Positions 1 through 64,000 of a stretch of 64,000 nt of DNA are shown piece by piece. The position numbers were made by a program, and so were the translations under genes. The notes under the pieces are model-generated. The model did no database searches. It saw nothing but the letters and a program-made list of their open reading frames with translations, and was not told where the DNA came from. The first letter of the stretch is position 1; each line of letters opens with the position of its first letter. The stretch comes from Trypanosoma brucei (Eukaryota): contig CH464491.1 in assembly GCA_000002445.1 (NCBI GenBank), forward strand, positions 4,032,001-4,096,000. The letters are read 5' to 3'.

Positions 1-1627
1 CGACCGCCGAGCCCGTAGGCAATGACGCGCGGGCGTTAGCAGCGGTATTCTGTTCGATTACAGTAGCCGGTACTGGGAGACACTCATTGGTTAGGGGAAG
101 GAAGCATACAGCCCCAGTAGCCGAATACGGAACCATACCCAGAAGTATTTCTTTCTGTAGTCCCTTTCCTTCCACATCGCCTTCGCACTCCAAGCAGGCT
201 AGGACAGTAGCCCATGGATCTTCCGGGTCTGGTTGTAAAGAAGCGCCATGCCAAATGGCTCTGGTAACCTCCGCGGGGGGGGACACCAGCAACATTTCAT
301 CCCACGGAAAGGGTTCGGGCATGACGTTTCTTAACGGGACAGCGGACTCCACATTTCGTTGATATCGTGAGCGCCGTACCAAAAGAGGGCCCAGGTCTTC
401 AGATAGCACAAGAAGTGTGTCCAAGTCCGAGTCCTTCCATTCGCTCAACCAGTAACCCGGCCCAACGCATGGAATGACACGGCAGAGGTCAAGTGATGAT
501 GATTCATCGCCTTCACACTGCAGCGGCAGGATTTTCGCCTTTATGTGTGACAAAATGTCCTCCCGCTGAATTAATCGCTTCTCTTCCAAGTTAATCACAA
601 GTTCCACAATATCACAAGTGGAGTGCAGCAAAAAATGCAGGGGCGACTTCTTCTCGGACCGCGCACCATGTGGTGGGTCGCTGGAGTGCGCGATGTACAT
701 GCCGGTAGACGACACCACTTCGTCGTCTGGTCCCCCGACCGGGGAGCAAGGACGGCATCCGGTTTGTACACTCCACATGAGTGCCACTGACCTTTCCTTG
801 TCTTTCTTGCCGTTTTCCGCCCATATGTAAAGGGCGGAAGCGTCAAACGCCGCGGCAACAACGAAGGAAGCTCCAGGGGTATACCTGCATGCCGTAATAC
901 CACACCCCGTTTGGGGTTCTGGCAGGGAAAAGAAACGACTGAGACGATTTTCGTCCAAATACCACTTGCACACTCCAGCCGCACCGGCGACAACCGCAAT
1001 AAATGTATTCGGATTACTCGGGCAGCTATTCATAGAAAGCACGTAGCCTCGTGGTGCCCACTCACTTGAAGCTGCTGAGAAAAAGGGGCGGCAAAGATTC
1101 ATTGTGCTCGTTGTTAGTGCCGCCCACACCAACTGCTGAGTTGAACCACTTTCCTGTAGCCTCCAGTACATAACCGTACCATCCTCACAGCCTACTGCGC
1201 CCCACGTCACACCCTGCGGTACGTGAAGACTGGTAAACAGCACCCCCCTTTTCCCGCATGGGGACAACGCAGAAGAGATCCCATGAAATGCGTAGTCGAG
1301 AAGCACCAGCCGCTCCGGGGAGAGCAGCAGCACACTTGAAGTTCCAGAAAAGATGCTACAGTCAATCCAACGGACGCAGTTTGGGACCTGCAGCAGCATC
1401 TGCCGCCTACCACGCGCAACAAGCAGTGCAGGCACGTTATTGCCGACGCATAGGACAACTTGGCGAACCGGGTCATGGGCACAAAGATGATATGAAGTGT
1501 AATCCACCGTTTCATCCACGCACTGCATTTGGGCCCGCTTCAGGGTCGCTGCTTCGGGGTCACCTGCCTCGGTCTTGAACGCCGTTACGTCCGAAGGATT
1601 CAGCCATCGCATCAAATTTTCGAACAT
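1..1627 (-). CDS. Partial CDS, 5' end complete (ATG at 1627), 3' end runs off the window start. Hypothetical protein with WD-repeat-like signatures.
   Basis: Manual translation of the minus strand from the ATG at 1627 to position 1 gives 542 codons with no stop (MFENLMRWLNPSDVTAFKTEAGDPEAATLKRAQMQCVDETVDY...CEDGTVMYWRLQESG...ASALYIWAENGKKDKERS...). An in-frame TGA lies immediately upstream of the ATG. It is absent from the ORF track because it is truncated by the window edge. Segments such as CEDGTVMYW and ASALYIW resemble WD40 blade ends. Confidence 0.55.
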   Translation of the reverse strand, partial: MFENLMRWLNPSDVTAFKTEAGDPEAATLKRAQMQCVDETVDYTSYHLCAHDPVRQVVLCVGNNVPALLVARGRRQMLLQVPNCVRWIDCSIFSGTSSVLLLSPERLVLLDYAFHGISSALSPCGKRGVLFTSLHVPQGVTWGAVGCEDGTVMYWRLQESGSTQQLVWAALTTSTMNLCRPFFSAASSEWAPRGYVLSMNSCPSNPNTFIAVVAGAAGVCKWYLDENRLSRFFSLPEPQTGCGITACRYTPGASFVVAAAFDASALYIWAENGKKDKERSVALMWSVQTGCRPCSPVGGPDDEVVSSTGMYIAHSSDPPHGARSEKKSPLHFLLHSTCDIVELVINLEEKRLIQREDILSHIKAKILPLQCEGDESSSLDLCRVIPCVGPGYWLSEWKDSDLDTLLVLSEDLGPLLVRRSRYQRNVESAVPLRNVMPEPFPWDEMLLVSPPAEVTRAIWHGASLQPDPEDPWATVLACLECEGDVEGKGLQKEILLGMVPYSATGAVCFLPLTNECLPVPATVIEQNTAANARASLPTGSAV

Positions 1628-2742
1628 CTCCAAGTTACCCACAGCTACAGAGTCAAATAATCAAAAAAAAAGTATGAACAACAATAGGTAGTGCAAATCT
1701 GGACCTGTGCGCTGGGGAACAGTGTCTACTTCAAACTGCAGCGAAGCATTACCGAAAAAAAATCCACATACAAGTGAAAATACGTGGGTGGGGCGAGACC
1801 GTTGTCAGAAGGGGGGAAACATACGTCACTGTCCGTGAAATGTGATTGGATGGCAGTAGCATGGAAAAATATTTAGCGTTCTCTCGTTTAAACGGAAGGA
1901 ATATAACAACTGGAAGGAAAAAATAAATACTCATCCGCAGCCGCGCCGGGCACCCTAGAAAAAGTTTCTAGTTTTTACAAGGTAAGTTAGTCTCGGTCCT
2001 TAACTCAACTCATCGTGGCACGGAATGTAACTCAGAGCACCGTTCCGTGGCCTTTTTCTAATCCCGCTGCTGTGGCGCAAGTCGAAATCGTACGTGTGCG
2101 CATAAGATTTATTCGTGGGCACCGAAAATATATTGGTAGTTCATATGAGCTTTATGGTTTGGGCTAGTGGTTGATTCCAAGAGAGAGAGAGAGCAGAGAT
2201 GCAATGAAAGGCGTAATATACGGAAGCTCACCGATCCAATTTCCCCTTCCCCGGTTATCAAACGGAGTGGAATGTCTTGGTCCACTTGATCCGAACTCCA
2301 CGTAAACAGCGGAGGCATTCGTGCAGACGCTTATGGGTCGAGCAAAAAATAAATAAAAGATAAACAACTAAATTAATGAAACACGGCATAAATAATAATA
2401 ATAATAGTAAATGAGCAACGGCGGCATAAAACAAAACTTTTTAATGACGAATAAAAACTATGACAACGTGGAGGAACGTCTCAGCCTTGTATATATCAAT
2501 ACGAACTTCGCCACTAGAAACAACCAGCGCGTATGAAATAAAACAAAAGCGTAAGTGACTGAGTTCTGAATTCAATACAACCAAGTCACAATCCATCCCC
2601 ACGCCCTGTTACGCCCGTTTGCCGCGTTCCCCTATTTTTTCGTTTAACGATATTGAAAATTAAGGCGAAAGGAAAGGGAGGTATTCAAAATAAAAATAAG
2701 AATAAAAAATACGGGTGCAAAAACAACATAGAATAAAAATCT

Positions 2743-3831
2743 TTATGCACCACTCCGTCCGACCACAAGAAAGGGCGGCAAATGTGCGTACTGTGAGGGA
2801 ACGAACGGCCTGAAGGGAGGTAGCGGCTCGACCTCAACACCCACAAGGTGTTCACCCACCTCGACCGGATGTAGATCATTAAAGTACAATACAACTGTCA
2901 GCCTACGACGTTGCTGCGTTTCCTTCGCACAGGAAGGAAACCTGCGCCCATCAAACCATGCCGCAGCATCCTCCGTGGGGTGGCACTCCCCTGTATTAAG
3001 CAACTTCCTTGTGGTACCGAGCAACTTGGAGGCTACAGGGCGGCAGAGGAAAATGTTCACAGCGCCGTAGCCCGTCATATAAGTCACACACGTTTTGGAC
3101 AGCTCCTGTTGCTCTCGCTCCAATATAACACGGATGGGCGGCATGACACTACGCGGCGTCACGCGGTCACTTCTTGGCTCCCACCACAGTCGAATACTCA
3201 TGGAGCGGTGGGCCGCGCATATCTGCAGTTCAGAGTCCAGCCGTGTCAACTTGTGGGTGCCGGAGAGCGTTGTGATCGCCTTCCGAATACGTGGGTCACG
3301 CGTGTCGCCTTGTGTTACGATCCCAACTGTAAAGTAGTTGGCGGACGTTCGTGTGATGTAAACACCCATAACAAGGGCCCTCCGTCGCGGAGTGCAACGG
3401 TCCGTGCCAAATATACTTGCGGCAGCGCGATGTGCTGCATGTTTCCACAGGAGTTCGGCGCTTTTCTCTGAAAGATCCTCCGCTATATGGCTGCGAGTTT
3501 GAACTGTGTACCCGGCATACGAGGCCATCATGGAGAGTGATTCCTGGTGGGCAAGAGCGGAAAGATGCCGGTGCAAAACCGACATATTATCATCGTCGGC
3601 ATTAGAAGTTGGTACCGCGGCTGCCCCCTTTCCAACGTGGTGCTCGACAGTGTGAAAAACGTCCGAAATTTTCTCACAGACTTTAATAGGCTCGCTCTGC
3701 CCAAGCGTCTCGTGTCTGTAGAACACGCATGCGACATCTGTTGGACGCATATACGCTGTAATACTTGTCATTTCCCTTCCGTTATTACACGGCCACTCCC
3801 ACCGGAGAGGGGTATCTGCGGAGTTCGACAC
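2743..3831 (-). CDS. Hypothetical protein (362-aa ORF; the true start may be an internal Met).
   Basis: Long minus-strand ORF co-oriented with the rest of the cluster. No recognisable domain. The N-terminal start is ambiguous. Confidence 0.4.
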   Translation of the reverse strand: MSNSADTPLRWEWPCNNGREMTSITAYMRPTDVACVFYRHETLGQSEPIKVCEKISDVFHTVEHHVGKGAAAVPTSNADDDNMSVLHRHLSALAHQESLSMMASYAGYTVQTRSHIAEDLSEKSAELLWKHAAHRAAASIFGTDRCTPRRRALVMGVYITRTSANYFTVGIVTQGDTRDPRIRKAITTLSGTHKLTRLDSELQICAAHRSMSIRLWWEPRSDRVTPRSVMPPIRVILEREQQELSKTCVTYMTGYGAVNIFLCRPVASKLLGTTRKLLNTGECHPTEDAAAWFDGRRFPSCAKETQQRRRLTVVLYFNDLHPVEVGEHLVGVEVEPLPPFRPFVPSQYAHLPPFLVVGRSGA

Positions 3832-4093
3832 TTTCCTGGGTTGTGTATTTTTTGATTTTTATTGATTAAAGTCAACAGCTTTTGACCTGGATTGCCTTCA
3901 TCAGGGGAAAATGCATGTTAAGAGAAGCAACCAGTGGTGAGATTGCGCAAACACAGCCAACAGAACTAGGAGGGAAGGGTGATGCACCCGACATCAACCT
4001 GTGGGAAACTTGGGGAAAGTAAGGTTGTGAGGAGGAGAAGGTTTATTCGCACAGATTCCCCTTTTAGTCAACAAGTTGCCTCAACGAGGTATG

Positions 4094-4128
<35 letters not shown>
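4094..4128. repeat. (CA)6-7(TA)11 compound microsatellite.
   Basis: cacacacacacacatatatatatatatatatatat read directly. Intergenic. Confidence 0.95.
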
Positions 4129-4235
4129 GCACTTAAACCCCACGGGCGTCCACTCCTGCACCTCCTCAGGCTGGAAGGCGCGTGAAGCACATGAGCGCCT
4201 TCGGAGGGTGACGAACCGCCAACGCGGCCATACAC

Positions 4236-4853
4236 CTACAACGACACAATGGTGACAGTATCTGAGAACCGCTTTAGCTCTTGATTGGAGTCGCTCTCCG
4301 GGGCATTAAAAACTGATTTCTGAAATACCACCGCCTGCTCATCGGCCCCAACAAGCTGCACTGCGTCACCCGCAATGCGTGCCGCCTCCCTCAGCACCTC
4401 TTCAAGCTTTTCTCCTGACTTCAGACCCAGGTAAACACTGAGGTCTTTGGTTTGAATGTGTCCAAGCGTACAGCCAATCACCGTTAGGATGGCGGCGCGC
4501 ATGTTTGGCTCGAAGCTTGGCCGCGCTGGGAGTGTACCTTCGGACTCTCGCCACACTTGCCAGAACTGAGGGAAGTTACCCGAACTGAGGTAATTCTCCA
4601 GATCGTAAATGAGGATTATATCCTTTTCAATATAAGAGGCGTCCTGCACGTGGCTGGAAATGAGAGAGATACAGGCGGAAAAGTCGCTGGTGTGGAAACG
4701 TGGAAGCGCCTGCAGCAAAATTCCCAGCAAAAGCTGTTTTTCCGGTTGACTGCCCGATACGACGTAGCTCTTAAGGAAACGGAGAAACAGTTGGAGATCA
4801 TACTTATCCTGCTGAAGCGCCTCACGCAGCTCCTTGTCCAAATCTTGGTTCAT
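4236..4853 (-). CDS. eIF3 subunit K-like protein (PCI/winged-helix family).
   Basis: 205 aa. The segments LLQALPRFHTSDFSACISLISS and DLENYLSSGNFPQFWQVW align by eye with human eIF3k LLKALTNLPHTDFTLCKCMIDQ and DLLETCHFQAFWQAL. Size and position match. Confidence 0.55.
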   Translation of the reverse strand: MNQDLDKELREALQQDKYDLQLFLRFLKSYVVSGSQPEKQLLLGILLQALPRFHTSDFSACISLISSHVQDASYIEKDIILIYDLENYLSSGNFPQFWQVWRESEGTLPARPSFEPNMRAAILTVIGCTLGHIQTKDLSVYLGLKSGEKLEEVLREAARIAGDAVQLVGADEQAVVFQKSVFNAPESDSNQELKRFSDTVTIVSL

Positions 4854-5977
4854 ATTCCCTTACCTTATTAACTTGTTGCAGAGTTTCTTCTTTCCCTTAG
4901 TCCGTAAACAAAACTTATCTCCTTGTCTTTCGTTCTCCCTTCCGCACCTGTTTCCTTATTGGTTTCCGTGTGCAAAATCGCGGCACTTCTGGCGTAGATA
5001 GGGAGGGGGAGAAGGCATAAGGATGGAGGAAATCTCGCGTGATAACAAAACAGCGCCAGCGGCAAGCATGGATGGCACTTGCCACAGTTGTGAGAGAGGA
5101 AAAGATGCGCTTCAGGTTAGCAATGAGTTATTTACTCCTCCCCCAAAATTCTCAGGCATCAAACAGACACACATCTTCCCAATGCAGTACTTCGTCGCCC
5201 CATTCAAGTAAATCTTGCTTGTACTCCTTTGTCTCCAAACACTCACCATAGGCACCCCTTCCCAACACCTCCCCCTCCCTGAACATTTGAGCGTTAAAAC
5301 AGGCGTGTTAGCACGCCAGAAAAAATTAAACGAGAACAGTAATGGGTAATGGAGGTGCTTTGGACTGGGATGCGCCAAAGGCAGCATTATGTGATTTGCG
5401 TGTGTACGTAAGCAGCGAATTGTCGGCACTACTCCCACCTTCCGACACATCGTGTCAGTCCAAAAGATTATCAATGATCCCCGCCATCCGATTAGGCGAT
5501 GATGAACCAATCCTGTGAAGGAATATAATTTTTGCCGCGCTAACACCCCATTTGCAGTGTCTTAAATCATTCATTATTGTACGCGAGTTACCAACCACAC
5601 GTTGGCAACCTTACGCCCCTCGATGGTTATTCCTCATATCGATTTATTTTCCCACATTGTCTCTGTCCACATGCTGTGCGCGCGCCTCTCTGACTCTTTG
5701 ACGCTAGTGGTCTCGGCAGCGTGTGAATTGCAAACGCGACAAGGTTATGGGATTATCTGCCGAGAAGGAAACGAAACCAGTGTTTAACTTCACCGTGAAT
5801 CACTCACACTGTATGGTCTCGGAGCACGGGTGTACAACGCCTTCCTGAAGAAGCGCTTAATAGATTGATCAAAACGCACATGCACCAGCCGCAGTGGTCA
5901 CGGACAGCTGGAGAGGGGGTATGTGAACGAAGAACGGGCAATGGAAATTGGTGACCACGATGCAATCCACACTTTCC

Positions 5978-8902
5978 TCACATCTGGAACTCTGCGAGAA
6001 GTGGTGGTAATCCCTTGCGGAAGCGTGTTTTCAACGTGAAATCACGTGCTAGCTGGTACCCCCGCGCCGGTTGCAAGGGCCCAATGTGTACCGTTGTGTC
6101 AAACGGGTCCCCTGGAACTGTGTCCCAGCTGTCGAACGCGAAGAGTGGAAGTGCCTCGCCAAGCGTCACCACTCGCAGCTGTGTTTCCAGGCCGAAGCTG
6201 TCGATTGCCGGTACTAACGCCCGGACGCACACAAATGTAGTTGCTGCTATGGGTTCCTCCGATACAATACTCCCGCGACGCATTTGCAGTACCTCTGCAA
6301 TTTTTTCCACAGACCCTGGGGGGCACATAATGTCAACCTTTAGCACTGGCTCAAGAAGCTGCGGATGCGCACCGAGTAGCGCCTGTTTAGCTGCGGTTCT
6401 CGCACCAGCCATAATCGCCGCGTCTCTGGCATCAGGCTCCAGGTCTGCGAAAATGAGGCGCAGTGCCGCTCCGCGAACGACGTCGCCGATCAGCGGCCCC
6501 GCTGCCACTGCAGAGCGGAACCCAGCGGTAATGGCTTGCAACCGCTGCTCTGTGAGTCGTTCGAACTCCTCGTGCTCCTCGTCAAGCGTATCATTAATGA
6601 GCACACTCGGCCCTTTCGTTGTGTGTGGGCCTGTCGCTATTATGTTCCGCGCGTCAAGAGCGTCCATGTCGTGTTGCTGTAACGTCGTCCATAGCTTAAC
6701 AACACTGTCGGTACCGGGCGAAGGAAACAGATTGATTTGCTCATTTTCGATTTGTTCAGTCAGTTTGGTTGGGAGCGAGCCGGCCGTAAAACCAATATGT
6801 GCCCAGTTTGACGAAGTGACAGCTAAAGCACCATCCTTTTCTAACACAGTCTCCGAAAAGGAAACAAATGGCGGAGATATGCCAAGTTTCACCCCTTTGC
6901 ACAAGGCACACCGCAACTCGTGTAGAGCAGTGTCGAGGTGCAACTCCCCATAGCCACTAATGGTGAACTCCCCCGTTTCCTCTTTGTGCGCGTCTAGGCC
7001 AGGTGTTGTGCGAATCAATATTTGAAGACTTTGCTGTAACTGGTTTGCTTTTGCTGGATTTTTCAGTTCAACTCCAACATGCACAAATGGTTTTCCGCAC
7101 TTAAGGGGTAGTACTCTCACTTCATCGAGCCACGAAGCGCCAGACTCTCTGGCGGAGTCTATAGTGTTTTCCTCTTCCCATAACAAACTCGTGGCAGCGA
7201 CTCCGCCGACCATCACAAGGTGACTTCCTGCTCGTGTATCAAAGCCGGTGACGAGAACAACCTGGCCTGCGTACGCGCAATCCACATCGACAAATCCGTC
7301 CAACATTTTCAGCAACAACTCCTTTACCGTAAACGTATAAAAAGGCTCAGCATCACTGGAATGCTCATCCACCACAACCACCTTTACCCCACGTTTCAGT
7401 ACGCCGTGCAGTACACGAACAACGGCAAAGTTCTCCTCACCATTATTTTGAGATCGTATTATCGGTGCGATGGCTGCTGCTGAGTCTTCTTCCTCTACAT
7501 TCAGCCGGTACTGCGTCTTCAGCCACGCTGAGCGTTTGTCAGTTGCGGGCAATACGTTTAGAAGCGCATCAATACCCTCCAACGCGGGGTCACCGCAGAA
7601 AAGTTGCACTGCCTCGCGTACAGCACTGATGGGCCCTCGCGGCAGTGGATTAAGCTTATTGCTGAGTACCTGCGAGCCTTTTCCAGTAAGTGAATGAGCA
7701 ACAACCTTGTACAGAGGCTCAAGCACAAGTGTAACAAAGGAAGGTTTCTGGCGGAAGTTTGTAATGCGAACGAACCTTCCCTCCTCAAAAGTCACTTGCC
7801 CCCACAATTGCTGCGATAAAGCGATCGCATCCACGGATGGGTACTTGCTGCTGTACTTCAACGCAAACGTCTCCGTGGTGAAAAAACATCCGATGTTGGA
7901 GGAAGCGAAACAAACAGTGCCGTTCAGCGGCGACACCAAGAAGGGAGAGCATCCACTTCCAAAACTAGAAATTTCATTGTTTACCGCATCCACCACCATG
8001 CGCAACTTTCGATACGCATCGAGCGGAGGGAGCTTCAAATCCATTATAAGGCGATCAATTTTCGTTATAACAAGCACAATTGGTATTCCTTCCTGCAATA
8101 CAACCTGGCGCAGGAGCCGAGCGCCGTTACTTGTGAGCGACTCAGCGGCGTCAACGCAAAAAAGCACAGCGTCCGCTAGACGTAGCGCGGCTGCTGTTTC
8201 CGCCGCAAAATCGGGGTGACCGGGAGTGTCGACAAACGTCATTAGGTGTGAGGTCTGTTCATAATGTGCACCCGCGACAACCTCCGTCACGACGCTGCTC
8301 TTCACGGATATGCCTCGCTCAACCTCGTCCTCTCGCTGCCTGTAGGCACGACCGCCTAGAAGCAGTGACAAGAGTGAAGTTTTTCCGTGGTGCAAGTGCC
8401 CCGCAACCGCAACGATACGCTGTCGTGAAGGGACGCCTCGCAGGAGATCCAAGAAGTCCCGCGTCGACGGCTCTTTCGACACCACCTCCCCAATTAGAAG
8501 AGGATGTACCAGACGATCTTCCAACAAAAACTTTCCTCCGGCAGCATCCCTGCGATTTTTCATGGTTGATGATGCAACGTCACGACCAGCCACCAAAGGC
8601 TCATCGATTGACTGGTTGGCAACTTCTCCAATGACAAGCTCAACATCGTCGCCAAAGTCACCACTTGACCCACTCGTCGTGTCGTCGTCGTGCCTTCGCC
8701 GCTCGTGTTCTACAGAGTCGCTACCATCACTGCCTCTGTTACTTTCTGTACCGCTCCCGGCTGACCCTGAAGAATCGTTATCGTTGTCGTCGCTAGTAGA
8801 TCTCACTTCGTGGGTGCCGTCGTACTCCCTGCTGGTGCTGTCGCCACACCCACTTTGGTCACTGGGGACTCTGTTCCCCTCTTCATCATAACCAAAGTTC
8901 AT
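5978..8902 (-). CDS. EF-2-family GTPase, probable U5 snRNP 116-kDa protein (Snu114/EFTUD2 homologue).
   Basis: G1 motif AGHLHHGKTSL (the Snu114-type HLHHGKT), G3 DTPGHPDF and G4 ITKIDRL. EF-2-like domains follow. An acidic, Ser-rich N-terminal region precedes the G domain, as in Snu114. The start is set at the internal Met MNFGYDEEG (ATG at 8902) rather than the ORF-track extension to 9301. Confidence 0.7.
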   Translation of the reverse strand: MNFGYDEEGNRVPSDQSGCGDSTSREYDGTHEVRSTSDDNDNDSSGSAGSGTESNRGSDGSDSVEHERRRHDDDTTSGSSGDFGDDVELVIGEVANQSIDEPLVAGRDVASSTMKNRRDAAGGKFLLEDRLVHPLLIGEVVSKEPSTRDFLDLLRGVPSRQRIVAVAGHLHHGKTSLLSLLLGGRAYRQREDEVERGISVKSSVVTEVVAGAHYEQTSHLMTFVDTPGHPDFAAETAAALRLADAVLFCVDAAESLTSNGARLLRQVVLQEGIPIVLVITKIDRLIMDLKLPPLDAYRKLRMVVDAVNNEISSFGSGCSPFLVSPLNGTVCFASSNIGCFFTTETFALKYSSKYPSVDAIALSQQLWGQVTFEEGRFVRITNFRQKPSFVTLVLEPLYKVVAHSLTGKGSQVLSNKLNPLPRGPISAVREAVQLFCGDPALEGIDALLNVLPATDKRSAWLKTQYRLNVEEEDSAAAIAPIIRSQNNGEENFAVVRVLHGVLKRGVKVVVVDEHSSDAEPFYTFTVKELLLKMLDGFVDVDCAYAGQVVLVTGFDTRAGSHLVMVGGVAATSLLWEEENTIDSARESGASWLDEVRVLPLKCGKPFVHVGVELKNPAKANQLQQSLQILIRTTPGLDAHKEETGEFTISGYGELHLDTALHELRCALCKGVKLGISPPFVSFSETVLEKDGALAVTSSNWAHIGFTAGSLPTKLTEQIENEQINLFPSPGTDSVVKLWTTLQQHDMDALDARNIIATGPHTTKGPSVLINDTLDEEHEEFERLTEQRLQAITAGFRSAVAAGPLIGDVVRGAALRLIFADLEPDARDAAIMAGARTAAKQALLGAHPQLLEPVLKVDIMCPPGSVEKIAEVLQMRRGSIVSEEPIAATTFVCVRALVPAIDSFGLETQLRVVTLGEALPLFAFDSWDTVPGDPFDTTVHIGPLQPARGYQLARDFTLKTRFRKGLPPLLAEFQM

Positions 8903-9290
8903 ATTAGAATCAGACGCGCACTCCGGTCGGAAGAGCAATTCCCAACCGACAGTGGGACCGTTATTGTTACTCTTTTTCTTCCACTGGCGGCAGAAACATA
9001 GCAGGCGGGTAGAAACAAGATTGGGGGAGACACAAGAGCAGAATGTATGCGAGGGGAAAACTCCATGGTGAAGGTTCCACGTGCCAGAATTTGCATGCAC
9101 CACGGGCGCAGGATGAAGAGTAGCGGTTAACTCAGTGCCCGCACAGAGGGAAGAAATTTTTGCACCGACACACCCATCCCAACGCCATTCATTAATGACA
9201 AAGAACAAGCCCAGGACTCGCCCCCTGCTAGCAAGCGTGCAACTTAGTGCACCGCAGGGAAAAGGGTCGATAAAAAAGGGAGAACCCCTT

Positions 9291-9911
9291 TCAACCCTCA
9301 TTAGAAACTATGCCATAGGGATTACGCAGGGATGGCGGTTCCAGCCTCACGCCTGGAGCATCGTGGAACGTGGCGAGAACACGGTGCTCCAGCGACAACC
9401 GGTGTTGCTGTCGTTCGAGCCCAGTGCGAATCTGCCTTTCACGTATTTGCCGCAGCTCCTCTGGGGAATTCGCCTCCAAACGCATAGCCATCGCACCCAC
9501 CATTTCGCTTATGTCTGGGTGACGCACCTCAATGGGTTTTGCATTCATCGCTACCACCGCTATGAGCATAAAGCCCAACATGAGAAAAGCAGCAATGAAG
9601 TTTTGTGATTCTGGGGTGAAATTGTACTCCGTGCGGCGTACTTCCCAGTCAAGACACGAGACGAGGCCCAAACGGTTGATGTATAACGTACGCGAGAGCC
9701 GCTCGTCCTCCAAAACCTGCAGGTCTTTGTGGGCCTGATTGATGAGCTCACGCTGTGCCGACGGGCTTGTGATGCCGCGGTTCCTTCTAAAACCCGAGCG
9801 GATTTGCTGCAGGAGCAGCATCCGGATGGTCACATTTGGGATGCTGTTGGCTGCCTTCAGGTAGCGGCGGTAGAGGAGCGCTACCGCCTCCCTTGGAAGA
9901 AGGGCTGACAT
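9291..9911 (-). CDS. LYR-motif (Complex1_LYR-like) protein with a C-terminal transmembrane segment.
   Basis: N-terminal ALLYRRYLKAANSIPN...IRSGFRRN fits the L-x-x-LY-R/K LYR signature. Hydrophobic stretch FIAAFLMLGFMLIAVVAMN. 206 aa. Confidence 0.45.
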   Translation of the reverse strand: MSALLPREAVALLYRRYLKAANSIPNVTIRMLLLQQIRSGFRRNRGITSPSAQRELINQAHKDLQVLEDERLSRTLYINRLGLVSCLDWEVRRTEYNFTPESQNFIAAFLMLGFMLIAVVAMNAKPIEVRHPDISEMVGAMAMRLEANSPEELRQIRERQIRTGLERQQHRLSLEHRVLATFHDAPGVRLEPPSLRNPYGIVSNEG

Positions 9912-10413
9912 TCCTTCCTGTTACGTCACCCACCACACTTCCTTGTCTCCCCTGAATCAGTGGGGCGTTCCCTCAGCAACTGTTCCTGTTCCTGTATCCG
10001 TTTTTTTAAAAAGTTAAGATGTGGCATGAACAATCGACAAAGCAACAATGACAACAATATGAAGTACATCTGTGCATGCATGCATGTGTGTGGCATTAAA
10101 TCAAATAATGACATGTAAGCGACCGAGCAGCGTAAAACAACAGTGACACGAACAGTAACAATGCCGAGGTTGCGTGAAGGACCTGGGCGAGTTGAAAAGA
10201 AAAAATAAAGAGAAGGCACAAAAATATTATAATAGTGAGGGAGAACTTTAGTTTTACACCATTCATGGTAACGAATAAAATTACTAAAAATGCAACTGAG
10301 AGGAGCAAACTACAATGTTTTTAACGTACACCTTCCCTTCTTCCTCTGCTTCCTTGACGACGGTTCGTACGCTAGGCGCCATGCATAGGGTTGCATCAAC
10401 CACTAACTCAACT

Positions 10414-13400
10414 TTATCCTATGAATTTAAGTCTCAACTCGCGCCGTTGCTTCTTCTTGAACGGCCCTTGCCGTCCTTCCGCAGCAGCTTCTACAGTGGT
10501 ACCTTCTTCAACGGGGCCAAATTTAGCCCCGCAACCGCTGGGTGTCACGCCAAATGGATTAGTATAGCCATCAAACTTTTCGTCGCTGCGACCATTCACT
10601 GTTGCGTTATCGCGGGACTTAATCGGTGTGGAAACATCTTCCCCATCTCTACTGGATAATAAAAACGGTAGCTGCGGTAAAGTTGCAGCGTCCAACGTAA
10701 CTGGAGGCCTGACTTCTTGCTGTTTACGATATTTACTAAGAAGTACCGAAGAAGCAATGCCAGCCCCACCATCTACTGAACAGGATGAGCTCAATGGAGT
10801 ATCAGCAGTGGCTGTAAGCTTCTGACCGATACCACAAAGCGTCTTCCTTGAGTCGTTCACAAGGAGGAAACACGCCTCAAAAATGGGAGCGTCACAAACG
10901 TTAAGGGGTAACGACCTCAGCAAGCAGTACTGAAGTTTCTGCAAAGCTACAGTTAACTTTGCAACAGTGAAACCCGTCAGTTTCCCCCAAGCATCGAAGC
11001 GTTGGGAATACCACGAGCAAAGAGACGCCACTACCAAGATATTGTGGCGTAGCGCTTCAACGACCTCAACCAGCCGCCTGCTCTCTTCATCCCATACAGC
11101 TGTAAATGAAATCGCTCTTTGAAGTCCAACACCAACAACATCGCAAAGAGCCTTCAAGGGTCCAAAGGAAAACGGCAACTCGGGCGCAGAGCATTTAGAT
11201 TTCGACGTCACGGGAGAATAAAATTTATCATCAACAGATAATTTCGCACCTGGAACAATACCTAACTTTTTTGTAACATTCTGGATAAACAACATACGCT
11301 GCTGAGAAAGCACAACAGCATCCGATACGTCAAATTCAAACGAACGCAACTTGTCAAGCACGTTACGAACACCAACACGCAGTTGCTTCGCAACAGAACC
11401 ACGACGAAAAGACGACACAGCAGGGCAACCAACCAAAGAGAAAACGCCACGATCAGAACAAGAAAACTGACTAAAAACAGTATTCACCAACTGTTCTTCA
11501 TCCGAACAAAAGGATATTTTCATATCATCCACAAATAAACGACGAGACATATCAACAACATCAACATCAACTTCGCAACAGTACTGTTCCTTCCCTATAT
11601 CCACCAAACGCGTTACGCACATTTCAGACGCCTGTACACGTTCACGCTCATTTTGTAATTCAGTACGAAGTGATTCCACCTCATGGGTGTATCGAACACG
11701 CTGTTCCTCCATAGCTATCTCAAGAGTTGAAAGTTGTTCCCGATGCAATTTCTCCATACCTTCATGGTTCTCTTGTACAACTTTCTCAGACGCCTGTACA
11801 CGTTCACGCTCATTTTGTAATTCAGTACGAAGTGATTCCACCTCATGGGTGTATCGAACACGCTGTTCCTCCATAGCTATCTCAAGAGTTAAAAGTTGTT
11901 CCCGATGCAATTTCTCCATACCTTCATGGTTCTCTTGTACAACTTTCTCAGACGCCTGTACACGTTCACGCTCATTTTGTAATTCAGTACGAAGTGATTC
12001 CACCTCATGGGTGTATCGAACACGCTGTTCCTCCATAGCTATTTCAAGAGCTAAAAGTTGTTCCCGATGCAATTTCTCCATACCTTCATGGTTCTCTTGT
12101 GCAACTTTCTCAGACGCCTGTACACGTTCACGCTCATTTTGTAATTCAGTACGAAGTGATTCCACCTCATGGGTGTATCGAACACGCTGTTCCTCCATAG
12201 CTATTTCAAGAGTTGAAAGTTGTTCCCGATGCAATTTCTCCATACCTTCATGGTTCTCTTGTGCAACTTTCTCAGACGCCTGTACACGTTCACGCTCATT
12301 TTGTAATTCAGTACGAAGTGATTCCACCTCATGGGTGTATCGAACACGCTGTTCCTCCATAGCTATTTCAAGAGTTGAAAGTTGTTCCCGATGCAATTTC
12401 TCCATACCTTCATGGTTCTCTTGTGCAACTTTCTCAGACGCCTGTACACGTTCACGCTCATTTTGTAATTCAGTACGAAGTGATTCCACCTCATGGGTGT
12501 ATCGAACACGCTGTTCCTCCATAGCTATTTCAAGAGCTAAAAGTTGTTCCCGATGCAATTTCTCCATACCTTCATGGTTCTCTTGTGCAACTTTCTCAGA
12601 CGCCTGTACACGTTCACGCTCATTTTGTAATTCAGTACGAAGTGATTCCACCTCATGGGTGTATCGAACACGCTGTTCCTCCATAGCTATTTCAAGAGCT
12701 AAAAGTTGTTCCCGATGCAATTTCTCCATACCTTCATGGTTCTCTTGTGCAACTTTCTCAGACGCCTGTACACGTTCACGCTCATTTTGTAATTCAGTAC
12801 GAAGTGATTCCACCTCATGGGTGTATCGAACACGCTGTTCCTCCATAGCTATTTCAAGAGTTGAAAGTTGTTCCCGATGCAATTTCTCCATACCTTCATG
12901 GTTCTCTTGTGCAACTTTCTCAGACGCCTGTACACGTTCACGCTCATTTTGTAATTCAGTACGAAGTGATTCCACCTCATGGGTGTATCGAACACGCTGT
13001 TCCTCCATGGCTATTTCAAGAGCTAAAAGTTGTTCCCGATGCAATTTCTCCATACCTTCATGGTTCTCTTGTGCAACTTTCTCAGACGCCTGTACACGTT
13101 CACGCTCATTTTGTAATTCAGTACGAAGTGATTCCACCTCATGGGTGTATCGAACACGCTGTTCCTCCATAGCTATTTCAAGAGTTGAAAGTTGTTCCCG
13201 ATGCAATTTCTCCATACCTTCATGGTTCTCTTGTGCAACTTTCTCAGACGCCTGTACACGTTCACGCTCATTTTGTAATTCAGTACGAAGTGATTCCACC
13301 TCATGGGTGTATCGAACACGCTGTTCCTCCATAGCTATTTCAAGAGCTAAAAGTTGTTCCCGATGCAATTTCTCCATACCTTCATGGTTCTCTTGTGCAA

Positions 13401-16400
13401 CTTTCTCAGACGCCTGTACACGTTCACGCTCATTTTGTAATTCAGTACGAAGTGATTCCACCTCATGGGTGTATCGAACACGCTGTTCCTCCATAGCTAT
13501 TTCAAGAGCTAAAAGTTGTTCCCGATGCAATTTCTCCATACCTTCATGGTTCTCTTGTGCAACTTTCTCAGACGCCTGTACACGTTCACGCTCATTTTGT
13601 AATTCAGTACGAAGTGATTCCACCTCATGGGTGTATCGAACACGCTGTTCCTCCATAGCTATTTCAAGAGCTAAAAGTTGTTCCCGATGCAATTTCTCCA
13701 TACCTTCATGGTTCTCTTGTGCAACTTTCTCAGACGCCTGTACACGTTCACGCTCATTTTGTAATTCAGTACGAAGTGATTCCACCTCATGGGTGTATCG
13801 AACACGCTGTTCCTCCATAGCTATTTCAAGAGTTGAAAGTTGTTCCCGATGCAATTTCTCCATACCTTCATGGTTCTCTTGTGCAACTTTCTCAGACGCC
13901 TGTACACGTTCACGCTCATTTTGTAATTCAGTACGAAGTGATTCCACCTCATGGGTGTATCGAACACGCTGTTCCTCCATAGCTATTTCAAGAGCTAAAA
14001 GTTGTTCCCGATGCAATTTCTCCATACCTTCATGGTTCTCTTGTGCAACTTTCTCAGACGCCTGTACACGTTCACGCTCATTTTGTAATTCAGTACGAAG
14101 TGATTCCACCTCATGGGTGTATCGAACACGCTGTTCCTCCATAGCTATTTCAAGAGTTGAAAGTTGTTCCCGATGCAATTTCTCCATACCTTCATGGTTC
14201 TCTTGTGCAACTTTCTCAGACGCCTGTACACGTTCACGCTCATTTTGTAATTCAGTACGAAGTGATTCCACCTCATGGGTGTATCGAACACGCTGTTCCT
14301 CCATAGCTATTTCAAGAGCTAAAAGTTGTTCCCGATGCAATTTCTCCATACCTTCATGGTTCTCTTGTGCAACTTTCTCAGACGCCTGTACACGTTCACG
14401 CTCATTTTGTAATTCAGTACGAAGTGATTCCACCTCATGGGTGTATCGAACACGCTGTTCCTCCATAGCTATTTCAAGAGTTGAAAGTTGTTCCCGATGC
14501 AATTTCTCCATACCTTCATGGTTCTCTTGTGCAACTTTCTCAGACGCCTGTACACGTTCACGCTCATTTTGTAATTCAGTACGAAGTGATTCCACCTCAT
14601 GGGTGTATCGAACACGCTGTTCCTCCATAGCTATTTCAAGAGCTAAAAGTTGTTCCCGATGCAATTTCTCCATACCTTCATGGTTCTCTTGTGCAACTTT
14701 CTCAGACGCCTGTACACGTTCACGCTCATTTTGTAATTCAGTACGAAGTGATTCCACCTCATGGGTGTATCGAACACGCTGTTCCTCCATAGCTATTTCA
14801 AGAGCTAAAAGTTGTTCCCGATGCAATTTCTCCATACCTTCATGGTTCTCTTGTACAACTTTCTCAGACGCCTGTACACGTTCACGCTCATTTTGTAATT
14901 CAGTACGAAGTGATTCCACCTCATGGGTGTATCGAACACGCTGTTCCTCCATAGCTATTTCAAGAGCTAAAAGTTGTTCCCGATGCAATTTCTCCATACC
15001 TTCATGGTTCTCTTGTGCAACTTTCTCAGACGCCTGTACACGTTCACGCTCATTTTGTAATTCAGTACGAAGTGATTCCACCTCATGGGTGTATCGAACA
15101 CGCTGTTCCTCCATAGCTATTTCAAGAGCTAAAAGTTGTTCCCGATGCAATTTCTCCATACCTTCATGGTTCTCTTGTGCAACTTTCTCAGACGCCTGTA
15201 CACGTTCACGCTCATTTTGTAATTCAGTACGAAGTGATTCCACCTCATGGGTGTATCGAACACGCTGTTCCTCCATAGCTATTTCAAGAGCTAAAAGTTG
15301 TTCCCGATGCAATTTCTCCATACCTTCATGGTTCTCTTGTGCAACTTTCTCAGACGCCTGTACACGTTCACGCTCATTTTGTAATTCAGTACGAAGTGAT
15401 TCCACCTCATGGGTGTATCGAACACGCTGTTCCTCCATAGCTATTTCAAGAGCTAAAAGTTGTTCCCGATGCAATTTCTCCATACCTTCATGGTTCTCTT
15501 GTGCAACTTTCTCAGACGCCTGTACACGTTCACGCTCATTTTGTAATTCAGTACGAAGTGATTCCACCTCATGGGTGTATCGAACACGCTGTTCCTCCAT
15601 AGCTATTTCAAGAGCTAAAAGTTGTTCCCGATGCAATTTCTCCATACCTTCATGGTTCTCTTGTGCAACTTTCTCAGACGCCTGTACACGTTCACGCTCA
15701 TTTTGTAATTCAGTACGAAGTGATTCCACCTCATGGGTGTATCGAACACGCTGTTCCTCCATAGCTATTTCAAGAGTTGAAAGTTGTTCCCGATGCAATT
15801 TCTCCATACCTTCATGGTTCTCTTGTGCAACTTTCTCAGACGCCTGTACACGTTCACGCTCATTTTGTAATTCAGTACGAAGTGATTCCACCTCATGGGT
15901 GTATCGAACACGCTGTTCCTCCATAGCTATTTCAAGAGCTAAAAGTTGTTCCCGATGCAATTTCTCCATACCTTCATGGTTCTCTTGTGCAACTTTCTCA
16001 GACGCCTGTACACGTTCACGCTCATTTTGTAATTCAGTACGAAGTGATTCCACCTCATGGGTGTATCGAACACGCTGTTCCTCCATAGCTATTTCAAGAG
16101 CTAAAAGTTGTTCCCGATGCAATTTCTCCATACCTTCATGGTTCTCTTGTGCAACTTTCTCAGACGCCTGTACACGTTCACGCTCATTTTGTAATTCAGT
16201 ACGAAGTGATTCCACCTCATGGGTGTATCGAACACGCTGTTCCTCCATAGCTATTTCAAGAGTTGAAAGTTTTTCTTTATATTTTTTTTGTTCATTTTGT
16301 TTTTTCGTATTTAAGTTTTCAATGTGTTTATGGTGTTGCTGCTCTTTTGCCTTAATGATGTTTGAAAGTTCCTGTTCCCTTTCGCACTGTGCCGCTAATG

Positions 16401-17295
16401 TTAGTTTCATTGCTATTATTTGTTCTTGGTGGCTTGTTTGAATATCTGCGAGAGTTAGAGTGCCTTGTTTGACTTCTGCGGCTTCCGTATTTTGTATCAT
16501 GTCTCTTAGTGTTTGATGCAGTATCTTTATGTTTTCTCGTAAAGCTGCCTGTTCTTCTTTGTCTATATTATTTTCTTTTATTTTTATTTCTCGTAAACGT
16601 CGTTCGTACTCTTCTTTGGTTTTTGTCATTTCTATTTCCTTTTCTTGTAGTGTGAGTTGAGATTGTTGTAGCTGTGTTGTGGATCGTTGAAGTTTCCTTT
16701 CATGTTCGTGTAGTGCTGCCTTTAATGCACTATTTTCCTGTTGTATTCTTTCGTGTTCATTTTGCAGGATTGCCGTTAGTTGTGAATTTTCTTCATAGTT
16801 TTGAAGCTTTTGTCGGACGCTTTCTAGTTCCTTTACCGTGCTATCGCGCTCACACTTCGTTTTGTGGAATTCTTCTCGCAAGTGTTCAAGGTTAACATCT
16901 GTGTCTTTATAAGTAGTAAAACCCTGCTGCATTGTGTGCGGAGAAAGCGTGTGATCCATTGCGTCTGTCTCGCTAGGTGCTGAGCTGCCAGCGGTGCTCT
17001 CTGGAGCAAGTCCCTCTCGGCGCTTGTAATAATAAATTATGGTACGCCACAGCTTAGCGATGCGGTTTGCCGTTGCAGCTGCTTTGGGTGAGCCGTTAGG
17101 TAACGAAAGGTACGCTGTCAGTGATGTCAGCGCCATGTAAATATCGGCCATGGCTTCTGGTAAGTCATGCGCAGCGCTGCTTGTGAGTTTGTACTGTGCA
17201 TCCCTAAGCGAATTTCCAATTCGCGCTTCTATAGTCCTTCGACTGCCTTCGATATCGCTCGTGTTTTCTATTAACTGAGCGTCCTTGAAACTCAT
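10414..17295 (-). CDS. Giant charged repeat protein (2293 aa) with about 28.6 tandem 54-aa repeats; coiled-coil/cytoskeletal-type repetitive antigen candidate.
   Basis: Unique N-terminal domain (about 345 aa). Then repeats of LEIAMEEQRVRYTHEVESLRTELQNERERVQASEKVAQENHEGMEKLHREQLLA. Then a unique 404-aa C-terminal domain. Single uninterrupted minus-strand ORF. Confidence 0.8.
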   Translation of the reverse strand: MSFKDAQLIENTSDIEGSRRTIEARIGNSLRDAQYKLTSSAAHDLPEAMADIYMALTSLTAYLSLPNGSPKAAATANRIAKLWRTIIYYYKRREGLAPESTAGSSAPSETDAMDHTLSPHTMQQGFTTYKDTDVNLEHLREEFHKTKCERDSTVKELESVRQKLQNYEENSQLTAILQNEHERIQQENSALKAALHEHERKLQRSTTQLQQSQLTLQEKEIEMTKTKEEYERRLREIKIKENNIDKEEQAALRENIKILHQTLRDMIQNTEAAEVKQGTLTLADIQTSHQEQIIAMKLTLAAQCEREQELSNIIKAKEQQHHKHIENLNTKKQNEQKKYKEKLSTLEIAMEEQRVRYTHEVESLRTELQNERERVQASEKVAQENHEGMEKLHREQLLALEIAMEEQRVRYTHEVESLRTELQNERERVQASEKVAQENHEGMEKLHREQLLALEIAMEEQRVRYTHEVESLRTELQNERERVQASEKVAQENHEGMEKLHREQLSTLEIAMEEQRVRYTHEVESLRTELQNERERVQASEKVAQENHEGMEKLHREQLLALEIAMEEQRVRYTHEVESLRTELQNERERVQASEKVAQENHEGMEKLHREQLLALEIAMEEQRVRYTHEVESLRTELQNERERVQASEKVAQENHEGMEKLHREQLLALEIAMEEQRVRYTHEVESLRTELQNERERVQASEKVAQENHEGMEKLHREQLLALEIAMEEQRVRYTHEVESLRTELQNERERVQASEKVAQENHEGMEKLHREQLLALEIAMEEQRVRYTHEVESLRTELQNERERVQASEKVVQENHEGMEKLHREQLLALEIAMEEQRVRYTHEVESLRTELQNERERVQASEKVAQENHEGMEKLHREQLLALEIAMEEQRVRYTHEVESLRTELQNERERVQASEKVAQENHEGMEKLHREQLSTLEIAMEEQRVRYTHEVESLRTELQNERERVQASEKVAQENHEGMEKLHREQLLALEIAMEEQRVRYTHEVESLRTELQNERERVQASEKVAQENHEGMEKLHREQLSTLEIAMEEQRVRYTHEVESLRTELQNERERVQASEKVAQENHEGMEKLHREQLLALEIAMEEQRVRYTHEVESLRTELQNERERVQASEKVAQENHEGMEKLHREQLSTLEIAMEEQRVRYTHEVESLRTELQNERERVQASEKVAQENHEGMEKLHREQLLALEIAMEEQRVRYTHEVESLRTELQNERERVQASEKVAQENHEGMEKLHREQLLALEIAMEEQRVRYTHEVESLRTELQNERERVQASEKVAQENHEGMEKLHREQLLALEIAMEEQRVRYTHEVESLRTELQNERERVQASEKVAQENHEGMEKLHREQLSTLEIAMEEQRVRYTHEVESLRTELQNERERVQASEKVAQENHEGMEKLHREQLLALEIAMEEQRVRYTHEVESLRTELQNERERVQASEKVAQENHEGMEKLHREQLSTLEIAMEEQRVRYTHEVESLRTELQNERERVQASEKVAQENHEGMEKLHREQLLALEIAMEEQRVRYTHEVESLRTELQNERERVQASEKVAQENHEGMEKLHREQLLALEIAMEEQRVRYTHEVESLRTELQNERERVQASEKVAQENHEGMEKLHREQLSTLEIAMEEQRVRYTHEVESLRTELQNERERVQASEKVAQENHEGMEKLHREQLSTLEIAMEEQRVRYTHEVESLRTELQNERERVQASEKVAQENHEGMEKLHREQLLALEIAMEEQRVRYTHEVESLRTELQNERERVQASEKVVQENHEGMEKLHREQLLTLEIAMEEQRVRYTHEVESLRTELQNERERVQASEKVVQENHEGMEKLHREQLSTLEIAMEEQRVRYTHEVESLRTELQNERERVQASEMCVTRLVDIGKEQYCCEVDVDVVDMSRRLFVDDMKISFCSDEEQLVNTVFSQFSCSDRGVFSLVGCPAVSSFRRGSVAKQLRVGVRNVLDKLRSFEFDVSDAVVLSQQRMLFIQNVTKKLGIVPGAKLSVDDKFYSPVTSKSKCSAPELPFSFGPLKALCDVVGVGLQRAISFTAVWDEESRRLVEVVEALRHNILVVASLCSWYSQRFDAWGKLTGFTVAKLTVALQKLQYCLLRSLPLNVCDAPIFEACFLLVNDSRKTLCGIGQKLTATADTPLSSSCSVDGGAGIASSVLLSKYRKQQEVRPPVTLDAATLPQLPFLLSSRDGEDVSTPIKSRDNATVNGRSDEKFDGYTNPFGVTPSGCGAKFGPVEEGTTVEAAAEGRQGPFKKKQRRELRLKFIG
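11625..16260. repeat. 162-bp tandem repeat array, about 28.6 near-identical copies (coding, inside the 2293-aa gene).
   Basis: Period measured directly: the motif gtatcgaacacg ends at 11700 and again at 11862, 162 bp apart. Units differ at only 2 to 3 positions (agttgaaag/agctaaaag, ttgtgcaac/ttgtacaac, ccatagctat/ccatggctat). Confidence 0.9.
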
Positions 17296-18112
17296 TTTCC
17301 TTTTTCTGTTTGACGGCGACGATAAGTGTAGGGGGAGGTGGCACCTTGGAGGAACCGCCGCTACGACGCTCTCCTGTCTGCTTCCCCTTCTCGGAGAAAA
17401 GAAAAACGATTACCCAGCTAAGGTGTCCGATACTATTGAGAAAAGTGGTGCAGGGTGAGTTTAAGAAGTCACTTTAAACAACAAACTGTATTGATAACAA
17501 CAACACAAATAAACTAGGATGGTGTCGCACTGGAGGTTAGTCACCGTCACTAATGTGCCAAATACAAATGCCGTAGCAGTCTACTACACTTATTAATGCT
17601 CGTTTCGTTAAGCGTGCCAAATCCATGCGATAACCCCCACCACCTCGCCGAAACAGCCCCTCAATGACCGTTATCCGCCGCTTGAAGCACCGTGGGAGAG
17701 CTCGAACAACCCTCTTCTTCGTTGCTGCTGCCTTGACGACATTCACCAGGGCGACTCTGCATCTCCTTTTGTGCGCCCAACAGAACTTGAGTAAAAGGAC
17801 TCAAGTGACTAATTACTGTGCATGTTTTTCCGGGCCCTGGCGTAGCCGCTTCTGAGGTTTGCAGTTGAGGTGGACATAATCCAAGGCGACACGCCTCCTC
17901 CTCCTTCCCACGACAATCAGAAAAGGGACTGGAAGGGGATGAAACACGTGCCCATCGTGGGGGAGAGGGTGACGACTCAAAAATACCTGCAGCGACCTCC
18001 TTAGGTCACTTAACGCAGAGATATGTGGGAGTCAGGCGACATTTCCAGCGACACCGAATAACGTCTAAATTAGCATGGTGTCTTTAATACGAAAAATGTT
18101 TACGCCCGACTG

Positions 18113-20359
18113 TTAAGACTTCGGAAAAGCCATTCCAACAAATTGCCCATCTTCTGTCCACTGTTTTTTTGTTTTCTGTGCCTCGTAGTACCTCTTCGCC
18201 TCCATCCGACGTTTGTTCAGGGACTTTAACTTCCCCTTAACATACTCCTGCTGCTTCTCTTCCACGGAGCTGCTTGGGAGTGAGACACTCGGCACCGCTG
18301 ATAGGGCAAAGCTCCGCGCCAGTCCCTCCAAGTCTAGCCGGTGAACGTTGAATATGTTTTGAAGGAGGTGACTCTGGTATGCGCCCACGTGAGCTCGGAA
18401 CGCACTTACGGAACTCTTCGCCACGATGGGATCCAACTGCAGTACGTGTTCCAACTTCATCTGGATGGGGGGGAGCTTGGCTGGCATTGGGTACTTTTCA
18501 AGTGAAATACCAAACTTTGAGAGGTAACGCACAAAGCCCGCCTCCTCAGGAGTCAGAAACAGTAACGCATTACCGACATTACCAGCGCGAGCTGTGCGCC
18601 CAATGCGATGCACGTATTCTGTGGGGTCAAGAGGGGGATCGTACTGCAGAATCCACTCCACATCCGGAATATCTAAACCGCGAGCGGCAACGTCGGTACA
18701 AAGCAGCACGCCGGTTGTCCATTCATTGAACGCTTGAAATGCCGCCACGCGCTGGCGGTGCTTCATTTGTCCATGCAGCATTATCACTTCATTATGGAAC
18801 CCAACGGATCCCAACATTTGAAAGTGAAATATAGTGCTGGCCACCGTAGAGCAGAACACCATCGCCTTCGATGTGCGGGCAACGCGCTTGACAAACGCGT
18901 ACAAGCAGAGTAAGCGTTCATGCACAGGGGTAATGTGGCAGAACTGTCGAAGAGTGTCCGGAATGGGTTTGATGTCACCTCCCGCCTCATTGCCACCAGT
19001 GTCTGACGCTCGCCCTCTTTTAAGCTGGTCATCAACATCCGGATCATCATAAGAGCAGTACGGTGGAAAGGTGGCAGATGCAGCATCAACACAACCCGCA
19101 GCTACCGCAGAATCAAAAGCTTCGGTACCTAATTGTACCGGAATCGGGGCACTGCCTGTTGTCGTGATGAAGAGTGGCTTGCGAGAAAGCGAAAGCCGGG
19201 CCAACTCCCCAATAGACTTCGAGTTAGTTGCTGAAAACAAATACGTCTGACGGGAGCGCGGCAGTCGCTGAACAATGGCATCAAGGCTTCTCTGAAAACC
19301 GTCGGCCAGCATTCGGTCTGCTTCGTCCAGAACGAGAGCGCGTAGCCGGGAGAGATCCCACCCCGAGCAATGCTGAACATGGTCATGTATACGTCCCGGC
19401 GTTCCAACCACTATGGAAACGCCTGAGTTAAGTTGCCGCCGTTCCTCTGACACTTTTGTACCCCCAGTAATGAGGTGTACGGAAAACGCAGCAATATCAC
19501 TAGAAATGTGTTGACATATCCCCCTCAGCACATCATGTGTTTGTACGCACAGCTCTTTGGTGGGGGAAAGCATTAAACTGTACGTGACATTCGGCCGCTT
19601 ACTTACGAGACCGATGATGGAATGAAGCACCGGCACACAGAAGGCTAGTGTTTTCCCTGAACCAGTCTGCGCCTGACCGAGGAGATCGTAGCCCTGAAGG
19701 GCATAGGGTATAACTCGCTCCTGAATGGGTGTCATTCGGCAAAATCCCTCCTGCTGAAGTGCTTGAACAACGTTTTCATTAACCCCAATAAGCGGGTGGT
19801 TAAATCGTGCACCAGTCTCAACCTTCTTTCGTACCCTACGAACTCTGGCTTCATCATCCAAAACTTCAGTGATGTTGCTAAGTCTCGTACCTGCCTTCGC
19901 ACCCCCAGTGTTGAAAAGGGTCTGGAAATCCTCTTCATTGTCAAAATGATGCAACAGCAACTTATCCGTCTCAGAAGCAGTGTCTTTCTGTCCTTCCCTG
20001 CTCCTTGTCTTTCGAAGATGTGTTGTGCGGCGATTGGCGTGTTCTTCTGCGAGGCGGTCGAGATACTCCGTGTCTTGCATGTTGTACAATTCTGTTTTCT
20101 TAATAAGCAACTTACCGTGAGGACCTACCGGTGGGCGAAACGGGCCACTTCCCATCACCATTACATCATCGGCGCCGGAGTCGACTTCTTCCTCCCCTTC
20201 TTCCACGTACTCGTTGTCCAATCCTGCCTTGCCATTGGCAGCTTTTGCCTCTCGCTCCCGTTGGCGCTTCCTACGACCCTTGATGCCCATTTGGTTGCGA
20301 CACCCCCGCACTTTACACACGTTTCCCTTGTGTGTTTGATATTTCAATGCGGTATGCAC
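18113..20359 (-). CDS. ATP-dependent DEAD-box RNA helicase, DDX10/Dbp4-like (ribosome biogenesis type).
   Basis: Q motif FCRMTPIQ, motif I AQTGSGKT, Ia PTKELC, II VLDEAD, III SAT and VI HRIGRTARAG. YLFSATNSKSIGELARLSL resembles the Dbp4/DDX10 signature. An alternative start is Met24 (ATG at 20290). Confidence 0.8.
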   Translation of the reverse strand: MHTALKYQTHKGNVCKVRGCRNQMGIKGRRKRQREREAKAANGKAGLDNEYVEEGEEEVDSGADDVMVMGSGPFRPPVGPHGKLLIKKTELYNMQDTEYLDRLAEEHANRRTTHLRKTRSREGQKDTASETDKLLLHHFDNEEDFQTLFNTGGAKAGTRLSNITEVLDDEARVRRVRKKVETGARFNHPLIGVNENVVQALQQEGFCRMTPIQERVIPYALQGYDLLGQAQTGSGKTLAFCVPVLHSIIGLVSKRPNVTYSLMLSPTKELCVQTHDVLRGICQHISSDIAAFSVHLITGGTKVSEERRQLNSGVSIVVGTPGRIHDHVQHCSGWDLSRLRALVLDEADRMLADGFQRSLDAIVQRLPRSRQTYLFSATNSKSIGELARLSLSRKPLFITTTGSAPIPVQLGTEAFDSAVAAGCVDAASATFPPYCSYDDPDVDDQLKRGRASDTGGNEAGGDIKPIPDTLRQFCHITPVHERLLCLYAFVKRVARTSKAMVFCSTVASTIFHFQMLGSVGFHNEVIMLHGQMKHRQRVAAFQAFNEWTTGVLLCTDVAARGLDIPDVEWILQYDPPLDPTEYVHRIGRTARAGNVGNALLFLTPEEAGFVRYLSKFGISLEKYPMPAKLPPIQMKLEHVLQLDPIVAKSSVSAFRAHVGAYQSHLLQNIFNVHRLDLEGLARSFALSAVPSVSLPSSSVEEKQQEYVKGKLKSLNKRRMEAKRYYEAQKTKKQWTEDGQFVGMAFPKS

Positions 20360-20667
20360 TTTACCGCCCTACCTGCCCCAGTAGGCCTAACCTCATTATT
20401 GCGAATGTTGCAAGTGAGTGGATGGATCAAGGGAAAGAAAAATGCACGTAACAACATACAAGTAGAGGTCGTAAAGACTAAATTTATCCAATCACTAATT
20501 ACTACATCCATTTATGCGCCTGTCTGTATGGCTCTCGCGAAACAAGTATCTATGAACACCCCATGTGAAGAAATCAGCAGTATATCCACGCAACCACCAT
20601 CCACACTTCCCGTGGAAAGCACGCAATCCCTACAAGATCTCGTTGTCACACACCAACCCTAACGTAA

Positions 20668-22665
20668 TCAACAGGATGCCAGGTTGCTCCGACACGCAGT
20701 TACCGTAGCGTTTGCGTTAGAAGCGCTACGGCCACCGATATCCCTTGAAGAGCACTTGCCCTTATCATTTGCCTGGACCACGAAGAGGCGCGGATACAGT
20801 ACTCCAGTTTTCATGGCCATTCCTTTCCGCAATAACCCTGCTGACTGCTTGCGTGACCCCTCCAACACAACAGCATTCCATAGGAACCAACCTACACGAC
20901 ACTTGACAGCACATATGTCCTCCGCCGACTTGGGGAAGTAAGCGCTGCCTGCCTCAATAAAGCTTTCCGTGGTGGGGGCGTTTGAGCCACAGTCGCCACA
21001 GTCATGCAAGTTCCGAAAATGCGTGACAGTCCCCTGCTCCAATCGCTGAAGCTCCCATTGGACAGCGCTGGGGGTGCCTTGAGGGTAAACAGCATCCGTG
21101 AAGGTACACCTAACGAGAAGACGGTGGCGGAAATGGTCATGAGACCCAGCATCCTCGGCATCGTCTACTTTTTCTGACGGTTTGCTGCTGGCCACTGTGA
21201 TGTCTTTTCGCTGAACTGCGTTACCTCCCTCGTCCGTCCCACCGCCGCCATGCCCATCTCTCTGCTGTTCCTTCGGAAGTCCCTCATTGCACCTTTCTCC
21301 GCTGAGTTGATCACCGCGGTGCCACACCGTTTGTTTCTCTAGTTCGCATACCGTACGGGACAACAGCCGTTTTATTAGTTGTCCTCGCACGGGGGTCGCA
21401 CCCTTGTCTAACGTGGCGTTGATGGTTGGACTGAAGTACTCACCCCCAACAAACGCTCTCCAGATTCCGTAGGCCTCGTCCGCGGTGACTTTGTGCCAGT
21501 AAATAACGGCTGATTCTCTTTTCAGAAGAGGCGCATGCCACGGATCTTTTGTGAAGTGGAGGTCGTGCCCTTGCTTCCACGCCGCATTCCACAATGCATT
21601 GAATGTCCGTGGCCAATCACAGTAGCCACTGGCTACTGCTGGGCCGAGATGAAGACATCCTGGAGGTGAGCTGAGTGCAGGCGCAACAGGGACCTTACCA
21701 AATAGGCACTCGCAGAGCGCTTCCGCGCCCTGCTCAGTCACGCTGGGAAAGTACTCTCGGATGGTCATCTCCGGTGGTATTGGTATAGTTCGCTGAAGCA
21801 ACACATCTCCGCCATCCATAAACATCCCTCTCGGTGGAAGTTTGATAACGCTAACACCACCCTTGTCGTCCCCCCGAAGCAGCGGAGCAAAGATAGGACT
21901 TGCGCCACGATACCGCGGCAACAAAGAGGGATGCAAATTGACGGTGAATCTCAATTTCTCAAGTAGTTTGTTCGGCAGGAAGTACCGAAACGACACCACG
22001 ACTGCTACATCAAACATCTCCAGGGGTCGCCCCGCGATGTGATCGACTTGCGCCACACCGCTAATGACAGGCGTTGGCAAATGCTTGGGATGCAGCAGGT
22101 ATTCCAGTGTTTTACTTTTCGCCATAGACGTCGGGTGGTCAACAGGCACTAAGGGTATGCCGTGCTCTACACAGTATCGCGCCACGGGGTATTGACGCCT
22201 GTACTGTTTGAACACTGTGAAAGGATCGGCAGGAAGGAAGGGACAAACAACCACAAGTTGGGATTTCTCGCTACCGGTTGCCGCGCTGCACCCTTTTTCC
22301 TGAAGGGGACGAGCATCCATGATTAGCTGAAGGCGGTTGTGAAGAGCCTTCAAAGCTACTAGCGAGACAATATCACCACCGAAGAAAATGATGGAAGGGG
22401 GTTTGGACATTCCGCAAACAGTAAAAGCACAGTTCGGCGTACCCCTCGTTTTATCGCCATTGCCGGTGATCGTGACCTGCTCGACACATCCCACCATAGT
22501 GGAGGGGGCGGGTGGATCGGTGGTGCTGCTTCTCGATCGACGATTTACCAGAAAGGAAGAAATGTGGCTCCAGAAACAAGCTCTTGCCACACTATGTCCA
22601 CACCTCGATATGCACTGCCGCATGCGTGAAGGCACTGATCCGACGCCTGTTGCCGCCTTCCACAC
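20668..22665 (-). CDS. Methionyl-tRNA formyltransferase, enlarged kinetoplastid-type (probably mitochondrial).
   Basis: Formyltransferase core IIFFGGDIVSLVALKAL and NLHPSLLPRYRGASPIFAPLLRGD (bacterial Fmt has NVHASLLPRWRGAAPI). 665 aa against about 310 to 390 aa elsewhere. The exact start is uncertain. Confidence 0.7.
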   Translation of the reverse strand: MWKAATGVGSVPSRMRQCISRCGHSVARACFWSHISSFLVNRRSRSSTTDPPAPSTMVGCVEQVTITGNGDKTRGTPNCAFTVCGMSKPPSIIFFGGDIVSLVALKALHNRLQLIMDARPLQEKGCSAATGSEKSQLVVVCPFLPADPFTVFKQYRRQYPVARYCVEHGIPLVPVDHPTSMAKSKTLEYLLHPKHLPTPVISGVAQVDHIAGRPLEMFDVAVVVSFRYFLPNKLLEKLRFTVNLHPSLLPRYRGASPIFAPLLRGDDKGGVSVIKLPPRGMFMDGGDVLLQRTIPIPPEMTIREYFPSVTEQGAEALCECLFGKVPVAPALSSPPGCLHLGPAVASGYCDWPRTFNALWNAAWKQGHDLHFTKDPWHAPLLKRESAVIYWHKVTADEAYGIWRAFVGGEYFSPTINATLDKGATPVRGQLIKRLLSRTVCELEKQTVWHRGDQLSGERCNEGLPKEQQRDGHGGGGTDEGGNAVQRKDITVASSKPSEKVDDAEDAGSHDHFRHRLLVRCTFTDAVYPQGTPSAVQWELQRLEQGTVTHFRNLHDCGDCGSNAPTTESFIEAGSAYFPKSAEDICAVKCRVGWFLWNAVVLEGSRKQSAGLLRKGMAMKTGVLYPRLFVVQANDKGKCSSRDIGGRSASNANATVTACRSNLASC

Positions 22666-23024
22666 CTTTCTCGGTAGAATTCAGTAGTTAAAAAAACAGC
22701 GCACGGAATTAGGTGGAATTATCATGAAAGTGCGCCACAGCTGCACTGTTTTCCCTCTTCAGATAAGGCTGAAGTGTTGGCCAACCCCTACGCTATAACA
22801 ATAACAACATAAAGCAAGCGGAACGCATTAGGCGAAAAGGTGGTGGTGACCACATTCTCACATTTACCGAACAGCGAGCTTGCTAACAAAGATATAGGGC
22901 CGTCTCGGTTCCGGTGCAAGCGGGACACAACCCACCTTTCGATCACGGCCGCCCGCAGCGGCGATGGAAAAGTGGTTGGTCACTTTCCTACCCACATCAA
23001 CACGAGAAAATGAAATATGATTAC

Positions 23025-23110
23025 TTAATAATAATAATAATATAAAAATAATAATATAATAATATAATAATAATAACGACAATAATGATTGTAATAATTG
23101 TGGTAATAAA
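23025..23110. repeat. AT-rich (AAT/ATA)n low-complexity block.
   Basis: ttaataataataataatataaaaataataatataataatataataataataacgacaataatgattgtaataattgtggtaataa. Intergenic. Confidence 0.9.
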
Positions 23111-23235
23111 ATGAAAAGAGGTAGCACAAAATACTCCCTTCTTTGATAATTGAAAAACCTGGGTATGCACAAGAGCACACACCGACGCTCGCGTCCCGAC
23201 GCGAAGAAAGCGAACAGAGAAACAAAACGGAGTTA

Positions 23236-23865
23236 TTAAGCTTTTTCTTCGGCAGCACCGTCCCCCTCGTCCGCTTTGCCCTCGTTTTCTTCATCGGAAT
23301 CGTCTGCATCGGACAACTTGCCATCCTTCTTAGCCAACTCCCACCACGATGTCTCTTCAGCCTTTGCCAGTCGGATCACAATCTGCCCACTCGGGTCCTT
23401 GACTTTGTAGCTGCTTTCTTTGCTCTTTATTGCCTTTGCCAAACAAAGAACAAGTTGTTTCCTTCGCTGCGTTGCGACATCCTTCGAGGTCTGCACATTC
23501 GCAATGTACGACACTGTCAAACGGCGTTTTCCGAATTCCACCTGTAGCGTGTCTTCCACCATTGTTTCTTTTTCATCCAGTTTTGTGTCAATGTATACCG
23601 TAACATTCTTCTTACCGTCACACCAGCTGTGCTTCGTGATCGGATAACTTGCTGTGGAAGCTGGCAACACCGATGGGTCGGACTTCTTCAGCAAAACAGG
23701 TTTCGGCATAGGCGCAACATCGCCTACCTTCGCTCGTTCTTTCTCGTGGTTATGCCAGTAATAATAGGAGTTAGCTTGCTTCTTCTTAGCTGCGGAGTCG
23801 TGCTGCTCATTTTGGGTAGGTGGAATGGCTTCAGTGCCAGCCACTGCCTCCGTATCGGCCATCAC
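23236..23865 (-). CDS. CS-domain (p23/HSP20-like fold) co-chaperone-like protein, CacyBP/SIP- or Sgt1-like.
   Basis: 209 aa. ITKHSWCDGKKNVTVYIDT resembles the CS-domain start (YGWDQ...V.I.I). Acidic C-terminal tail SDADDSDEENEGKADEGD. Confidence 0.45.
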   Translation of the reverse strand: MMADTEAVAGTEAIPPTQNEQHDSAAKKKQANSYYYWHNHEKERAKVGDVAPMPKPVLLKKSDPSVLPASTASYPITKHSWCDGKKNVTVYIDTKLDEKETMVEDTLQVEFGKRRLTVSYIANVQTSKDVATQRRKQLVLCLAKAIKSKESSYKVKDPSGQIVIRLAKAEETSWWELAKKDGKLSDADDSDEENEGKADEGDGAAEEKA

Positions 23866-24136
23866 CTACTCAGATTACTTCTTAGACTTCACGCACACAA
23901 CAGCTATACTAAGTACGTTGAAGGTTGCAATGTAAAAGGTGAGGAACTCGGTTTAGAACAATATGATTAGAGAAATTAGGGGCAAAAACTCAACGGGTGT
24001 TCATGCAAACAAAATAACAATGATCATAATCGCAACGTAACACAACTCTCGTCCCGACGGCAAAACCTTAGCAACACCAGTGTGTGCAAAAACTGTTTAC
24101 CCCGCCCAATCACTCCAATTTGGGGAAACAGAAGCA

Positions 24137-26293
24137 CTACCAGTCATCCCACTCCTCCCCCTCATCATCAACTAGTATATCTGCCTTGGCTTTCACAATG
24201 CGTGATTTACCAACAACAGAGCCCGCATCCTGCCTATCAGAAGGAGCAGCTACACTCTCCAAGCGAGCAACAATACTAGGATTTTCGGAGTGGTCACTCT
24301 CGTCTTCATCAACGAAACTAACTGAGGTAGAAACTATATACTTTTGGTAGACAGTAAGATATTCATCTGCTTGCTTCCGGCAAACGATGCTCCTACAAAC
24401 TCCTTCCTCATGCTCAAGAACCGCAAAAAGCTTAGAAAAATGGGGTGAGTGCCCACAGCATGCTTCCTCCTCAGCTCTGAGACGTGCTTCCTCTTCAGCT
24501 CTGAGACGTGCTTCCTCCTCAGCTCTCAGACGTGCTTCCTCCTCAGCTCTGAGACGTGCTTCCTCTTCAGCTCTCAGACGTGCTTCCTCTTCAGCTCTCA
24601 GACGTGCTTCCTCTTCAGCTCTCAGACGTGCTTCCTCTTCAGCTCTCAGACGTGCTTCCTCTTCAGCTCTCAGACGTGCTTCCTCTTCAGCTCTCAGACG
24701 TGCTTCCTCTTCAGCTCTGAGACGTGCTTCCTCCTCAGCTCTGAGACGTGCTTCCTCTTCAGCTCTCAGACGTGCTTCCTCTTCAGCTCTCAGACGTGCT
24801 TCCTCCTCAGCTCTGAGACGTGCTTCCTCTTCAGCTCTGAGACGTGCTTCCTCTTCAGCTCTGAGACGTGCTTCCTCTTCAGCTCTCAGACGTGCTTCCT
24901 CTTCAGCTCTCAGACGTGCTTCCTCTTCAGCTCTGAGACGTGCTTCCTCTTCAGCTCTCAGACGTGCTTCCTCCTCAGCTCTGAGACGTGCTTCCTCTTC
25001 AGCTCTGAGACGTGCTTCCTCTTCAGCTCTCAGACGTGCTTCCTCTTCAGCTCTGAGACGTGCTTCCTCTTCAGCTCTGAGACGTGCTTCCTCCTCAGCT
25101 CTCAGACGTGCTTCCTCTTCAGCTCTCAGACGTGCTTCCTCTTCAGCTCTCAGACGTGCTTCCTCTTCAGCTCTCAGACGTGCTTCCTCTTCAGCTCTCA
25201 GACGTGCTTCCTCTTCAGCTCTGAGACGTGCTTCCTCCTCAGCTCTGAGACGTGCTTCCTCTTCAGCTCTCAGACGTGCTTCCTCTTCAGCTCTCAGACG
25301 TGCTTCCTCTTCAGCTCTCAGGTGTGTCTCTTCCTCGGAGTTATCTGACGTCTTGCAAATCCTAATAAGATGCTCTTTACCATCGTGTTGTCTCATTTTC
25401 CCTTTCTTAGCAGGTGTGTCACTTTCGTTAATTCGAGGATGGAGTTTGCCGCTGCTGGTGCTTATTTTATTTGTGCATTCATTTTGTACGTATTCTCCTG
25501 TGTGAACTCTGCTTTCCTGTGTGCATTGAGCGTGTAGCAAGCTACTGTTTTTGTTTCCTGTGGGTTGAGCCTCTGATCCTATAATGCGATGCTTCGCGGT
25601 CTTATCGTTATTCTGGTCGTGCTGATGTGCGAACTCGCTAGGGATGTCGTTGCCCACTTGGTTAATAAGGTCGTACTTTTCCTCTCTCAACAGCGTTCCA
25701 ATCTTTTTTACAGTTCCCATATCCGCTGTACATGTTTCCCAAATGCTGTTTATGCGCTGTTGAAGATGAACGATGTTCTCTACATTTATCAACCCAGGTT
25801 GCACTTTGTACTCCTCGAAGATCAATTCACACTTGCGGAGACGCTGATCCACGGCATCTTCCCACCAGGTGTAGACGCTGAGAAAGTCACTTGTATGCGT
25901 TATTTTTTCCTCTAGGCTTAATTGAAGGAGGAACTGCGCCTCTCCGTGGATACGTTTGGAAGTGAGAGTTATAAGACTGACAGACTCCGTAATGTATCGA
26001 AACAATTCTTCTGGTTCCAGAGATGTACGCTTTTCTTCCGCAAGACATAAAAGTGGTGGCGGTTTTTCATATTCGCCAGCCAGTTCGGCACTGCCAGCGC
26101 CAGAGTCGAGTACAACAGGGGATGATGTGAGTTTGTTCATCCAACCGACGACGTGCTCCTCGAGGAGGGAAAACCCCGAGCTCATTGCTGCACTTCGTTG
26201 CTGTTTCTGTTCAGGTGCAGCGGCGAGCTCGTCTCGCGTTGGGGCAACCGTGCGCCGAGCCGCGTTCTTTATGTCTATTAAAAAGTTCCACAT
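24137..26293 (-). CDS. Repeat protein with about 36 tandem EEEARLRA octads (candidate ER/K single alpha-helix spacer) flanked by unique N- and C-terminal domains.
   Basis: 718-aa ORF. The central part is (EEEARLRA)n encoded by a 24-bp repeat. About 330 aa of unique N-terminal sequence and about 100 aa of unique C-terminal sequence. Confidence 0.7.
24455..25325. repeat. 24-bp tandem repeat (gcttcctcttcagctctcagacgt and variants), about 36 copies, coding.
   Basis: Visible periodicity. Units vary only at two positions (ctc/ctt and cag/gag on the plus strand). On the minus strand these are synonymous Leu (ctg/ctc) and Glu (gaa/gag) codon changes. The translated repeat is invariant. Confidence 0.9.
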
Positions 26294-26830
26294 GATATAG
26301 AAGTGACGGAAGGAAGTCTCGTGCTAGTGGACGACGGGTAATTTTCTCGTTCTCTAAGCAAACACGAATTCCCTGCCGTAGATGTACGCGAGCGCTCAGC
26401 CCACAACGTTGTGCGGGGAGCGTGTCTTCTTACCCTTTTTTTTTAGCAGAGGACCGAGGGAAAGGAGAGGGGGGGGGGCGAGAAAGCGAATAAAAATTGG
26501 GACAGTATGTGGAATTCATGAATGCTCATGTATACCCCAGAGCACGGAGAATGTAGAACATAGACAAGTGGTCTTTCCGTCTCTCCATCCGTTCGCGGAA
26601 TTTGATACAAATTGGCGTTAAGAATGTAACCTTCAGAAAAGGGTGGTGGTGGTGGTGGTGATGTAAGGAAAAAGCGGCCGCGAGCCCACGCGCTCCATTG
26701 AATTGGATAAACGATATGTGCGAGGCTACACGAAAGGGGAGCTAAAGGGAAACTAATAAAACAGCGACCGCACAACAACTTGTTGTGGAAATGAAAGATT
26801 GGTGGTCTTAAAAAGTTCTCACCACTGCGG

Positions 26831-27682
26831 TTAAGCCGGGTACATATTGTCCTTGAAAAACCCATCTGGTCTGTACAATGGATGAATACGCGTCCCACCA
26901 ACCATCGTACTGAATTTCCCCCATGGGAATTCCCCGGACGGTTGCTCTAGAGTTGTCGGCATAGGCGGACCCGTACGCAAGTGCGGCAGCGCGTAGTATC
27001 GCTCCATTGTTGTTGTTCTTAATATTCCTCGCTCGTGTGCTGCCTTCCTATAGGCTTTCTTTTTATTCTGTAGCACGATATCTTCCGCAAGCATTACGAC
27101 GTGCTGCAACAGGCCGTGTGGAACTACACCCATTTCCTCTTCTCCCCACTCCAACAGTTCCGACGTGGCATCGCAAGCCTGTTGAATAGTGCGCAGTCCC
27201 GTGCGCTCCTCCACCACTTTCAAGTGTCTTTCAATTTCCTTTCGCGACCACGCCCTACTTGTGTACTGATGAATGAAGGGAGCCATGAAGCTTAGCGGAA
27301 AGTGACTGGGTAGGCCGTACTCCTGTCCTACCTCCGCGTAGTAGTTCCAGAGAGGAACACCCTCATTCGCTCCCGTCACAGCAGCCGAAAATGTACGTCT
27401 GCAACTCAACTCCTGATGCTGCCGCACAGGGTCGTCATTCCAACGCGCCCACGGCCAATGACGGTATGCTCCGCGTCGTCGAAGCCGGTGGTACCATTCC
27501 ACTCCAGTACGCGGGTCCCACGTGTTGCCGTACTCATCAGGTGACTTGTTAGCGAGTGGTGAGCGGGCGTGGGCAAGTTTCGGTGGGAGGTACCAAGCGC
27601 GGTGTCGACGGTGGGCGTACACCATAACACGGTTCTCATAGCCCTTTGCACGAGACCCAAGGGCCGGAAAGGTCGGACGCAT
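26831..27682 (-). CDS. Hypothetical protein, 283 aa, Trp/Arg-rich.
   Basis: Minus-strand ORF co-oriented with the cluster. No recognisable domain. The overlapping out-of-frame ORF 27406..27984 is judged spurious. Confidence 0.4.
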   Translation of the reverse strand: MRPTFPALGSRAKGYENRVMVYAHRRHRAWYLPPKLAHARSPLANKSPDEYGNTWDPRTGVEWYHRLRRRGAYRHWPWARWNDDPVRQHQELSCRRTFSAAVTGANEGVPLWNYYAEVGQEYGLPSHFPLSFMAPFIHQYTSRAWSRKEIERHLKVVEERTGLRTIQQACDATSELLEWGEEEMGVVPHGLLQHVVMLAEDIVLQNKKKAYRKAAHERGILRTTTMERYYALPHLRTGPPMPTTLEQPSGEFPWGKFSTMVGGTRIHPLYRPDGFFKDNMYPA

Positions 27683-28398
27683 TGCGAAACTGCAATGATG
27701 CTTGCACTATTTACCCTGGCGTGTGGAAAGGTCCAGTTTATTGTATCAGCTGTTGCCACCCGCTGATTCGCTTGCAGTGCAAAAGACAGAACCACATTTA
27801 AGCAAGGAAACGAAAGGAAAGAAGTGATGTTTGAAGTGCAAAAGAGGATATGTTGGCCCGCGAAGGGCACTGCGATAAGATATGCACCACACATATATCT
27901 ATCCAGGTCCGCGTGCGGCCGTATGTCGCGTATCATCCCTTCACCAGGAAGGTTGAATAAAAGTTGATGCATATATTGGACCACATATTTGTTATTGTAA
28001 TTGCCGGTTTGGTAGCTGCATTAACAAGCCGATTCATAGAAAAAAAAACAAAAAAAGTTTTTTTTTTAAAAAAGTAAACCAATAGTGAACAAGACAGGGA
28101 GAAAAAAAAAGCTTCTTGCGGACGTAAGAGGGAAGTGGTTTAGCAACAAAAAAGCCCAAACTAGAATAGCTATGAAAAAAAATAATAATCAGTGAAACAA
28201 AGAAAGCTGACCATGAGAACCTCTTTTCTCTTTTGCCCACTTTTGTGAGACACAGAAGCAAAAAGGCAACGTTGTGACAAGGAAGCGCACCATCAGCAGC
28301 GCCACTGCAATAGATGCAAGGGTTCCATCCCAATGCTGACGCCTCTTCAGCTGCGTAACTGTAAAAATTGAAACGAATGAGGATGGATTAAAATACCT

Positions 28399-29268
28399 TC
28401 AACTCAGCTCGCGTTGCTCTGCACGCCACAAAGTACGGCGTGGAAGCCGCGGCCTGATTATCGTGAGATCACAAGAAATGGACGACGGCCGCGGAGTCGC
28501 TACAGCTGCCGCCGAAGGTCTGAAGGCAGCGGAATGCGCCTCCAGTTGCTCATCGTCGAAAGTGATAACCTTCCGCTTCCGCTTTCCCAATGTGTCATTC
28601 GCATCTTTGCCAACATTAAGCTCTACTCGAGCTGCAGAGACATGTCTCGGCTCTGGAACCGCACCCGCTGCTTCGTCGCCAGTGTTCGACACGGCGGCTT
28701 CAGCGCATTTGAAGTGAACAACAAACGAATGTCTGAACCCTTTCTTGGAGTCTCCCCATCCATCCCCAATGCTTGATGGGCTTTGGTTTTGCTCACAGCA
28801 CAGGTGGTGGTGTTTGATCGCTTCCTCAATTTTCCTTCTTAGGCTCAAGGCAGCGTCTCGGAGCTTCGCTGGGGATATAATTTCGTACGAGGACCGCACT
28901 GTTTTTTTCACGGCAGACACCGCTGGATGAGGCGGCAACTCCGAGCGAAGAATGTCTTCAATTTCTCGGGTTAACGCCTCCCGTGAGCTTGCAAGTGCTT
29001 CTACTGCACCAACACACCGGTGTCGCTGCTCCTCCAATGTGCTTTTCTTCACAGAAACCTCCCTTGAGGCTTCTTCATGCTGCTCCTGTAGCTCGCGCAT
29101 AGATTCCTGTGCTGTTTTTATCTCAACTTCCGCAGTGGCGATAAGAAGGCGAAGAGCCCTAATTTCTTCTTCCTCTGTGTTGGCCTTCAACTGCGCAGCG
29201 CAGAGCATGTCATAAATTCTCTCCACAGAATCAACTGAAGGGGAGGGGGACCGCTTGACCATACTCAC
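28399..29268 (-). CDS. Hypothetical coiled-coil protein, 289 aa.
   Basis: Charged, heptad-like segments (EEEIRALRLLIATAEVEIKTAQESMRELQEQHEEASREV). Co-oriented ORF. Confidence 0.45.
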   Translation of the reverse strand: MSMVKRSPSPSVDSVERIYDMLCAAQLKANTEEEEIRALRLLIATAEVEIKTAQESMRELQEQHEEASREVSVKKSTLEEQRHRCVGAVEALASSREALTREIEDILRSELPPHPAVSAVKKTVRSSYEIISPAKLRDAALSLRRKIEEAIKHHHLCCEQNQSPSSIGDGWGDSKKGFRHSFVVHFKCAEAAVSNTGDEAAGAVPEPRHVSAARVELNVGKDANDTLGKRKRKVITFDDEQLEAHSAAFRPSAAAVATPRPSSISCDLTIIRPRLPRRTLWRAEQRELS

Positions 29269-29641
29269 CTCCCTTTGCCTTGTGCAGTGACTTGCGTTTT
29301 GGTGACGATACGTACAAATGTAATAATACGATAAATGGTGCTGTAAAAATGGCAGAAAAAAAGAGAAAGTGGGGTTATGCTCATGTTAGTACTATACAGC
29401 GTCATCGGTCCGGGGGCAGAGTTGTATCAAAATAAAATTCTTGATACACCTTTTTGATGTCAAGTCAATTGTCAATGTCGCTTCCATCAAGAGTTACGCG
29501 CTTTCCTGCACCTTTCAAAACAAGCATCCACAATTCCGCCCACAGTTGTAGTTGACAAAGACGTGCGGGAGATGCTGGGAAGACAGCCACCCTAGATGAG
29601 CAAGGTAACAAATTACGCATTCCCCTCCCCCCCCTGTATAC

Positions 29642-31951
29642 TTAGGAAGTGGCATAGCGCCAAACGTCCTCCAAAATACACGCGGCAGCCTGATGAAAGA
29701 GGGAAAATGACCCACAGCTTCCTTTTGACTGCTGCTGCTGCTGCTGCTGAAGTGCGACCACCTCGGCCTCCCGCCCAACTTCATCACCTTCAAGCAGCAA
29801 CACTTCTTGTACCAGGGAGTCACGCGTGGTGCCTTTAATCAAATGGCGTCTAATGGTGTAGAACGCCGTCATTACGGATGCCTCATCTTCATCGCTATCC
29901 AATGTTGAGCAAGTCGCATCGCAAAAATCATCTCGCAAAACTGAAAGGGGGAAAACCGTCATCCTGGAGGTGAATACTGGTTTATCATCCTTCTGTCTCA
30001 TGTTTATTTGCGGTTTCTTCCGGAACAAAGAACAGCCACCAACCTTCTTTATTTCGTACTTTACCGAAGCACGTGGTCCACCTCCAAGGGAGGTGAGTCC
30101 TTGCAATACCTTGAGACAATCCACATGCACAGAACTGGTACCACCACCATTGTGGAAGTTGTGACTTAACGACGCCGTCTTCCCACGAATGGTACCGCCA
30201 TCAACCTTACCACCCACTTGTCCGCACAATGTGTTGTGCCAGGAATGTTGAAACCAGCCTACGCCATACCGTCTCGAGTTTACCACATCTCCGTCACCGT
30301 CATCATTGCATATCAGCGAGAAGAGGCAGTGGCAGCCCGCCCCACGAATCTTATTCCGCACATGAGCCTCTGCAACAACAATATGGCTTGCTGCCACGCA
30401 CCACATTATGTCAAGCGGAAGAGTAGTGACATCTCTATGCCATACAAACCCTCCAGAGCCAGCTTTCTTATAATTAAATGGCAGGCAGACGGAACAGCCA
30501 CAAGCGCAAGATGAGGGAGGAGCAGTTGCTTTAGTCGGTACCTCATCTTCACCTGCGGGTGCAGCACGGAGGTTCTCCGCTTCAGCGCGATTTATCTCCT
30601 GCAGTAATTCATGAAACCGCGAGGTTGGATGACTAACCTCCACACATAGTGCTAAATGCGATGCGAAAATATCAGTATTCCCTTGGGCTGGTCGGACAGC
30701 CGTGTGAACAGGCGCTAAGGTTTCTGTTTCCGCGCTGCCATGACCGCTGCCTTCCAAATACCTTATTGCGCCACCAGTTCTGACAACCGTCCTTGAAGTG
30801 GCGAGACGTTTCCTCACGAACTGAATAAATCGCTCGTGATCCATTACACCACCACTCCCTTGTGTCTCCACAACAAAACCAAGCACGCAACAGAGAGCGC
30901 TTCCAACGCTTGTAAGAACAACGTTAAAAGGAACGCTACCACCGCAGCACCGGAGAGAGATCTCGCGGACGTGAATAAGTTGCAGGGGATGTGGTGACCC
31001 GCTTTGCGTTTCGTCATATGGCCAACAACTTAGTTGTTCAACAGCCAAAGCAGCGATGAGGAAACGGTCTCTGTGGTCACTTTTGCCAAAGAATGAGGAT
31101 GAGGCACAAAGAAGACCACTTGCAGAGAAAAATGCAACAAAAGGCAGTGCATCACTGTCCGGGGCCCAAAGCTGTTCGCACGACTTCACCTCAATACTGT
31201 ACGTCGCCGCAAGTGATTGAGCAATGACCGCAAACAAACACTGACATGAGCATTGTGCAAGTCCTTCCAACAACCGTAGGCTCTTACGGTCAGCGGTTGG
31301 TAACGAGGATACGGGGGACTTGTATGTGCAGGGGCCCACACGACAAAAAAGGAAACTGATAGGCACAATATCCTGTGAAACGAAAAATAGGAGGGCCTTA
31401 CGCCGTGCCAATAGGCGCCGGCGAGCTACAGACTCTGCTTTGCTTTTTCCTTGTATTTTGCTATCTGTTGCCTCCCAAGCGACGACGCGCCGCTCAAGGC
31501 CATCGGTATCGGGTACATTTCCACCTGCAAGTCCGTCGTACTCCAAAACGTCCTTTCCAGCGTGAGCCATTCCATCACCGCGCGGATTCCCTTTATCAGT
31601 GGGTGACGAAGTCACAGAGAGTGCATCAAGTAGCATCTGCATCCCACTACCACTTGTGCGACAGAGGACGTCCAACACACAGTCAAGTGTGAGTTCCAGC
31701 TCCCCTTCCGTTACGGCTGTTCCACCAACTGCAATTGTCACATCGCCTAATTCACCACCCATTCTCTGCTGGTGTAGGAGAACCAGCATTTCCTCCGCAT
31801 GTTCGTCACTGGTGCTACGGAAACAGTGAAAAACGCGAGATGCGAGCGGCGCCTGAAATAACTGATCTATGTCACTTAAAAAAGGGAGAGGGCCGAGTGA
31901 TGGCGCGAAGAGCCGTCGGCCATCGCTCGACTGAAGGTGAATCCACGGCAT
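29642..31951 (-). CDS. Hypothetical protein, 769 aa, with a poly-Q run.
   Basis: Long co-oriented ORF. (CTG)n at 29733..29750 on the plus strand encodes QQQQQQ near the C-terminus. Confidence 0.55.
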   Translation of the reverse strand: MPWIHLQSSDGRRLFAPSLGPLPFLSDIDQLFQAPLASRVFHCFRSTSDEHAEEMLVLLHQQRMGGELGDVTIAVGGTAVTEGELELTLDCVLDVLCRTSGSGMQMLLDALSVTSSPTDKGNPRGDGMAHAGKDVLEYDGLAGGNVPDTDGLERRVVAWEATDSKIQGKSKAESVARRRLLARRKALLFFVSQDIVPISFLFCRVGPCTYKSPVSSLPTADRKSLRLLEGLAQCSCQCLFAVIAQSLAATYSIEVKSCEQLWAPDSDALPFVAFFSASGLLCASSSFFGKSDHRDRFLIAALAVEQLSCWPYDETQSGSPHPLQLIHVREISLRCCGGSVPFNVVLTSVGSALCCVLGFVVETQGSGGVMDHERFIQFVRKRLATSRTVVRTGGAIRYLEGSGHGSAETETLAPVHTAVRPAQGNTDIFASHLALCVEVSHPTSRFHELLQEINRAEAENLRAAPAGEDEVPTKATAPPSSCACGCSVCLPFNYKKAGSGGFVWHRDVTTLPLDIMWCVAASHIVVAEAHVRNKIRGAGCHCLFSLICNDDGDGDVVNSRRYGVGWFQHSWHNTLCGQVGGKVDGGTIRGKTASLSHNFHNGGGTSSVHVDCLKVLQGLTSLGGGPRASVKYEIKKVGGCSLFRKKPQINMRQKDDKPVFTSRMTVFPLSVLRDDFCDATCSTLDSDEDEASVMTAFYTIRRHLIKGTTRDSLVQEVLLLEGDEVGREAEVVALQQQQQQQSKGSCGSFSLFHQAAACILEDVWRYATS

Positions 31952-33106
31952 GTTAAAAAGTTAAAGCCGTTTTTCCGAGTTGCGGAACTCACCTATACCC
32001 GCCTACTTACGACCAAGGGGGAAAAAAATAACAAAAATATCAATGGAAAAATGATGCGGCTCAACCATTAACACGACCCAAAAACACAAGTATGAGTAAC
32101 AGAGGGAGGGTGAGTGAATATGAAAGAAAACAAACTGTAGAAGCGCCCGTAATGAAAGTAATTGAAAAAAAGAACATAACGGAATACAACCCTCCCCAAT
32201 GGGGATGGCTCTCCCCTGCCCCACCATACGCTACATAATAGTGCGATCTATTTTAGCTCCACTGCCGGTCACCCATAAACGACCAACCTTTCCCGCTATT
32301 GAGCGGGTGACGTAATGGTTTGACTTGCACGCACGCAGACGAATGCACTTAACTTAATACACGTGCATAACGTCATCCCCCTTCTTACATGGTCAAAACA
32401 GGGGGAAAACGCGGTCAAGAGAATAATGCGCGGAGGTGTAGAAGAACATTGCGATCAACTAGGAGTTAAAATAAGTGCAAAGAAATAAATAAAAGTAACC
32501 AAACGAACGAAACAAATTCAACTCGTGGCACGCTCGACTGCTGTAAATGCGTTCAGCGCACACCATCTTTTTTCCTCCTCCTCCTCCTCCCTTCCGAACG
32601 AACAAACAACTGTGCCATGTTTGTGACTGTCCGTCATTCAATCGCCGGTTTATCATCTCCGGTGCGGCGGTAGTCCACTGCTTTTTCGATGCCGAAACCA
32701 CCGACAAACTGTTGCTACTGTGTGGCGCCGTTGAGGCAGCAAAAAAAAAAAGTAGCACAAAACGCGCCGCTGCAAGCCCCCACGACACCCGTGCCGGAAC
32801 TTAATTACCCTCTCCCTCTACATATAAGCCCATCAAAAGTTTGCACGTAATGGAGGAGACGCACTTTCCAATGAATAAAAAAATTGTTGTCGCACAAAGA
32901 GGGAATGATTTTAAAAAAAGTCTAAGTCACCAAACAGCAGCCCCTAATGGAACGAACAACCTCGAAAGCACGATAAACAAACAAGAGCGGAAAGAAATAG
33001 GGGCTACATCTCCCACAATCAGCCACGGTTTGCGCTGTCAACCCAAACTCATTATATACCCATATACATATACAAAAATATAAACGATAATGAGATCCTT
33101 TTCGTT

Positions 33107-34483
33107 CTAATAGACGTATGGGATCAAGCGATAACGAACTATTCTATGGAATTTGTGCATATCTTCTGCACCATACTTTTCACGCATCTGCTCTTCGTCC
33201 CTCAATTGGCGGTGAATCAAAAGCAGAGCAAAATACACTGGCTGAAAGTATGGCAGTGGTTCCGTAAACCCCGTAAGTGCTGACCATGAAAGGGTCATAA
33301 GCCAATCCCCTACATAATTCGGATGGCGGCACACGCCCCAGTAGCCCGACACAATCAGCGATTTGCCGCTGGACGTATGCATAACCTTCAGCGCCGCATT
33401 CGCTGGATCTTTTGGATTTTGTCGAAAACGACTTTTTTGATTGTTTGAGCCACGAAACACAGCGTAGCCAACAAGCGCCACCGCAGCGCAAATGCCTACG
33501 TGCATGTAGCTCAGCTGCGAGGCATGATAAGCCAGGAACTTTGCTTTCAGTGTATAAGTGAAAGGTACCCACGCCAAATCGCCGAAGCACAGCATAAACC
33601 CAAAACCATCATGCACGATGTCCATCATGGTGAGGTTTCCCTCTTCATAAAGAAGCCCGTCCAACACATAGAAAGACTCTAGCAGGGCAACCACAATAAT
33701 GCTGGGCGAGCATGTACCGACCTCCATCGCTTTTGCCACAAATGCCCAATTCAGGACGCTCCAACCAATGAGACCGGGACGCAGTTCACACATAAACTTC
33801 CAGTCAAGCGAACCCGTACGTGGATTGAGCTCACGGCCAACCCAGAAATCGTATAAGTAGTTTCCAGTGTTTCCTCCGGGGGAAAACGACACCTGAGAAG
33901 AGCGGAAGGAAGCGACGTATAGCACGATGCTCATAAAAACAGAAATGATGATGGCAGCCACCATGAGTGGCATAAACATGTCAGCCAGCCAGGCTAGACG
34001 AATCACATCAGCGTAGTGCATACTACCCAAAATAGCATGTACAAGTGTGAACACATGCAACGCGTTGATATTGTACGTGAGACATGTTCCATCAGAGAGT
34101 TTCACACCCTTCACTTGCTTTCCAACCGGAGTAATGTAAAGAAGTGCATGAAATGCCATCCACAACAACTCGACACCAAGTGCCAGTACCAATCGCGGCA
34201 CTCCCACATCCAATGCCAACAATATCATTGCGGGAAGGTCCCATACATTATGCACACTACACGAATTTTCTGAGCACAAGACATTGAGACCAATAACTGT
34301 GAGCGGCAGAAGCACCACCATCCCAAGTGCTCCCAGAGGGCCTCCCCACTCGTAGGAGCGGTTTTTATTCGTCACTGGTGTTTTAGTTCTGGGAGTGACG
34401 GGACTCTTTTTAGTCCTCCCGGGCGTCCGAGGTGCAGGCGATGCGGAGCGAGATTTTGTACCCTTGCGGCTCCGTGGCGGCAT
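33107..34483 (-). CDS. Sterol reductase of the ERG4/ERG24 family (sterol C-14 or C-24(28) reductase) with a basic SP/TP-rich N-terminal extension.
   Basis: C-terminal family signature GYWGVCRHPNYVGDWLMTLSWSALTGF...LLIHRQLRDEEQMREKYGAEDMHKFHRIVRYRLIPYVY. Multiple transmembrane segments. N-terminus MPPRSRKGTKSRSASPAPRTPGRTKKSPVTPRTKTPVTNKNRS. Confidence 0.8.
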   Translation of the reverse strand: MPPRSRKGTKSRSASPAPRTPGRTKKSPVTPRTKTPVTNKNRSYEWGGPLGALGMVVLLPLTVIGLNVLCSENSCSVHNVWDLPAMILLALDVGVPRLVLALGVELLWMAFHALLYITPVGKQVKGVKLSDGTCLTYNINALHVFTLVHAILGSMHYADVIRLAWLADMFMPLMVAAIIISVFMSIVLYVASFRSSQVSFSPGGNTGNYLYDFWVGRELNPRTGSLDWKFMCELRPGLIGWSVLNWAFVAKAMEVGTCSPSIIVVALLESFYVLDGLLYEEGNLTMMDIVHDGFGFMLCFGDLAWVPFTYTLKAKFLAYHASQLSYMHVGICAAVALVGYAVFRGSNNQKSRFRQNPKDPANAALKVMHTSSGKSLIVSGYWGVCRHPNYVGDWLMTLSWSALTGFTEPLPYFQPVYFALLLIHRQLRDEEQMREKYGAEDMHKFHRIVRYRLIPYVY

Positions 34484-34793
34484 TTGATGCTAATCCTTGC
34501 GTTACTTTTTCTGCAACGAATAACAAACAATATGGGGAGAAATGTATTTTTTTTCTTTTAAATGTCCAGTTTGATACTCTGTCAGTGTGTTCCTACGTAG
34601 TACAGTCGTTTTCCTTTTAAATAAACGGGCTCGGTACCTATGACTAAGTCAAAATAGTGGGGTGATTAAGCGGTACGGAATATTACAAACCTTAGCGAGG
34701 AACAAACCCATTCGTGGGATTATACCAGCGCATCCATCACTTTTCCTTCCGTCCTTTTGGGTGGATAAAGCAGACAAGGAGATGCTCCTCTCA

Positions 34794-35273
34794 CTACTCA
34801 TGGGAAACATCGGTGTCCGAAACGACTAACATAAGTCCTACCACCACAAGAAGCGCTCCCGCCAACCACGTGATTGTCACCACTTCATGAAACACAAAAA
34901 AACCGAGGATGGCGCTCACCCCAAAGTTGGCTCCGGTGTTAACAACTTGACAAACGGGTGTAGGTCCGCAAGACAGCGCCCTCACATACCACCTCCACAT
35001 CTGTGCAGTGCAGTAGCCATTCGCCGCCAGTGATACGGCGCGGAGCCCAAGAACCAACGCAGCAGCCAACGAATTACTCCTGGCGTCGATACCTACCAAC
35101 GCAAAAAAAAAACTCACAACTCCAGAAAGAGACGTGGCACTGCCGCTGTTATCGTGCGCAAACGCAAGCTTTCCAACAACTGCCGAGAGGGCACCGAACG
35201 TACCTGCTAGCAGGGAATACAACAAATACTGGCGCCCGCCCACAGTCCCCTCTTTCCTACTCTGCTTTGACAT
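34794..35273 (-). CDS. Small multi-pass membrane protein (159 aa; 4 predicted TM segments, TMEM42/EamA-half-like).
   Basis: Hydrophobic segments LLYSLLAGTFGALSAVVGKLAF, VVSFFFALVGI, AAALVLGLRAVSLAANGY and AILGFFVFHEVVTITWLAGALLVVVGLMLVV. Confidence 0.45.
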   Translation of the reverse strand: MSKQSRKEGTVGGRQYLLYSLLAGTFGALSAVVGKLAFAHDNSGSATSLSGVVSFFFALVGIDARSNSLAAALVLGLRAVSLAANGYCTAQMWRWYVRALSCGPTPVCQVVNTGANFGVSAILGFFVFHEVVTITWLAGALLVVVGLMLVVSDTDVSHE

Positions 35274-36622
35274 TTCCTTTATTTCCCCCTCATTTTTTTT
35301 GTTTCCATCTCGGTTTTGTCACAACAACAACAAGAGGTAGAAAAGAGGTGAAGTTATCTCTTTTTTTTAAAAAAAAGACTTGGTTCGCTGTTGGGTACTG
35401 CTACCACCATGCAATTTCAAAGCTTTACGAACCAGTTTTCGGCTAACGCCACCACAACAGATGCATTTAGCAGTGTCGAAGAATATACGTGCACGCGCGC
35501 ATGTGATGGGAGCCTCAATGAACAGCACGGAGGTAAATGAGCCTAATGCAAGTTAACGTGCATCCATCGTAGAAACTGGGTAAAACACAGGCGACAAAAT
35601 AATAATAATAATAATTCAAAAGACAGCCACCGAAGACGACTTATGGAGAGATCAGACGTAAGGACGACATGCAGCCGGCGAGTAGGGAGGAATCCAAGTT
35701 AATATTCTCCCAAACGACGGGATTTTTTCCATATTGCCTTATATATATATATATTTGCGATGCGGATACTCGGTTGACAGTTTCCAGTTTAACAATTCAC
35801 ACACTCACTTACATCACACAAGCTCCTACTCTTCTTTTTTTTTGCTTTCCCCTTCACCCGCCATACGCATAGAGACAACTTCACACAGTTGATTCAAGTG
35901 ATTTCAAAGGTTTCATCACAACACAACCACACACGCACGTAACATTTGTTGCGGTGCATGAGCGAAAGTGACAAAAAAGCATTACCACTGAGAACCCACA
36001 TTAAGTGAGAGGAACTATTTGTATTAAAGAGGAAGGAAGGGACTGGCGAGTGGAAACAAAAAAAGAAAAAAAAAAAGAAGCGCACGACCACTGAATGGAA
36101 GGCAAACACAACCCGGAGTGAATAAATGTTATCATCCCTCGCTCATGGTTTAATAGTCCATTGAGTATTCTCATATGAGAAATTAAAAAAAATGTCCTGT
36201 TAGAAGTAAAAGAATCTCGTTCAACCACGCCCACAGAGGCATGGGTCCATCAAAATTACGCCTGAACCTAAAGATCTACCGTCCTTTCCCATTGCCCATG
36301 TACATACTGGCTATAGAACCTGTAATACCTTCCACACGAATTCAGGAAAGGAGGAGGGGGGGGGAAAGAAAAAAGTAAAAAAAAAAAGACAGCAGCGATA
36401 TGTGGAGCGGGATTTCGAGGACTTCCACCTTTTTAAAGACCCGCTCAAATTATGTATTTGTGTTTACGTTGGTTGATGAAGAGCGTACTAATCCTCCATC
36501 TATTTGTCATTGGAGTCCCCAAGAGGGATAAGGCGATGGAACATTTTCAGAGTGAGTAAAACAGTCACCACAGCGCCAGTGGTTGCGACACCGATGCGAT
36601 AAAGTGTCTAACATAATCAAGC

Positions 36623-36670
36623 ATATTTAATATATAACTCGGGCAGTGACCGAGTTATATATTAAATATA
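36623..36670. repeat. Perfect 20-bp inverted repeat with 8-nt loop (hairpin).
   Basis: atatttaatatataactcgg / gcagtgac / ccgagttatatattaaatat. The arms are exact reverse complements. Lies in a 2.3-kb gene-free interval. Confidence 0.9.
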
Positions 36671-37548
36671 GTACAGAAAGTAGACGCCAACAACATATAA
36701 GATTTGTTACACAGTGTTCCTATGAGTGCAAAATAGTGAGAAAAAAAAACGGAAGGACAGTAACGCTGAAAACAACAAGACAGATGTATTAACAAGTGAT
36801 CCAGTTGGGCAAATGTGTCAGCCGCTTGAAAATGGCCGCTTGCAAACAATTCTTGGAAACAATTAGTCGGTTCCCCTTAGGGACGCACGAAACATTGTCC
36901 CCTTCCCTCCTCCCCCCTCCTGGAGCCGCAACCACATAATAGTAGCGGTTAGACAACACCGCAACTACAGAGGAGAAGGCAAGAAAAAGAAAAAAAAAGA
37001 GGGAAATGACCGCTGTAAACAGCAACGCTACTTTTAAGTAATGATAGCTTGGAAAGGAAATACAGTAAACAACTTTCTCTCCACTTGCGAACGGATCACT
37101 TCTCCCTAAAAGCAGCTGCTTCCGTTAAGTAAATATGTTTTAGAACATGATGATGTGTAGCATCTGACACAAGAAGATGTACTATATTTCAAAAAAATAA
37201 AATAAAATAAATAAAATAAGGAAAAGTAATAAGTGCTTCTTGTGCTCGCAGTATGCAAACTAACGTGATGAGAGTGATTGTACTTTCCTAAGAAACAAGA
37301 AAGAGGGGATGCCCCATGGTAATCGATCCCCCAGTACCTTTTTGTTTTCTTCACTGTATTCCTTGCATCCGCATTTGTTGCACTGATTTCAACCTGCATC
37401 TGTTATTCTTTTTGTCGTTATAAAAATATGATCCCTTCGCCTTTTCGCTAATGCGTCGCTGACGATTACTGCTTACATTTTGTGGCCTGCTGAGCATCGT
37501 CCGTTGCAATGGTCCACTATCCTCACATTCCCATTCTCTTACCTCCTT

Positions 37549-37567
37549 TATATATATATATATATAT
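37549..37567. repeat. (TA)9-10 microsatellite.
   Basis: ttatatatatatatatatatatt read directly. Confidence 0.9.
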
Positions 37568-37592
37568 TTTTTCGGTTGTACTTATTTTCGCG

Positions 37593-38519
37593 TTAGAAAC
37601 GATAGACGTGATCTTTTGTATAACCCATATCTCCCAAGATGCCACCGACGTCAGGGGCGTTGTTAAGTACTGTTCCCGTTGGTTGGTACGCAAGACCACC
37701 GCTCATTGCCTTGAGCACATTGGGCGAAGAGCCAACCACCTTCGTCATCATTGGGTCCGGGCCACAAACTAACACGAGGTTATTATCCGCTGGTTCAGGC
37801 ATAGTTTCTTTTATCATCTGCGGCGTGATGTATCCAATATAACCATTATAGTCACTTTGCGGATTCTCCAACATATCCACGGTGTAATGAACACTAAGGC
37901 GGTCAGCATGTTTTTTTGCCGTGCCGTCTAGCATTCCTTTGAGGAGGATTTTGTTCTCGGACCTGTTGGCAAATAGAAGTGAAAGTTTGGTCTTGTCGCC
38001 AGGGGTGTCGAGCGAAGCGTTCATGAATTGTAGGAGCGGACATATTCCAGTGCCACCACCAATCAGTCCCACCTCAGCCCATCGGTTCTTCTTGTATTGC
38101 AACTTGTATTGAACAACCCGAAAGAGAAGCGTGTCTCCAACATTCATGGAGAACAGATGTTCCGTGAAGCGACCACGGGGTTGTTTCTTAACGAGAAGGT
38201 CAAAGTAACCCATTGTTCCATTGGGGGTTATGGGCGTGTATGACCGCATCGGCTGGTCCACAATGTTGGCACCCTCCTTAAGACAGGCTTGTAGAGTACT
38301 GCATGGTACAAGATCAAAAGTGTCATCGACACGAGGCAGAAGGAAGCGGAAGATGGCGACATCTTCGGCTAAGTTGATAACCTCACCCAATGCAAGTGGT
38401 TTGAACTTTGTGTCAAGCACGGCGTTTGTGCGACACTCAGCTGTATGTTGCTGCGAAGATACACGTGCTTTAAAAGCCGCACCAAGAATGGAGGCAGCAG
38501 TAAAAGTAAGGAATTTCAT
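37593..38519 (-). CDS. NADH-cytochrome b5 reductase (FAD/NAD-binding ferredoxin reductase family).
   Basis: FAD-binding RSYTPI, NAD-binding GGTGICP and C-terminal CGPDPMM. N-terminal membrane anchor. 308 aa. Confidence 0.8.
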   Translation of the reverse strand: MKFLTFTAASILGAAFKARVSSQQHTAECRTNAVLDTKFKPLALGEVINLAEDVAIFRFLLPRVDDTFDLVPCSTLQACLKEGANIVDQPMRSYTPITPNGTMGYFDLLVKKQPRGRFTEHLFSMNVGDTLLFRVVQYKLQYKKNRWAEVGLIGGGTGICPLLQFMNASLDTPGDKTKLSLLFANRSENKILLKGMLDGTAKKHADRLSVHYTVDMLENPQSDYNGYIGYITPQMIKETMPEPADNNLVLVCGPDPMMTKVVGSSPNVLKAMSGGLAYQPTGTVLNNAPDVGGILGDMGYTKDHVYRF

Positions 38520-38574
38520 AATCAGAGTACAGTAGTTTAAAATAATATCAATAACTATTACCTATGTTCCTTCG

Positions 38575-38631
38575 TTTACACTAACCTCACCACAATTTAC
38601 GAAAACAAGACAGGAGGAAAAAGAAAAACAA
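38575..38631 (-). promoter_or_regulatory. Candidate polypyrimidine tract plus AG trans-splice acceptor for the cytochrome b5 reductase mRNA.
   Basis: On the minus strand: tgtttttctttttcctcctgtcttgttttc, followed by gtaaattgtggtgAGgttAG about 60 to 110 nt upstream of the ATG at 38519. Confidence 0.35.
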
Positions 38632-39178
38632 TGTCAAATGCAGCTTTTCGGATTGGTGTGCAGCATCAAGAAAATTTAGCAACTGCTAGTAGCATCACGA
38701 AACTCTAGGTTTAGCGGATAGAAGGGGCTGTGTAAAGAAAGATATCCCACGCCCACGGAGCGCTGCCGAAAAGCCAATATCTGGCAATACCAACTTAACA
38801 ACGCGTTCTCCACGACGTTCCCCTCTTCCCCCCACTCCTTCCCGTTGGTCCCATTAAATGATGATCGGTTCACCCTTGTGATGCTCTTCCTCTCCTCTTC
38901 CCGCTTGACGGACCTGCAAAGGTAGAATACAACACGCACATATGAAAATAAATTCCCGTCTCCTGATACCACAAGCACTGATCGCGTTTCGAAGGAGGAA
39001 CTAAGTGTCCCACTACCGGAGACACTTAAAACGGAACCAGAAGACGACCTTTAGTTTTCCTGCCGAACGGGGATGGTGCTGGAAAAAAAAACAGGAGTAA
39101 GAGTGGGCGCAGAAGAAAGGAATGTGCAAATGCATACTTACCTGCGCCCCTTACTTTTCACCTATCTTGCCAATCGAA

Positions 39179-40798
39179 CTAAGCGATCGTTGACTTCCCT
39201 AGCAACAAATCAACCTCTCGCTCCAACTCGGATGCCTGAGCTGCGCACACTTCCATCGCACTCAACTGACAGTCGATGAGGCCGACAAACTTGGCCAGAT
39301 CATCCGACTGGCGAAGGTGCCGTACAGAACCATTGTGTTGCCTGACACATTGCTGCAGTCGAAGTTTTAAAGTTTCTACTTCATCAAAAAGGTTAATTAC
39401 AGCCGTGTAAGTTTCCTCACGTGCCTCGTCCACACTGTTGAATGTTGGTCGTACCTGCGCGAAGATAGGCTGAACGGCATCTTCAAAGCGCTGCAACATT
39501 GTTCCGATTGCAGCCTGTTTGTTCTTGAGCTCTATGAGTGTTTGTCGTGTGACGTCGGCATTGGCAATAGCCTCTTCAAGGTGGGACGAGTGTGAAAGAA
39601 TCTCATTCCCACGCTCGATTATCTGCCGGTCACGGAGCATCATGAGCTGTGACAATTCCGAAAAGTCACGGTAATCTTTAGAGAAAGCTTTATCAAACTG
39701 CGCCAGTATGGTTGAAAGCATCTTCCCCCTGAGCTCTAACGAAGCTTGCTTACCTGAAATTGCAGTGGGGTCGCCCGCTCCTACTGTTCCAGTAGCTCCA
39801 GCGCTTTGATTTCCTCCAGTGACACCAGCGCCTAGGGAGGGACCCAACCCTGCTCCTCCCGCGCCGGCCGTTGCTGGCGGGGCGTTGCCACCCGTTTCAG
39901 ATGGTTTTGTGATGGAGCTAAAGGGACCGCCTCCAGTGGTGGCCGCACCAGCAGTAGCATTAGTTGAGGCAGGGTTAGTTGGTGCGGTAGCGCCGGCCCC
40001 AAACCCAGCGAAAGGCGTAGGCGCTGCACTCGGGTTGCTTCCAGAAGCTGGTGGTGTAGCACCGAAACCGCCAAATGCAGCTGGTGCACCGGCTTTGACT
40101 GTGTCACCTGAGGGGGGGTTTGTAACCATGGTCGTTGCCGCTGGAACCGCAGTAGCGGTGCCCGCTGTTGGATTTGTTCCGGTGTTTCCAGGATTGGATG
40201 CACTCCCGTCAAAGGTGGTGTTTGCCGGGGTCGCCCCACTTGCCGGTGTTTGTCCAACCGCACTGGTTGCGGCGCCAAACCCACCTGTGCTAGGTGCAGT
40301 TGCGGTAGTCCCTGTAGTTGAAGTTTGGCCGAATCCGGCACCAAAAGGATTAAGGGTTGTCTTTGCACCACTGCCGAAGCCACTGAACCCTGAGGTGGGA
40401 GCAGCGGACGTGCTAGGCGCCGCTGCAGCGCCGACCCCTGTTGGCACAACAGAGTTGCCACCTTCGCCCTTACCCGGAGTCGCTCCAAAACCGAGGACGG
40501 TTTGCCCAAGTACAGGTGCCGGCTGTGTGGCACTGCTTGTTGATTGCGCTCCGACGGCAAATCCTCCTGTGGAGGGACCACTCCCGAAACCGCCCATCCC
40601 TGCTGCCGGAGCTGAGCCTCCGGACTGGTTCGCGGTTTGGCCGAAAGGGTTTGTTACTCCTGCTACGGACTCGGTGTTACTCTGTCCAAAGGATCCGAAA
40701 CCTAGCACGGGGGCAGCAGCAGTAGCGTTTGTGTCAACTGCCGGCTGTCCAAATCCCCCACCAGATGGCGCTCTTCCTCGCACAGCAAAGCCCTTCAT
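39179..40798 (-). CDS. FG-repeat nucleoporin with a C-terminal coiled-coil (Nup62/Nsp1-type), possibly Nup53a-like.
   Basis: About 400 aa of Gly/Ala/Thr/Pro-rich sequence with many GFG/FGQ/FGA/FGS motifs, then a structured helical C-terminal domain. Very GC-rich, so the antisense strand is also open. Confidence 0.75.
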   Translation of the reverse strand: MKGFAVRGRAPSGGGFGQPAVDTNATAAAPVLGFGSFGQSNTESVAGVTNPFGQTANQSGGSAPAAGMGGFGSGPSTGGFAVGAQSTSSATQPAPVLGQTVLGFGATPGKGEGGNSVVPTGVGAAAAPSTSAAPTSGFSGFGSGAKTTLNPFGAGFGQTSTTGTTATAPSTGGFGAATSAVGQTPASGATPANTTFDGSASNPGNTGTNPTAGTATAVPAATTMVTNPPSGDTVKAGAPAAFGGFGATPPASGSNPSAAPTPFAGFGAGATAPTNPASTNATAGAATTGGGPFSSITKPSETGGNAPPATAGAGGAGLGPSLGAGVTGGNQSAGATGTVGAGDPTAISGKQASLELRGKMLSTILAQFDKAFSKDYRDFSELSQLMMLRDRQIIERGNEILSHSSHLEEAIANADVTRQTLIELKNKQAAIGTMLQRFEDAVQPIFAQVRPTFNSVDEAREETYTAVINLFDEVETLKLRLQQCVRQHNGSVRHLRQSDDLAKFVGLIDCQLSAMEVCAAQASELEREVDLLLGKSTIA

Positions 40799-41134
40799 TC
40801 CGTTCTTTTCTTATTAATTGCCTTTCCCTCTTCAACTTTACTTCCTGGCACCCCTCTTTATAGTGTGGTATTCGTTCTGTAAATGCGGGCCCTAACGAAC
40901 CTAATCTAACCTTTAGGAGAATCGGACCAAATATCTCGTTAGAGAAAACCGTGTCAATGAGAGACGTGGGACAACAACGAAAATCGGAAAAAATATTTCG
41001 GGTTTAATGGTACGTGAATGTTCTTTTCCTATGGTCCAAAATGTACAATTTTTACTCTTGCTTCCACAGAATGTTAGAAAATAGCCAGGAACCCTTGTGC
41101 GAGAATGTCAGTGGCGGCCGTTCCACGAAACCAC

Positions 41135-43036
41135 TCACCTTCGCACCCCATAGTGGATCATGTAAGCAAATATAGCTTGTGCCCGCTCGGCCATCCCGTG
41201 TGAAAAGCACTTCTTCACCGCAGATTGAAAGGCAACCTCTGATATTGGGACGTGCAAATCACACATACGTGAAAAAAGTCGCACAGACACCTCCCAAGAT
41301 GCGCCAGGTGGTGGGGCCCGTTCCAACGCATACTGAACTGCGTCGTGCACTTTAGCCGATGGCAAGTAAAAATATCTGCGAACCGGATCATCCAAAAGTT
41401 TATCCAAGAACCAAAGGGCCTGTCTCCACTCTCCCTCTCTGGAAGATTGTAACAGTAAGTGTTCGTATGACTCGTTCTCCACCTTAATCCCCTTGGCTTT
41501 CATTACACGAGTCCACGAAAGTGACTCTCCGGCGGTGTTGGTGCTTCTTAGCATGACATTGAAGGCTCTTCCTGTGGCGTCCGCACCGAAGTGTTTGGAC
41601 AACTGCTTCTGACAAAGAAGCCTTGATGCCAAAGACCCCTTCTGACACTTATTCAACATACGAAACAGATCGAGGAAGATGTCAACAGCAATATGGTCTT
41701 GTGGAACGACAAGGTCCTCAGGCTTACTGTACACTAGGTACTGCTGCAATGTGCGCAAAGCCTCTACCCAACGATTACCACGGATGCATGCCTGCAACAA
41801 CTTTTGCGTTGCGTCGCGGTCGTCAGCAAGCAGCAGGTCACCTTGTTGAACCATTAGTGACGCGTAGTAAAGAGCCAGATACCACTGTTGTCGCAGTATC
41901 CGACACATATGGTAAACAGAAACCATATTCGGGGAAACAACCTTGTTGCGAGAGACGGAACCAAATCCATCTCCCTTATCTTTGCTTCCACCCTCAGGGT
42001 TTCTTCCACCCACCATGAAGCATTCAACTACCCGGCATGCCATCTGCCAGTTTTCTCTACACATGGTAAGAACCGCTAGAGCATCGTTAATTGGAGACGA
42101 TGTGGTTATATGCACGTCCGCTGTGTGCGCGAGGCCCAGCACACGGATTGCAAGACTCCACCACGACGGAGCTGAGGAGCCCAAGATTGAGTCCTCTGCC
42201 CTCCTTTTCTGCTTTCGCTCTTCTGTTGTACCCTGAGTAAGGCGCCCTTGTGAAGCACGGTAGATGCTGCGAAGGGCAGCTGCTACCTCTACCTCTGTCC
42301 ACGCAACAGGGGAAATTTCACCAAAGCACCGCAGCACCATCTCCCAGCGACCCGCGCTACTGAACAGCTCCATCGCAGCCCCCAACACTTTAGGGCTTAC
42401 CGTAACGTCAGACAACATCCGAATCGCCTCTTCCCACCGACCCTCTCGCGACAATTTCCTCGCGCAACTCACCGCAACACTGTCGCTAAGCATAAACTCA
42501 ACCTTCTCCGGCAGCCGTACGAAATCATCCACATTATTCTGATGGATATGCCGTACAATTGGCGCCATTTCCGGGTGGTAAATCAAGCGCGTTACCTCAG
42601 CACCCGCTTCGTCACTTTCTACAGAGAATAAAAGGGCTGTTTTAGCAAGTCGCCGCAAGGGCAGACAAGTGCAGTCGGTTGTGGTAATGGCAGACTTCTC
42701 TGCAACCACTTCGGTCGACACCTCCGATACCACGTTGTCCTCCTTTTCGCATCCTTGTGGAAAGAGTTTTTTTGGTTGATAACTCATGGGGAGTTTCTGG
42801 ATGTGGTCCTGCTTCTGTTGATGCATTTGATGCAGCTGGGCGTAGATATACCTGACAAGTGAAGGCATGTCATCACCACGTGCCAAACGAGACAGAAAGA
42901 AAGCGAACAACTTCGAGGCACATGACCGAGACTTCTCTCCACACACCGAGTGAGAGTCCGCAGAGGAGGAGGAGAGCGAAGGGAAGATGGAACTCGAGCA
43001 AGCACCATGGGACCCTTTACCGCCTTCGCTGCTCAT
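41135..43036 (-). CDS. Helical-repeat protein (PPR/TPR-like), 633 aa; candidate organellar RNA-binding protein.
   Basis: Repeated roughly 35-aa amphipathic helix-pair segments with Ala/Leu/Trp/Tyr periodicity (e.g. VYHMCRILRQQWYLALYYASLMVQQGD, AFNVMLRSTNTAGESLSWTRVMKAKGIKVENESYEHLL). No precise family call is possible by eye. Confidence 0.45.
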   Translation of the reverse strand: MSSEGGKGSHGACSSSIFPSLSSSSADSHSVCGEKSRSCASKLFAFFLSRLARGDDMPSLVRYIYAQLHQMHQQKQDHIQKLPMSYQPKKLFPQGCEKEDNVVSEVSTEVVAEKSAITTTDCTCLPLRRLAKTALLFSVESDEAGAEVTRLIYHPEMAPIVRHIHQNNVDDFVRLPEKVEFMLSDSVAVSCARKLSREGRWEEAIRMLSDVTVSPKVLGAAMELFSSAGRWEMVLRCFGEISPVAWTEVEVAAALRSIYRASQGRLTQGTTEERKQKRRAEDSILGSSAPSWWSLAIRVLGLAHTADVHITTSSPINDALAVLTMCRENWQMACRVVECFMVGGRNPEGGSKDKGDGFGSVSRNKVVSPNMVSVYHMCRILRQQWYLALYYASLMVQQGDLLLADDRDATQKLLQACIRGNRWVEALRTLQQYLVYSKPEDLVVPQDHIAVDIFLDLFRMLNKCQKGSLASRLLCQKQLSKHFGADATGRAFNVMLRSTNTAGESLSWTRVMKAKGIKVENESYEHLLLQSSREGEWRQALWFLDKLLDDPVRRYFYLPSAKVHDAVQYALERAPPPGASWEVSVRLFSRMCDLHVPISEVAFQSAVKKCFSHGMAERAQAIFAYMIHYGVRR

Positions 43037-43397
43037 GCGTGACGGGCCCGTCAGGGGCTAGTCCCACTCCGTCTTTTCCTTCCTACAGTGTTCTGGTTTC
43101 TGTGACAAAGAAGAGAAATCTTCTTGGTAACAATGTAGATGAAAGTTAGAATGGAGAGAGAGGGAAATTTTCGCCATTGTGCTTCCGTTCCCTCCATGTT
43201 CGATTGCAACCATCACACAACCGTTATAGTTTCCTGACAATCAATTACCGTGCACAGCACAAGGAGCATCAACCAAACTACAACAGGGAGAAAGTAAACG
43301 CACAACCCTGATGTCAATAAGGCAACCATACGGGTAACAACAGACGCCGATCAGCCAAAACCCTACCAGTATCGGACAGCACACAATATTCATTCAC

Positions 43398-44642
43398 TTA
43401 AGCATTAGACCTCCGTGATAGGTACACGTTACCCGCGTTGTCCATTGTGTAGCCTAAGGAAACAACGTTATCCCGCACTGAAGCCTGAGATACGCGGAAC
43501 CACTCAACAGCCTCTTGTCTGGTTTGAGGTGAGAGATGTTTTGCCTTCATTTCAGTGTACAGGGAGTGCAACTTCAATACTGACCTCGCCACCTCGCTAA
43601 ATGGTACAGCAGACCTTCCATCGTTTGTCCACTGCTTCAGGAAAGTGTCAGTAAGACTCTTTAAATCTTCCCTATTCACTCCTGAAAGATCAGGTCCACC
43701 CACTGATTTACTCTTTTCGTCGGTTTCACTGAGCGCTGAGGTGGAAAGAACTGACACAGGGGGTTCACTCGTTGCAACTCCTTTGTTGTTGCTCTCCTGG
43801 GTTTTGGACGCAGACATCTTAGTCTTGCCTCCAGTGCTATTCTTCATTTCCACTTCACTTTCGTTGTCGTTTCTGTTAACAGCGCCGTTACTTTCGAATT
43901 TGCTCCTCTTACCAAAGGAACCTTCACTACCTTTGTCCCACAAATTTTTCGTATCCTGGCGTTTTCTGGGCTTTTCATCGTTCGAAGAATATCCTCCTCC
44001 ATCTTCACCTTCATCTTGATAATCATCATCAATATAGCTCCGCTTGAACTGAACTTTGCGCGTATCTACACCCGAGTACCACGAGCTTGAGATGCCTTCT
44101 CCGTCCTTTACTGTGCCCGCGCGCTCGCAACGGAGTGCGTGAATTGGTGTGTTGAGAGGCTTCAAGTCAGCAACACCAACATCACCATCCACGATTGCGG
44201 GGAGTGTTAGCAGAAAACAGCTCTTCTTTTCATACCCCGGGAGCGGTAACGAACTAAAACGCAGCTCCTCTTCCTCCTCCTCATCATCATCACCGGATAA
44301 GTGCGGTAAGCGAAGTGCACCACGATATACGGAACGGGTTGCACGACCCCATGCACTTCTCGGTGCTTCTAGAATATGAAGTGTCTTAAGGGAATGCACA
44401 TCCGAACCGGGCAAAGAAGTCACTGAAAAGAGGCGAAGCCCCGAATCCTTTTTTTTCGACTCCTCCTCCTCCTCCTCATCCCCCGAGTGCTCGCCGCTGT
44501 CAATAATGTACCTCACAACATGATGCTGTTCTGTCAAAGCGTCAGCTGCTCGTTGACGCTTTTCCGCTGCCAGGCGCGCATCCTCCTCGATTCGGTGCCT
44601 CGGTAACACAACAGGCACCACATCCAAGGTCTTCCGTATCAT
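43398..44642 (-). CDS. Hypothetical acidic protein, 414 aa.
   Basis: Co-oriented ORF with poly-Glu tracts (EEEEEESKKKD, DDDEEEEEEL; (TCC)n on the plus strand at 44455..44475). Confidence 0.5.
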   Translation of the reverse strand: MIRKTLDVVPVVLPRHRIEEDARLAAEKRQRAADALTEQHHVVRYIIDSGEHSGDEEEEEESKKKDSGLRLFSVTSLPGSDVHSLKTLHILEAPRSAWGRATRSVYRGALRLPHLSGDDDEEEEEELRFSSLPLPGYEKKSCFLLTLPAIVDGDVGVADLKPLNTPIHALRCERAGTVKDGEGISSSWYSGVDTRKVQFKRSYIDDDYQDEGEDGGGYSSNDEKPRKRQDTKNLWDKGSEGSFGKRSKFESNGAVNRNDNESEVEMKNSTGGKTKMSASKTQESNNKGVATSEPPVSVLSTSALSETDEKSKSVGGPDLSGVNREDLKSLTDTFLKQWTNDGRSAVPFSEVARSVLKLHSLYTEMKAKHLSPQTRQEAVEWFRVSQASVRDNVVSLGYTMDNAGNVYLSRRSNA

Positions 44643-44952
44643 CTACCTTATATCGGTGAGTAGAAGGGAAAGAGTGAACCATGCTGAAAGTAGAAAATAA
44701 AGGAATAATCCACCAGAGGAACATTAGGGACCGTCAATAACACAGTAAAAAGGAGAGAAAAAAAGAAGACAGCAGTTCGAAGAACAAATAAAAATCACTC
44801 GCGCGTACACTATGAAGCGACTGTCACTGTTTTGAAGGATAAAGTGATTGGTATACACTTTTCCTACCGCTTTTGTGGAAAAACTAATAGACGTGGGTGG
44901 GTCCATACAGATAACTCACTTTCCGCCCCCCCCCCCCAATATGTAAACGATA

Positions 44953-45816
44953 CTAAGGCCTCTGCCCAGCTGACTGTGCGGAGTCACAGATCTCCTGAAG
45001 TTTCGCAAGAAGCTCACTCCACACAGGGCCCTTCGTTGGTGAACATAACAAAAAATTGCACCCTGCACGCGCAGCTGCAACTCTATCCTCATCTTCATCG
45101 CCAATATGAATCCAGTGGAGCATCGATGTTACACCACACTTCTTGCAGGAGGCTATAATTCCCTGGGGTGATGGCTTGGCAGCACCAACGGCGTCAGCGA
45201 AGAATAGCTCTCCAAGTAAGTCGGTTTCCCCTTGGTCCTTCAGCATTTCACCAATTACTGCGACCAGCCGTGAGTCAGTATTTGAAACAAGTGTTGGAGG
45301 GTCACAGCAAACTCCAGGGGGAACATCGTTTTCCCGCCATTGTTTGAGGGCTCGGAGTGTTGGAAGGGCTTCAGGAAGCCAGCAGTAGGGTTCCGGTGTG
45401 GAAAACCGACGCAATGTATTTTCGATAAACTCGCGCCAGTCCTCCCCCTGCCGTACCTCCTCAACTGCAGACATCATTGCCTCGTCTTGATGACAAAAAT
45501 TTCCCTCCCGGTCAAATGTTCCATCCACAACACGGTACCAAAAACTTAATACTTCTTCAGGTGCTACGCCACCCAAGGGCATTTCTTCTCCATCGCCCAA
45601 ACCGTTTTCCATCCAGACTTTGCGAGACTTCGATATTTCTGACTTCATGCTGCGTTTGAAGCTTGCCTCAAGGTCTCTTTCATCCATAGCTGGAAATTGC
45701 AATCCCTTGCGCGCAAGAAATCGAAGAAGGTCACAGCCATACTGGTAGCCGGCCGACCGCCGAACGGCCAATAAAGTGCCAACAAGATCGAACGAAACGC
45801 CCACACGGTCACCCAT
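44953..45816 (-). CDS. HAD-superfamily hydrolase (haloacid-dehalogenase/HDHD3-like subfamily).
   Basis: Motif I FDLVGTLL (the DxYGTL-type of L-2-haloacid dehalogenases) and motif IV HIGDEDEDRVAAARAGC near the C-terminus. 287 aa. Confidence 0.6.
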   Translation of the reverse strand: MGDRVGVSFDLVGTLLAVRRSAGYQYGCDLLRFLARKGLQFPAMDERDLEASFKRSMKSEISKSRKVWMENGLGDGEEMPLGGVAPEEVLSFWYRVVDGTFDREGNFCHQDEAMMSAVEEVRQGEDWREFIENTLRRFSTPEPYCWLPEALPTLRALKQWRENDVPPGVCCDPPTLVSNTDSRLVAVIGEMLKDQGETDLLGELFFADAVGAAKPSPQGIIASCKKCGVTSMLHWIHIGDEDEDRVAAARAGCNFLLCSPTKGPVWSELLAKLQEICDSAQSAGQRP

Positions 45817-46114
45817 ATTTCCGCGGTGTAATAAACGGTGCGTTTGCGTAAATTTTTGCTGTTGTTCTAAAATGCCCCCTGTTTAAAAGAAAATCCATGT
45901 AAACGAGCAGTGGTATCGAAACACTGAGAGTTAACAGTATTTCACGGTAGTACGTTGCCAACCACAAAAAGATGTTCCACGCCCACCAAAAAATTACTCT
46001 CACAAAGCACCAGAGAGTTACACCACCACTTCCATCACCTGCCACTTTCTGGCACACAGTAGTAAAGTGCAAACGACTCACCTGATATATCATTAAAACA
46101 AAGAAAACATTTAG

Positions 46115-47815
46115 TCACTGTCCCTCACTTAGACTCCCACAGATGCGCTCTTTTAGACAAGGAAACCCTTCTCTAACGTGATCAGTAAGGACGGTCTCAT
46201 CAGTGTCCTCTTCCTCGTCATTGCCTTCTTGGGAACTAGTGTCTTCATCCCCTTCACCGTTAGTTTCCTCATCCTCATCGATTACAACTTCCTCGTCAGT
46301 ACCCTCTTGGGAGCTGGTATTCTCATCTCCTTCACTCTCAGTCTCCTCTTCCTCATCAGTGTCCTCTTCCTCACTTTCTGATTCTTCCTCTTCATCATCC
46401 TCAATGACAGTCTTACGGGCCGCCCTGTCCCTCATCTGACTGTTCCGTTCCCCCTTCGCTGCAATTTGGCGCATTCGGGAAAAAAGGACAGAATCAGGTG
46501 GAAAGTGGTGGACTTCGTCAACCACAGCGAGCGGGAGGCTATGCATCAAAAAGGAAGGTCCGTACATGGTAAAATATTCACAGTCCTCGGGAACTTCAAC
46601 ACCCTTGTCTGTCGACAGGTCGGGAGACCACGAGAAGTAGCTGGTTTCACCGTTACGTAGAGCGGTTGCACAGCTAAATACGTCGCGTGTCAGTACCCCG
46701 GCCAGACGGGCCGCGACCACATCCACGTTGCAACTACCACCTAGCATGAGCACTTTCGCAGAATGACTTGCAGACTCGGTAAGAAGCGTACGAAGAATCC
46801 GTTGGTATCCTCCTATGGTTAAATTCAAAAGGCCATAGGGATCTCCAGATAAGGAATTCGACCCACAAACAACGACTACTGCTCCCAACTCGACCCCGGC
46901 CCTCCTGAACGCAGAATAGATGCCACGCTGGGCCATCGGCACAACAAGAGCGTCAGTTGCCCCCACAGGCAGTGGAATGTTCATGGTGTAGCCGCGTCCC
47001 AAACCACTCCCTATTTCTTCCAACGAACCGGTTCCAGGGAAGATTCCTATACCGTACGCATGAAGAGATAGGGTAACTACTCGAGGATCCGACAGAAAAG
47101 CCTCCTGCGCCCCATCACCATGATGAGCGTCAAGATCAACCGCAAGAACCACATTTCTATTCGCTGGTAGAAGTTTGCGTAACTCTAATACGGCGAGAAC
47201 AACGTCATTGACCAAGCACGAACCCCCAGCTGAAGCGCGCTTTGCATTATGTTTCCCACCCATCCAATGAATAGCGGCGAATCGGGATGGCTGTGCGAGC
47301 AAGCGAGTGGCCGCAAGTGTACCTGACACAACGGCCTGAGTGAATCGCCACATACCAGAGAAAGGCGCGCTGTCACCCACGAGGTTAAACCTTTTGTCCC
47401 CATTTTGTGGGAAAAGCACGAACGGTGGCAGGGGGGCTGAGCAACGTCTAGAAGCGAATCTTTTTGATGGCGTGCCCCTTATATTGCTGCATCCTGAAAA
47501 TGAGAGAACGTGCTCATCATCCCCCGAAGCCACCTCGCGTAAACTCAAATAGCGCACGTATGACTCGTCGTGGAACACAGTCATATCTTCCACATCAACA
47601 CTTGGTAGATTGCGATCGACCCATTCAAAAATGTCATTACAAAAGGCAGCTTCACCGCCTACTTCCTTCCGGGGGAAAGGGGTGCAGCCGTAATGACGCA
47701 CCATATCAATGATGAGTTTGTTGTGCTGAAGCGCGGGAAGACTAGCGGGTGCATCGACATCGGTACTAACGATGACTGCTACCGGCGGGATGGAAGCAGG
47801 AGGCTCCACAACCAT
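46115..47815 (-). CDS. Histone-deacetylase-family protein (class I-like fold) with non-canonical active-site residues and a duplicated acidic C-terminal tail; probable DAC2-type paralogue.
   Basis: HDAC signatures GGKHNAKRASAGGSCLVNDVV, DLDAHHGDG, CGSNSLSGDPYGLLNLT and GGSCNVDVVAAR. Tail (GDENTSSQEGTDEE / GDEDTSSQEGNDEE) is a tandem duplication. 566 aa. Confidence 0.8.
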   Translation of the reverse strand: MVVEPPASIPPVAVIVSTDVDAPASLPALQHNKLIIDMVRHYGCTPFPRKEVGGEAAFCNDIFEWVDRNLPSVDVEDMTVFHDESYVRYLSLREVASGDDEHVLSFSGCSNIRGTPSKRFASRRCSAPLPPFVLFPQNGDKRFNLVGDSAPFSGMWRFTQAVVSGTLAATRLLAQPSRFAAIHWMGGKHNAKRASAGGSCLVNDVVLAVLELRKLLPANRNVVLAVDLDAHHGDGAQEAFLSDPRVVTLSLHAYGIGIFPGTGSLEEIGSGLGRGYTMNIPLPVGATDALVVPMAQRGIYSAFRRAGVELGAVVVVCGSNSLSGDPYGLLNLTIGGYQRILRTLLTESASHSAKVLMLGGSCNVDVVAARLAGVLTRDVFSCATALRNGETSYFSWSPDLSTDKGVEVPEDCEYFTMYGPSFLMHSLPLAVVDEVHHFPPDSVLFSRMRQIAAKGERNSQMRDRAARKTVIEDDEEEESESEEEDTDEEEETESEGDENTSSQEGTDEEVVIDEDEETNGEGDEDTSSQEGNDEEEDTDETVLTDHVREGFPCLKERICGSLSEGQ

Positions 47816-48761
47816 AGCTGGGCATGCAATCAGTTGGTTATATATTTAAATGTACACTATGATTTAGAATAGCAGTCACAGACTTGAGAAAAATACTTCA
47901 AGCCTAACATCTTTTGTGCGATGTGTGGTTGAGAAAATTTTTTGTCTCCGGTTTCAGCATAACAAGCGAAATATGGATAGATGCAAAAAGCCAGCAGTCA
48001 CCTTTTCAACCGCAGACCAACGGAGTGGTGGGGTAAACAAACGTCGGAGGGAAGGTATGCATGTGAACGTGCCTTTCTAACCCATGGTATATTGCTTTAA
48101 TCACCTCCCACTTCACGCGGTCGCCGGGAGAAAATAAAATGCACTAATGAGGTGCAGTCCACCACCCCAGTTTCTCCCACGTATTTAATAGTTCATTGCA
48201 CGAATGCAGAGAAAAAGGTACACATGCTCCACCAGTAGCGCTCATGTCGGGATCACCCTCGCATAGATATTAACCAACTACATCCACGCATACCACTTTG
48301 TCTCTTTCTTTCCTTATTTCTTGACACCTGCGACGAACTCACGACAATAACGGCAAATTACAAGAAAAAAAAACATTTCCAACGTGAAGCACTACCCAAG
48401 ACCAACTGTGCAACAGATAAGAAACGAGCAAAGGTGGTGCGAATCTTTAGACAAACACGACACGTAACGCAACCTCATGGCAACAGTCCCGCCTGGTAGG
48501 CGAATATACGCGCTCCGCCCGCAACTGCTACAGCTTCACTTACGCTAAGAAACGAACTAATGACAGAGATGAGGAAAAAGAGAGGGAGGGTATAAATTTA
48601 TCTGAGATTGATTGTATGAGGGTAAAGTGCGCATGTGAACTCTGTGTGACACGTCACATTAACACCGCGGTTCACCATCTCCCGTCTTTCCGTTCGACAA
48701 AAAAAAAACGTATTAACAATGACGTGAAGGGTCAGCAGATGCATCTCATGGCGTGTGCGCT

Positions 48762-48788
48762 GAGAGAGAGAGAGGGGGGGGGGGGGGG
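48762..48788. repeat. (GA)6 followed by a G15 homopolymer.
   Basis: gagagagagagag then 15 G read directly. Intergenic. Would be C15 on the transcribed minus strand. Confidence 0.9.
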
Positions 48789-49047
48789 TGAAAAACGCAC
48801 AGTTTGCATTGGGCGCAATCCATGTAGCAGAGAACACGTATACACACATATGTATATGTATACATATGTGTATGTTTATTAAAAAAGAAAAAAAACGAAA
48901 AATTATATCACAAAAAGTGTAAAATACTTAACGTTGTAAACTTCACTCTTTAAAGAAAACAACAACAACTCCCACACCACTACGCTACAGACGCTTTTCA
49001 ATACAAGTCGAAAAATATTATTCGACCAACAGCACTTCCAGAGGTTT

Positions 49048-52041
49048 CTATCCATCTATTTTCCTGTTAGCAAGCTTACGAACTGCCTCCTCCCGCCGTC
49101 GTTCCTTCCACTCCCTCCACGCCGCCTGGACAATTAGAGCTGCTTCTTCGCGCAATGCGCGGTGCCGCATCAGCGAGGCCGTCGCGTGTGTGGGAAACTT
49201 TCGCGACTTGCAGTCAAATGCTGTCAGAAGCTTCATGGCACGAAACGATGAAGAGGATCTAGAGTCACCCTCTGCCCGCATGCTGCGAGTTAAAGAAGCC
49301 AGAGCACCTCGAGACCATTTCGGCGACGGCGCGAGTAGTTCATCTTCAGGAGGTGTGGGGAGCTCCGTGTTTTCAACTGCAGAATTCACACAAGTCCCCA
49401 CGGGTTTCGATGACAACGAAGGACAACATAAACCGCCCTCGCCTCCAGTCCTATCCGCCAAATTATCGTTTCCCTCACCGTTGAAGCTGGTGTGACGTTC
49501 TGGCCCGGAAACATACGTAACAGTCATCACCGGATGGTTGACCCCCTTATTAGCACTCACCGAAGGGGAATTGTAATGAGCACAGTTTCCACACTGGGAG
49601 TGAAGGTTGGGGTGCTGCATCCACATCCTTTCCGATACCCCGATGACGTTAGCCGCACAGGGGCATGCAGCACAACAAGGCTGGGCTACGGTTCCTGAAC
49701 AACGCCTTCCACTACCAAAAACAGAGAAACAGTTTGACCCTCCAGGGTACCGATGTTCGGGGTAGCCCTGAGGGTCACCTGACGATGGCTTATAACAGAC
49801 ACATCGGCAACAGGAAAAGGGGTCAGAGTGCTGCGGTTTCACTTCCCTCGAAATGCTCTCGTATTTTTGATGGAGCAGCGTCTCGTGCACGTAACGGGTT
49901 GAACGACGAGCCGAAACAAACGCCAACAGAACATCATATGGATGGCGCTGCAGTGTGCCATTACCGTTCTTTGATTCATCCCTTATTTTCAACCCGCCCG
50001 TCGCAAATGCGGTCTCTCCAACTCCAGGAACACATCTATGAGGACAATCTATTGGTAAATTCCCTCCGCATGACACTACCGGAGGCCCGGTACAACCCAG
50101 CAAGTGAGAAAAATTCGGTTTACAGGGACATCCTTTCCAGTACCTAACGAACTCCGACACCTTTGCTCGACTAAAAGCTTGCAGAATTCGGACGCACCAC
50201 GTGACCGACGGCACGAATTCTCCACACCCAAAGGGTCGCCTGGGCTCTGAACACACCCCATAAAGGGATTTTGCTCCCTGAGCAACTCCATTTGATAGCC
50301 GTTGTCCCACCGCCCCTTGACCATTGCCTACACGTGACGTTCTCCTGTTCCATGGTTCTGCCAATCCAGCTCGGTGAGACGAAAACAACTTTCTTGGCAT
50401 ATCCCGTCCATTCATTGGTGTGCTTCCCGCCGACTGCCGAGAACGCGCTCCCCGGTTGCCCTTCGCAGCGGGGTCTGTGTAAGCTGAGAAGTCACGTACT
50501 ATGAACGGGGTTGCAGTTGGTGTGCCGTCCTCCTCTTTAGGATGAAATACGTAAGTGGAGTTGTTCCACTGAGGTTGAGCAGCGGGCGCTAGCGGTGAAC
50601 TGTAGCTTTGCCAGTTATTTGGTATCCTTGACAAGCTGTTACCTCCTCGACGAGGATCTATGGGTGTCGAACCGGCCGGCCCCCAGCCGCTAGGCCCAGA
50701 CGGCCCCAATCCCCTCTTCGGTCTTTGATGTTGTTCCTCTTCTATCAACGGCTCGGGGTTTCCAGCCATTGCGACCTCGACTCTGCGTGGCAGGGTTGTT
50801 GTGACGATGACACTTTGGGGGGGCACAGATGAAGGGTGTTTCTTCGACCCCATTGCTGCTTGTACCCTCGGATCGTAACCGCTACGCTTGTGAAGTCGTT
50901 TACACTGCTGTATGCGCTGACGCACTTCGCTTAACCATACGTTCTCCCCTTTGCTAAGTTTCACCACTGATGACAGCCAGCGTTCACACTGCTGAAAGCG
51001 GTTAACAGCTGCCTTGAATGCGTTTTTGCCACTAAGCCAGGCACCGTGGATATCCAACACGCGGGCGAGAAGACAAACCTCTTCTCGCCATTTGATGTAC
51101 GTGTTAATTGTTCTATCCCCCGCCGCTGCATTGGCGCCACCAGGCTCCACTGAGCTGAACTGCGATAATCGATTGAGCCGCGAACGCTGCATGTCATGTT
51201 GACACACTCGTTTCTCAATGATTTCCTCTGCTATTGAAATTAGGGATAACGCCTCGTCGACAAGACCAAGCTCATACTGTATCTGTGCCAAGTTAAAGTA
51301 CGTTACCCCAATCGTCTCCACATTCAGTGATTCTTCCAACTCCAGGGCTCGACCCATGCGGCGTGCAGCCAGATCATATTCGGCTATCTTAAAGTGGTAC
51401 AACCCAATGTTATTCTCTATAATAGCTACGGCACGCTCGCGCGCTCTCTCGTGCCGCTTAGTAAAATATGGAACACAAACCACCCGTACTCCACCCACGC
51501 ACTTGAGACCACATGACCCACCCGCTTGAGTACCTAAAGGGGACCCCGGTGAGGCCTCGCTATCGTTGGATAAGGGAGAAGACAACGAATCGTTACCAGA
51601 AAAGAATGGAAAGTCCTTTCCTGCGCCTTTTCGTGTCATTGACTCCACGTTGAGAAGCATTTGCAGTGCATGGGTGTAGCGCTTCTCGTTGAGGAAGCGC
51701 AAAGCCGTGACATTCGCTACACGGATGTAATGGTCCGCCCGTCTCGACAACGTATCTTCAAGATCAAAAAGCTGCTGAATTGCGGTGCGTGTGGTCTCAC
51801 ATGTCTCACTTTTCGGCAACGCGTGTTCGGCGTCCTCTGACAAACTAATAGTACTATCCAGTCTATGAATATAAAACCGTTGCTGGAAGACATACTCAGC
51901 CGCTTCGTGCAGTTTCTCCTGCAATTGGGGTAGGTCTTCCTCGGGTCCGTTGGCTGCACTTAGCGATTTCTCATAATTTCTATTCCTACCGTGCGGGGAG
52001 GCTCCTCTGCGAGTGGCTCCCGCCGGCGTTTGCTGCTTCAT
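49048..52041 (-). CDS. Hypothetical protein, 997 aa, with TPR-like N-terminal half, a central Cys/His-rich region and a C-terminal IQ motif.
   Basis: TPR-like YFNLAQIQYELGLVDEALSLISIAEE. Cys cluster CPCKPNFSHLLGCTGPPVVSCGGNLPIDCPHRC...CCRCVCY...QPCCAACPC. C-terminal AALIVQAAWREWKERRREEAVRKL fits IQxxxRGxxxR-like calmodulin-binding motifs. Confidence 0.55.
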   Translation of the reverse strand: MKQQTPAGATRRGASPHGRNRNYEKSLSAANGPEEDLPQLQEKLHEAAEYVFQQRFYIHRLDSTISLSEDAEHALPKSETCETTRTAIQQLFDLEDTLSRRADHYIRVANVTALRFLNEKRYTHALQMLLNVESMTRKGAGKDFPFFSGNDSLSSPLSNDSEASPGSPLGTQAGGSCGLKCVGGVRVVCVPYFTKRHERARERAVAIIENNIGLYHFKIAEYDLAARRMGRALELEESLNVETIGVTYFNLAQIQYELGLVDEALSLISIAEEIIEKRVCQHDMQRSRLNRLSQFSSVEPGGANAAAGDRTINTYIKWREEVCLLARVLDIHGAWLSGKNAFKAAVNRFQQCERWLSSVVKLSKGENVWLSEVRQRIQQCKRLHKRSGYDPRVQAAMGSKKHPSSVPPQSVIVTTTLPRRVEVAMAGNPEPLIEEEQHQRPKRGLGPSGPSGWGPAGSTPIDPRRGGNSLSRIPNNWQSYSSPLAPAAQPQWNNSTYVFHPKEEDGTPTATPFIVRDFSAYTDPAAKGNRGARSRQSAGSTPMNGRDMPRKLFSSHRAGLAEPWNRRTSRVGNGQGAVGQRLSNGVAQGAKSLYGVCSEPRRPFGCGEFVPSVTWCVRILQAFSRAKVSEFVRYWKGCPCKPNFSHLLGCTGPPVVSCGGNLPIDCPHRCVPGVGETAFATGGLKIRDESKNGNGTLQRHPYDVLLAFVSARRSTRYVHETLLHQKYESISREVKPQHSDPFSCCRCVCYKPSSGDPQGYPEHRYPGGSNCFSVFGSGRRCSGTVAQPCCAACPCAANVIGVSERMWMQHPNLHSQCGNCAHYNSPSVSANKGVNHPVMTVTYVSGPERHTSFNGEGNDNLADRTGGEGGLCCPSLSSKPVGTCVNSAVENTELPTPPEDELLAPSPKWSRGALASLTRSMRAEGDSRSSSSFRAMKLLTAFDCKSRKFPTHATASLMRHRALREEAALIVQAAWREWKERRREEAVRKLANRKIDG

Positions 52042-52473
52042 GATGCTGGGACTTGCTGCCGCTTTCCACTTGCAGCACCCACAACTTCTGTAAGTGGGAA
52101 GACAATGGTTACAAGCGAAAAAAAGGGGGGGATTTCTTGCCTAGATCACCGACCGCACCACGCCTTACCTGAAGACTGTGCAGTAGACGGTCCGATGTTG
52201 ATCCAACGGTTTCTGTAGGGCACAATAAGACGGTGGGAAAAGAGCATGGAAATTAAAGAAACAGAGTACCAGTTGGTCAATAAAAGCAAGAGCACGAGTC
52301 AAAAATAGCAGAAAGGGTAGATTGAAATGAGATGCGTCCACAATAGTGGGGCATACAAAGATGTTCGTTAACAAAGACATTTGTGCGAGGGCTAGCACAC
52401 TTTCAACTCACAAGCCTCATATGCCATAGGTACAGGCGTGAAACTCTGAATGTTTCGCTTCTTTCGAAGTTGT

Positions 52474-54348
52474 TTATACTGGAGAGTTGCGCGGAGTTAA
52501 TGAACTAGGGAAACTGTCCTCTTCAACTTCCCTTGCGTATGAACGGCTACCCCGTCGAGGCCGCAAGCATTCATACACAGTCGGTAAGGTGCACAAAGAT
52601 GATCTGTCTTCGCCGCTTCGTATCATCATTCTCACAACATCGTCAAATTCAGCGATTAGGGCGTAATCTTCCTTTTTCAAAGGAGCATCCATCCCGCATA
52701 TGACTGAGACACGAACGGCAAATGCTCGCAGGACAGCCTCACAAAGGTCCACAACAATTGTTTCTTTTCGTCCGCCCCATCCAGGGCGCCTCCTAGCATG
52801 GTCTAGCAGTTGCACAACGTGCTGGGTTGATTTCAGGATCTCTTCAACTTCACCCCGAAACGATACGAACGCGGTAAGCCGAAATGACCACTGCAGTAGC
52901 GCTCGAAGGAGAAGGTGACGCACAAACGCGTCCCCACCACTCGCAGGGCTGTGCGGCTCACCATCTAGCTGCAGCGCGCACAGCGGAATAGCACGAAAGG
53001 CAGCGTATGCTTTGTGGACACCCCTAACTTCAGGCTCCTTCTCTTGAGCCACGTCGGCACACATCCAGAGGCGTAGGAACGCCGCGTACGTGACCGACGG
53101 AACCGAGGAGGAAGGAGGGAACACATTACATTGTTCGGCCCGTGCAAGTAGCATGCCTACGTCAACTGAATTGGCCTTCAACACAGTGCTTGGCCGGATG
53201 TATAATAGCCGCGCAAGCAGCATTACGACATTTTCCGCCTTGGCCTCCTTACTAAACAGCGGTAATACATGCAAAAACGCATGGCGTGCAGAGCGGAAAC
53301 GGTTTTCTTCATTGCTCACAGCACAGTGGCAGCTGAGCAAAGCGACCCAGATCAGAGGCAAAAGCTGTAACCGACGCTGCTGAGGGAAACAGTGGTTATC
53401 GTGCACACCAGAACACGCTGTACCAGCCGCACTTCCGGGGAAGCACAATGTTGAGACGGCCAGTCCGCCATTGACCTCCTCCCCAAACCACCGGTTACAC
53501 CCCTCGGGTGACTTGACGTACGATAACAACTGTTTGTCTTCTCGAGGCATCCCGGCATGCGCGAGGATCTTGCACACAAGCTTAACATAGGTGGAAAATA
53601 GGCCGCGAAACGGAGCGTGCAACCGCCGCATGTCAAACAGGGGTTCAGTGTGATCAAGAAGTCCCCAGTAACACACACCTTGGCTGTAATGCACCGCTGC
53701 CCAGTGAAGCGAATTCCACATGTCACTTCCTTGAGATGCCAACCTTTTGTTTGCTGCCATCAGGGTACCGGATGCGGAGGCTGTGGATAAACTTTTCAGT
53801 ATTTCTTCCACATTTTTCGATACAAATATGCTGCAGGAAATAACAGCACCTATGAGGTCTTCACAATACTTGTCCGCAGTTTGATATAATGCAGTGAGAT
53901 GCAAAAGCACGGATGCATAAAATATGTACTCCACTATGCGACTTAAATCTTCCACCGATAGCGTACCGGTGTTCTCCCCCCAACGCTGCCGCTCAACGCG
54001 GAAGGATGTAAGCATATGATGGCAGTGATACGCAGCATACCTGGCTGCATCCTCTTGACGCTGAGATACGCCCTCGCCATCGTGTGAATGATGTTGGAGT
54101 TGTTCCTCACTGACACAATCCTCGGTCTCCACCATGGAGGCGTTGTGTCTCCCCGTCGAATCTATAAGACGCAAAGCCCTCCTGAGTGGTAGACGGTAGT
54201 GAGGAATATTAGTCCCTTGATGCTGTCCCAGACTCCGGTTGGTGCCGCGAACTAAATGTGCACACCGGGCTTGGATGAAAGTGGCTCCTGTCATTCTAGT
54301 AGCTCGTAACAGCGTAGCTCCCCCCGCGCAAGCAGAACAGTGCTTCAT
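52474..54348 (-). CDS. Hypothetical protein, 624 aa.
   Basis: Long co-oriented ORF. No recognisable domain. Confidence 0.5.
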   Translation of the reverse strand: MKHCSACAGGATLLRATRMTGATFIQARCAHLVRGTNRSLGQHQGTNIPHYRLPLRRALRLIDSTGRHNASMVETEDCVSEEQLQHHSHDGEGVSQRQEDAARYAAYHCHHMLTSFRVERQRWGENTGTLSVEDLSRIVEYIFYASVLLHLTALYQTADKYCEDLIGAVISCSIFVSKNVEEILKSLSTASASGTLMAANKRLASQGSDMWNSLHWAAVHYSQGVCYWGLLDHTEPLFDMRRLHAPFRGLFSTYVKLVCKILAHAGMPREDKQLLSYVKSPEGCNRWFGEEVNGGLAVSTLCFPGSAAGTACSGVHDNHCFPQQRRLQLLPLIWVALLSCHCAVSNEENRFRSARHAFLHVLPLFSKEAKAENVVMLLARLLYIRPSTVLKANSVDVGMLLARAEQCNVFPPSSSVPSVTYAAFLRLWMCADVAQEKEPEVRGVHKAYAAFRAIPLCALQLDGEPHSPASGGDAFVRHLLLRALLQWSFRLTAFVSFRGEVEEILKSTQHVVQLLDHARRRPGWGGRKETIVVDLCEAVLRAFAVRVSVICGMDAPLKKEDYALIAEFDDVVRMMIRSGEDRSSLCTLPTVYECLRPRRGSRSYAREVEEDSFPSSLTPRNSPV

Positions 54349-54780
54349 ATAGGATTTGGTTTATGCAACTGCTGCCATCAAAAAAAGTCTTTATACAAGC
54401 AACGAATAACTACGAAGACCTATGATGCCTATCAGCGTGACACTCAATTACAGACAAACATCCACTGACGAAGGGCACGAAGATAATCAATATGTCAAGC
54501 AGCAACAAACCATACACAAAAACATTTGAGAGTTTCATTTGACACTCAAGCAGTTGAGGACACCCTATGTAAGGGTTAGGTTAAAATAACGTTTTGGGCG
54601 CCATCCTGTGCAGCAGTTGCGTTGTTGTTTTTTGACCCGCCCTGCCCTTCTTCTCCCTCTTCTTCTCAACACACACAGGGGTCGCTTAGTTTTAACCGCC
54701 TTAAGCTTTTCTCCAAGTTTGCATCACTGCTGAGCAGATTCTTCACGCAGGTAGGTGCTTCGCACACACTGCCCTGCCTT

Positions 54781-55788
54781 TTATGAACTCGTGCTATCAT
54801 CGTCATTTCCATCCTCATCCTCATCCTCACTCTCCTCTCGTTTATCAGATATTTTGTGGATGACACAGTAATACGCCGGCCCCCGACCATTATCTCGGTC
54901 AGGTAGTACAATGTGTCCAAACTCTGTCTTCTCGCCAATGGGTACTGGGGGATGCATTAGCTCCACCTGACAGCGCGTTCGTTTTAATGCCTCACGGACA
55001 ACTTCATCGTTTTCTAGCGGTGAAATGGAACACGTAGTGTACACAATACGCCCCCCAGGTCGACATGTCTCGATAGATCGAAGAAGTAACCCCCGCTGAG
55101 TGTGGCTTAGCTCCACACAAGCTTGTAGGGACCAGTGCAGTGGACTAACTGCATGCTTGCCACTGTGCTGGAGCAGTTGTCGTTCTCCCGTGCATGGGGC
55201 GTCAACGAGAACGCGGTGGTAAGTCGATGGGTCGTGCCAAGTTTCTGGTTTGCGCTGTGTAACAGTTACAGGGACGTAATTGCTAGGCACGTACTCCTTG
55301 ATGTTGCGGCGCAAACGGGCACAGCGGTCACCGCGCTGCTCATTGGCGGTTAATGAAGCACTATTAGATAGGAACTGGGAAATTGCTATGGATTTACCGC
55401 CCACTCCCGCACAGAGATCAAGAACAAGGTCAAATTGTTGTACGCCTAGTAGCTCTACAGCCAGTGCAGTTGTGTAATCTAAGGGATAGTGCGCCTTTAC
55501 ATTGAATTCATCAATGGCCGGTGGGGGCATCTCACCACTTCCCAGTGGGCTAAACAACTGAAGAAGCAAGGCGTCGTCAACGCGCTTCACGTCCCCCATA
55601 GCACTTTCAAAGGGGAGCTTAACAAATTTGTTCCAGAGAACAGACCTGTCGCAAGCCGGTGCGCACAGTGCCTTGCGGAGCGCTGCCCAGCGTTCCCCGT
55701 AATGACTGCCGTAAAAGTCCTCAAATGTTTCGCTCTTCCGCAGTCCGTTGGTGTTACTTCTTCGGTTCCCTTTCCTTCTCGAGTGCAT
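54781..55788 (-). CDS. NOL1/NOP2/Sun-family RNA (cytosine-5) methyltransferase (NSUN4-like size).
   Basis: SAM motif I VLDLCAGVGGKS, motif IV LVDAPCTGERQ with catalytic Cys, and motif VI IVYTTCSISPLENDEVV with a second Cys. 335 aa. Acidic C-terminal tail. Confidence 0.75.
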   Translation of the reverse strand: MHSRRKGNRRSNTNGLRKSETFEDFYGSHYGERWAALRKALCAPACDRSVLWNKFVKLPFESAMGDVKRVDDALLLQLFSPLGSGEMPPPAIDEFNVKAHYPLDYTTALAVELLGVQQFDLVLDLCAGVGGKSIAISQFLSNSASLTANEQRGDRCARLRRNIKEYVPSNYVPVTVTQRKPETWHDPSTYHRVLVDAPCTGERQLLQHSGKHAVSPLHWSLQACVELSHTQRGLLLRSIETCRPGGRIVYTTCSISPLENDEVVREALKRTRCQVELMHPPVPIGEKTEFGHIVLPDRDNGRGPAYYCVIHKISDKREESEDEDEDGNDDDSTSS

Positions 55789-56374
55789 TTTCTGGTTGCC
55801 TACCTTTGTCTCTTCTTAGTCACCCAATACAACTCCTGCTCGGGCCCTTTCCGAAAATTGCCTTTTGATACTGGTGAAATGATGTTGTCCCCAGCAGTAT
55901 CGCCAACGGAAGGTCCTCACTACCTCAGGCTGTGAGGTCAGCTGTGCAGACGAGTTGTGGTGGACTTTTACCAAACCTGTTTGCACAAGCGAGTGGGGCG
56001 CCGATAGTATGTGGAGACAAAATAGGTGGTGGGACGGATACACAGTAGAATAGCTTACAGCTCACCTCACGTAAAGGAAAAAGAGTAAATCAGCGTTAGA
56101 TGGAAAAGGGGGCCCTGAAGTGTTGATTCGCTCAGGTATTTTCTTTTTACGACCACTGCTGGTACCCCCCCCCCCAAATAGTCACTACCAGTGAATCTTT
56201 TGCCGTCTGCTCCGCCGGTTTGCATCGTGCTTCCAGGAACAGAACCCTCCGCTCCTGCGCCCTTTCCCCCCGTCCAACCTCTCTTCCCCCCCTCGCCGGT
56301 TTATTAACTCAGAGAGGATGTAGAGAGCTAGTAGCCACCCATTCACAACATTCACCGCCCAACAACCGTTTTAA

Positions 56375-57562
56375 TCACGATGCATCTTCCCCGTTACCTG
56401 TCGAAGGAGTAATACTCCCATCGCCAAGACCCACCACTTCTTGCAAATTAGAATAGGGTGGAGGCGTGTACCGTATCGCCATATAGTTGTCTCCGCGCAG
56501 CGGTTTCTGCAGTTGGTCAATCATGGAAGCCTTCATCCATGCACATCCAGTAGCAGGATCCGCTAACTGCGCCCATGCACGATCAATAGGGTCCGGCGAC
56601 TGCCGAAGGAGCCGTGCATCCCAGTTTCTCATGTACTGCAACGGGACCACCTGTGGCCCCTCGACGCGAATGTCCGAGGGGACTTCCGCTACAAAATAGC
56701 GTACAGGAACGCGCCAGTAGTATTGTGGAACAGTCTGATACAGATGGCCGGTGGGGTATACATTTGAAGCATCTACGGTAATGCCCGTTTCTTCCCACAG
56801 TGTACGTATAGCCGCCTCTTTGTAGCGCTCGTAGAGCAACGTCCACTTTCCTGGGAGTTTTAGGGAAATAGGAGGAATGTCGGGAGGCCGTAGTTCACGG
56901 TTTATCCTGCGTAACATTAGCCACTCGACCTCACTTGAGTTCGCCAGCCGCCTAAAGATGCCCAGCCGTACGTATACAGGGTCTTGCTGTATAGCCGCCT
57001 CCATGAGCTTGTGACAGTTGAAAATGCCACGCTCCGAGCCAAAAAGGTAAACCGTAATATCCACATCATCCGCCGTCTCGTATGCCCCCCACTGCGTGCC
57101 ATCTCCTTCGTCGCTTCCACTGCCTTTTACAGCATTCTCAGAAAGCCTCTCTGGGTATGTGGGTTCCAATTCAATATGTACCCCAGTGCGATACTTCAGC
57201 TCGGCAGCCCATTCCCTCATCGGTCCTGACACCTTACGAGCGAGTGCTGCCTTCGTCTGCCACTTGTACACAAATGAATTGGTGAGGAGATCAAAGCGTG
57301 CTGGTGGATGCGATAATTTCTCCAGTTGAATGGTGCTCGTGTCACCTGCCGTCCCGTCACCCGACGAATGGGGCTGCTGCAGGTGTACGTCGAAGGGTAG
57401 TGCGTGCCCCTCCGTATCAAGCGCTGAAGCAAGCTCCCCCCGAAGCGCGTCATCATCGCTGATGAAGGCGCTGCTATCGATGGATTTGTTGTCACCAGAT
57501 ATGAAGCGACGCCCAACCGCCACACAAGGACGTGCAAGGGTGAAAAATAATTGCTTGCGCAT
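56375..57562 (-). CDS. MERS1: Nudix hydrolase with mitochondrial-type presequence; probably the MERS1 (mitochondrial edited mRNA stability factor 1) orthologue.
   Basis: Nudix box G..(x)..E..x7..RTLWEETGI (REUxEExGU with the first Glu replaced by Thr). N-terminal MRKQLFFTLARPCVAVGRRFIS resembles a mitochondrial targeting peptide. 395 aa. Lies immediately downstream of TUT4, which matches my recollection of the T. brucei MERS1/TUT4 adjacency. Confidence 0.6.
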   Translation of the reverse strand: MRKQLFFTLARPCVAVGRRFISGDNKSIDSSAFISDDDALRGELASALDTEGHALPFDVHLQQPHSSGDGTAGDTSTIQLEKLSHPPARFDLLTNSFVYKWQTKAALARKVSGPMREWAAELKYRTGVHIELEPTYPERLSENAVKGSGSDEGDGTQWGAYETADDVDITVYLFGSERGIFNCHKLMEAAIQQDPVYVRLGIFRRLANSSEVEWLMLRRINRELRPPDIPPISLKLPGKWTLLYERYKEAAIRTLWEETGITVDASNVYPTGHLYQTVPQYYWRVPVRYFVAEVPSDIRVEGPQVVPLQYMRNWDARLLRQSPDPIDRAWAQLADPATGCAWMKASMIDQLQKPLRGDNYMAIRYTPPPYSNLQEVVGLGDGSITPSTGNGEDAS

Positions 57563-58229
57563 GCGAAAATCCGCTAGTTACTCCCCGATACGCAACTGCT
57601 GCCGCACGTCGTGGGGTTATATTTGCCACTTGTCGTTCACAACACCACTCCCTTCTGATGTGTTCTCAGATTTTATTTACTTTTTACCTTCGAATAACCA
57701 AACTGATGCGGTAACACTTCTATTGTGGCAGTGCAAACTTATGTCACTCCACGTTAGTCAAACGTCGCCCTATGAAATGCGATGTGCTAATGAACTGTTC
57801 TCCCTTTGCTCCTGATCACAGCGGTCCTTTTGTTTCCAAAACGGCTTCGACTTGAAGAAAAAACTCGATAGGCTTCCTCTGCCAGCACTTCCTTCCGTCA
57901 CCGGGGCCGCGCTTTCAAACTCTCTAAAGCGAGATGAGGCAATATATAATCGGATATAGAAGGTGTCGGGAGACAGAAGAAAAAAAAACAGGGGTATCGC
58001 GCACAAGCGGGTAAACGCTAGGAATTGCAGACATGTAGAAGCCAGAAAGCAGGGTTTTGATTAGTGAGGTTGTGAAAGGGCACCAAGTCAAGGAAATTTG
58101 ACTAAATGCAGCCACAAGATTCTTGTTTCCCTTCTGCATAAAATACAGTAGATTAATGTGAATAAATGAGATACCTCCCTTCCCCTTTTCTTCACCGTGG
58201 TAAGGAACGTTCCCCTCTCCCCCCCCAAC

Positions 58230-59231
58230 CTAGACAATAGTGAGTAGCGCCGTGTCACGTGCCTTCTCCAAATGCCTACGAAGAAAGTCGCGCTTTAGCG
58301 GTGTAACGTTTCTACCAACATTCAGATTTAGTTCGTAGGGGTCCTCGATGCACCACTGATAGTGGACCTTTTCGCCGTTCATACGGGCAAAGTCTTCCGC
58401 GCTCTTTGTCCAATCCAATTCTTCCTTAGTTGTGATACCTGGCCGGTTCAATGAGATTACTTGTTTGTCCGAATCAAACTCATGAAGGAAAAAATGCAGA
58501 AAATCTAGCACCTGTGTTCCCAGCTCTAATCCCTCGTCTGCCGGTTCCTCCAGCGGGAGATGGGGTGGCAAAGGTTCAACGCGGGAAACATCGATAGTGG
58601 AAGGAGGCACAAACTGGAGGTGATTCCGCTGCAGTAGATAGTAAACTACCATTAAGTTGAAACCATAGGAAGTTATGCTTCCACCAATGACAGATGCGTT
58701 AAGTCCTGTTTGTTTACTCCACCGCTTGATGCTCATGCTCAACCAGCGACACGGTGGATTTTGCTCAAAATAAGCGCGAAGTAAGGCGCTATTTCGTACT
58801 CCATTGCGCCTGTACGCAGTGATGTCGAAATCCACAGCACCACCACCCTTAACACGCACAACAGGCACACGCGTTCGCCGGACCTCTTCCACATTCCACG
58901 ACAGATGCTTCTGCCTTATCACACGCGCTAATTTAGCCAGGATGTCAGCCTGCAACCCCTTAGCTACCTGAGTGGCTGCATCCCCACCTTTCCCATCCTC
59001 CACATCCGTTTTATTGAGCACAACAAAGTCCACATCGCTTCCCTTCTCGTGCACACCGTACACAACAGTGGAACCGAATGTATAAAGCCGCATCAGTGGG
59101 TCGACAGCGGCAACGCAGTCCAGCACGAGGCGGTATGTTGCGTCCACATGCCGAGTGTGTAAATCTTTCGAGACGAACTGTTTGAAGGAATTCACAAGAC
59201 TTCGGCCGACCACTGCTGGTGATGGTGGCAT
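58230..59231 (-). CDS. TUT4: Minimal RNA uridylyltransferase TUT4 (Cid1/Pol-beta nucleotidyltransferase superfamily).
   Basis: 333 aa. Nucleotidyltransferase motif FGSTVVYGVHEKGSDVDF places the catalytic Asp at 66 and 68. The third Asp is at 136 and Asn147/Ser148 follow. These match the residue numbering I recall for the T. brucei TUT4 crystal structure. PAP-associated domain follows. Confidence 0.85.
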   Translation of the reverse strand: MPPSPAVVGRSLVNSFKQFVSKDLHTRHVDATYRLVLDCVAAVDPLMRLYTFGSTVVYGVHEKGSDVDFVVLNKTDVEDGKGGDAATQVAKGLQADILAKLARVIRQKHLSWNVEEVRRTRVPVVRVKGGGAVDFDITAYRRNGVRNSALLRAYFEQNPPCRWLSMSIKRWSKQTGLNASVIGGSITSYGFNLMVVYYLLQRNHLQFVPPSTIDVSRVEPLPPHLPLEEPADEGLELGTQVLDFLHFFLHEFDSDKQVISLNRPGITTKEELDWTKSAEDFARMNGEKVHYQWCIEDPYELNLNVGRNVTPLKRDFLRRHLEKARDTALLTIV

Positions 59232-59300
59232 TTGACGTTGGCACTTTCACTCAACAGCGGGTTGGCGTACCAGCTCCTTCACTTGAAATTGATAATGAAC

Positions 59301-59360
59301 GACCTCAGCTCAGAAGCGAGGGGAAGCAAAAGGAGCAAAACTGCGAAAGGAAGGTGAAAG
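59301..59360 (-). promoter_or_regulatory. Candidate polypyrimidine tract plus AG trans-splice acceptor for the TUT4 mRNA.
   Basis: On the minus strand, about 70 to 130 nt upstream of the ATG at 59231. ctttcaccttcctttcgcagttttgctccttttgcttcccctcgcttctg is followed by several AG dinucleotides (gAGctgAGg). Fits kinetoplastid spliced-leader addition signals. Not verifiable without RNA data. Confidence 0.35.
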
Positions 59361-59754
59361 ATCAGGGTCAGCAATAACAACATGACATATTGAGACGGAG
59401 CACGAATAATGAGCCACCAAAGGACATAAGACGAAGCAGCCTTCATTCCAGGTGAAAATATGAAATACCTAAAGCAATGTGTATGGATTTGGGGAGGGGT
59501 CACCCACACAGAAAGTTATTTCAAGTTCAGAAAATAAAAATGAGAAAAAATAGCTAAAAAAGGAAAGGAAATAATAACAAACCAAAAATGAAATCAAATT
59601 TATAGGCCCAACGACCGTAATAGCAGTTAAACTACAAAAAAGTAAAGGCCTCTCTGTGCGGTAGTGCCTCTATCCACAAGAGACAAGAAGAACAACCACA
59701 ACCCGTAGAAGGATCCGGTGTGAATTATAGTGCAAAGGTTGGGGTACTACTATT

Positions 59755-61353
59755 CTAGGTCTCCGGCCTTTCAACCTCCGAAATGGTCACCAACATATCC
59801 GTCAACTTTTCAGTGACACTCTGTGTTAACTGCTCTTCGAGTTGCTGCATTGCTGTTACCATTCTTTGAACGGTCTCCCGACTGCCCACCTGATAGCGCA
59901 CTACAACTGAGTTAATGTCCTTCACGTAATTACGCATGTGACGCATATGCTGCACCAACTGCCCCTGGTGAGAAGGCGGTTGATGTAACGGTGCATGGGG
60001 TTTGTAACATGGACTCGGCGAACCCGGAACGGTCGACCTCGACCCCCACACCTCAACCTTCTTCTGTTCAAGTTTCTGAAAAGGGCAAGCCACAATATCC
60101 GTATTGGGGGAAACACGGTTGTTGGGTGGGGCAGACTCACATTCCTTATTCGCTTCTCGTATTTCCTCATATTCTTCCTTATCCCCTTCACCTCTTCCTT
60201 CCCCGCCAGTCAGTGTGTTGTCATCGGACTCCTCCTCCGCGCAGTCACCATCGGCAGTAAACGTAACGCTTGGGGTGCTGAAGAGTCGGTGAGGAGCACC
60301 CGCCCCCAGTGGCCGGGGTGGGGGAGAGTGTGGCTCACAAGGATGCTCGGGGAGGAGCCGTGGCGGGGAATATCGCCGAGTTGGCAGACTTTGAGGGTTG
60401 GCGGTGGGGGGACGCGGGGGACCACCGTCAGCCCCGGCGTTCGGCCGACAAAGCGGGGAGTGTGGCGAGGTGCCTAACCTTACCGCATTCTCTGCATGGC
60501 GTCGCGACGACTTTTTCTGTGGTACAGGTGATGGACATCGAGCAAGTAGGTGACCCAGACGCTCCGCGTTCAGCTTGATGATGGACTCTGTGCGCGACAG
60601 GAGGCGTGCAGCAGCACGGCTAGCAGTCTGCGAAACAGAACTGACATGAACATCGAGACCGATAACACGTTCCGCTCGTTCCAACCCTCTTACAAGGAAA
60701 GCAGCAACAACATCATCCATGTGCTGCACGTCCAATACTACATGTACGCCGTTATGTTGTCGGATGCACGGTGACGGTGGCCCTGCGGCCCTTGCGTTCA
60801 GGAGAGCTGGAGAGCACAGTCTCTGGTATATAGGGTTACAGCACATGTCCATGTCGTTGGCCCGTTGTGCCTCACAGGCTTTGAGTGCAAAACGCCCATT
60901 TTCCCTCTCCGGTGCCCCTGATGGTGACGGCTGAGCCACGCGTTGGGCATGCGAGTACTCTTCACCGTTGGGAACTCTGCATCGCGCGTCAGTAGATGGC
61001 CTGGAGGGTCTGTAGGAAAGTGTGAAGTGAGCCAGGGCCGACATCAACACCTTAGACTGTAAGACACTGATGCCACCAACCAACCGAAGATACTGAAGGC
61101 CTCGACAGCGTGACGCACCGAGTAATACGACCTTAAGTGATTCCGGTGGGATGTATTGTGTGTGAAGAGTAACTGTAGTGAGTGAAGTGTTTGACTCAAG
61201 CATAGGTTTCAGCCACTGCGCCACAGGTAACGACACGGCACCCTGTGGCGTACTTCCTAGTGTTACTCTGGAGATCTTATTGTGAAAAAGCGCCATAACA
61301 ACCGCATGAATCATCGCCGTCAGGCCCACTGCACAGACCTTGGTACCTAACAC
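59755..61353 (-). CDS. Hypothetical protein, 532 aa, Pro/Ser-rich central region.
   Basis: Co-oriented ORF. No recognisable domain. Confidence 0.5.
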   Translation of the reverse strand: MLGTKVCAVGLTAMIHAVVMALFHNKISRVTLGSTPQGAVSLPVAQWLKPMLESNTSLTTVTLHTQYIPPESLKVVLLGASRCRGLQYLRLVGGISVLQSKVLMSALAHFTLSYRPSRPSTDARCRVPNGEEYSHAQRVAQPSPSGAPERENGRFALKACEAQRANDMDMCCNPIYQRLCSPALLNARAAGPPSPCIRQHNGVHVVLDVQHMDDVVAAFLVRGLERAERVIGLDVHVSSVSQTASRAAARLLSRTESIIKLNAERLGHLLARCPSPVPQKKSSRRHAENAVRLGTSPHSPLCRPNAGADGGPPRPPTANPQSLPTRRYSPPRLLPEHPCEPHSPPPRPLGAGAPHRLFSTPSVTFTADGDCAEEESDDNTLTGGEGRGEGDKEEYEEIREANKECESAPPNNRVSPNTDIVACPFQKLEQKKVEVWGSRSTVPGSPSPCYKPHAPLHQPPSHQGQLVQHMRHMRNYVKDINSVVVRYQVGSRETVQRMVTAMQQLEEQLTQSVTEKLTDMLVTISEVERPET

Positions 61354-61857
61354 CGTAGTACAAAGTACAGAAATATATATATTTCTTTACGTATAGCGTG
61401 CGTTGAACCCTTGTAACTTGTTGGGGTGTGTGGGGTCTCAGTATCGCCTCCTGGAGTGCGCTGGGTGAGGAAGATAGTACCAAATTACAAAAAGAGGACG
61501 GAAAGATTACGGGATACAGGCAAAAGCGGCAAGAGGCTGAGAACACCAAATGCCCAGGATACTAACAGCGGGTATATACACCATAAAAATCAGACGCTGC
61601 TGGGGATAAAGGAGACCACTTGCAAAAAGAAAGGGGAAGGGATGTGCTTTAGGAACTAGATTCGTCATTGAAAAACAATAAAGAAAAACACTAAAGAAAA
61701 CCACTGGGTGCAAGTGAATGGTGCCACAACTGGGCCAACGTACAAGTGCACCAGCGCCAGTGGTAGTTCTTGAGGGCACAACCCGCGCACGTTCTATACT
61801 CAGCGAGGCGCGTACAAGTACTACAAAGGAGCGTGAAGATTGACGCTTATTCCCAGG

Positions 61858-61858
61858 C

Positions 61859-61891
<33 letters not shown>

Positions 61892-61908
61892 TGATATATG
61901 ATATATCT
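61858..61908. repeat. (TA)n microsatellite (interrupted).
   Basis: atatacatatatatatatatatatatatatatgatatatgatatat read directly. Intergenic. Confidence 0.9.
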
Positions 61909-63095
61909 CCTCCCGTGCTTATTCGTAGAGGTATTATGTTGAAAACTTTTGCGGGTCGGATACCTTTGTCGTGACGTCATGCGACACTTGCATAAGCTCC
62001 TCTCCAATGCCTGTCAACCGTTTGCTTTGCGCTGTGTGTGCGTCAAGGACCCTAATAAATACAAAGTGATGATACAAGGAAAAGCTTGTCACCACTCCAG
62101 CAGCAAATCCGGCGATTTTGATCCTGAGCATTTGGCTGAACAAAACTACTGCTGATTCTTTAGGCGAAACGCAGCAGACACCAAAATATATATATATATT
62201 CACACATACTTCGGGTGTATACAAATGCACCAAATATATGATGGGAGAAAAGTGAGATGTCACAAGGAAAGAGAAAAAAGCTGGTGAAGAGCTGAAGTGG
62301 AGGCAACGATGCATTCTTGCATCACAAAGATTCGCGTATGGTTGGCTGGAAATAAAACAAATACATGTGGAGGAGGGGGAGTGAACCGCTAGGAGGAGGG
62401 CGAACAGTGACGGAAAGTGTGGAAGAAAACTAATAATATTAATAACAATAATGGTAACAATAGAACCTTTTCCCGTGCACCACGCACTTTCTGATTTGCT
62501 GGCGATGCGCCCACCACTGATATATGCAAGCAGTCAGTTGCACAACACAACAATAACATCGCGCATTGGCGAGATCGTCAATCCCTCCTCGCATTCGCTA
62601 CAGTTGTTTCATTTTTACTTTTATTTCTCTCACAGAGCATATCATAAAAGCAAAGTCTCTCCACATGCATCTGGATCAATTCAACACCCCTCGCTAGACG
62701 AAGCCAACCGGTGCAAAAACAATTTAATGTAGACAAAACGAAGTAAAAAAAAAAGGAAAAGGTGCTCGCGCGTCTTCCTACACGCCATCTTCATTTGGTG
62801 TCTGTTTTGTTCCCACTGAACATGACATCACATCCCCCGAGGTTCGACGACTCGAGTTGCATGATACCACTTCATCGGAGATTTTTTCCCCACGCCCTTC
62901 TTTTTTTTGCTCATAACCTCCTTCCAAACCCCAGTGTGCGGCTGGACTAAACGCAATCATATGCCCAAACATCCCCTCCTCCCTCTTTATCACCACCGAA
63001 GACGACATTCTTCACGTGTTGGTAAGTGAGAGTTCTCTCGCCAGTATCTTCATTTTGCATCAAGGCAAGAACGCGCGCAGTAGAGTGGATTATTC

Positions 63096-63485
63096 TCAGT
63101 TGGAAAGGCGTACGGTGATATGATTCTCCCCATCCACAGAAAATGGCAAGTCATTCAGCGAGAGAGGGTCAAGTAATTGGCGATCTTCAAAAAAGAGAGT
63201 TGTGCGCTCATACGGCAAACCATCCACATCCTCCAATTGTGCCTTCAGGTACGACACCGTCTGTCCCATAAAATGTTCCCGGTGCTGTACGGAGCCATCT
63301 GGTAGGTGGAAGACAAGTTTCAGTAATTCACCGGCCAGTTCGCGCTCTTCGCCTGTGAGCTGATCAATCTGCGGTCTCTTCGGCTTTGGCTTGCCGTTTG
63401 CAGCTTCCTCAGCGTCGTCCACTGGGCCCTTCGGCGTTGCCTCCCACTCATCCGCAGAGTCACTGAAATCGGCTACCTCACTCAT
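63096..63485 (-). CDS. Small acidic hypothetical protein (129 aa), possible beta-grasp/ubiquitin-like C-terminal half.
   Basis: Co-oriented ORF. LVFHLPDGSVQHREHFMGQTVSYLKAQLEDVDGLPYERTTLFFEDRQL has a ubiquitin-like alternation pattern. Weak evidence. Confidence 0.35.
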   Translation of the reverse strand: MSEVADFSDSADEWEATPKGPVDDAEEAANGKPKPKRPQIDQLTGEERELAGELLKLVFHLPDGSVQHREHFMGQTVSYLKAQLEDVDGLPYERTTLFFEDRQLLDPLSLNDLPFSVDGENHITVRLSN

Positions 63486-64000
63486 CGGAAGGAAAATATA
63501 TTTTTTTTCTCCACTGAAACCCTTTTTTCTCCCTTATCAAGCTAATAGCTTACATTGCAGTGTAACACCATATATGATTTTCGGATGTAGGAAAAAAAGG
63601 GATAAGTGTGATTCACTTGAAGGCGAGAGTGAAGGGAGTGGATTGAAACCTTGGAATGACATGAGCACTCCCAGCAAGATACGGTAAAAAATTAAAAGGC
63701 GGGGGCTCTCCTGCTAGGAGTAGTGCGCGAAAGTCTGCCAAACAGCTCGATCTCGCTCAGTATAAACAAGCCTCCCTGCTCTCTCCCAACGCGAGATATG
63801 ACAAAACTTGACACCAAACGATTAGTCACGAGCGGGGAGCCTTGTCGTTGGCAAGGGACCAGCACACGTGAGATGCCTCTCCACAATGACAAACCAAAAA
63901 CTTCCCTCCCCCACAATTTGTTACAATTTGATCATTTCCACGACTTGCGTAAGCATAACCTCTACAGAATCTCTGAAACCTAGCAATGTGACGTTACTGG

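What the first reader, a model, noticed from the sequence alone, without database searches (positions are those of the whole stretch)
46115..47815. HDAC-family gene with Asn at three canonical catalytic or zinc-ligand positions: predicted pseudo-deacetylase with a duplicated acidic tail
I aligned by eye to the conserved class I HDAC motifs as I recall them from HDAC1/HDAC8. At GGLHHAKK, this protein has GGKHNAKR: the second of the tandem His (general base/electrostatic catalyst) is Asn190 (codon aat on the minus strand, 47246..47248). At CGSDSLSGD (the zinc-ligand Asp), it has CGSNSLSGD: Asn320 (46856..46858). At GGGGY (the transition-state-stabilising Tyr), it has GGSCN: Asn363 (46727..46729). 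The DxHHGDG Asp/His zinc ligands (DLDAHHGDG) are retained. Three independent substitutions at catalytic positions in an otherwise well-conserved fold argue for a non-catalytic HDAC paralogue, acting as a scaffold or acetyl-lysine reader, rather than sequencing error. The C-terminus carries a tandem-duplicated acidic module (GDENTSSQEGTDEE / GDEDTSSQEGNDEE) reminiscent of histone-chaperone acidic tails.
Basis: partly seen in the sequence, partly recalled or inferred. Interest (0 to 1): 0.6.

Follow-up and report, generated by a model that had tools for sequence, protein, structure and literature searches.

The report
Trypanosoma brucei DAC2, a dead deacetylase
This gene is the known Trypanosoma brucei histone deacetylase 2 (DAC2), which keeps the deacetylase fold but has lost its key catalytic residues; the loss was already published, and the gene is reported to be non-essential and its protein cytoplasmic.

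Summary
ORF 46115..47815 (-) encodes a 566-aa PF00850 protein. Asn190, Asn320 and Asn363 occupy the columns of HDAC1 His141, the zinc ligand Asp264 and the catalytic Tyr303. Pairwise, multiple and profile alignments agree on His141 and Asp264. Tyr303 rests on the pairwise and orthologue alignments, and no Tyr lies near enough for a shift to rescue it.

The protein is identical to T. brucei TREU927 "histone deacetylase 2" (DAC2, Tb11.01.7240). A 2023 review, drawing on Ingram & Horn 2002, states that TbDAC2 alone among the four TbDACs lacks the critical residues. DAC2 is also reported as non-essential and cytoplasmic. The core finding is therefore already known.

Additions from this work:
- Four more active-site changes are specific to T. 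brucei: Phe150→Ser199, Leu271→Tyr327 and Gly-Gly→Ser361-Cys362.
- All other DAC2 orthologues keep His, Asp and Tyr, except T. rangeli, including the active, crystallised T. cruzi enzyme.
- The T. brucei lineage is significantly accelerated, yet the ORF is intact with pN/pS below 1 across isolates.
- The acidic tail, though not its 26-aa duplication, is present in every Trypanosoma DAC2 retrieved, so it is unrelated to catalytic death.
- Two T. rangeli strains each carry a different substitution at a catalytic position.

Verdict: a real, well-supported pseudo-deacetylase, already described, of low to moderate interest.

The parts
46115..47815 (-). Complete CDS of T. brucei DAC2 (histone deacetylase 2, Tb11.01.7240; XP_829617.1 / Q381M6), 566 aa
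   Evidence: ORF listing. Exact-sequence match to the TREU927 protein. Gene ID from PMC2941730.
46721..47608 (-). Hist_deacetyl (PF00850) domain, residues 70-365
   Evidence: Pfam E=1.3e-51. AF2 core pLDDT mostly 80-97. Foldseek TM (target-normalised) 0.88-0.90 to T. cruzi DAC2 and about 0.73-0.79 to HDAC1/2/3/8.
47246..47248 (-). Asn190 (AAT) in the column of HDAC1 His141, the second His of the tandem dyad
   Evidence: The column is 82/82 His in class I HDACs.
47219..47221 (-).
   Evidence: GGFC→GGSC. The column is 82/82 Phe. The change is unique to T. brucei among DAC2 orthologues.
47111..47137 (-). Retained DLDAHHGDG motif (227-235): Asp227 (HDAC1 Asp174), zinc ligands Asp229 and His231 (HDAC1 Asp176 and His178), Asp234
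   Evidence: A Lister-type allele carries L228P inside this motif.
46856..46858 (-). Asn320 (AAT) in the column of the third zinc ligand, HDAC1 Asp264
   Evidence: The column is 82/82 Asp.
46835..46837 (-). Tyr327 in the column of HDAC1 Leu271 at the pocket rim
   Evidence: GDPLG→GDPYG. The column is 80/82 Leu.
46727..46735 (-). Ser361-Cys362-Asn363 replacing Gly-Gly-Tyr of the GGGGY loop; Asn363 sits in the column of HDAC1 Tyr303 and T. cruzi Tyr371
   Evidence: No Tyr between residues 337 and 393.
47426..47524 (-). Predicted disordered insertion in the DAC2 clade (residues 98-130), absent from canonical class I HDACs
   Evidence: pLDDT below 50. Gap in class I sequences, and the equivalent loop is missing from the crystallised T. 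cruzi chain.
46406..46720 (-). C-terminal part of the catalytic-domain fold with a DAC2-specific insertion (residues 366-470), conserved across DAC2 orthologues
   Evidence: Alignments A1 and A2. Aligned to 7q1b up to residue 480.
46193..46405 (-). Acidic Ser/Thr-rich tail (residues 471-541): 42 of 71 residues Asp/Glu, no Lys/Arg, predicted disordered
   Evidence: Acidic tails are also present in the T. theileri, T. grayi, T. conorhini, T. rangeli and T. cruzi orthologues.
46196..46372 (-). 78-bp (26-aa) tandem duplication within the tail, 2.3 copies
   Evidence: TRF score 214, 73% matches. 18 of 26 residues identical between units.

Best explanation
This is T. brucei DAC2, the African-trypanosome orthologue of a kinetoplastid-restricted class I HDAC clade. 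Its T. cruzi member is a crystallised zinc deacetylase that binds inhibitors and is treated as essential.

In the T. brucei lineage the fold and the structural residues were kept. These include Asp227, Asp229, His231, His232, Asp234, Ser250, Phe259 and the rim Asp148. The chemistry was dismantled:
- The second dyad His, which by established HDAC8/HDAC1 enzymology is the general base/acid, is Asn190.
- The third zinc ligand Asp is the neutral Asn320.
- The Tyr that polarises the substrate carbonyl and stabilises the oxyanion is Asn363, and its flexible Gly-Gly hinge is Ser-Cys.
- One tunnel Phe is Ser199.
- The rim Leu is Tyr327.

The protein is therefore most likely unable to deacetylate lysine. 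That step is inferred from sequence and was not assayed.

The ORF is intact and identical at these sites in several isolates, shows pN/pS below 1, and its mRNA is regulated. I therefore think it persists as a dispensable, cytoplasmic, non-catalytic protein that acts by binding partners through the HDAC-fold surface and its acidic, Ser/Thr-rich, CK2-type tail. That step is an inference of only moderate confidence.

The confidence of 0.85 refers to the identity of the gene and to loss of canonical activity. About 0.5 applies to a retained non-catalytic function as opposed to slow decay.
For: - Identity: exact match to XP_829617.1 'histone deacetylase 2', T. brucei TREU927. DAC2 = Tb11.01.7240 with a predicted mass of 61 kDa (PMC2941730).
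- Family and fold: PF00850 at E=1.3e-51. T. cruzi DAC2 7q1b at E=1e-150 over residues 9-480. AF2 plus Foldseek TM 0.88-0.90.
- Catalytic columns.
- Orthologue comparison: T. theileri, T. grayi, T. conorhini, T. cruzi and Angomonas all have His-His, Asp and Tyr. Synteny (a ~1000-aa gene, DAC2, a HAD hydrolase, a 414-472-aa gene) is conserved in T. b. gambiense, T. conorhini, T. rangeli and T. cruzi.
- Lineage-specific acceleration: 25 unique changes at otherwise invariant positions, against 1-6 in other trypanosomes. Tajima relative-rate test 54-64 against 23-34, p=3e-5 to 0.02.
- Maintenance: the ORF is intact in 5 cluster members. pN/pS is 0.04 (1 non-synonymous, 8 synonymous) and 0.31 (7 and 7).
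[quoted passage not shown] Nulls are viable. The protein is cytoplasmic. The mRNA rises transiently 6 h into stumpy-to-procyclic differentiation (PMC2753553). Only DAC1 and DAC3 were shown to be active in vitro. T. cruzi Tyr371 is named the catalytic tyrosine.
Against: - No enzymatic assay of TbDAC2 was found in the searchable literature, so inactivity is a prediction.
- Two of the three zinc ligands remain, and an Asn carbonyl oxygen can coordinate zinc, so a metal may still bind.
- The first dyad His (His189) is retained.
- The pN/pS estimates rest on 9 and 14 differences.
- Salivarian trypanosomes may evolve faster in general, so part of the relative-rate excess may not be specific to this gene. 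No control gene with the same outgroup was available.
- Null mutants have no reported phenotype. That fits a gene with no remaining function as well as one with a subtle function.
Confidence: 0.85

Rival explanations
1. Evolutionary relic. After catalytic function became dispensable in the salivarian lineage, DAC2 lost its function altogether and is drifting towards loss. The intact ORF would reflect only the short time since divergence of the sampled T. brucei isolates.
For: - The gene is non-essential, with no phenotype in nulls.
- At least seven active-site changes and a significantly accelerated lineage.
- DAC2 is reported absent from Leishmania.
- No T. congolense DAC2 was retrieved, although the neighbouring gene's T. 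congolense orthologue is in the same database.
- The Lister-type allele carries 7 non-synonymous against 7 synonymous differences, including L228P inside the metal-binding motif.
- T. rangeli strains also show erosion of catalytic positions and a raised dN/dS of 0.37, against 0.16 for T. conorhini versus T. cruzi.
Against: - There is no stop or frameshift in any of five T. brucei-group sequences, and the length is constant at 566 aa.
- pN/pS of 0.04-0.31 is below 1.
- Structural-core and potassium-site residues remain conserved.
- The mRNA is developmentally regulated.
- Substitutions are concentrated in the active site rather than spread randomly.
- Absence from the protein database is weak evidence, because the T. 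rangeli AM80 copy exists on its contig but was not returned either.
Confidence: 0.3
2. Acetyl-lysine (or acyl-lysine) reader. Like vertebrate class IIa HDACs, the dead pocket still binds acetyl-lysine and recruits partners.
For: - The fold and pocket scaffold are retained: Gly198, Cys200, Phe259, Asp148, Asp229 and His231.
- Precedent from class IIa HDACs, where Tyr→His reduces catalysis but binding persists (my own knowledge, not tested here).
Against: - The pocket is remodelled far beyond the class IIa case.
- Tunnel Phe150→Ser, rim Leu271→Tyr (which may occlude the entrance), loss of one zinc ligand and of the Gly-Gly hinge.
- The loop at 256-272 carrying Phe259 is modelled with low confidence.
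- The protein is cytoplasmic, not chromatin-associated.
Confidence: 0.1
3. Altered but real enzyme. The Asn-rich site supports a different chemistry or substrate, for example another acyl group, a polyamine, or a different metal.
For: - His189, Asp229, His231 and the charge-relay Asp227 and Asp234 remain.
- The ORF is maintained.
- The arginase/deacetylase fold is known to accommodate diverse substrates (my own knowledge).
Against: - The general base/acid His, a zinc ligand and the oxyanion Tyr are lost together.
- By established knowledge, single mutations at these positions (HDAC1 H141A, HDAC8 H143A and Y306F) abolish or nearly abolish activity. T. cruzi Y371F is used as the catalytic-site mutant.
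- No coherent replacement set of catalytic residues is visible.
Confidence: 0.06
4. Artefact: sequencing or assembly error, or a mis-called reading frame.
For: Nothing found supports this.
Against: - The three Asn codons are identical in independent assemblies and read sets: TREU927, DAL972 and three Logan run assemblies of the HDO2 allele. The T. equiperdum protein also carries the three Asn.
- There is a single uninterrupted 566-aa ORF that matches orthologues end to end.
Confidence: 0.01

Closest known systems
Trypanosoma cruzi DAC2 (PDB 7q1b, 7q1c; Marek et al. 2021, Cell Rep 37:110129, cited; paper not held in the library)
   Same: - Orthologue: E=1e-150, 52-57% identity over about 450 residues.
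- Same syntenic position.
- Same clade-specific N-terminal extension, internal loop, C-terminal insertion and acidic tail.
- Model TM 0.88-0.90.
   Different: - T. cruzi DAC2 keeps His-His, Asp-His-Asp and Tyr371, and also Phe and Leu.
- It was crystallised with hydroxamate inhibitors in the active site and is handled as an essential gene.
- TbDAC2 has Asn, Asn, Asn, Ser and Tyr at those positions and is non-essential.
Human class I HDAC1, HDAC2 and HDAC8, and yeast Rpd3
   Same: PF00850 fold. About 30% identity across the catalytic core. The DxHHGDG zinc and potassium motif, Gly149/Cys151, Phe205 and Asp99 equivalents are retained.
   Different: - The equivalents of His141, Asp264, Tyr303, Phe150 and Leu271 are replaced.
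- There are extra insertions at 98-130 and about 385-405.
- The protein is cytoplasmic rather than nuclear and in a co-repressor complex.
Vertebrate class IIa HDACs (HDAC4, 5, 7, 9) as low-activity acetyl-lysine readers (my own knowledge: Lahm et al. 2007 PNAS; Bradner et al. 2010)
   Same: HDAC-fold proteins in which loss of the catalytic Tyr lowers catalysis, so that non-enzymatic roles dominate.
   Different: - Class IIa proteins change only Tyr→His and keep the zinc site, both His and both tunnel Phe.
- TbDAC2 has lost at least five catalytic or pocket residues.
- It belongs to class I, not class IIa.
HDAC10 C-terminal pseudo-deacetylase domain (my own knowledge: Hai et al. 2017 Nat Commun)
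   Same: A degenerate deacetylase fold that lacks the catalytic and metal-binding residues and serves a structural role.
   Different: The HDAC10 pseudo-domain is fused to, and packs against, an active domain in the same polypeptide. TbDAC2 is a free-standing single-domain protein, and no active partner has been identified.
T. brucei 'prozymes': dead paralogues that activate AdoMetDC, deoxyhypusine synthase and PRMT1 (my own knowledge: Willert 2007; Nguyen 2013; Kafkova 2017)
   Same: Catalytically dead paralogues of enzymes that are retained in the T. brucei genome.
   Different: - Prozymes are essential obligate partners of an active paralogue and are conserved across trypanosomatids.
- TbDAC2 is non-essential.
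- Its orthologues in other trypanosomes are catalytically intact.
- No heteromer with DAC1, DAC3 or DAC4 is known.

Membership tests
Zn-dependent histone deacetylase superfamily (Pfam PF00850), class I | Significant match to the Hist_deacetyl profile above the curated threshold | tested here: met
   E=1.3e-51, 176.2 bits against a cut-off of 27.9, residues 70-365. The best non-DAC2 hits are HDAC1, HDAC2, Rpd3 and HDAC8.
Zn-dependent histone deacetylase superfamily (Pfam PF00850), class I | Arginase/deacetylase alpha/beta fold | tested here: met
   AF2 model with core pLDDT 80-97. Foldseek TM (target-normalised) 0.88-0.90 to 7q1b/7q1c and 0.73-0.79 to HDAC1/2/3/8.
Zn-dependent histone deacetylase superfamily (Pfam PF00850), class I | Tandem His-His catalytic dyad (HDAC1 His140/His141) | tested here: not met
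   His189-Asn190. The column is 82/82 His in class I HDACs.
Zn-dependent histone deacetylase superfamily (Pfam PF00850), class I | Asp-His-Asp zinc triad (HDAC1 Asp176, His178, Asp264) | tested here: not met
   Asp229 and His231 are present. The third ligand is Asn320, in a column that is 82/82 Asp.
Zn-dependent histone deacetylase superfamily (Pfam PF00850), class I | Catalytic Tyr in the GGGGY loop (HDAC1 Tyr303) | tested here: not met
   GGSCN with Asn363. No Tyr between residues 337 and 393.
Zn-dependent histone deacetylase superfamily (Pfam PF00850), class I | Lysine deacetylase activity | not testable with these tools
   No assay of TbDAC2 was found. Only DAC1 and DAC3 were assayed in PMC2941730.
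Kinetoplastid DAC2 clade (orthologues of T. cruzi DAC2) | Full-length similarity much higher to DAC2 proteins than to any other HDAC | tested here: met
   552-575 bits to full-length Trypanosoma DAC2 proteins (506 for the crystallised T. cruzi chain) and 348 to Angomonas, against 160 or less to any other HDAC. The profile search returns only this clade at E<1e-60.
Kinetoplastid DAC2 clade (orthologues of T. cruzi DAC2) | Conserved gene order (large ~1000-aa gene, DAC2, HAD-like hydrolase, 414-472-aa gene) | tested here: met
   Window ORFs compared with T. b. gambiense, T. conorhini, T. rangeli AM80 and T. cruzi loci.
Kinetoplastid DAC2 clade (orthologues of T. cruzi DAC2) | Clade-specific N-terminal extension, internal loop, C-terminal insertion and, within Trypanosoma, an acidic tail | tested here: met
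   Alignments A1 and A2. Tail composition.
Pseudoenzyme (maintained catalytically dead paralogue or orthologue) | Loss of residues indispensable for catalysis in an otherwise conserved fold | tested here: met
Pseudoenzyme (maintained catalytically dead paralogue or orthologue) | Purifying selection after loss of catalysis | tested here: inconclusive
   pN/pS of 0.04 and 0.31, but from only 9 and 14 differences. dS against other species is saturated. The lineage is accelerated.
Pseudoenzyme (maintained catalytically dead paralogue or orthologue) | Demonstrated non-catalytic function | not testable with these tools
   Nulls have no reported phenotype. No interactome data were found.
Acetyl-lysine reader of the class IIa HDAC type | Intact acetyl-lysine tunnel (two Phe walls, rim Leu, zinc site) with only the catalytic Tyr changed | tested here: not met
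   Phe150→Ser199, Leu271→Tyr327 and Asp264→Asn320 in addition to the Tyr change.

The most novel reading that the evidence does not exclude
DAC2 may be an enzyme caught in the act of becoming dispensable in several trypanosome lineages independently. It is fully dismantled but maintained in T. brucei. It carries different single hits at catalytic positions in two T. rangeli strains (first dyad His→Asn in AM80; zinc-ligand Asp→Gly in SC58). It is reported absent from Leishmania and is possibly absent from T. congolense.

On this reading the retained T. brucei protein has acquired a non-catalytic role. One possibility is that it acts as a prozyme-like partner or decoy for the other DACs found in the cytoplasm: DAC4, and DAC1, which relocalises there in insect-stage cells. 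Another is that it acts as an acidic-tail carrier of basic proteins when cells re-enter the cell cycle during stumpy-to-procyclic differentiation, which is when its mRNA peaks together with histone mRNAs.
Probability: 0.2. Interest if true: 0.55.

Novelty: already known. Interest (0 to 1): 0.22.

Why it matters
HDACs are being pursued as anti-trypanosomal drug targets, and T. cruzi DAC2 is a validated, structurally characterised one. TbDAC2 is a dead enzyme and is non-essential, so DAC2-directed inhibitors should not be expected to work against African trypanosomes through this protein. Annotation as 'histone deacetylase 2' should therefore not be read as implying activity.

As an evolutionary case it is a clean natural example of the conversion of an enzyme into a pseudoenzyme within one genus, with an active, crystallised orthologue available for direct comparison. 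The basic fact has been in the literature since 2002, so the value added here is limited. It consists of the fuller list of pocket changes, the evidence for lineage-specific acceleration with retained ORF integrity, and the hint of parallel erosion in T. rangeli.

Tried and rejected
1. The two primary papers (Ingram & Horn 2002; Marek et al. 2021) are not held in the library. The 'already known' verdict therefore rests on a 2023 review's one-sentence summary, on reviews and primary papers for phenotype and localisation, and on my own recollection that both primary papers comment on the TbDAC2 substitutions.

2. Searches for 'DAC2 + brucei + catalytic residues' and for 'histone deacetylase 2 + Tb927.11' found nothing.

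3. I tried to determine whether T. congolense or T. vivax have DAC2.
   - No hit came from the single-sequence or the profile search.
   - The T. congolense orthologue of the neighbouring gene is in the database, but its DNA is not on record, so the syntenic locus could not be inspected.
   - T. rangeli AM80 DAC2 exists on its contig yet was not returned by either search. Absence from this database is therefore weak evidence, and I do not claim loss in T. congolense.

4. My first attempt at column counts used mafft --add --keeplength. That option drops query insertions and so gave wrong positions, and I discarded the result. The rerun without it is used.
   - In that rerun mafft pushed the SCN residues into an 11-residue gap and aligned AGV to GGY. 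This is an artefact of the missing GGY.
   - The Tyr assignment rests on the ungapped orthologue alignment and on phmmer.

5. dN/dS between T. brucei and the stercorarian species is not estimable, because pS is about 0.8 and saturated.

6. I considered and rejected the idea that the acidic tail is specific to the pseudoenzyme, because it is shared with the active T. cruzi enzyme.

7. I considered a sequencing error and rejected it.
Full report

Yes, in every detail. The window carries one uninterrupted 566-aa ORF on the minus strand at 46115..47815. The quoted motifs are all present at the stated positions:
- GGKHNAKR at 186-193, with Asn190 = AAT at 47246..47248.
- CGSNSLSGD at 317-325, with Asn320 = AAT at 46856..46858.
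- GGSCN at 359-363, with Asn363 = AAC at 46727..46729.
- The retained DLDAHHGDG at 227-235.
- The two tail modules at 496-509 and 522-535.

The protein matches Pfam Hist_deacetyl (PF00850) at E=1.3e-51, far above the curated cut-off.

**2. Are the three column assignments right?**

- A phmmer alignment to human HDAC1 (5icn_B, whose chain index equals native numbering) is ungapped from query 141 / HDAC1 92. It therefore puts Asn190 on His141.
- The same alignment puts Asn320 on the Asp of CGSDSLSGD (Asp264). The alignment to human HDAC2 (7kbh_A) puts Asn363 under the Tyr of GGGGY, the residue that is Tyr303 in HDAC1.
An HMM built only from 82 non-DAC2 class I HDACs retrieved aligns TbDAC2 'MGGKHNAKRASAGGSCLVND' under the consensus 'aGGlHHAkkseAsGFCYvND', and 'CGSNSLSGDPYG' under 'cGaDsLsgDrlg'.
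- In those 82 sequences the His141 and Asp264 columns are invariant, at 82/82.
- The local profile alignment stops at ...LGG, exactly where T. brucei diverges. The Tyr column is fixed by the ungapped alignment with the DAC2 orthologues (LGAGGYVD..ARLAGV..T.DV against LGGSCNVD..ARLAGV..TRDV).
- The partner residue there is T. cruzi Tyr371, which the T. cruzi group call the catalytic tyrosine (PMC9048117).
- There is no Tyr between residues 337 and 393, and no His other than 183 and 189 near the dyad. No shift of register can rescue canonical residues.

**3. What is it?**

The sequence is identical to XP_829617.1 / Q381M6, 'histone deacetylase 2' of Trypanosoma brucei brucei TREU927, on a 5.26-Mb contig. 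It is 99% identical to the 'HDO2' protein Q8T6T5, and nearly identical to the T. b. gambiense and T. equiperdum proteins. This is DAC2 = Tb11.01.7240, predicted at 61 kDa (PMC2941730).

The best solved structure is T. cruzi DAC2 (7q1b, E=1e-150 over residues 9-480). An AlphaFold2 model has a confident core (pLDDT mostly 80-97). Two segments are disordered: the clade-specific loop at 98-130 and the tail at 472-566. The model superposes on 7q1b/7q1c with a target-normalised TM of 0.88-0.90, and on HDAC1/2/3/8 with 0.73-0.79. The 'otherwise well-conserved fold' claim therefore holds.

The neighbouring genes all lie on the same strand and are functionally unrelated, as expected for a trypanosome polycistron: an RsmB-F methyltransferase, a ~1000-aa gene, a HAD hydrolase, a PPR protein and an Nsp1-like protein. 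The local order, large gene then DAC2 then HAD hydrolase then a 414-472-aa gene, is conserved in T. b. gambiense, T. conorhini, T. rangeli and T. cruzi. This establishes orthology.

**4. What the orthologues show**

Only seven other DAC2-clade proteins exist in the 5.8-billion-protein collection: T. theileri, T. grayi, T. conorhini, T. rangeli, two from T. cruzi, and Angomonas. All have His-His, Asp and Tyr at the three positions, except T. rangeli (see section 9). The losses therefore happened on the branch leading to T. brucei.

T. brucei alone also has:
- Phe→Ser199 in GGFC (HDAC1 Phe150, 82/82 Phe).
- Leu→Tyr327 in GDPLG (HDAC1 Leu271, 80/82 Leu).
- Gly-Gly→Ser361-Cys362 in front of the lost Tyr.
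- Phe→Met185 and Thr→Ala236.

The following are retained:
- Asp148 (HDAC1 Asp99).
- Gly198 and Cys200.
- Asp227, Asp229, His231, His232 and Asp234.
- Phe259.

Ser250 is invariant in the alignment.

The overall pattern is selective dismantling of the chemistry and of part of the substrate tunnel, while the fold-stabilising and potassium-site residues are preserved.

**5. Rate and constraint**

- T. brucei carries 25 unique substitutions at positions that are invariant in the other six DAC2 proteins. The other trypanosomes carry 1-6 each.
- With Angomonas as outgroup, Tajima's relative-rate test gives 54-64 changes unique to T. brucei against 23-34 for each stercorarian species (p=3e-5 to 0.02). 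Most stercorarian comparisons do not differ from each other; T. rangeli against T. conorhini does (section 9).
- A general salivarian rate increase could contribute. I had no control gene with the same outgroup.
- Within T. brucei the ORF is intact, 566 aa long in all five cluster members, and the three Asn codons are unchanged.
- TREU927 against gambiense shows 1 non-synonymous and 8 synonymous differences (pN/pS 0.04).
- TREU927 against the HDO2-type allele shows 7 and 7 (0.31). That allele was recovered identically from three independent read-set assemblies, and it includes L228P inside the DLDAHH motif.

This argues against an artefact and, weakly, for continued purifying selection.

**6. 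The acidic tail**

Residues 471-541 contain 42 Asp/Glu out of 71, no Lys or Arg, and 15 Ser/Thr. The segment is predicted to be disordered. A 78-bp (26-aa) tandem duplication is detectable at DNA level (46196..46372, 2.3 copies, 73% matches), with 18 of 26 residues identical between units. The duplication is therefore real.

Acidic tails are present in every Trypanosoma DAC2 retrieved, including the active T. cruzi enzyme (Asp/Glu fraction 0.36-0.86). T. rangeli SC58 has its own, different tandem repeat in its tail, and Angomonas has no tail at all. The tail is thus an ancestral feature of the genus and says nothing about pseudoenzyme status. Its Ser/Thr-x-x-Asp/Glu pattern resembles the CK2-phosphorylated C-terminal tails of HDAC1 and HDAC2. 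That comparison comes from my own knowledge and was not tested.

**7. What is already known**

[quoted passage not shown] The statement appears in its account of the TbDAC genes, next to the work of Ingram et al. (PMC10143871).
- DAC2 null mutants are viable and were used as such (PMC2253726; PMC8569148; PMC2753553).
- Tagged DAC2 is predominantly cytoplasmic, and only DAC1 and DAC3 were shown to be active in vitro (PMC2941730).
- Leishmania is reported to lack a DAC2 orthologue (PMC7468196).
- DAC2 mRNA rises transiently, together with histone mRNAs, 6 h into synchronous stumpy-to-procyclic differentiation (PMC2753553).
- The two primary papers (Ingram & Horn 2002; Marek et al. 2021) are not in the library.

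The core of the finding is therefore already published. Annotation as 'histone deacetylase 2' hides that fact but does not make the finding new.

**8. Mechanism**

Shown:
- Membership of the fold, and orthology to an active enzyme.
- Replacement of the second dyad His, one zinc ligand, the catalytic Tyr, its Gly-Gly hinge, one tunnel Phe and the rim Leu.
- The losses are specific to the lineage.
- The ORF is maintained.

Inferred from established HDAC enzymology, where HDAC1 H141A and HDAC8 H143A and Y306F are effectively dead (my own knowledge) and T. cruzi Y371F is used as the catalytic-site mutant: TbDAC2 cannot activate the zinc-bound water or stabilise the tetrahedral intermediate, and probably binds zinc poorly. 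It is therefore a pseudo-deacetylase.

What it does instead is unknown. My best guess is a dispensable cytoplasmic binding protein that uses the HDAC-fold surface and the acidic tail, possibly relevant when cells re-enter the cell cycle during differentiation. I put this at about 0.5, against about 0.3 for a functionless relic drifting towards loss. A class IIa-like acetyl-lysine reader role is disfavoured because the tunnel itself is remodelled.

**9. Seen in passing**

The two available T. rangeli genomes each carry a different single-nucleotide change at a catalytic position:
- AM80 has GGRNHAK, with the first dyad His→Asn (CAT→AAT).
- SC58 has CGSGAL, with the zinc-ligand Asp→Gly (GAC→GGC).

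Each strain is canonical at the other's site. Their dN/dS is 0.37, against 0.16 for T. conorhini versus T. cruzi. T. rangeli SC58 is also accelerated relative to T. conorhini, 23 against 10 unique changes, p=0.024. If these changes are not assembly errors, DAC2 catalysis may be eroding independently in T. rangeli.

**10. Verdict**

The pseudo-deacetylase interpretation is supported. The functional embellishments, reader and histone-chaperone-like tail, are not supported. The finding is already known, and interest is low to moderate.

Noticed in passing
L006:8096-9625 (T. rangeli AM80) and L007:114-1742 (T. rangeli SC58): The two T. rangeli DAC2 orthologues each have a different substitution at a catalytic position. 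AM80 has GGRNHAK, with the first dyad His→Asn (CAT→AAT). SC58 has CGSGAL, with the zinc-ligand Asp→Gly (GAC→GGC). The strains are only 91% identical at protein level, with dN/dS 0.37. This may be parallel erosion of DAC2 catalysis, or it may reflect assembly errors.
   Followed up: partly
window 47132..47134 (codon 228); L002-L004: A second T. brucei allele (HDO2 / Lister type, recovered from three independent read-set assemblies) differs at 7 amino acids. One of them is L228P, between Asp227 and the zinc ligand Asp229 in the DLDAHHGDG motif.
   Followed up: partly
database searches: No T. congolense or T. vivax DAC2 was retrieved, although the T. congolense orthologue of the adjacent HAD-hydrolase gene is in the same database. 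The T. rangeli AM80 copy was also missed by the searches, so absence from the database is weak evidence.
   Followed up: partly
window 45809..46093 (-): A 94-aa ORF lies in the DAC2-HAD intergenic region and overlaps the HAD gene start by 8 nt. It is called as a gene on a Logan contig (L002 2420-2704) but has no Pfam match. It is probably a spurious ORF in UTR sequence.
   Followed up: no
window 10414..17295 (-), repeats 11624..16275: A 2293-aa ORF contains about 28.7 near-perfect (99%) tandem copies of a 162-bp (54-aa) unit. This explains the strong GC and AT skew at 12-18 kb. It is a large repetitive-protein gene whose identity was not determined.
   Followed up: no
window 24137..26293 (-), repeats 24461..25321: A 718-aa ORF contains about 36 copies of a 24-bp (8-aa) tandem repeat at 96% matches. 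This coincides with the composition skew at 24-26 kb.
   Followed up: no
window 39179..43036 compared with L005, L006 and L008 downstream regions: Downstream of the conserved block (DAC2, HAD hydrolase, 414-472-aa gene), the T. cruzi, T. conorhini and T. rangeli loci carry two MIP/aquaporin genes. The T. brucei window instead has a PPR-repeat gene and an Nsp1-like nucleoporin gene. This may be a synteny break.
   Followed up: no
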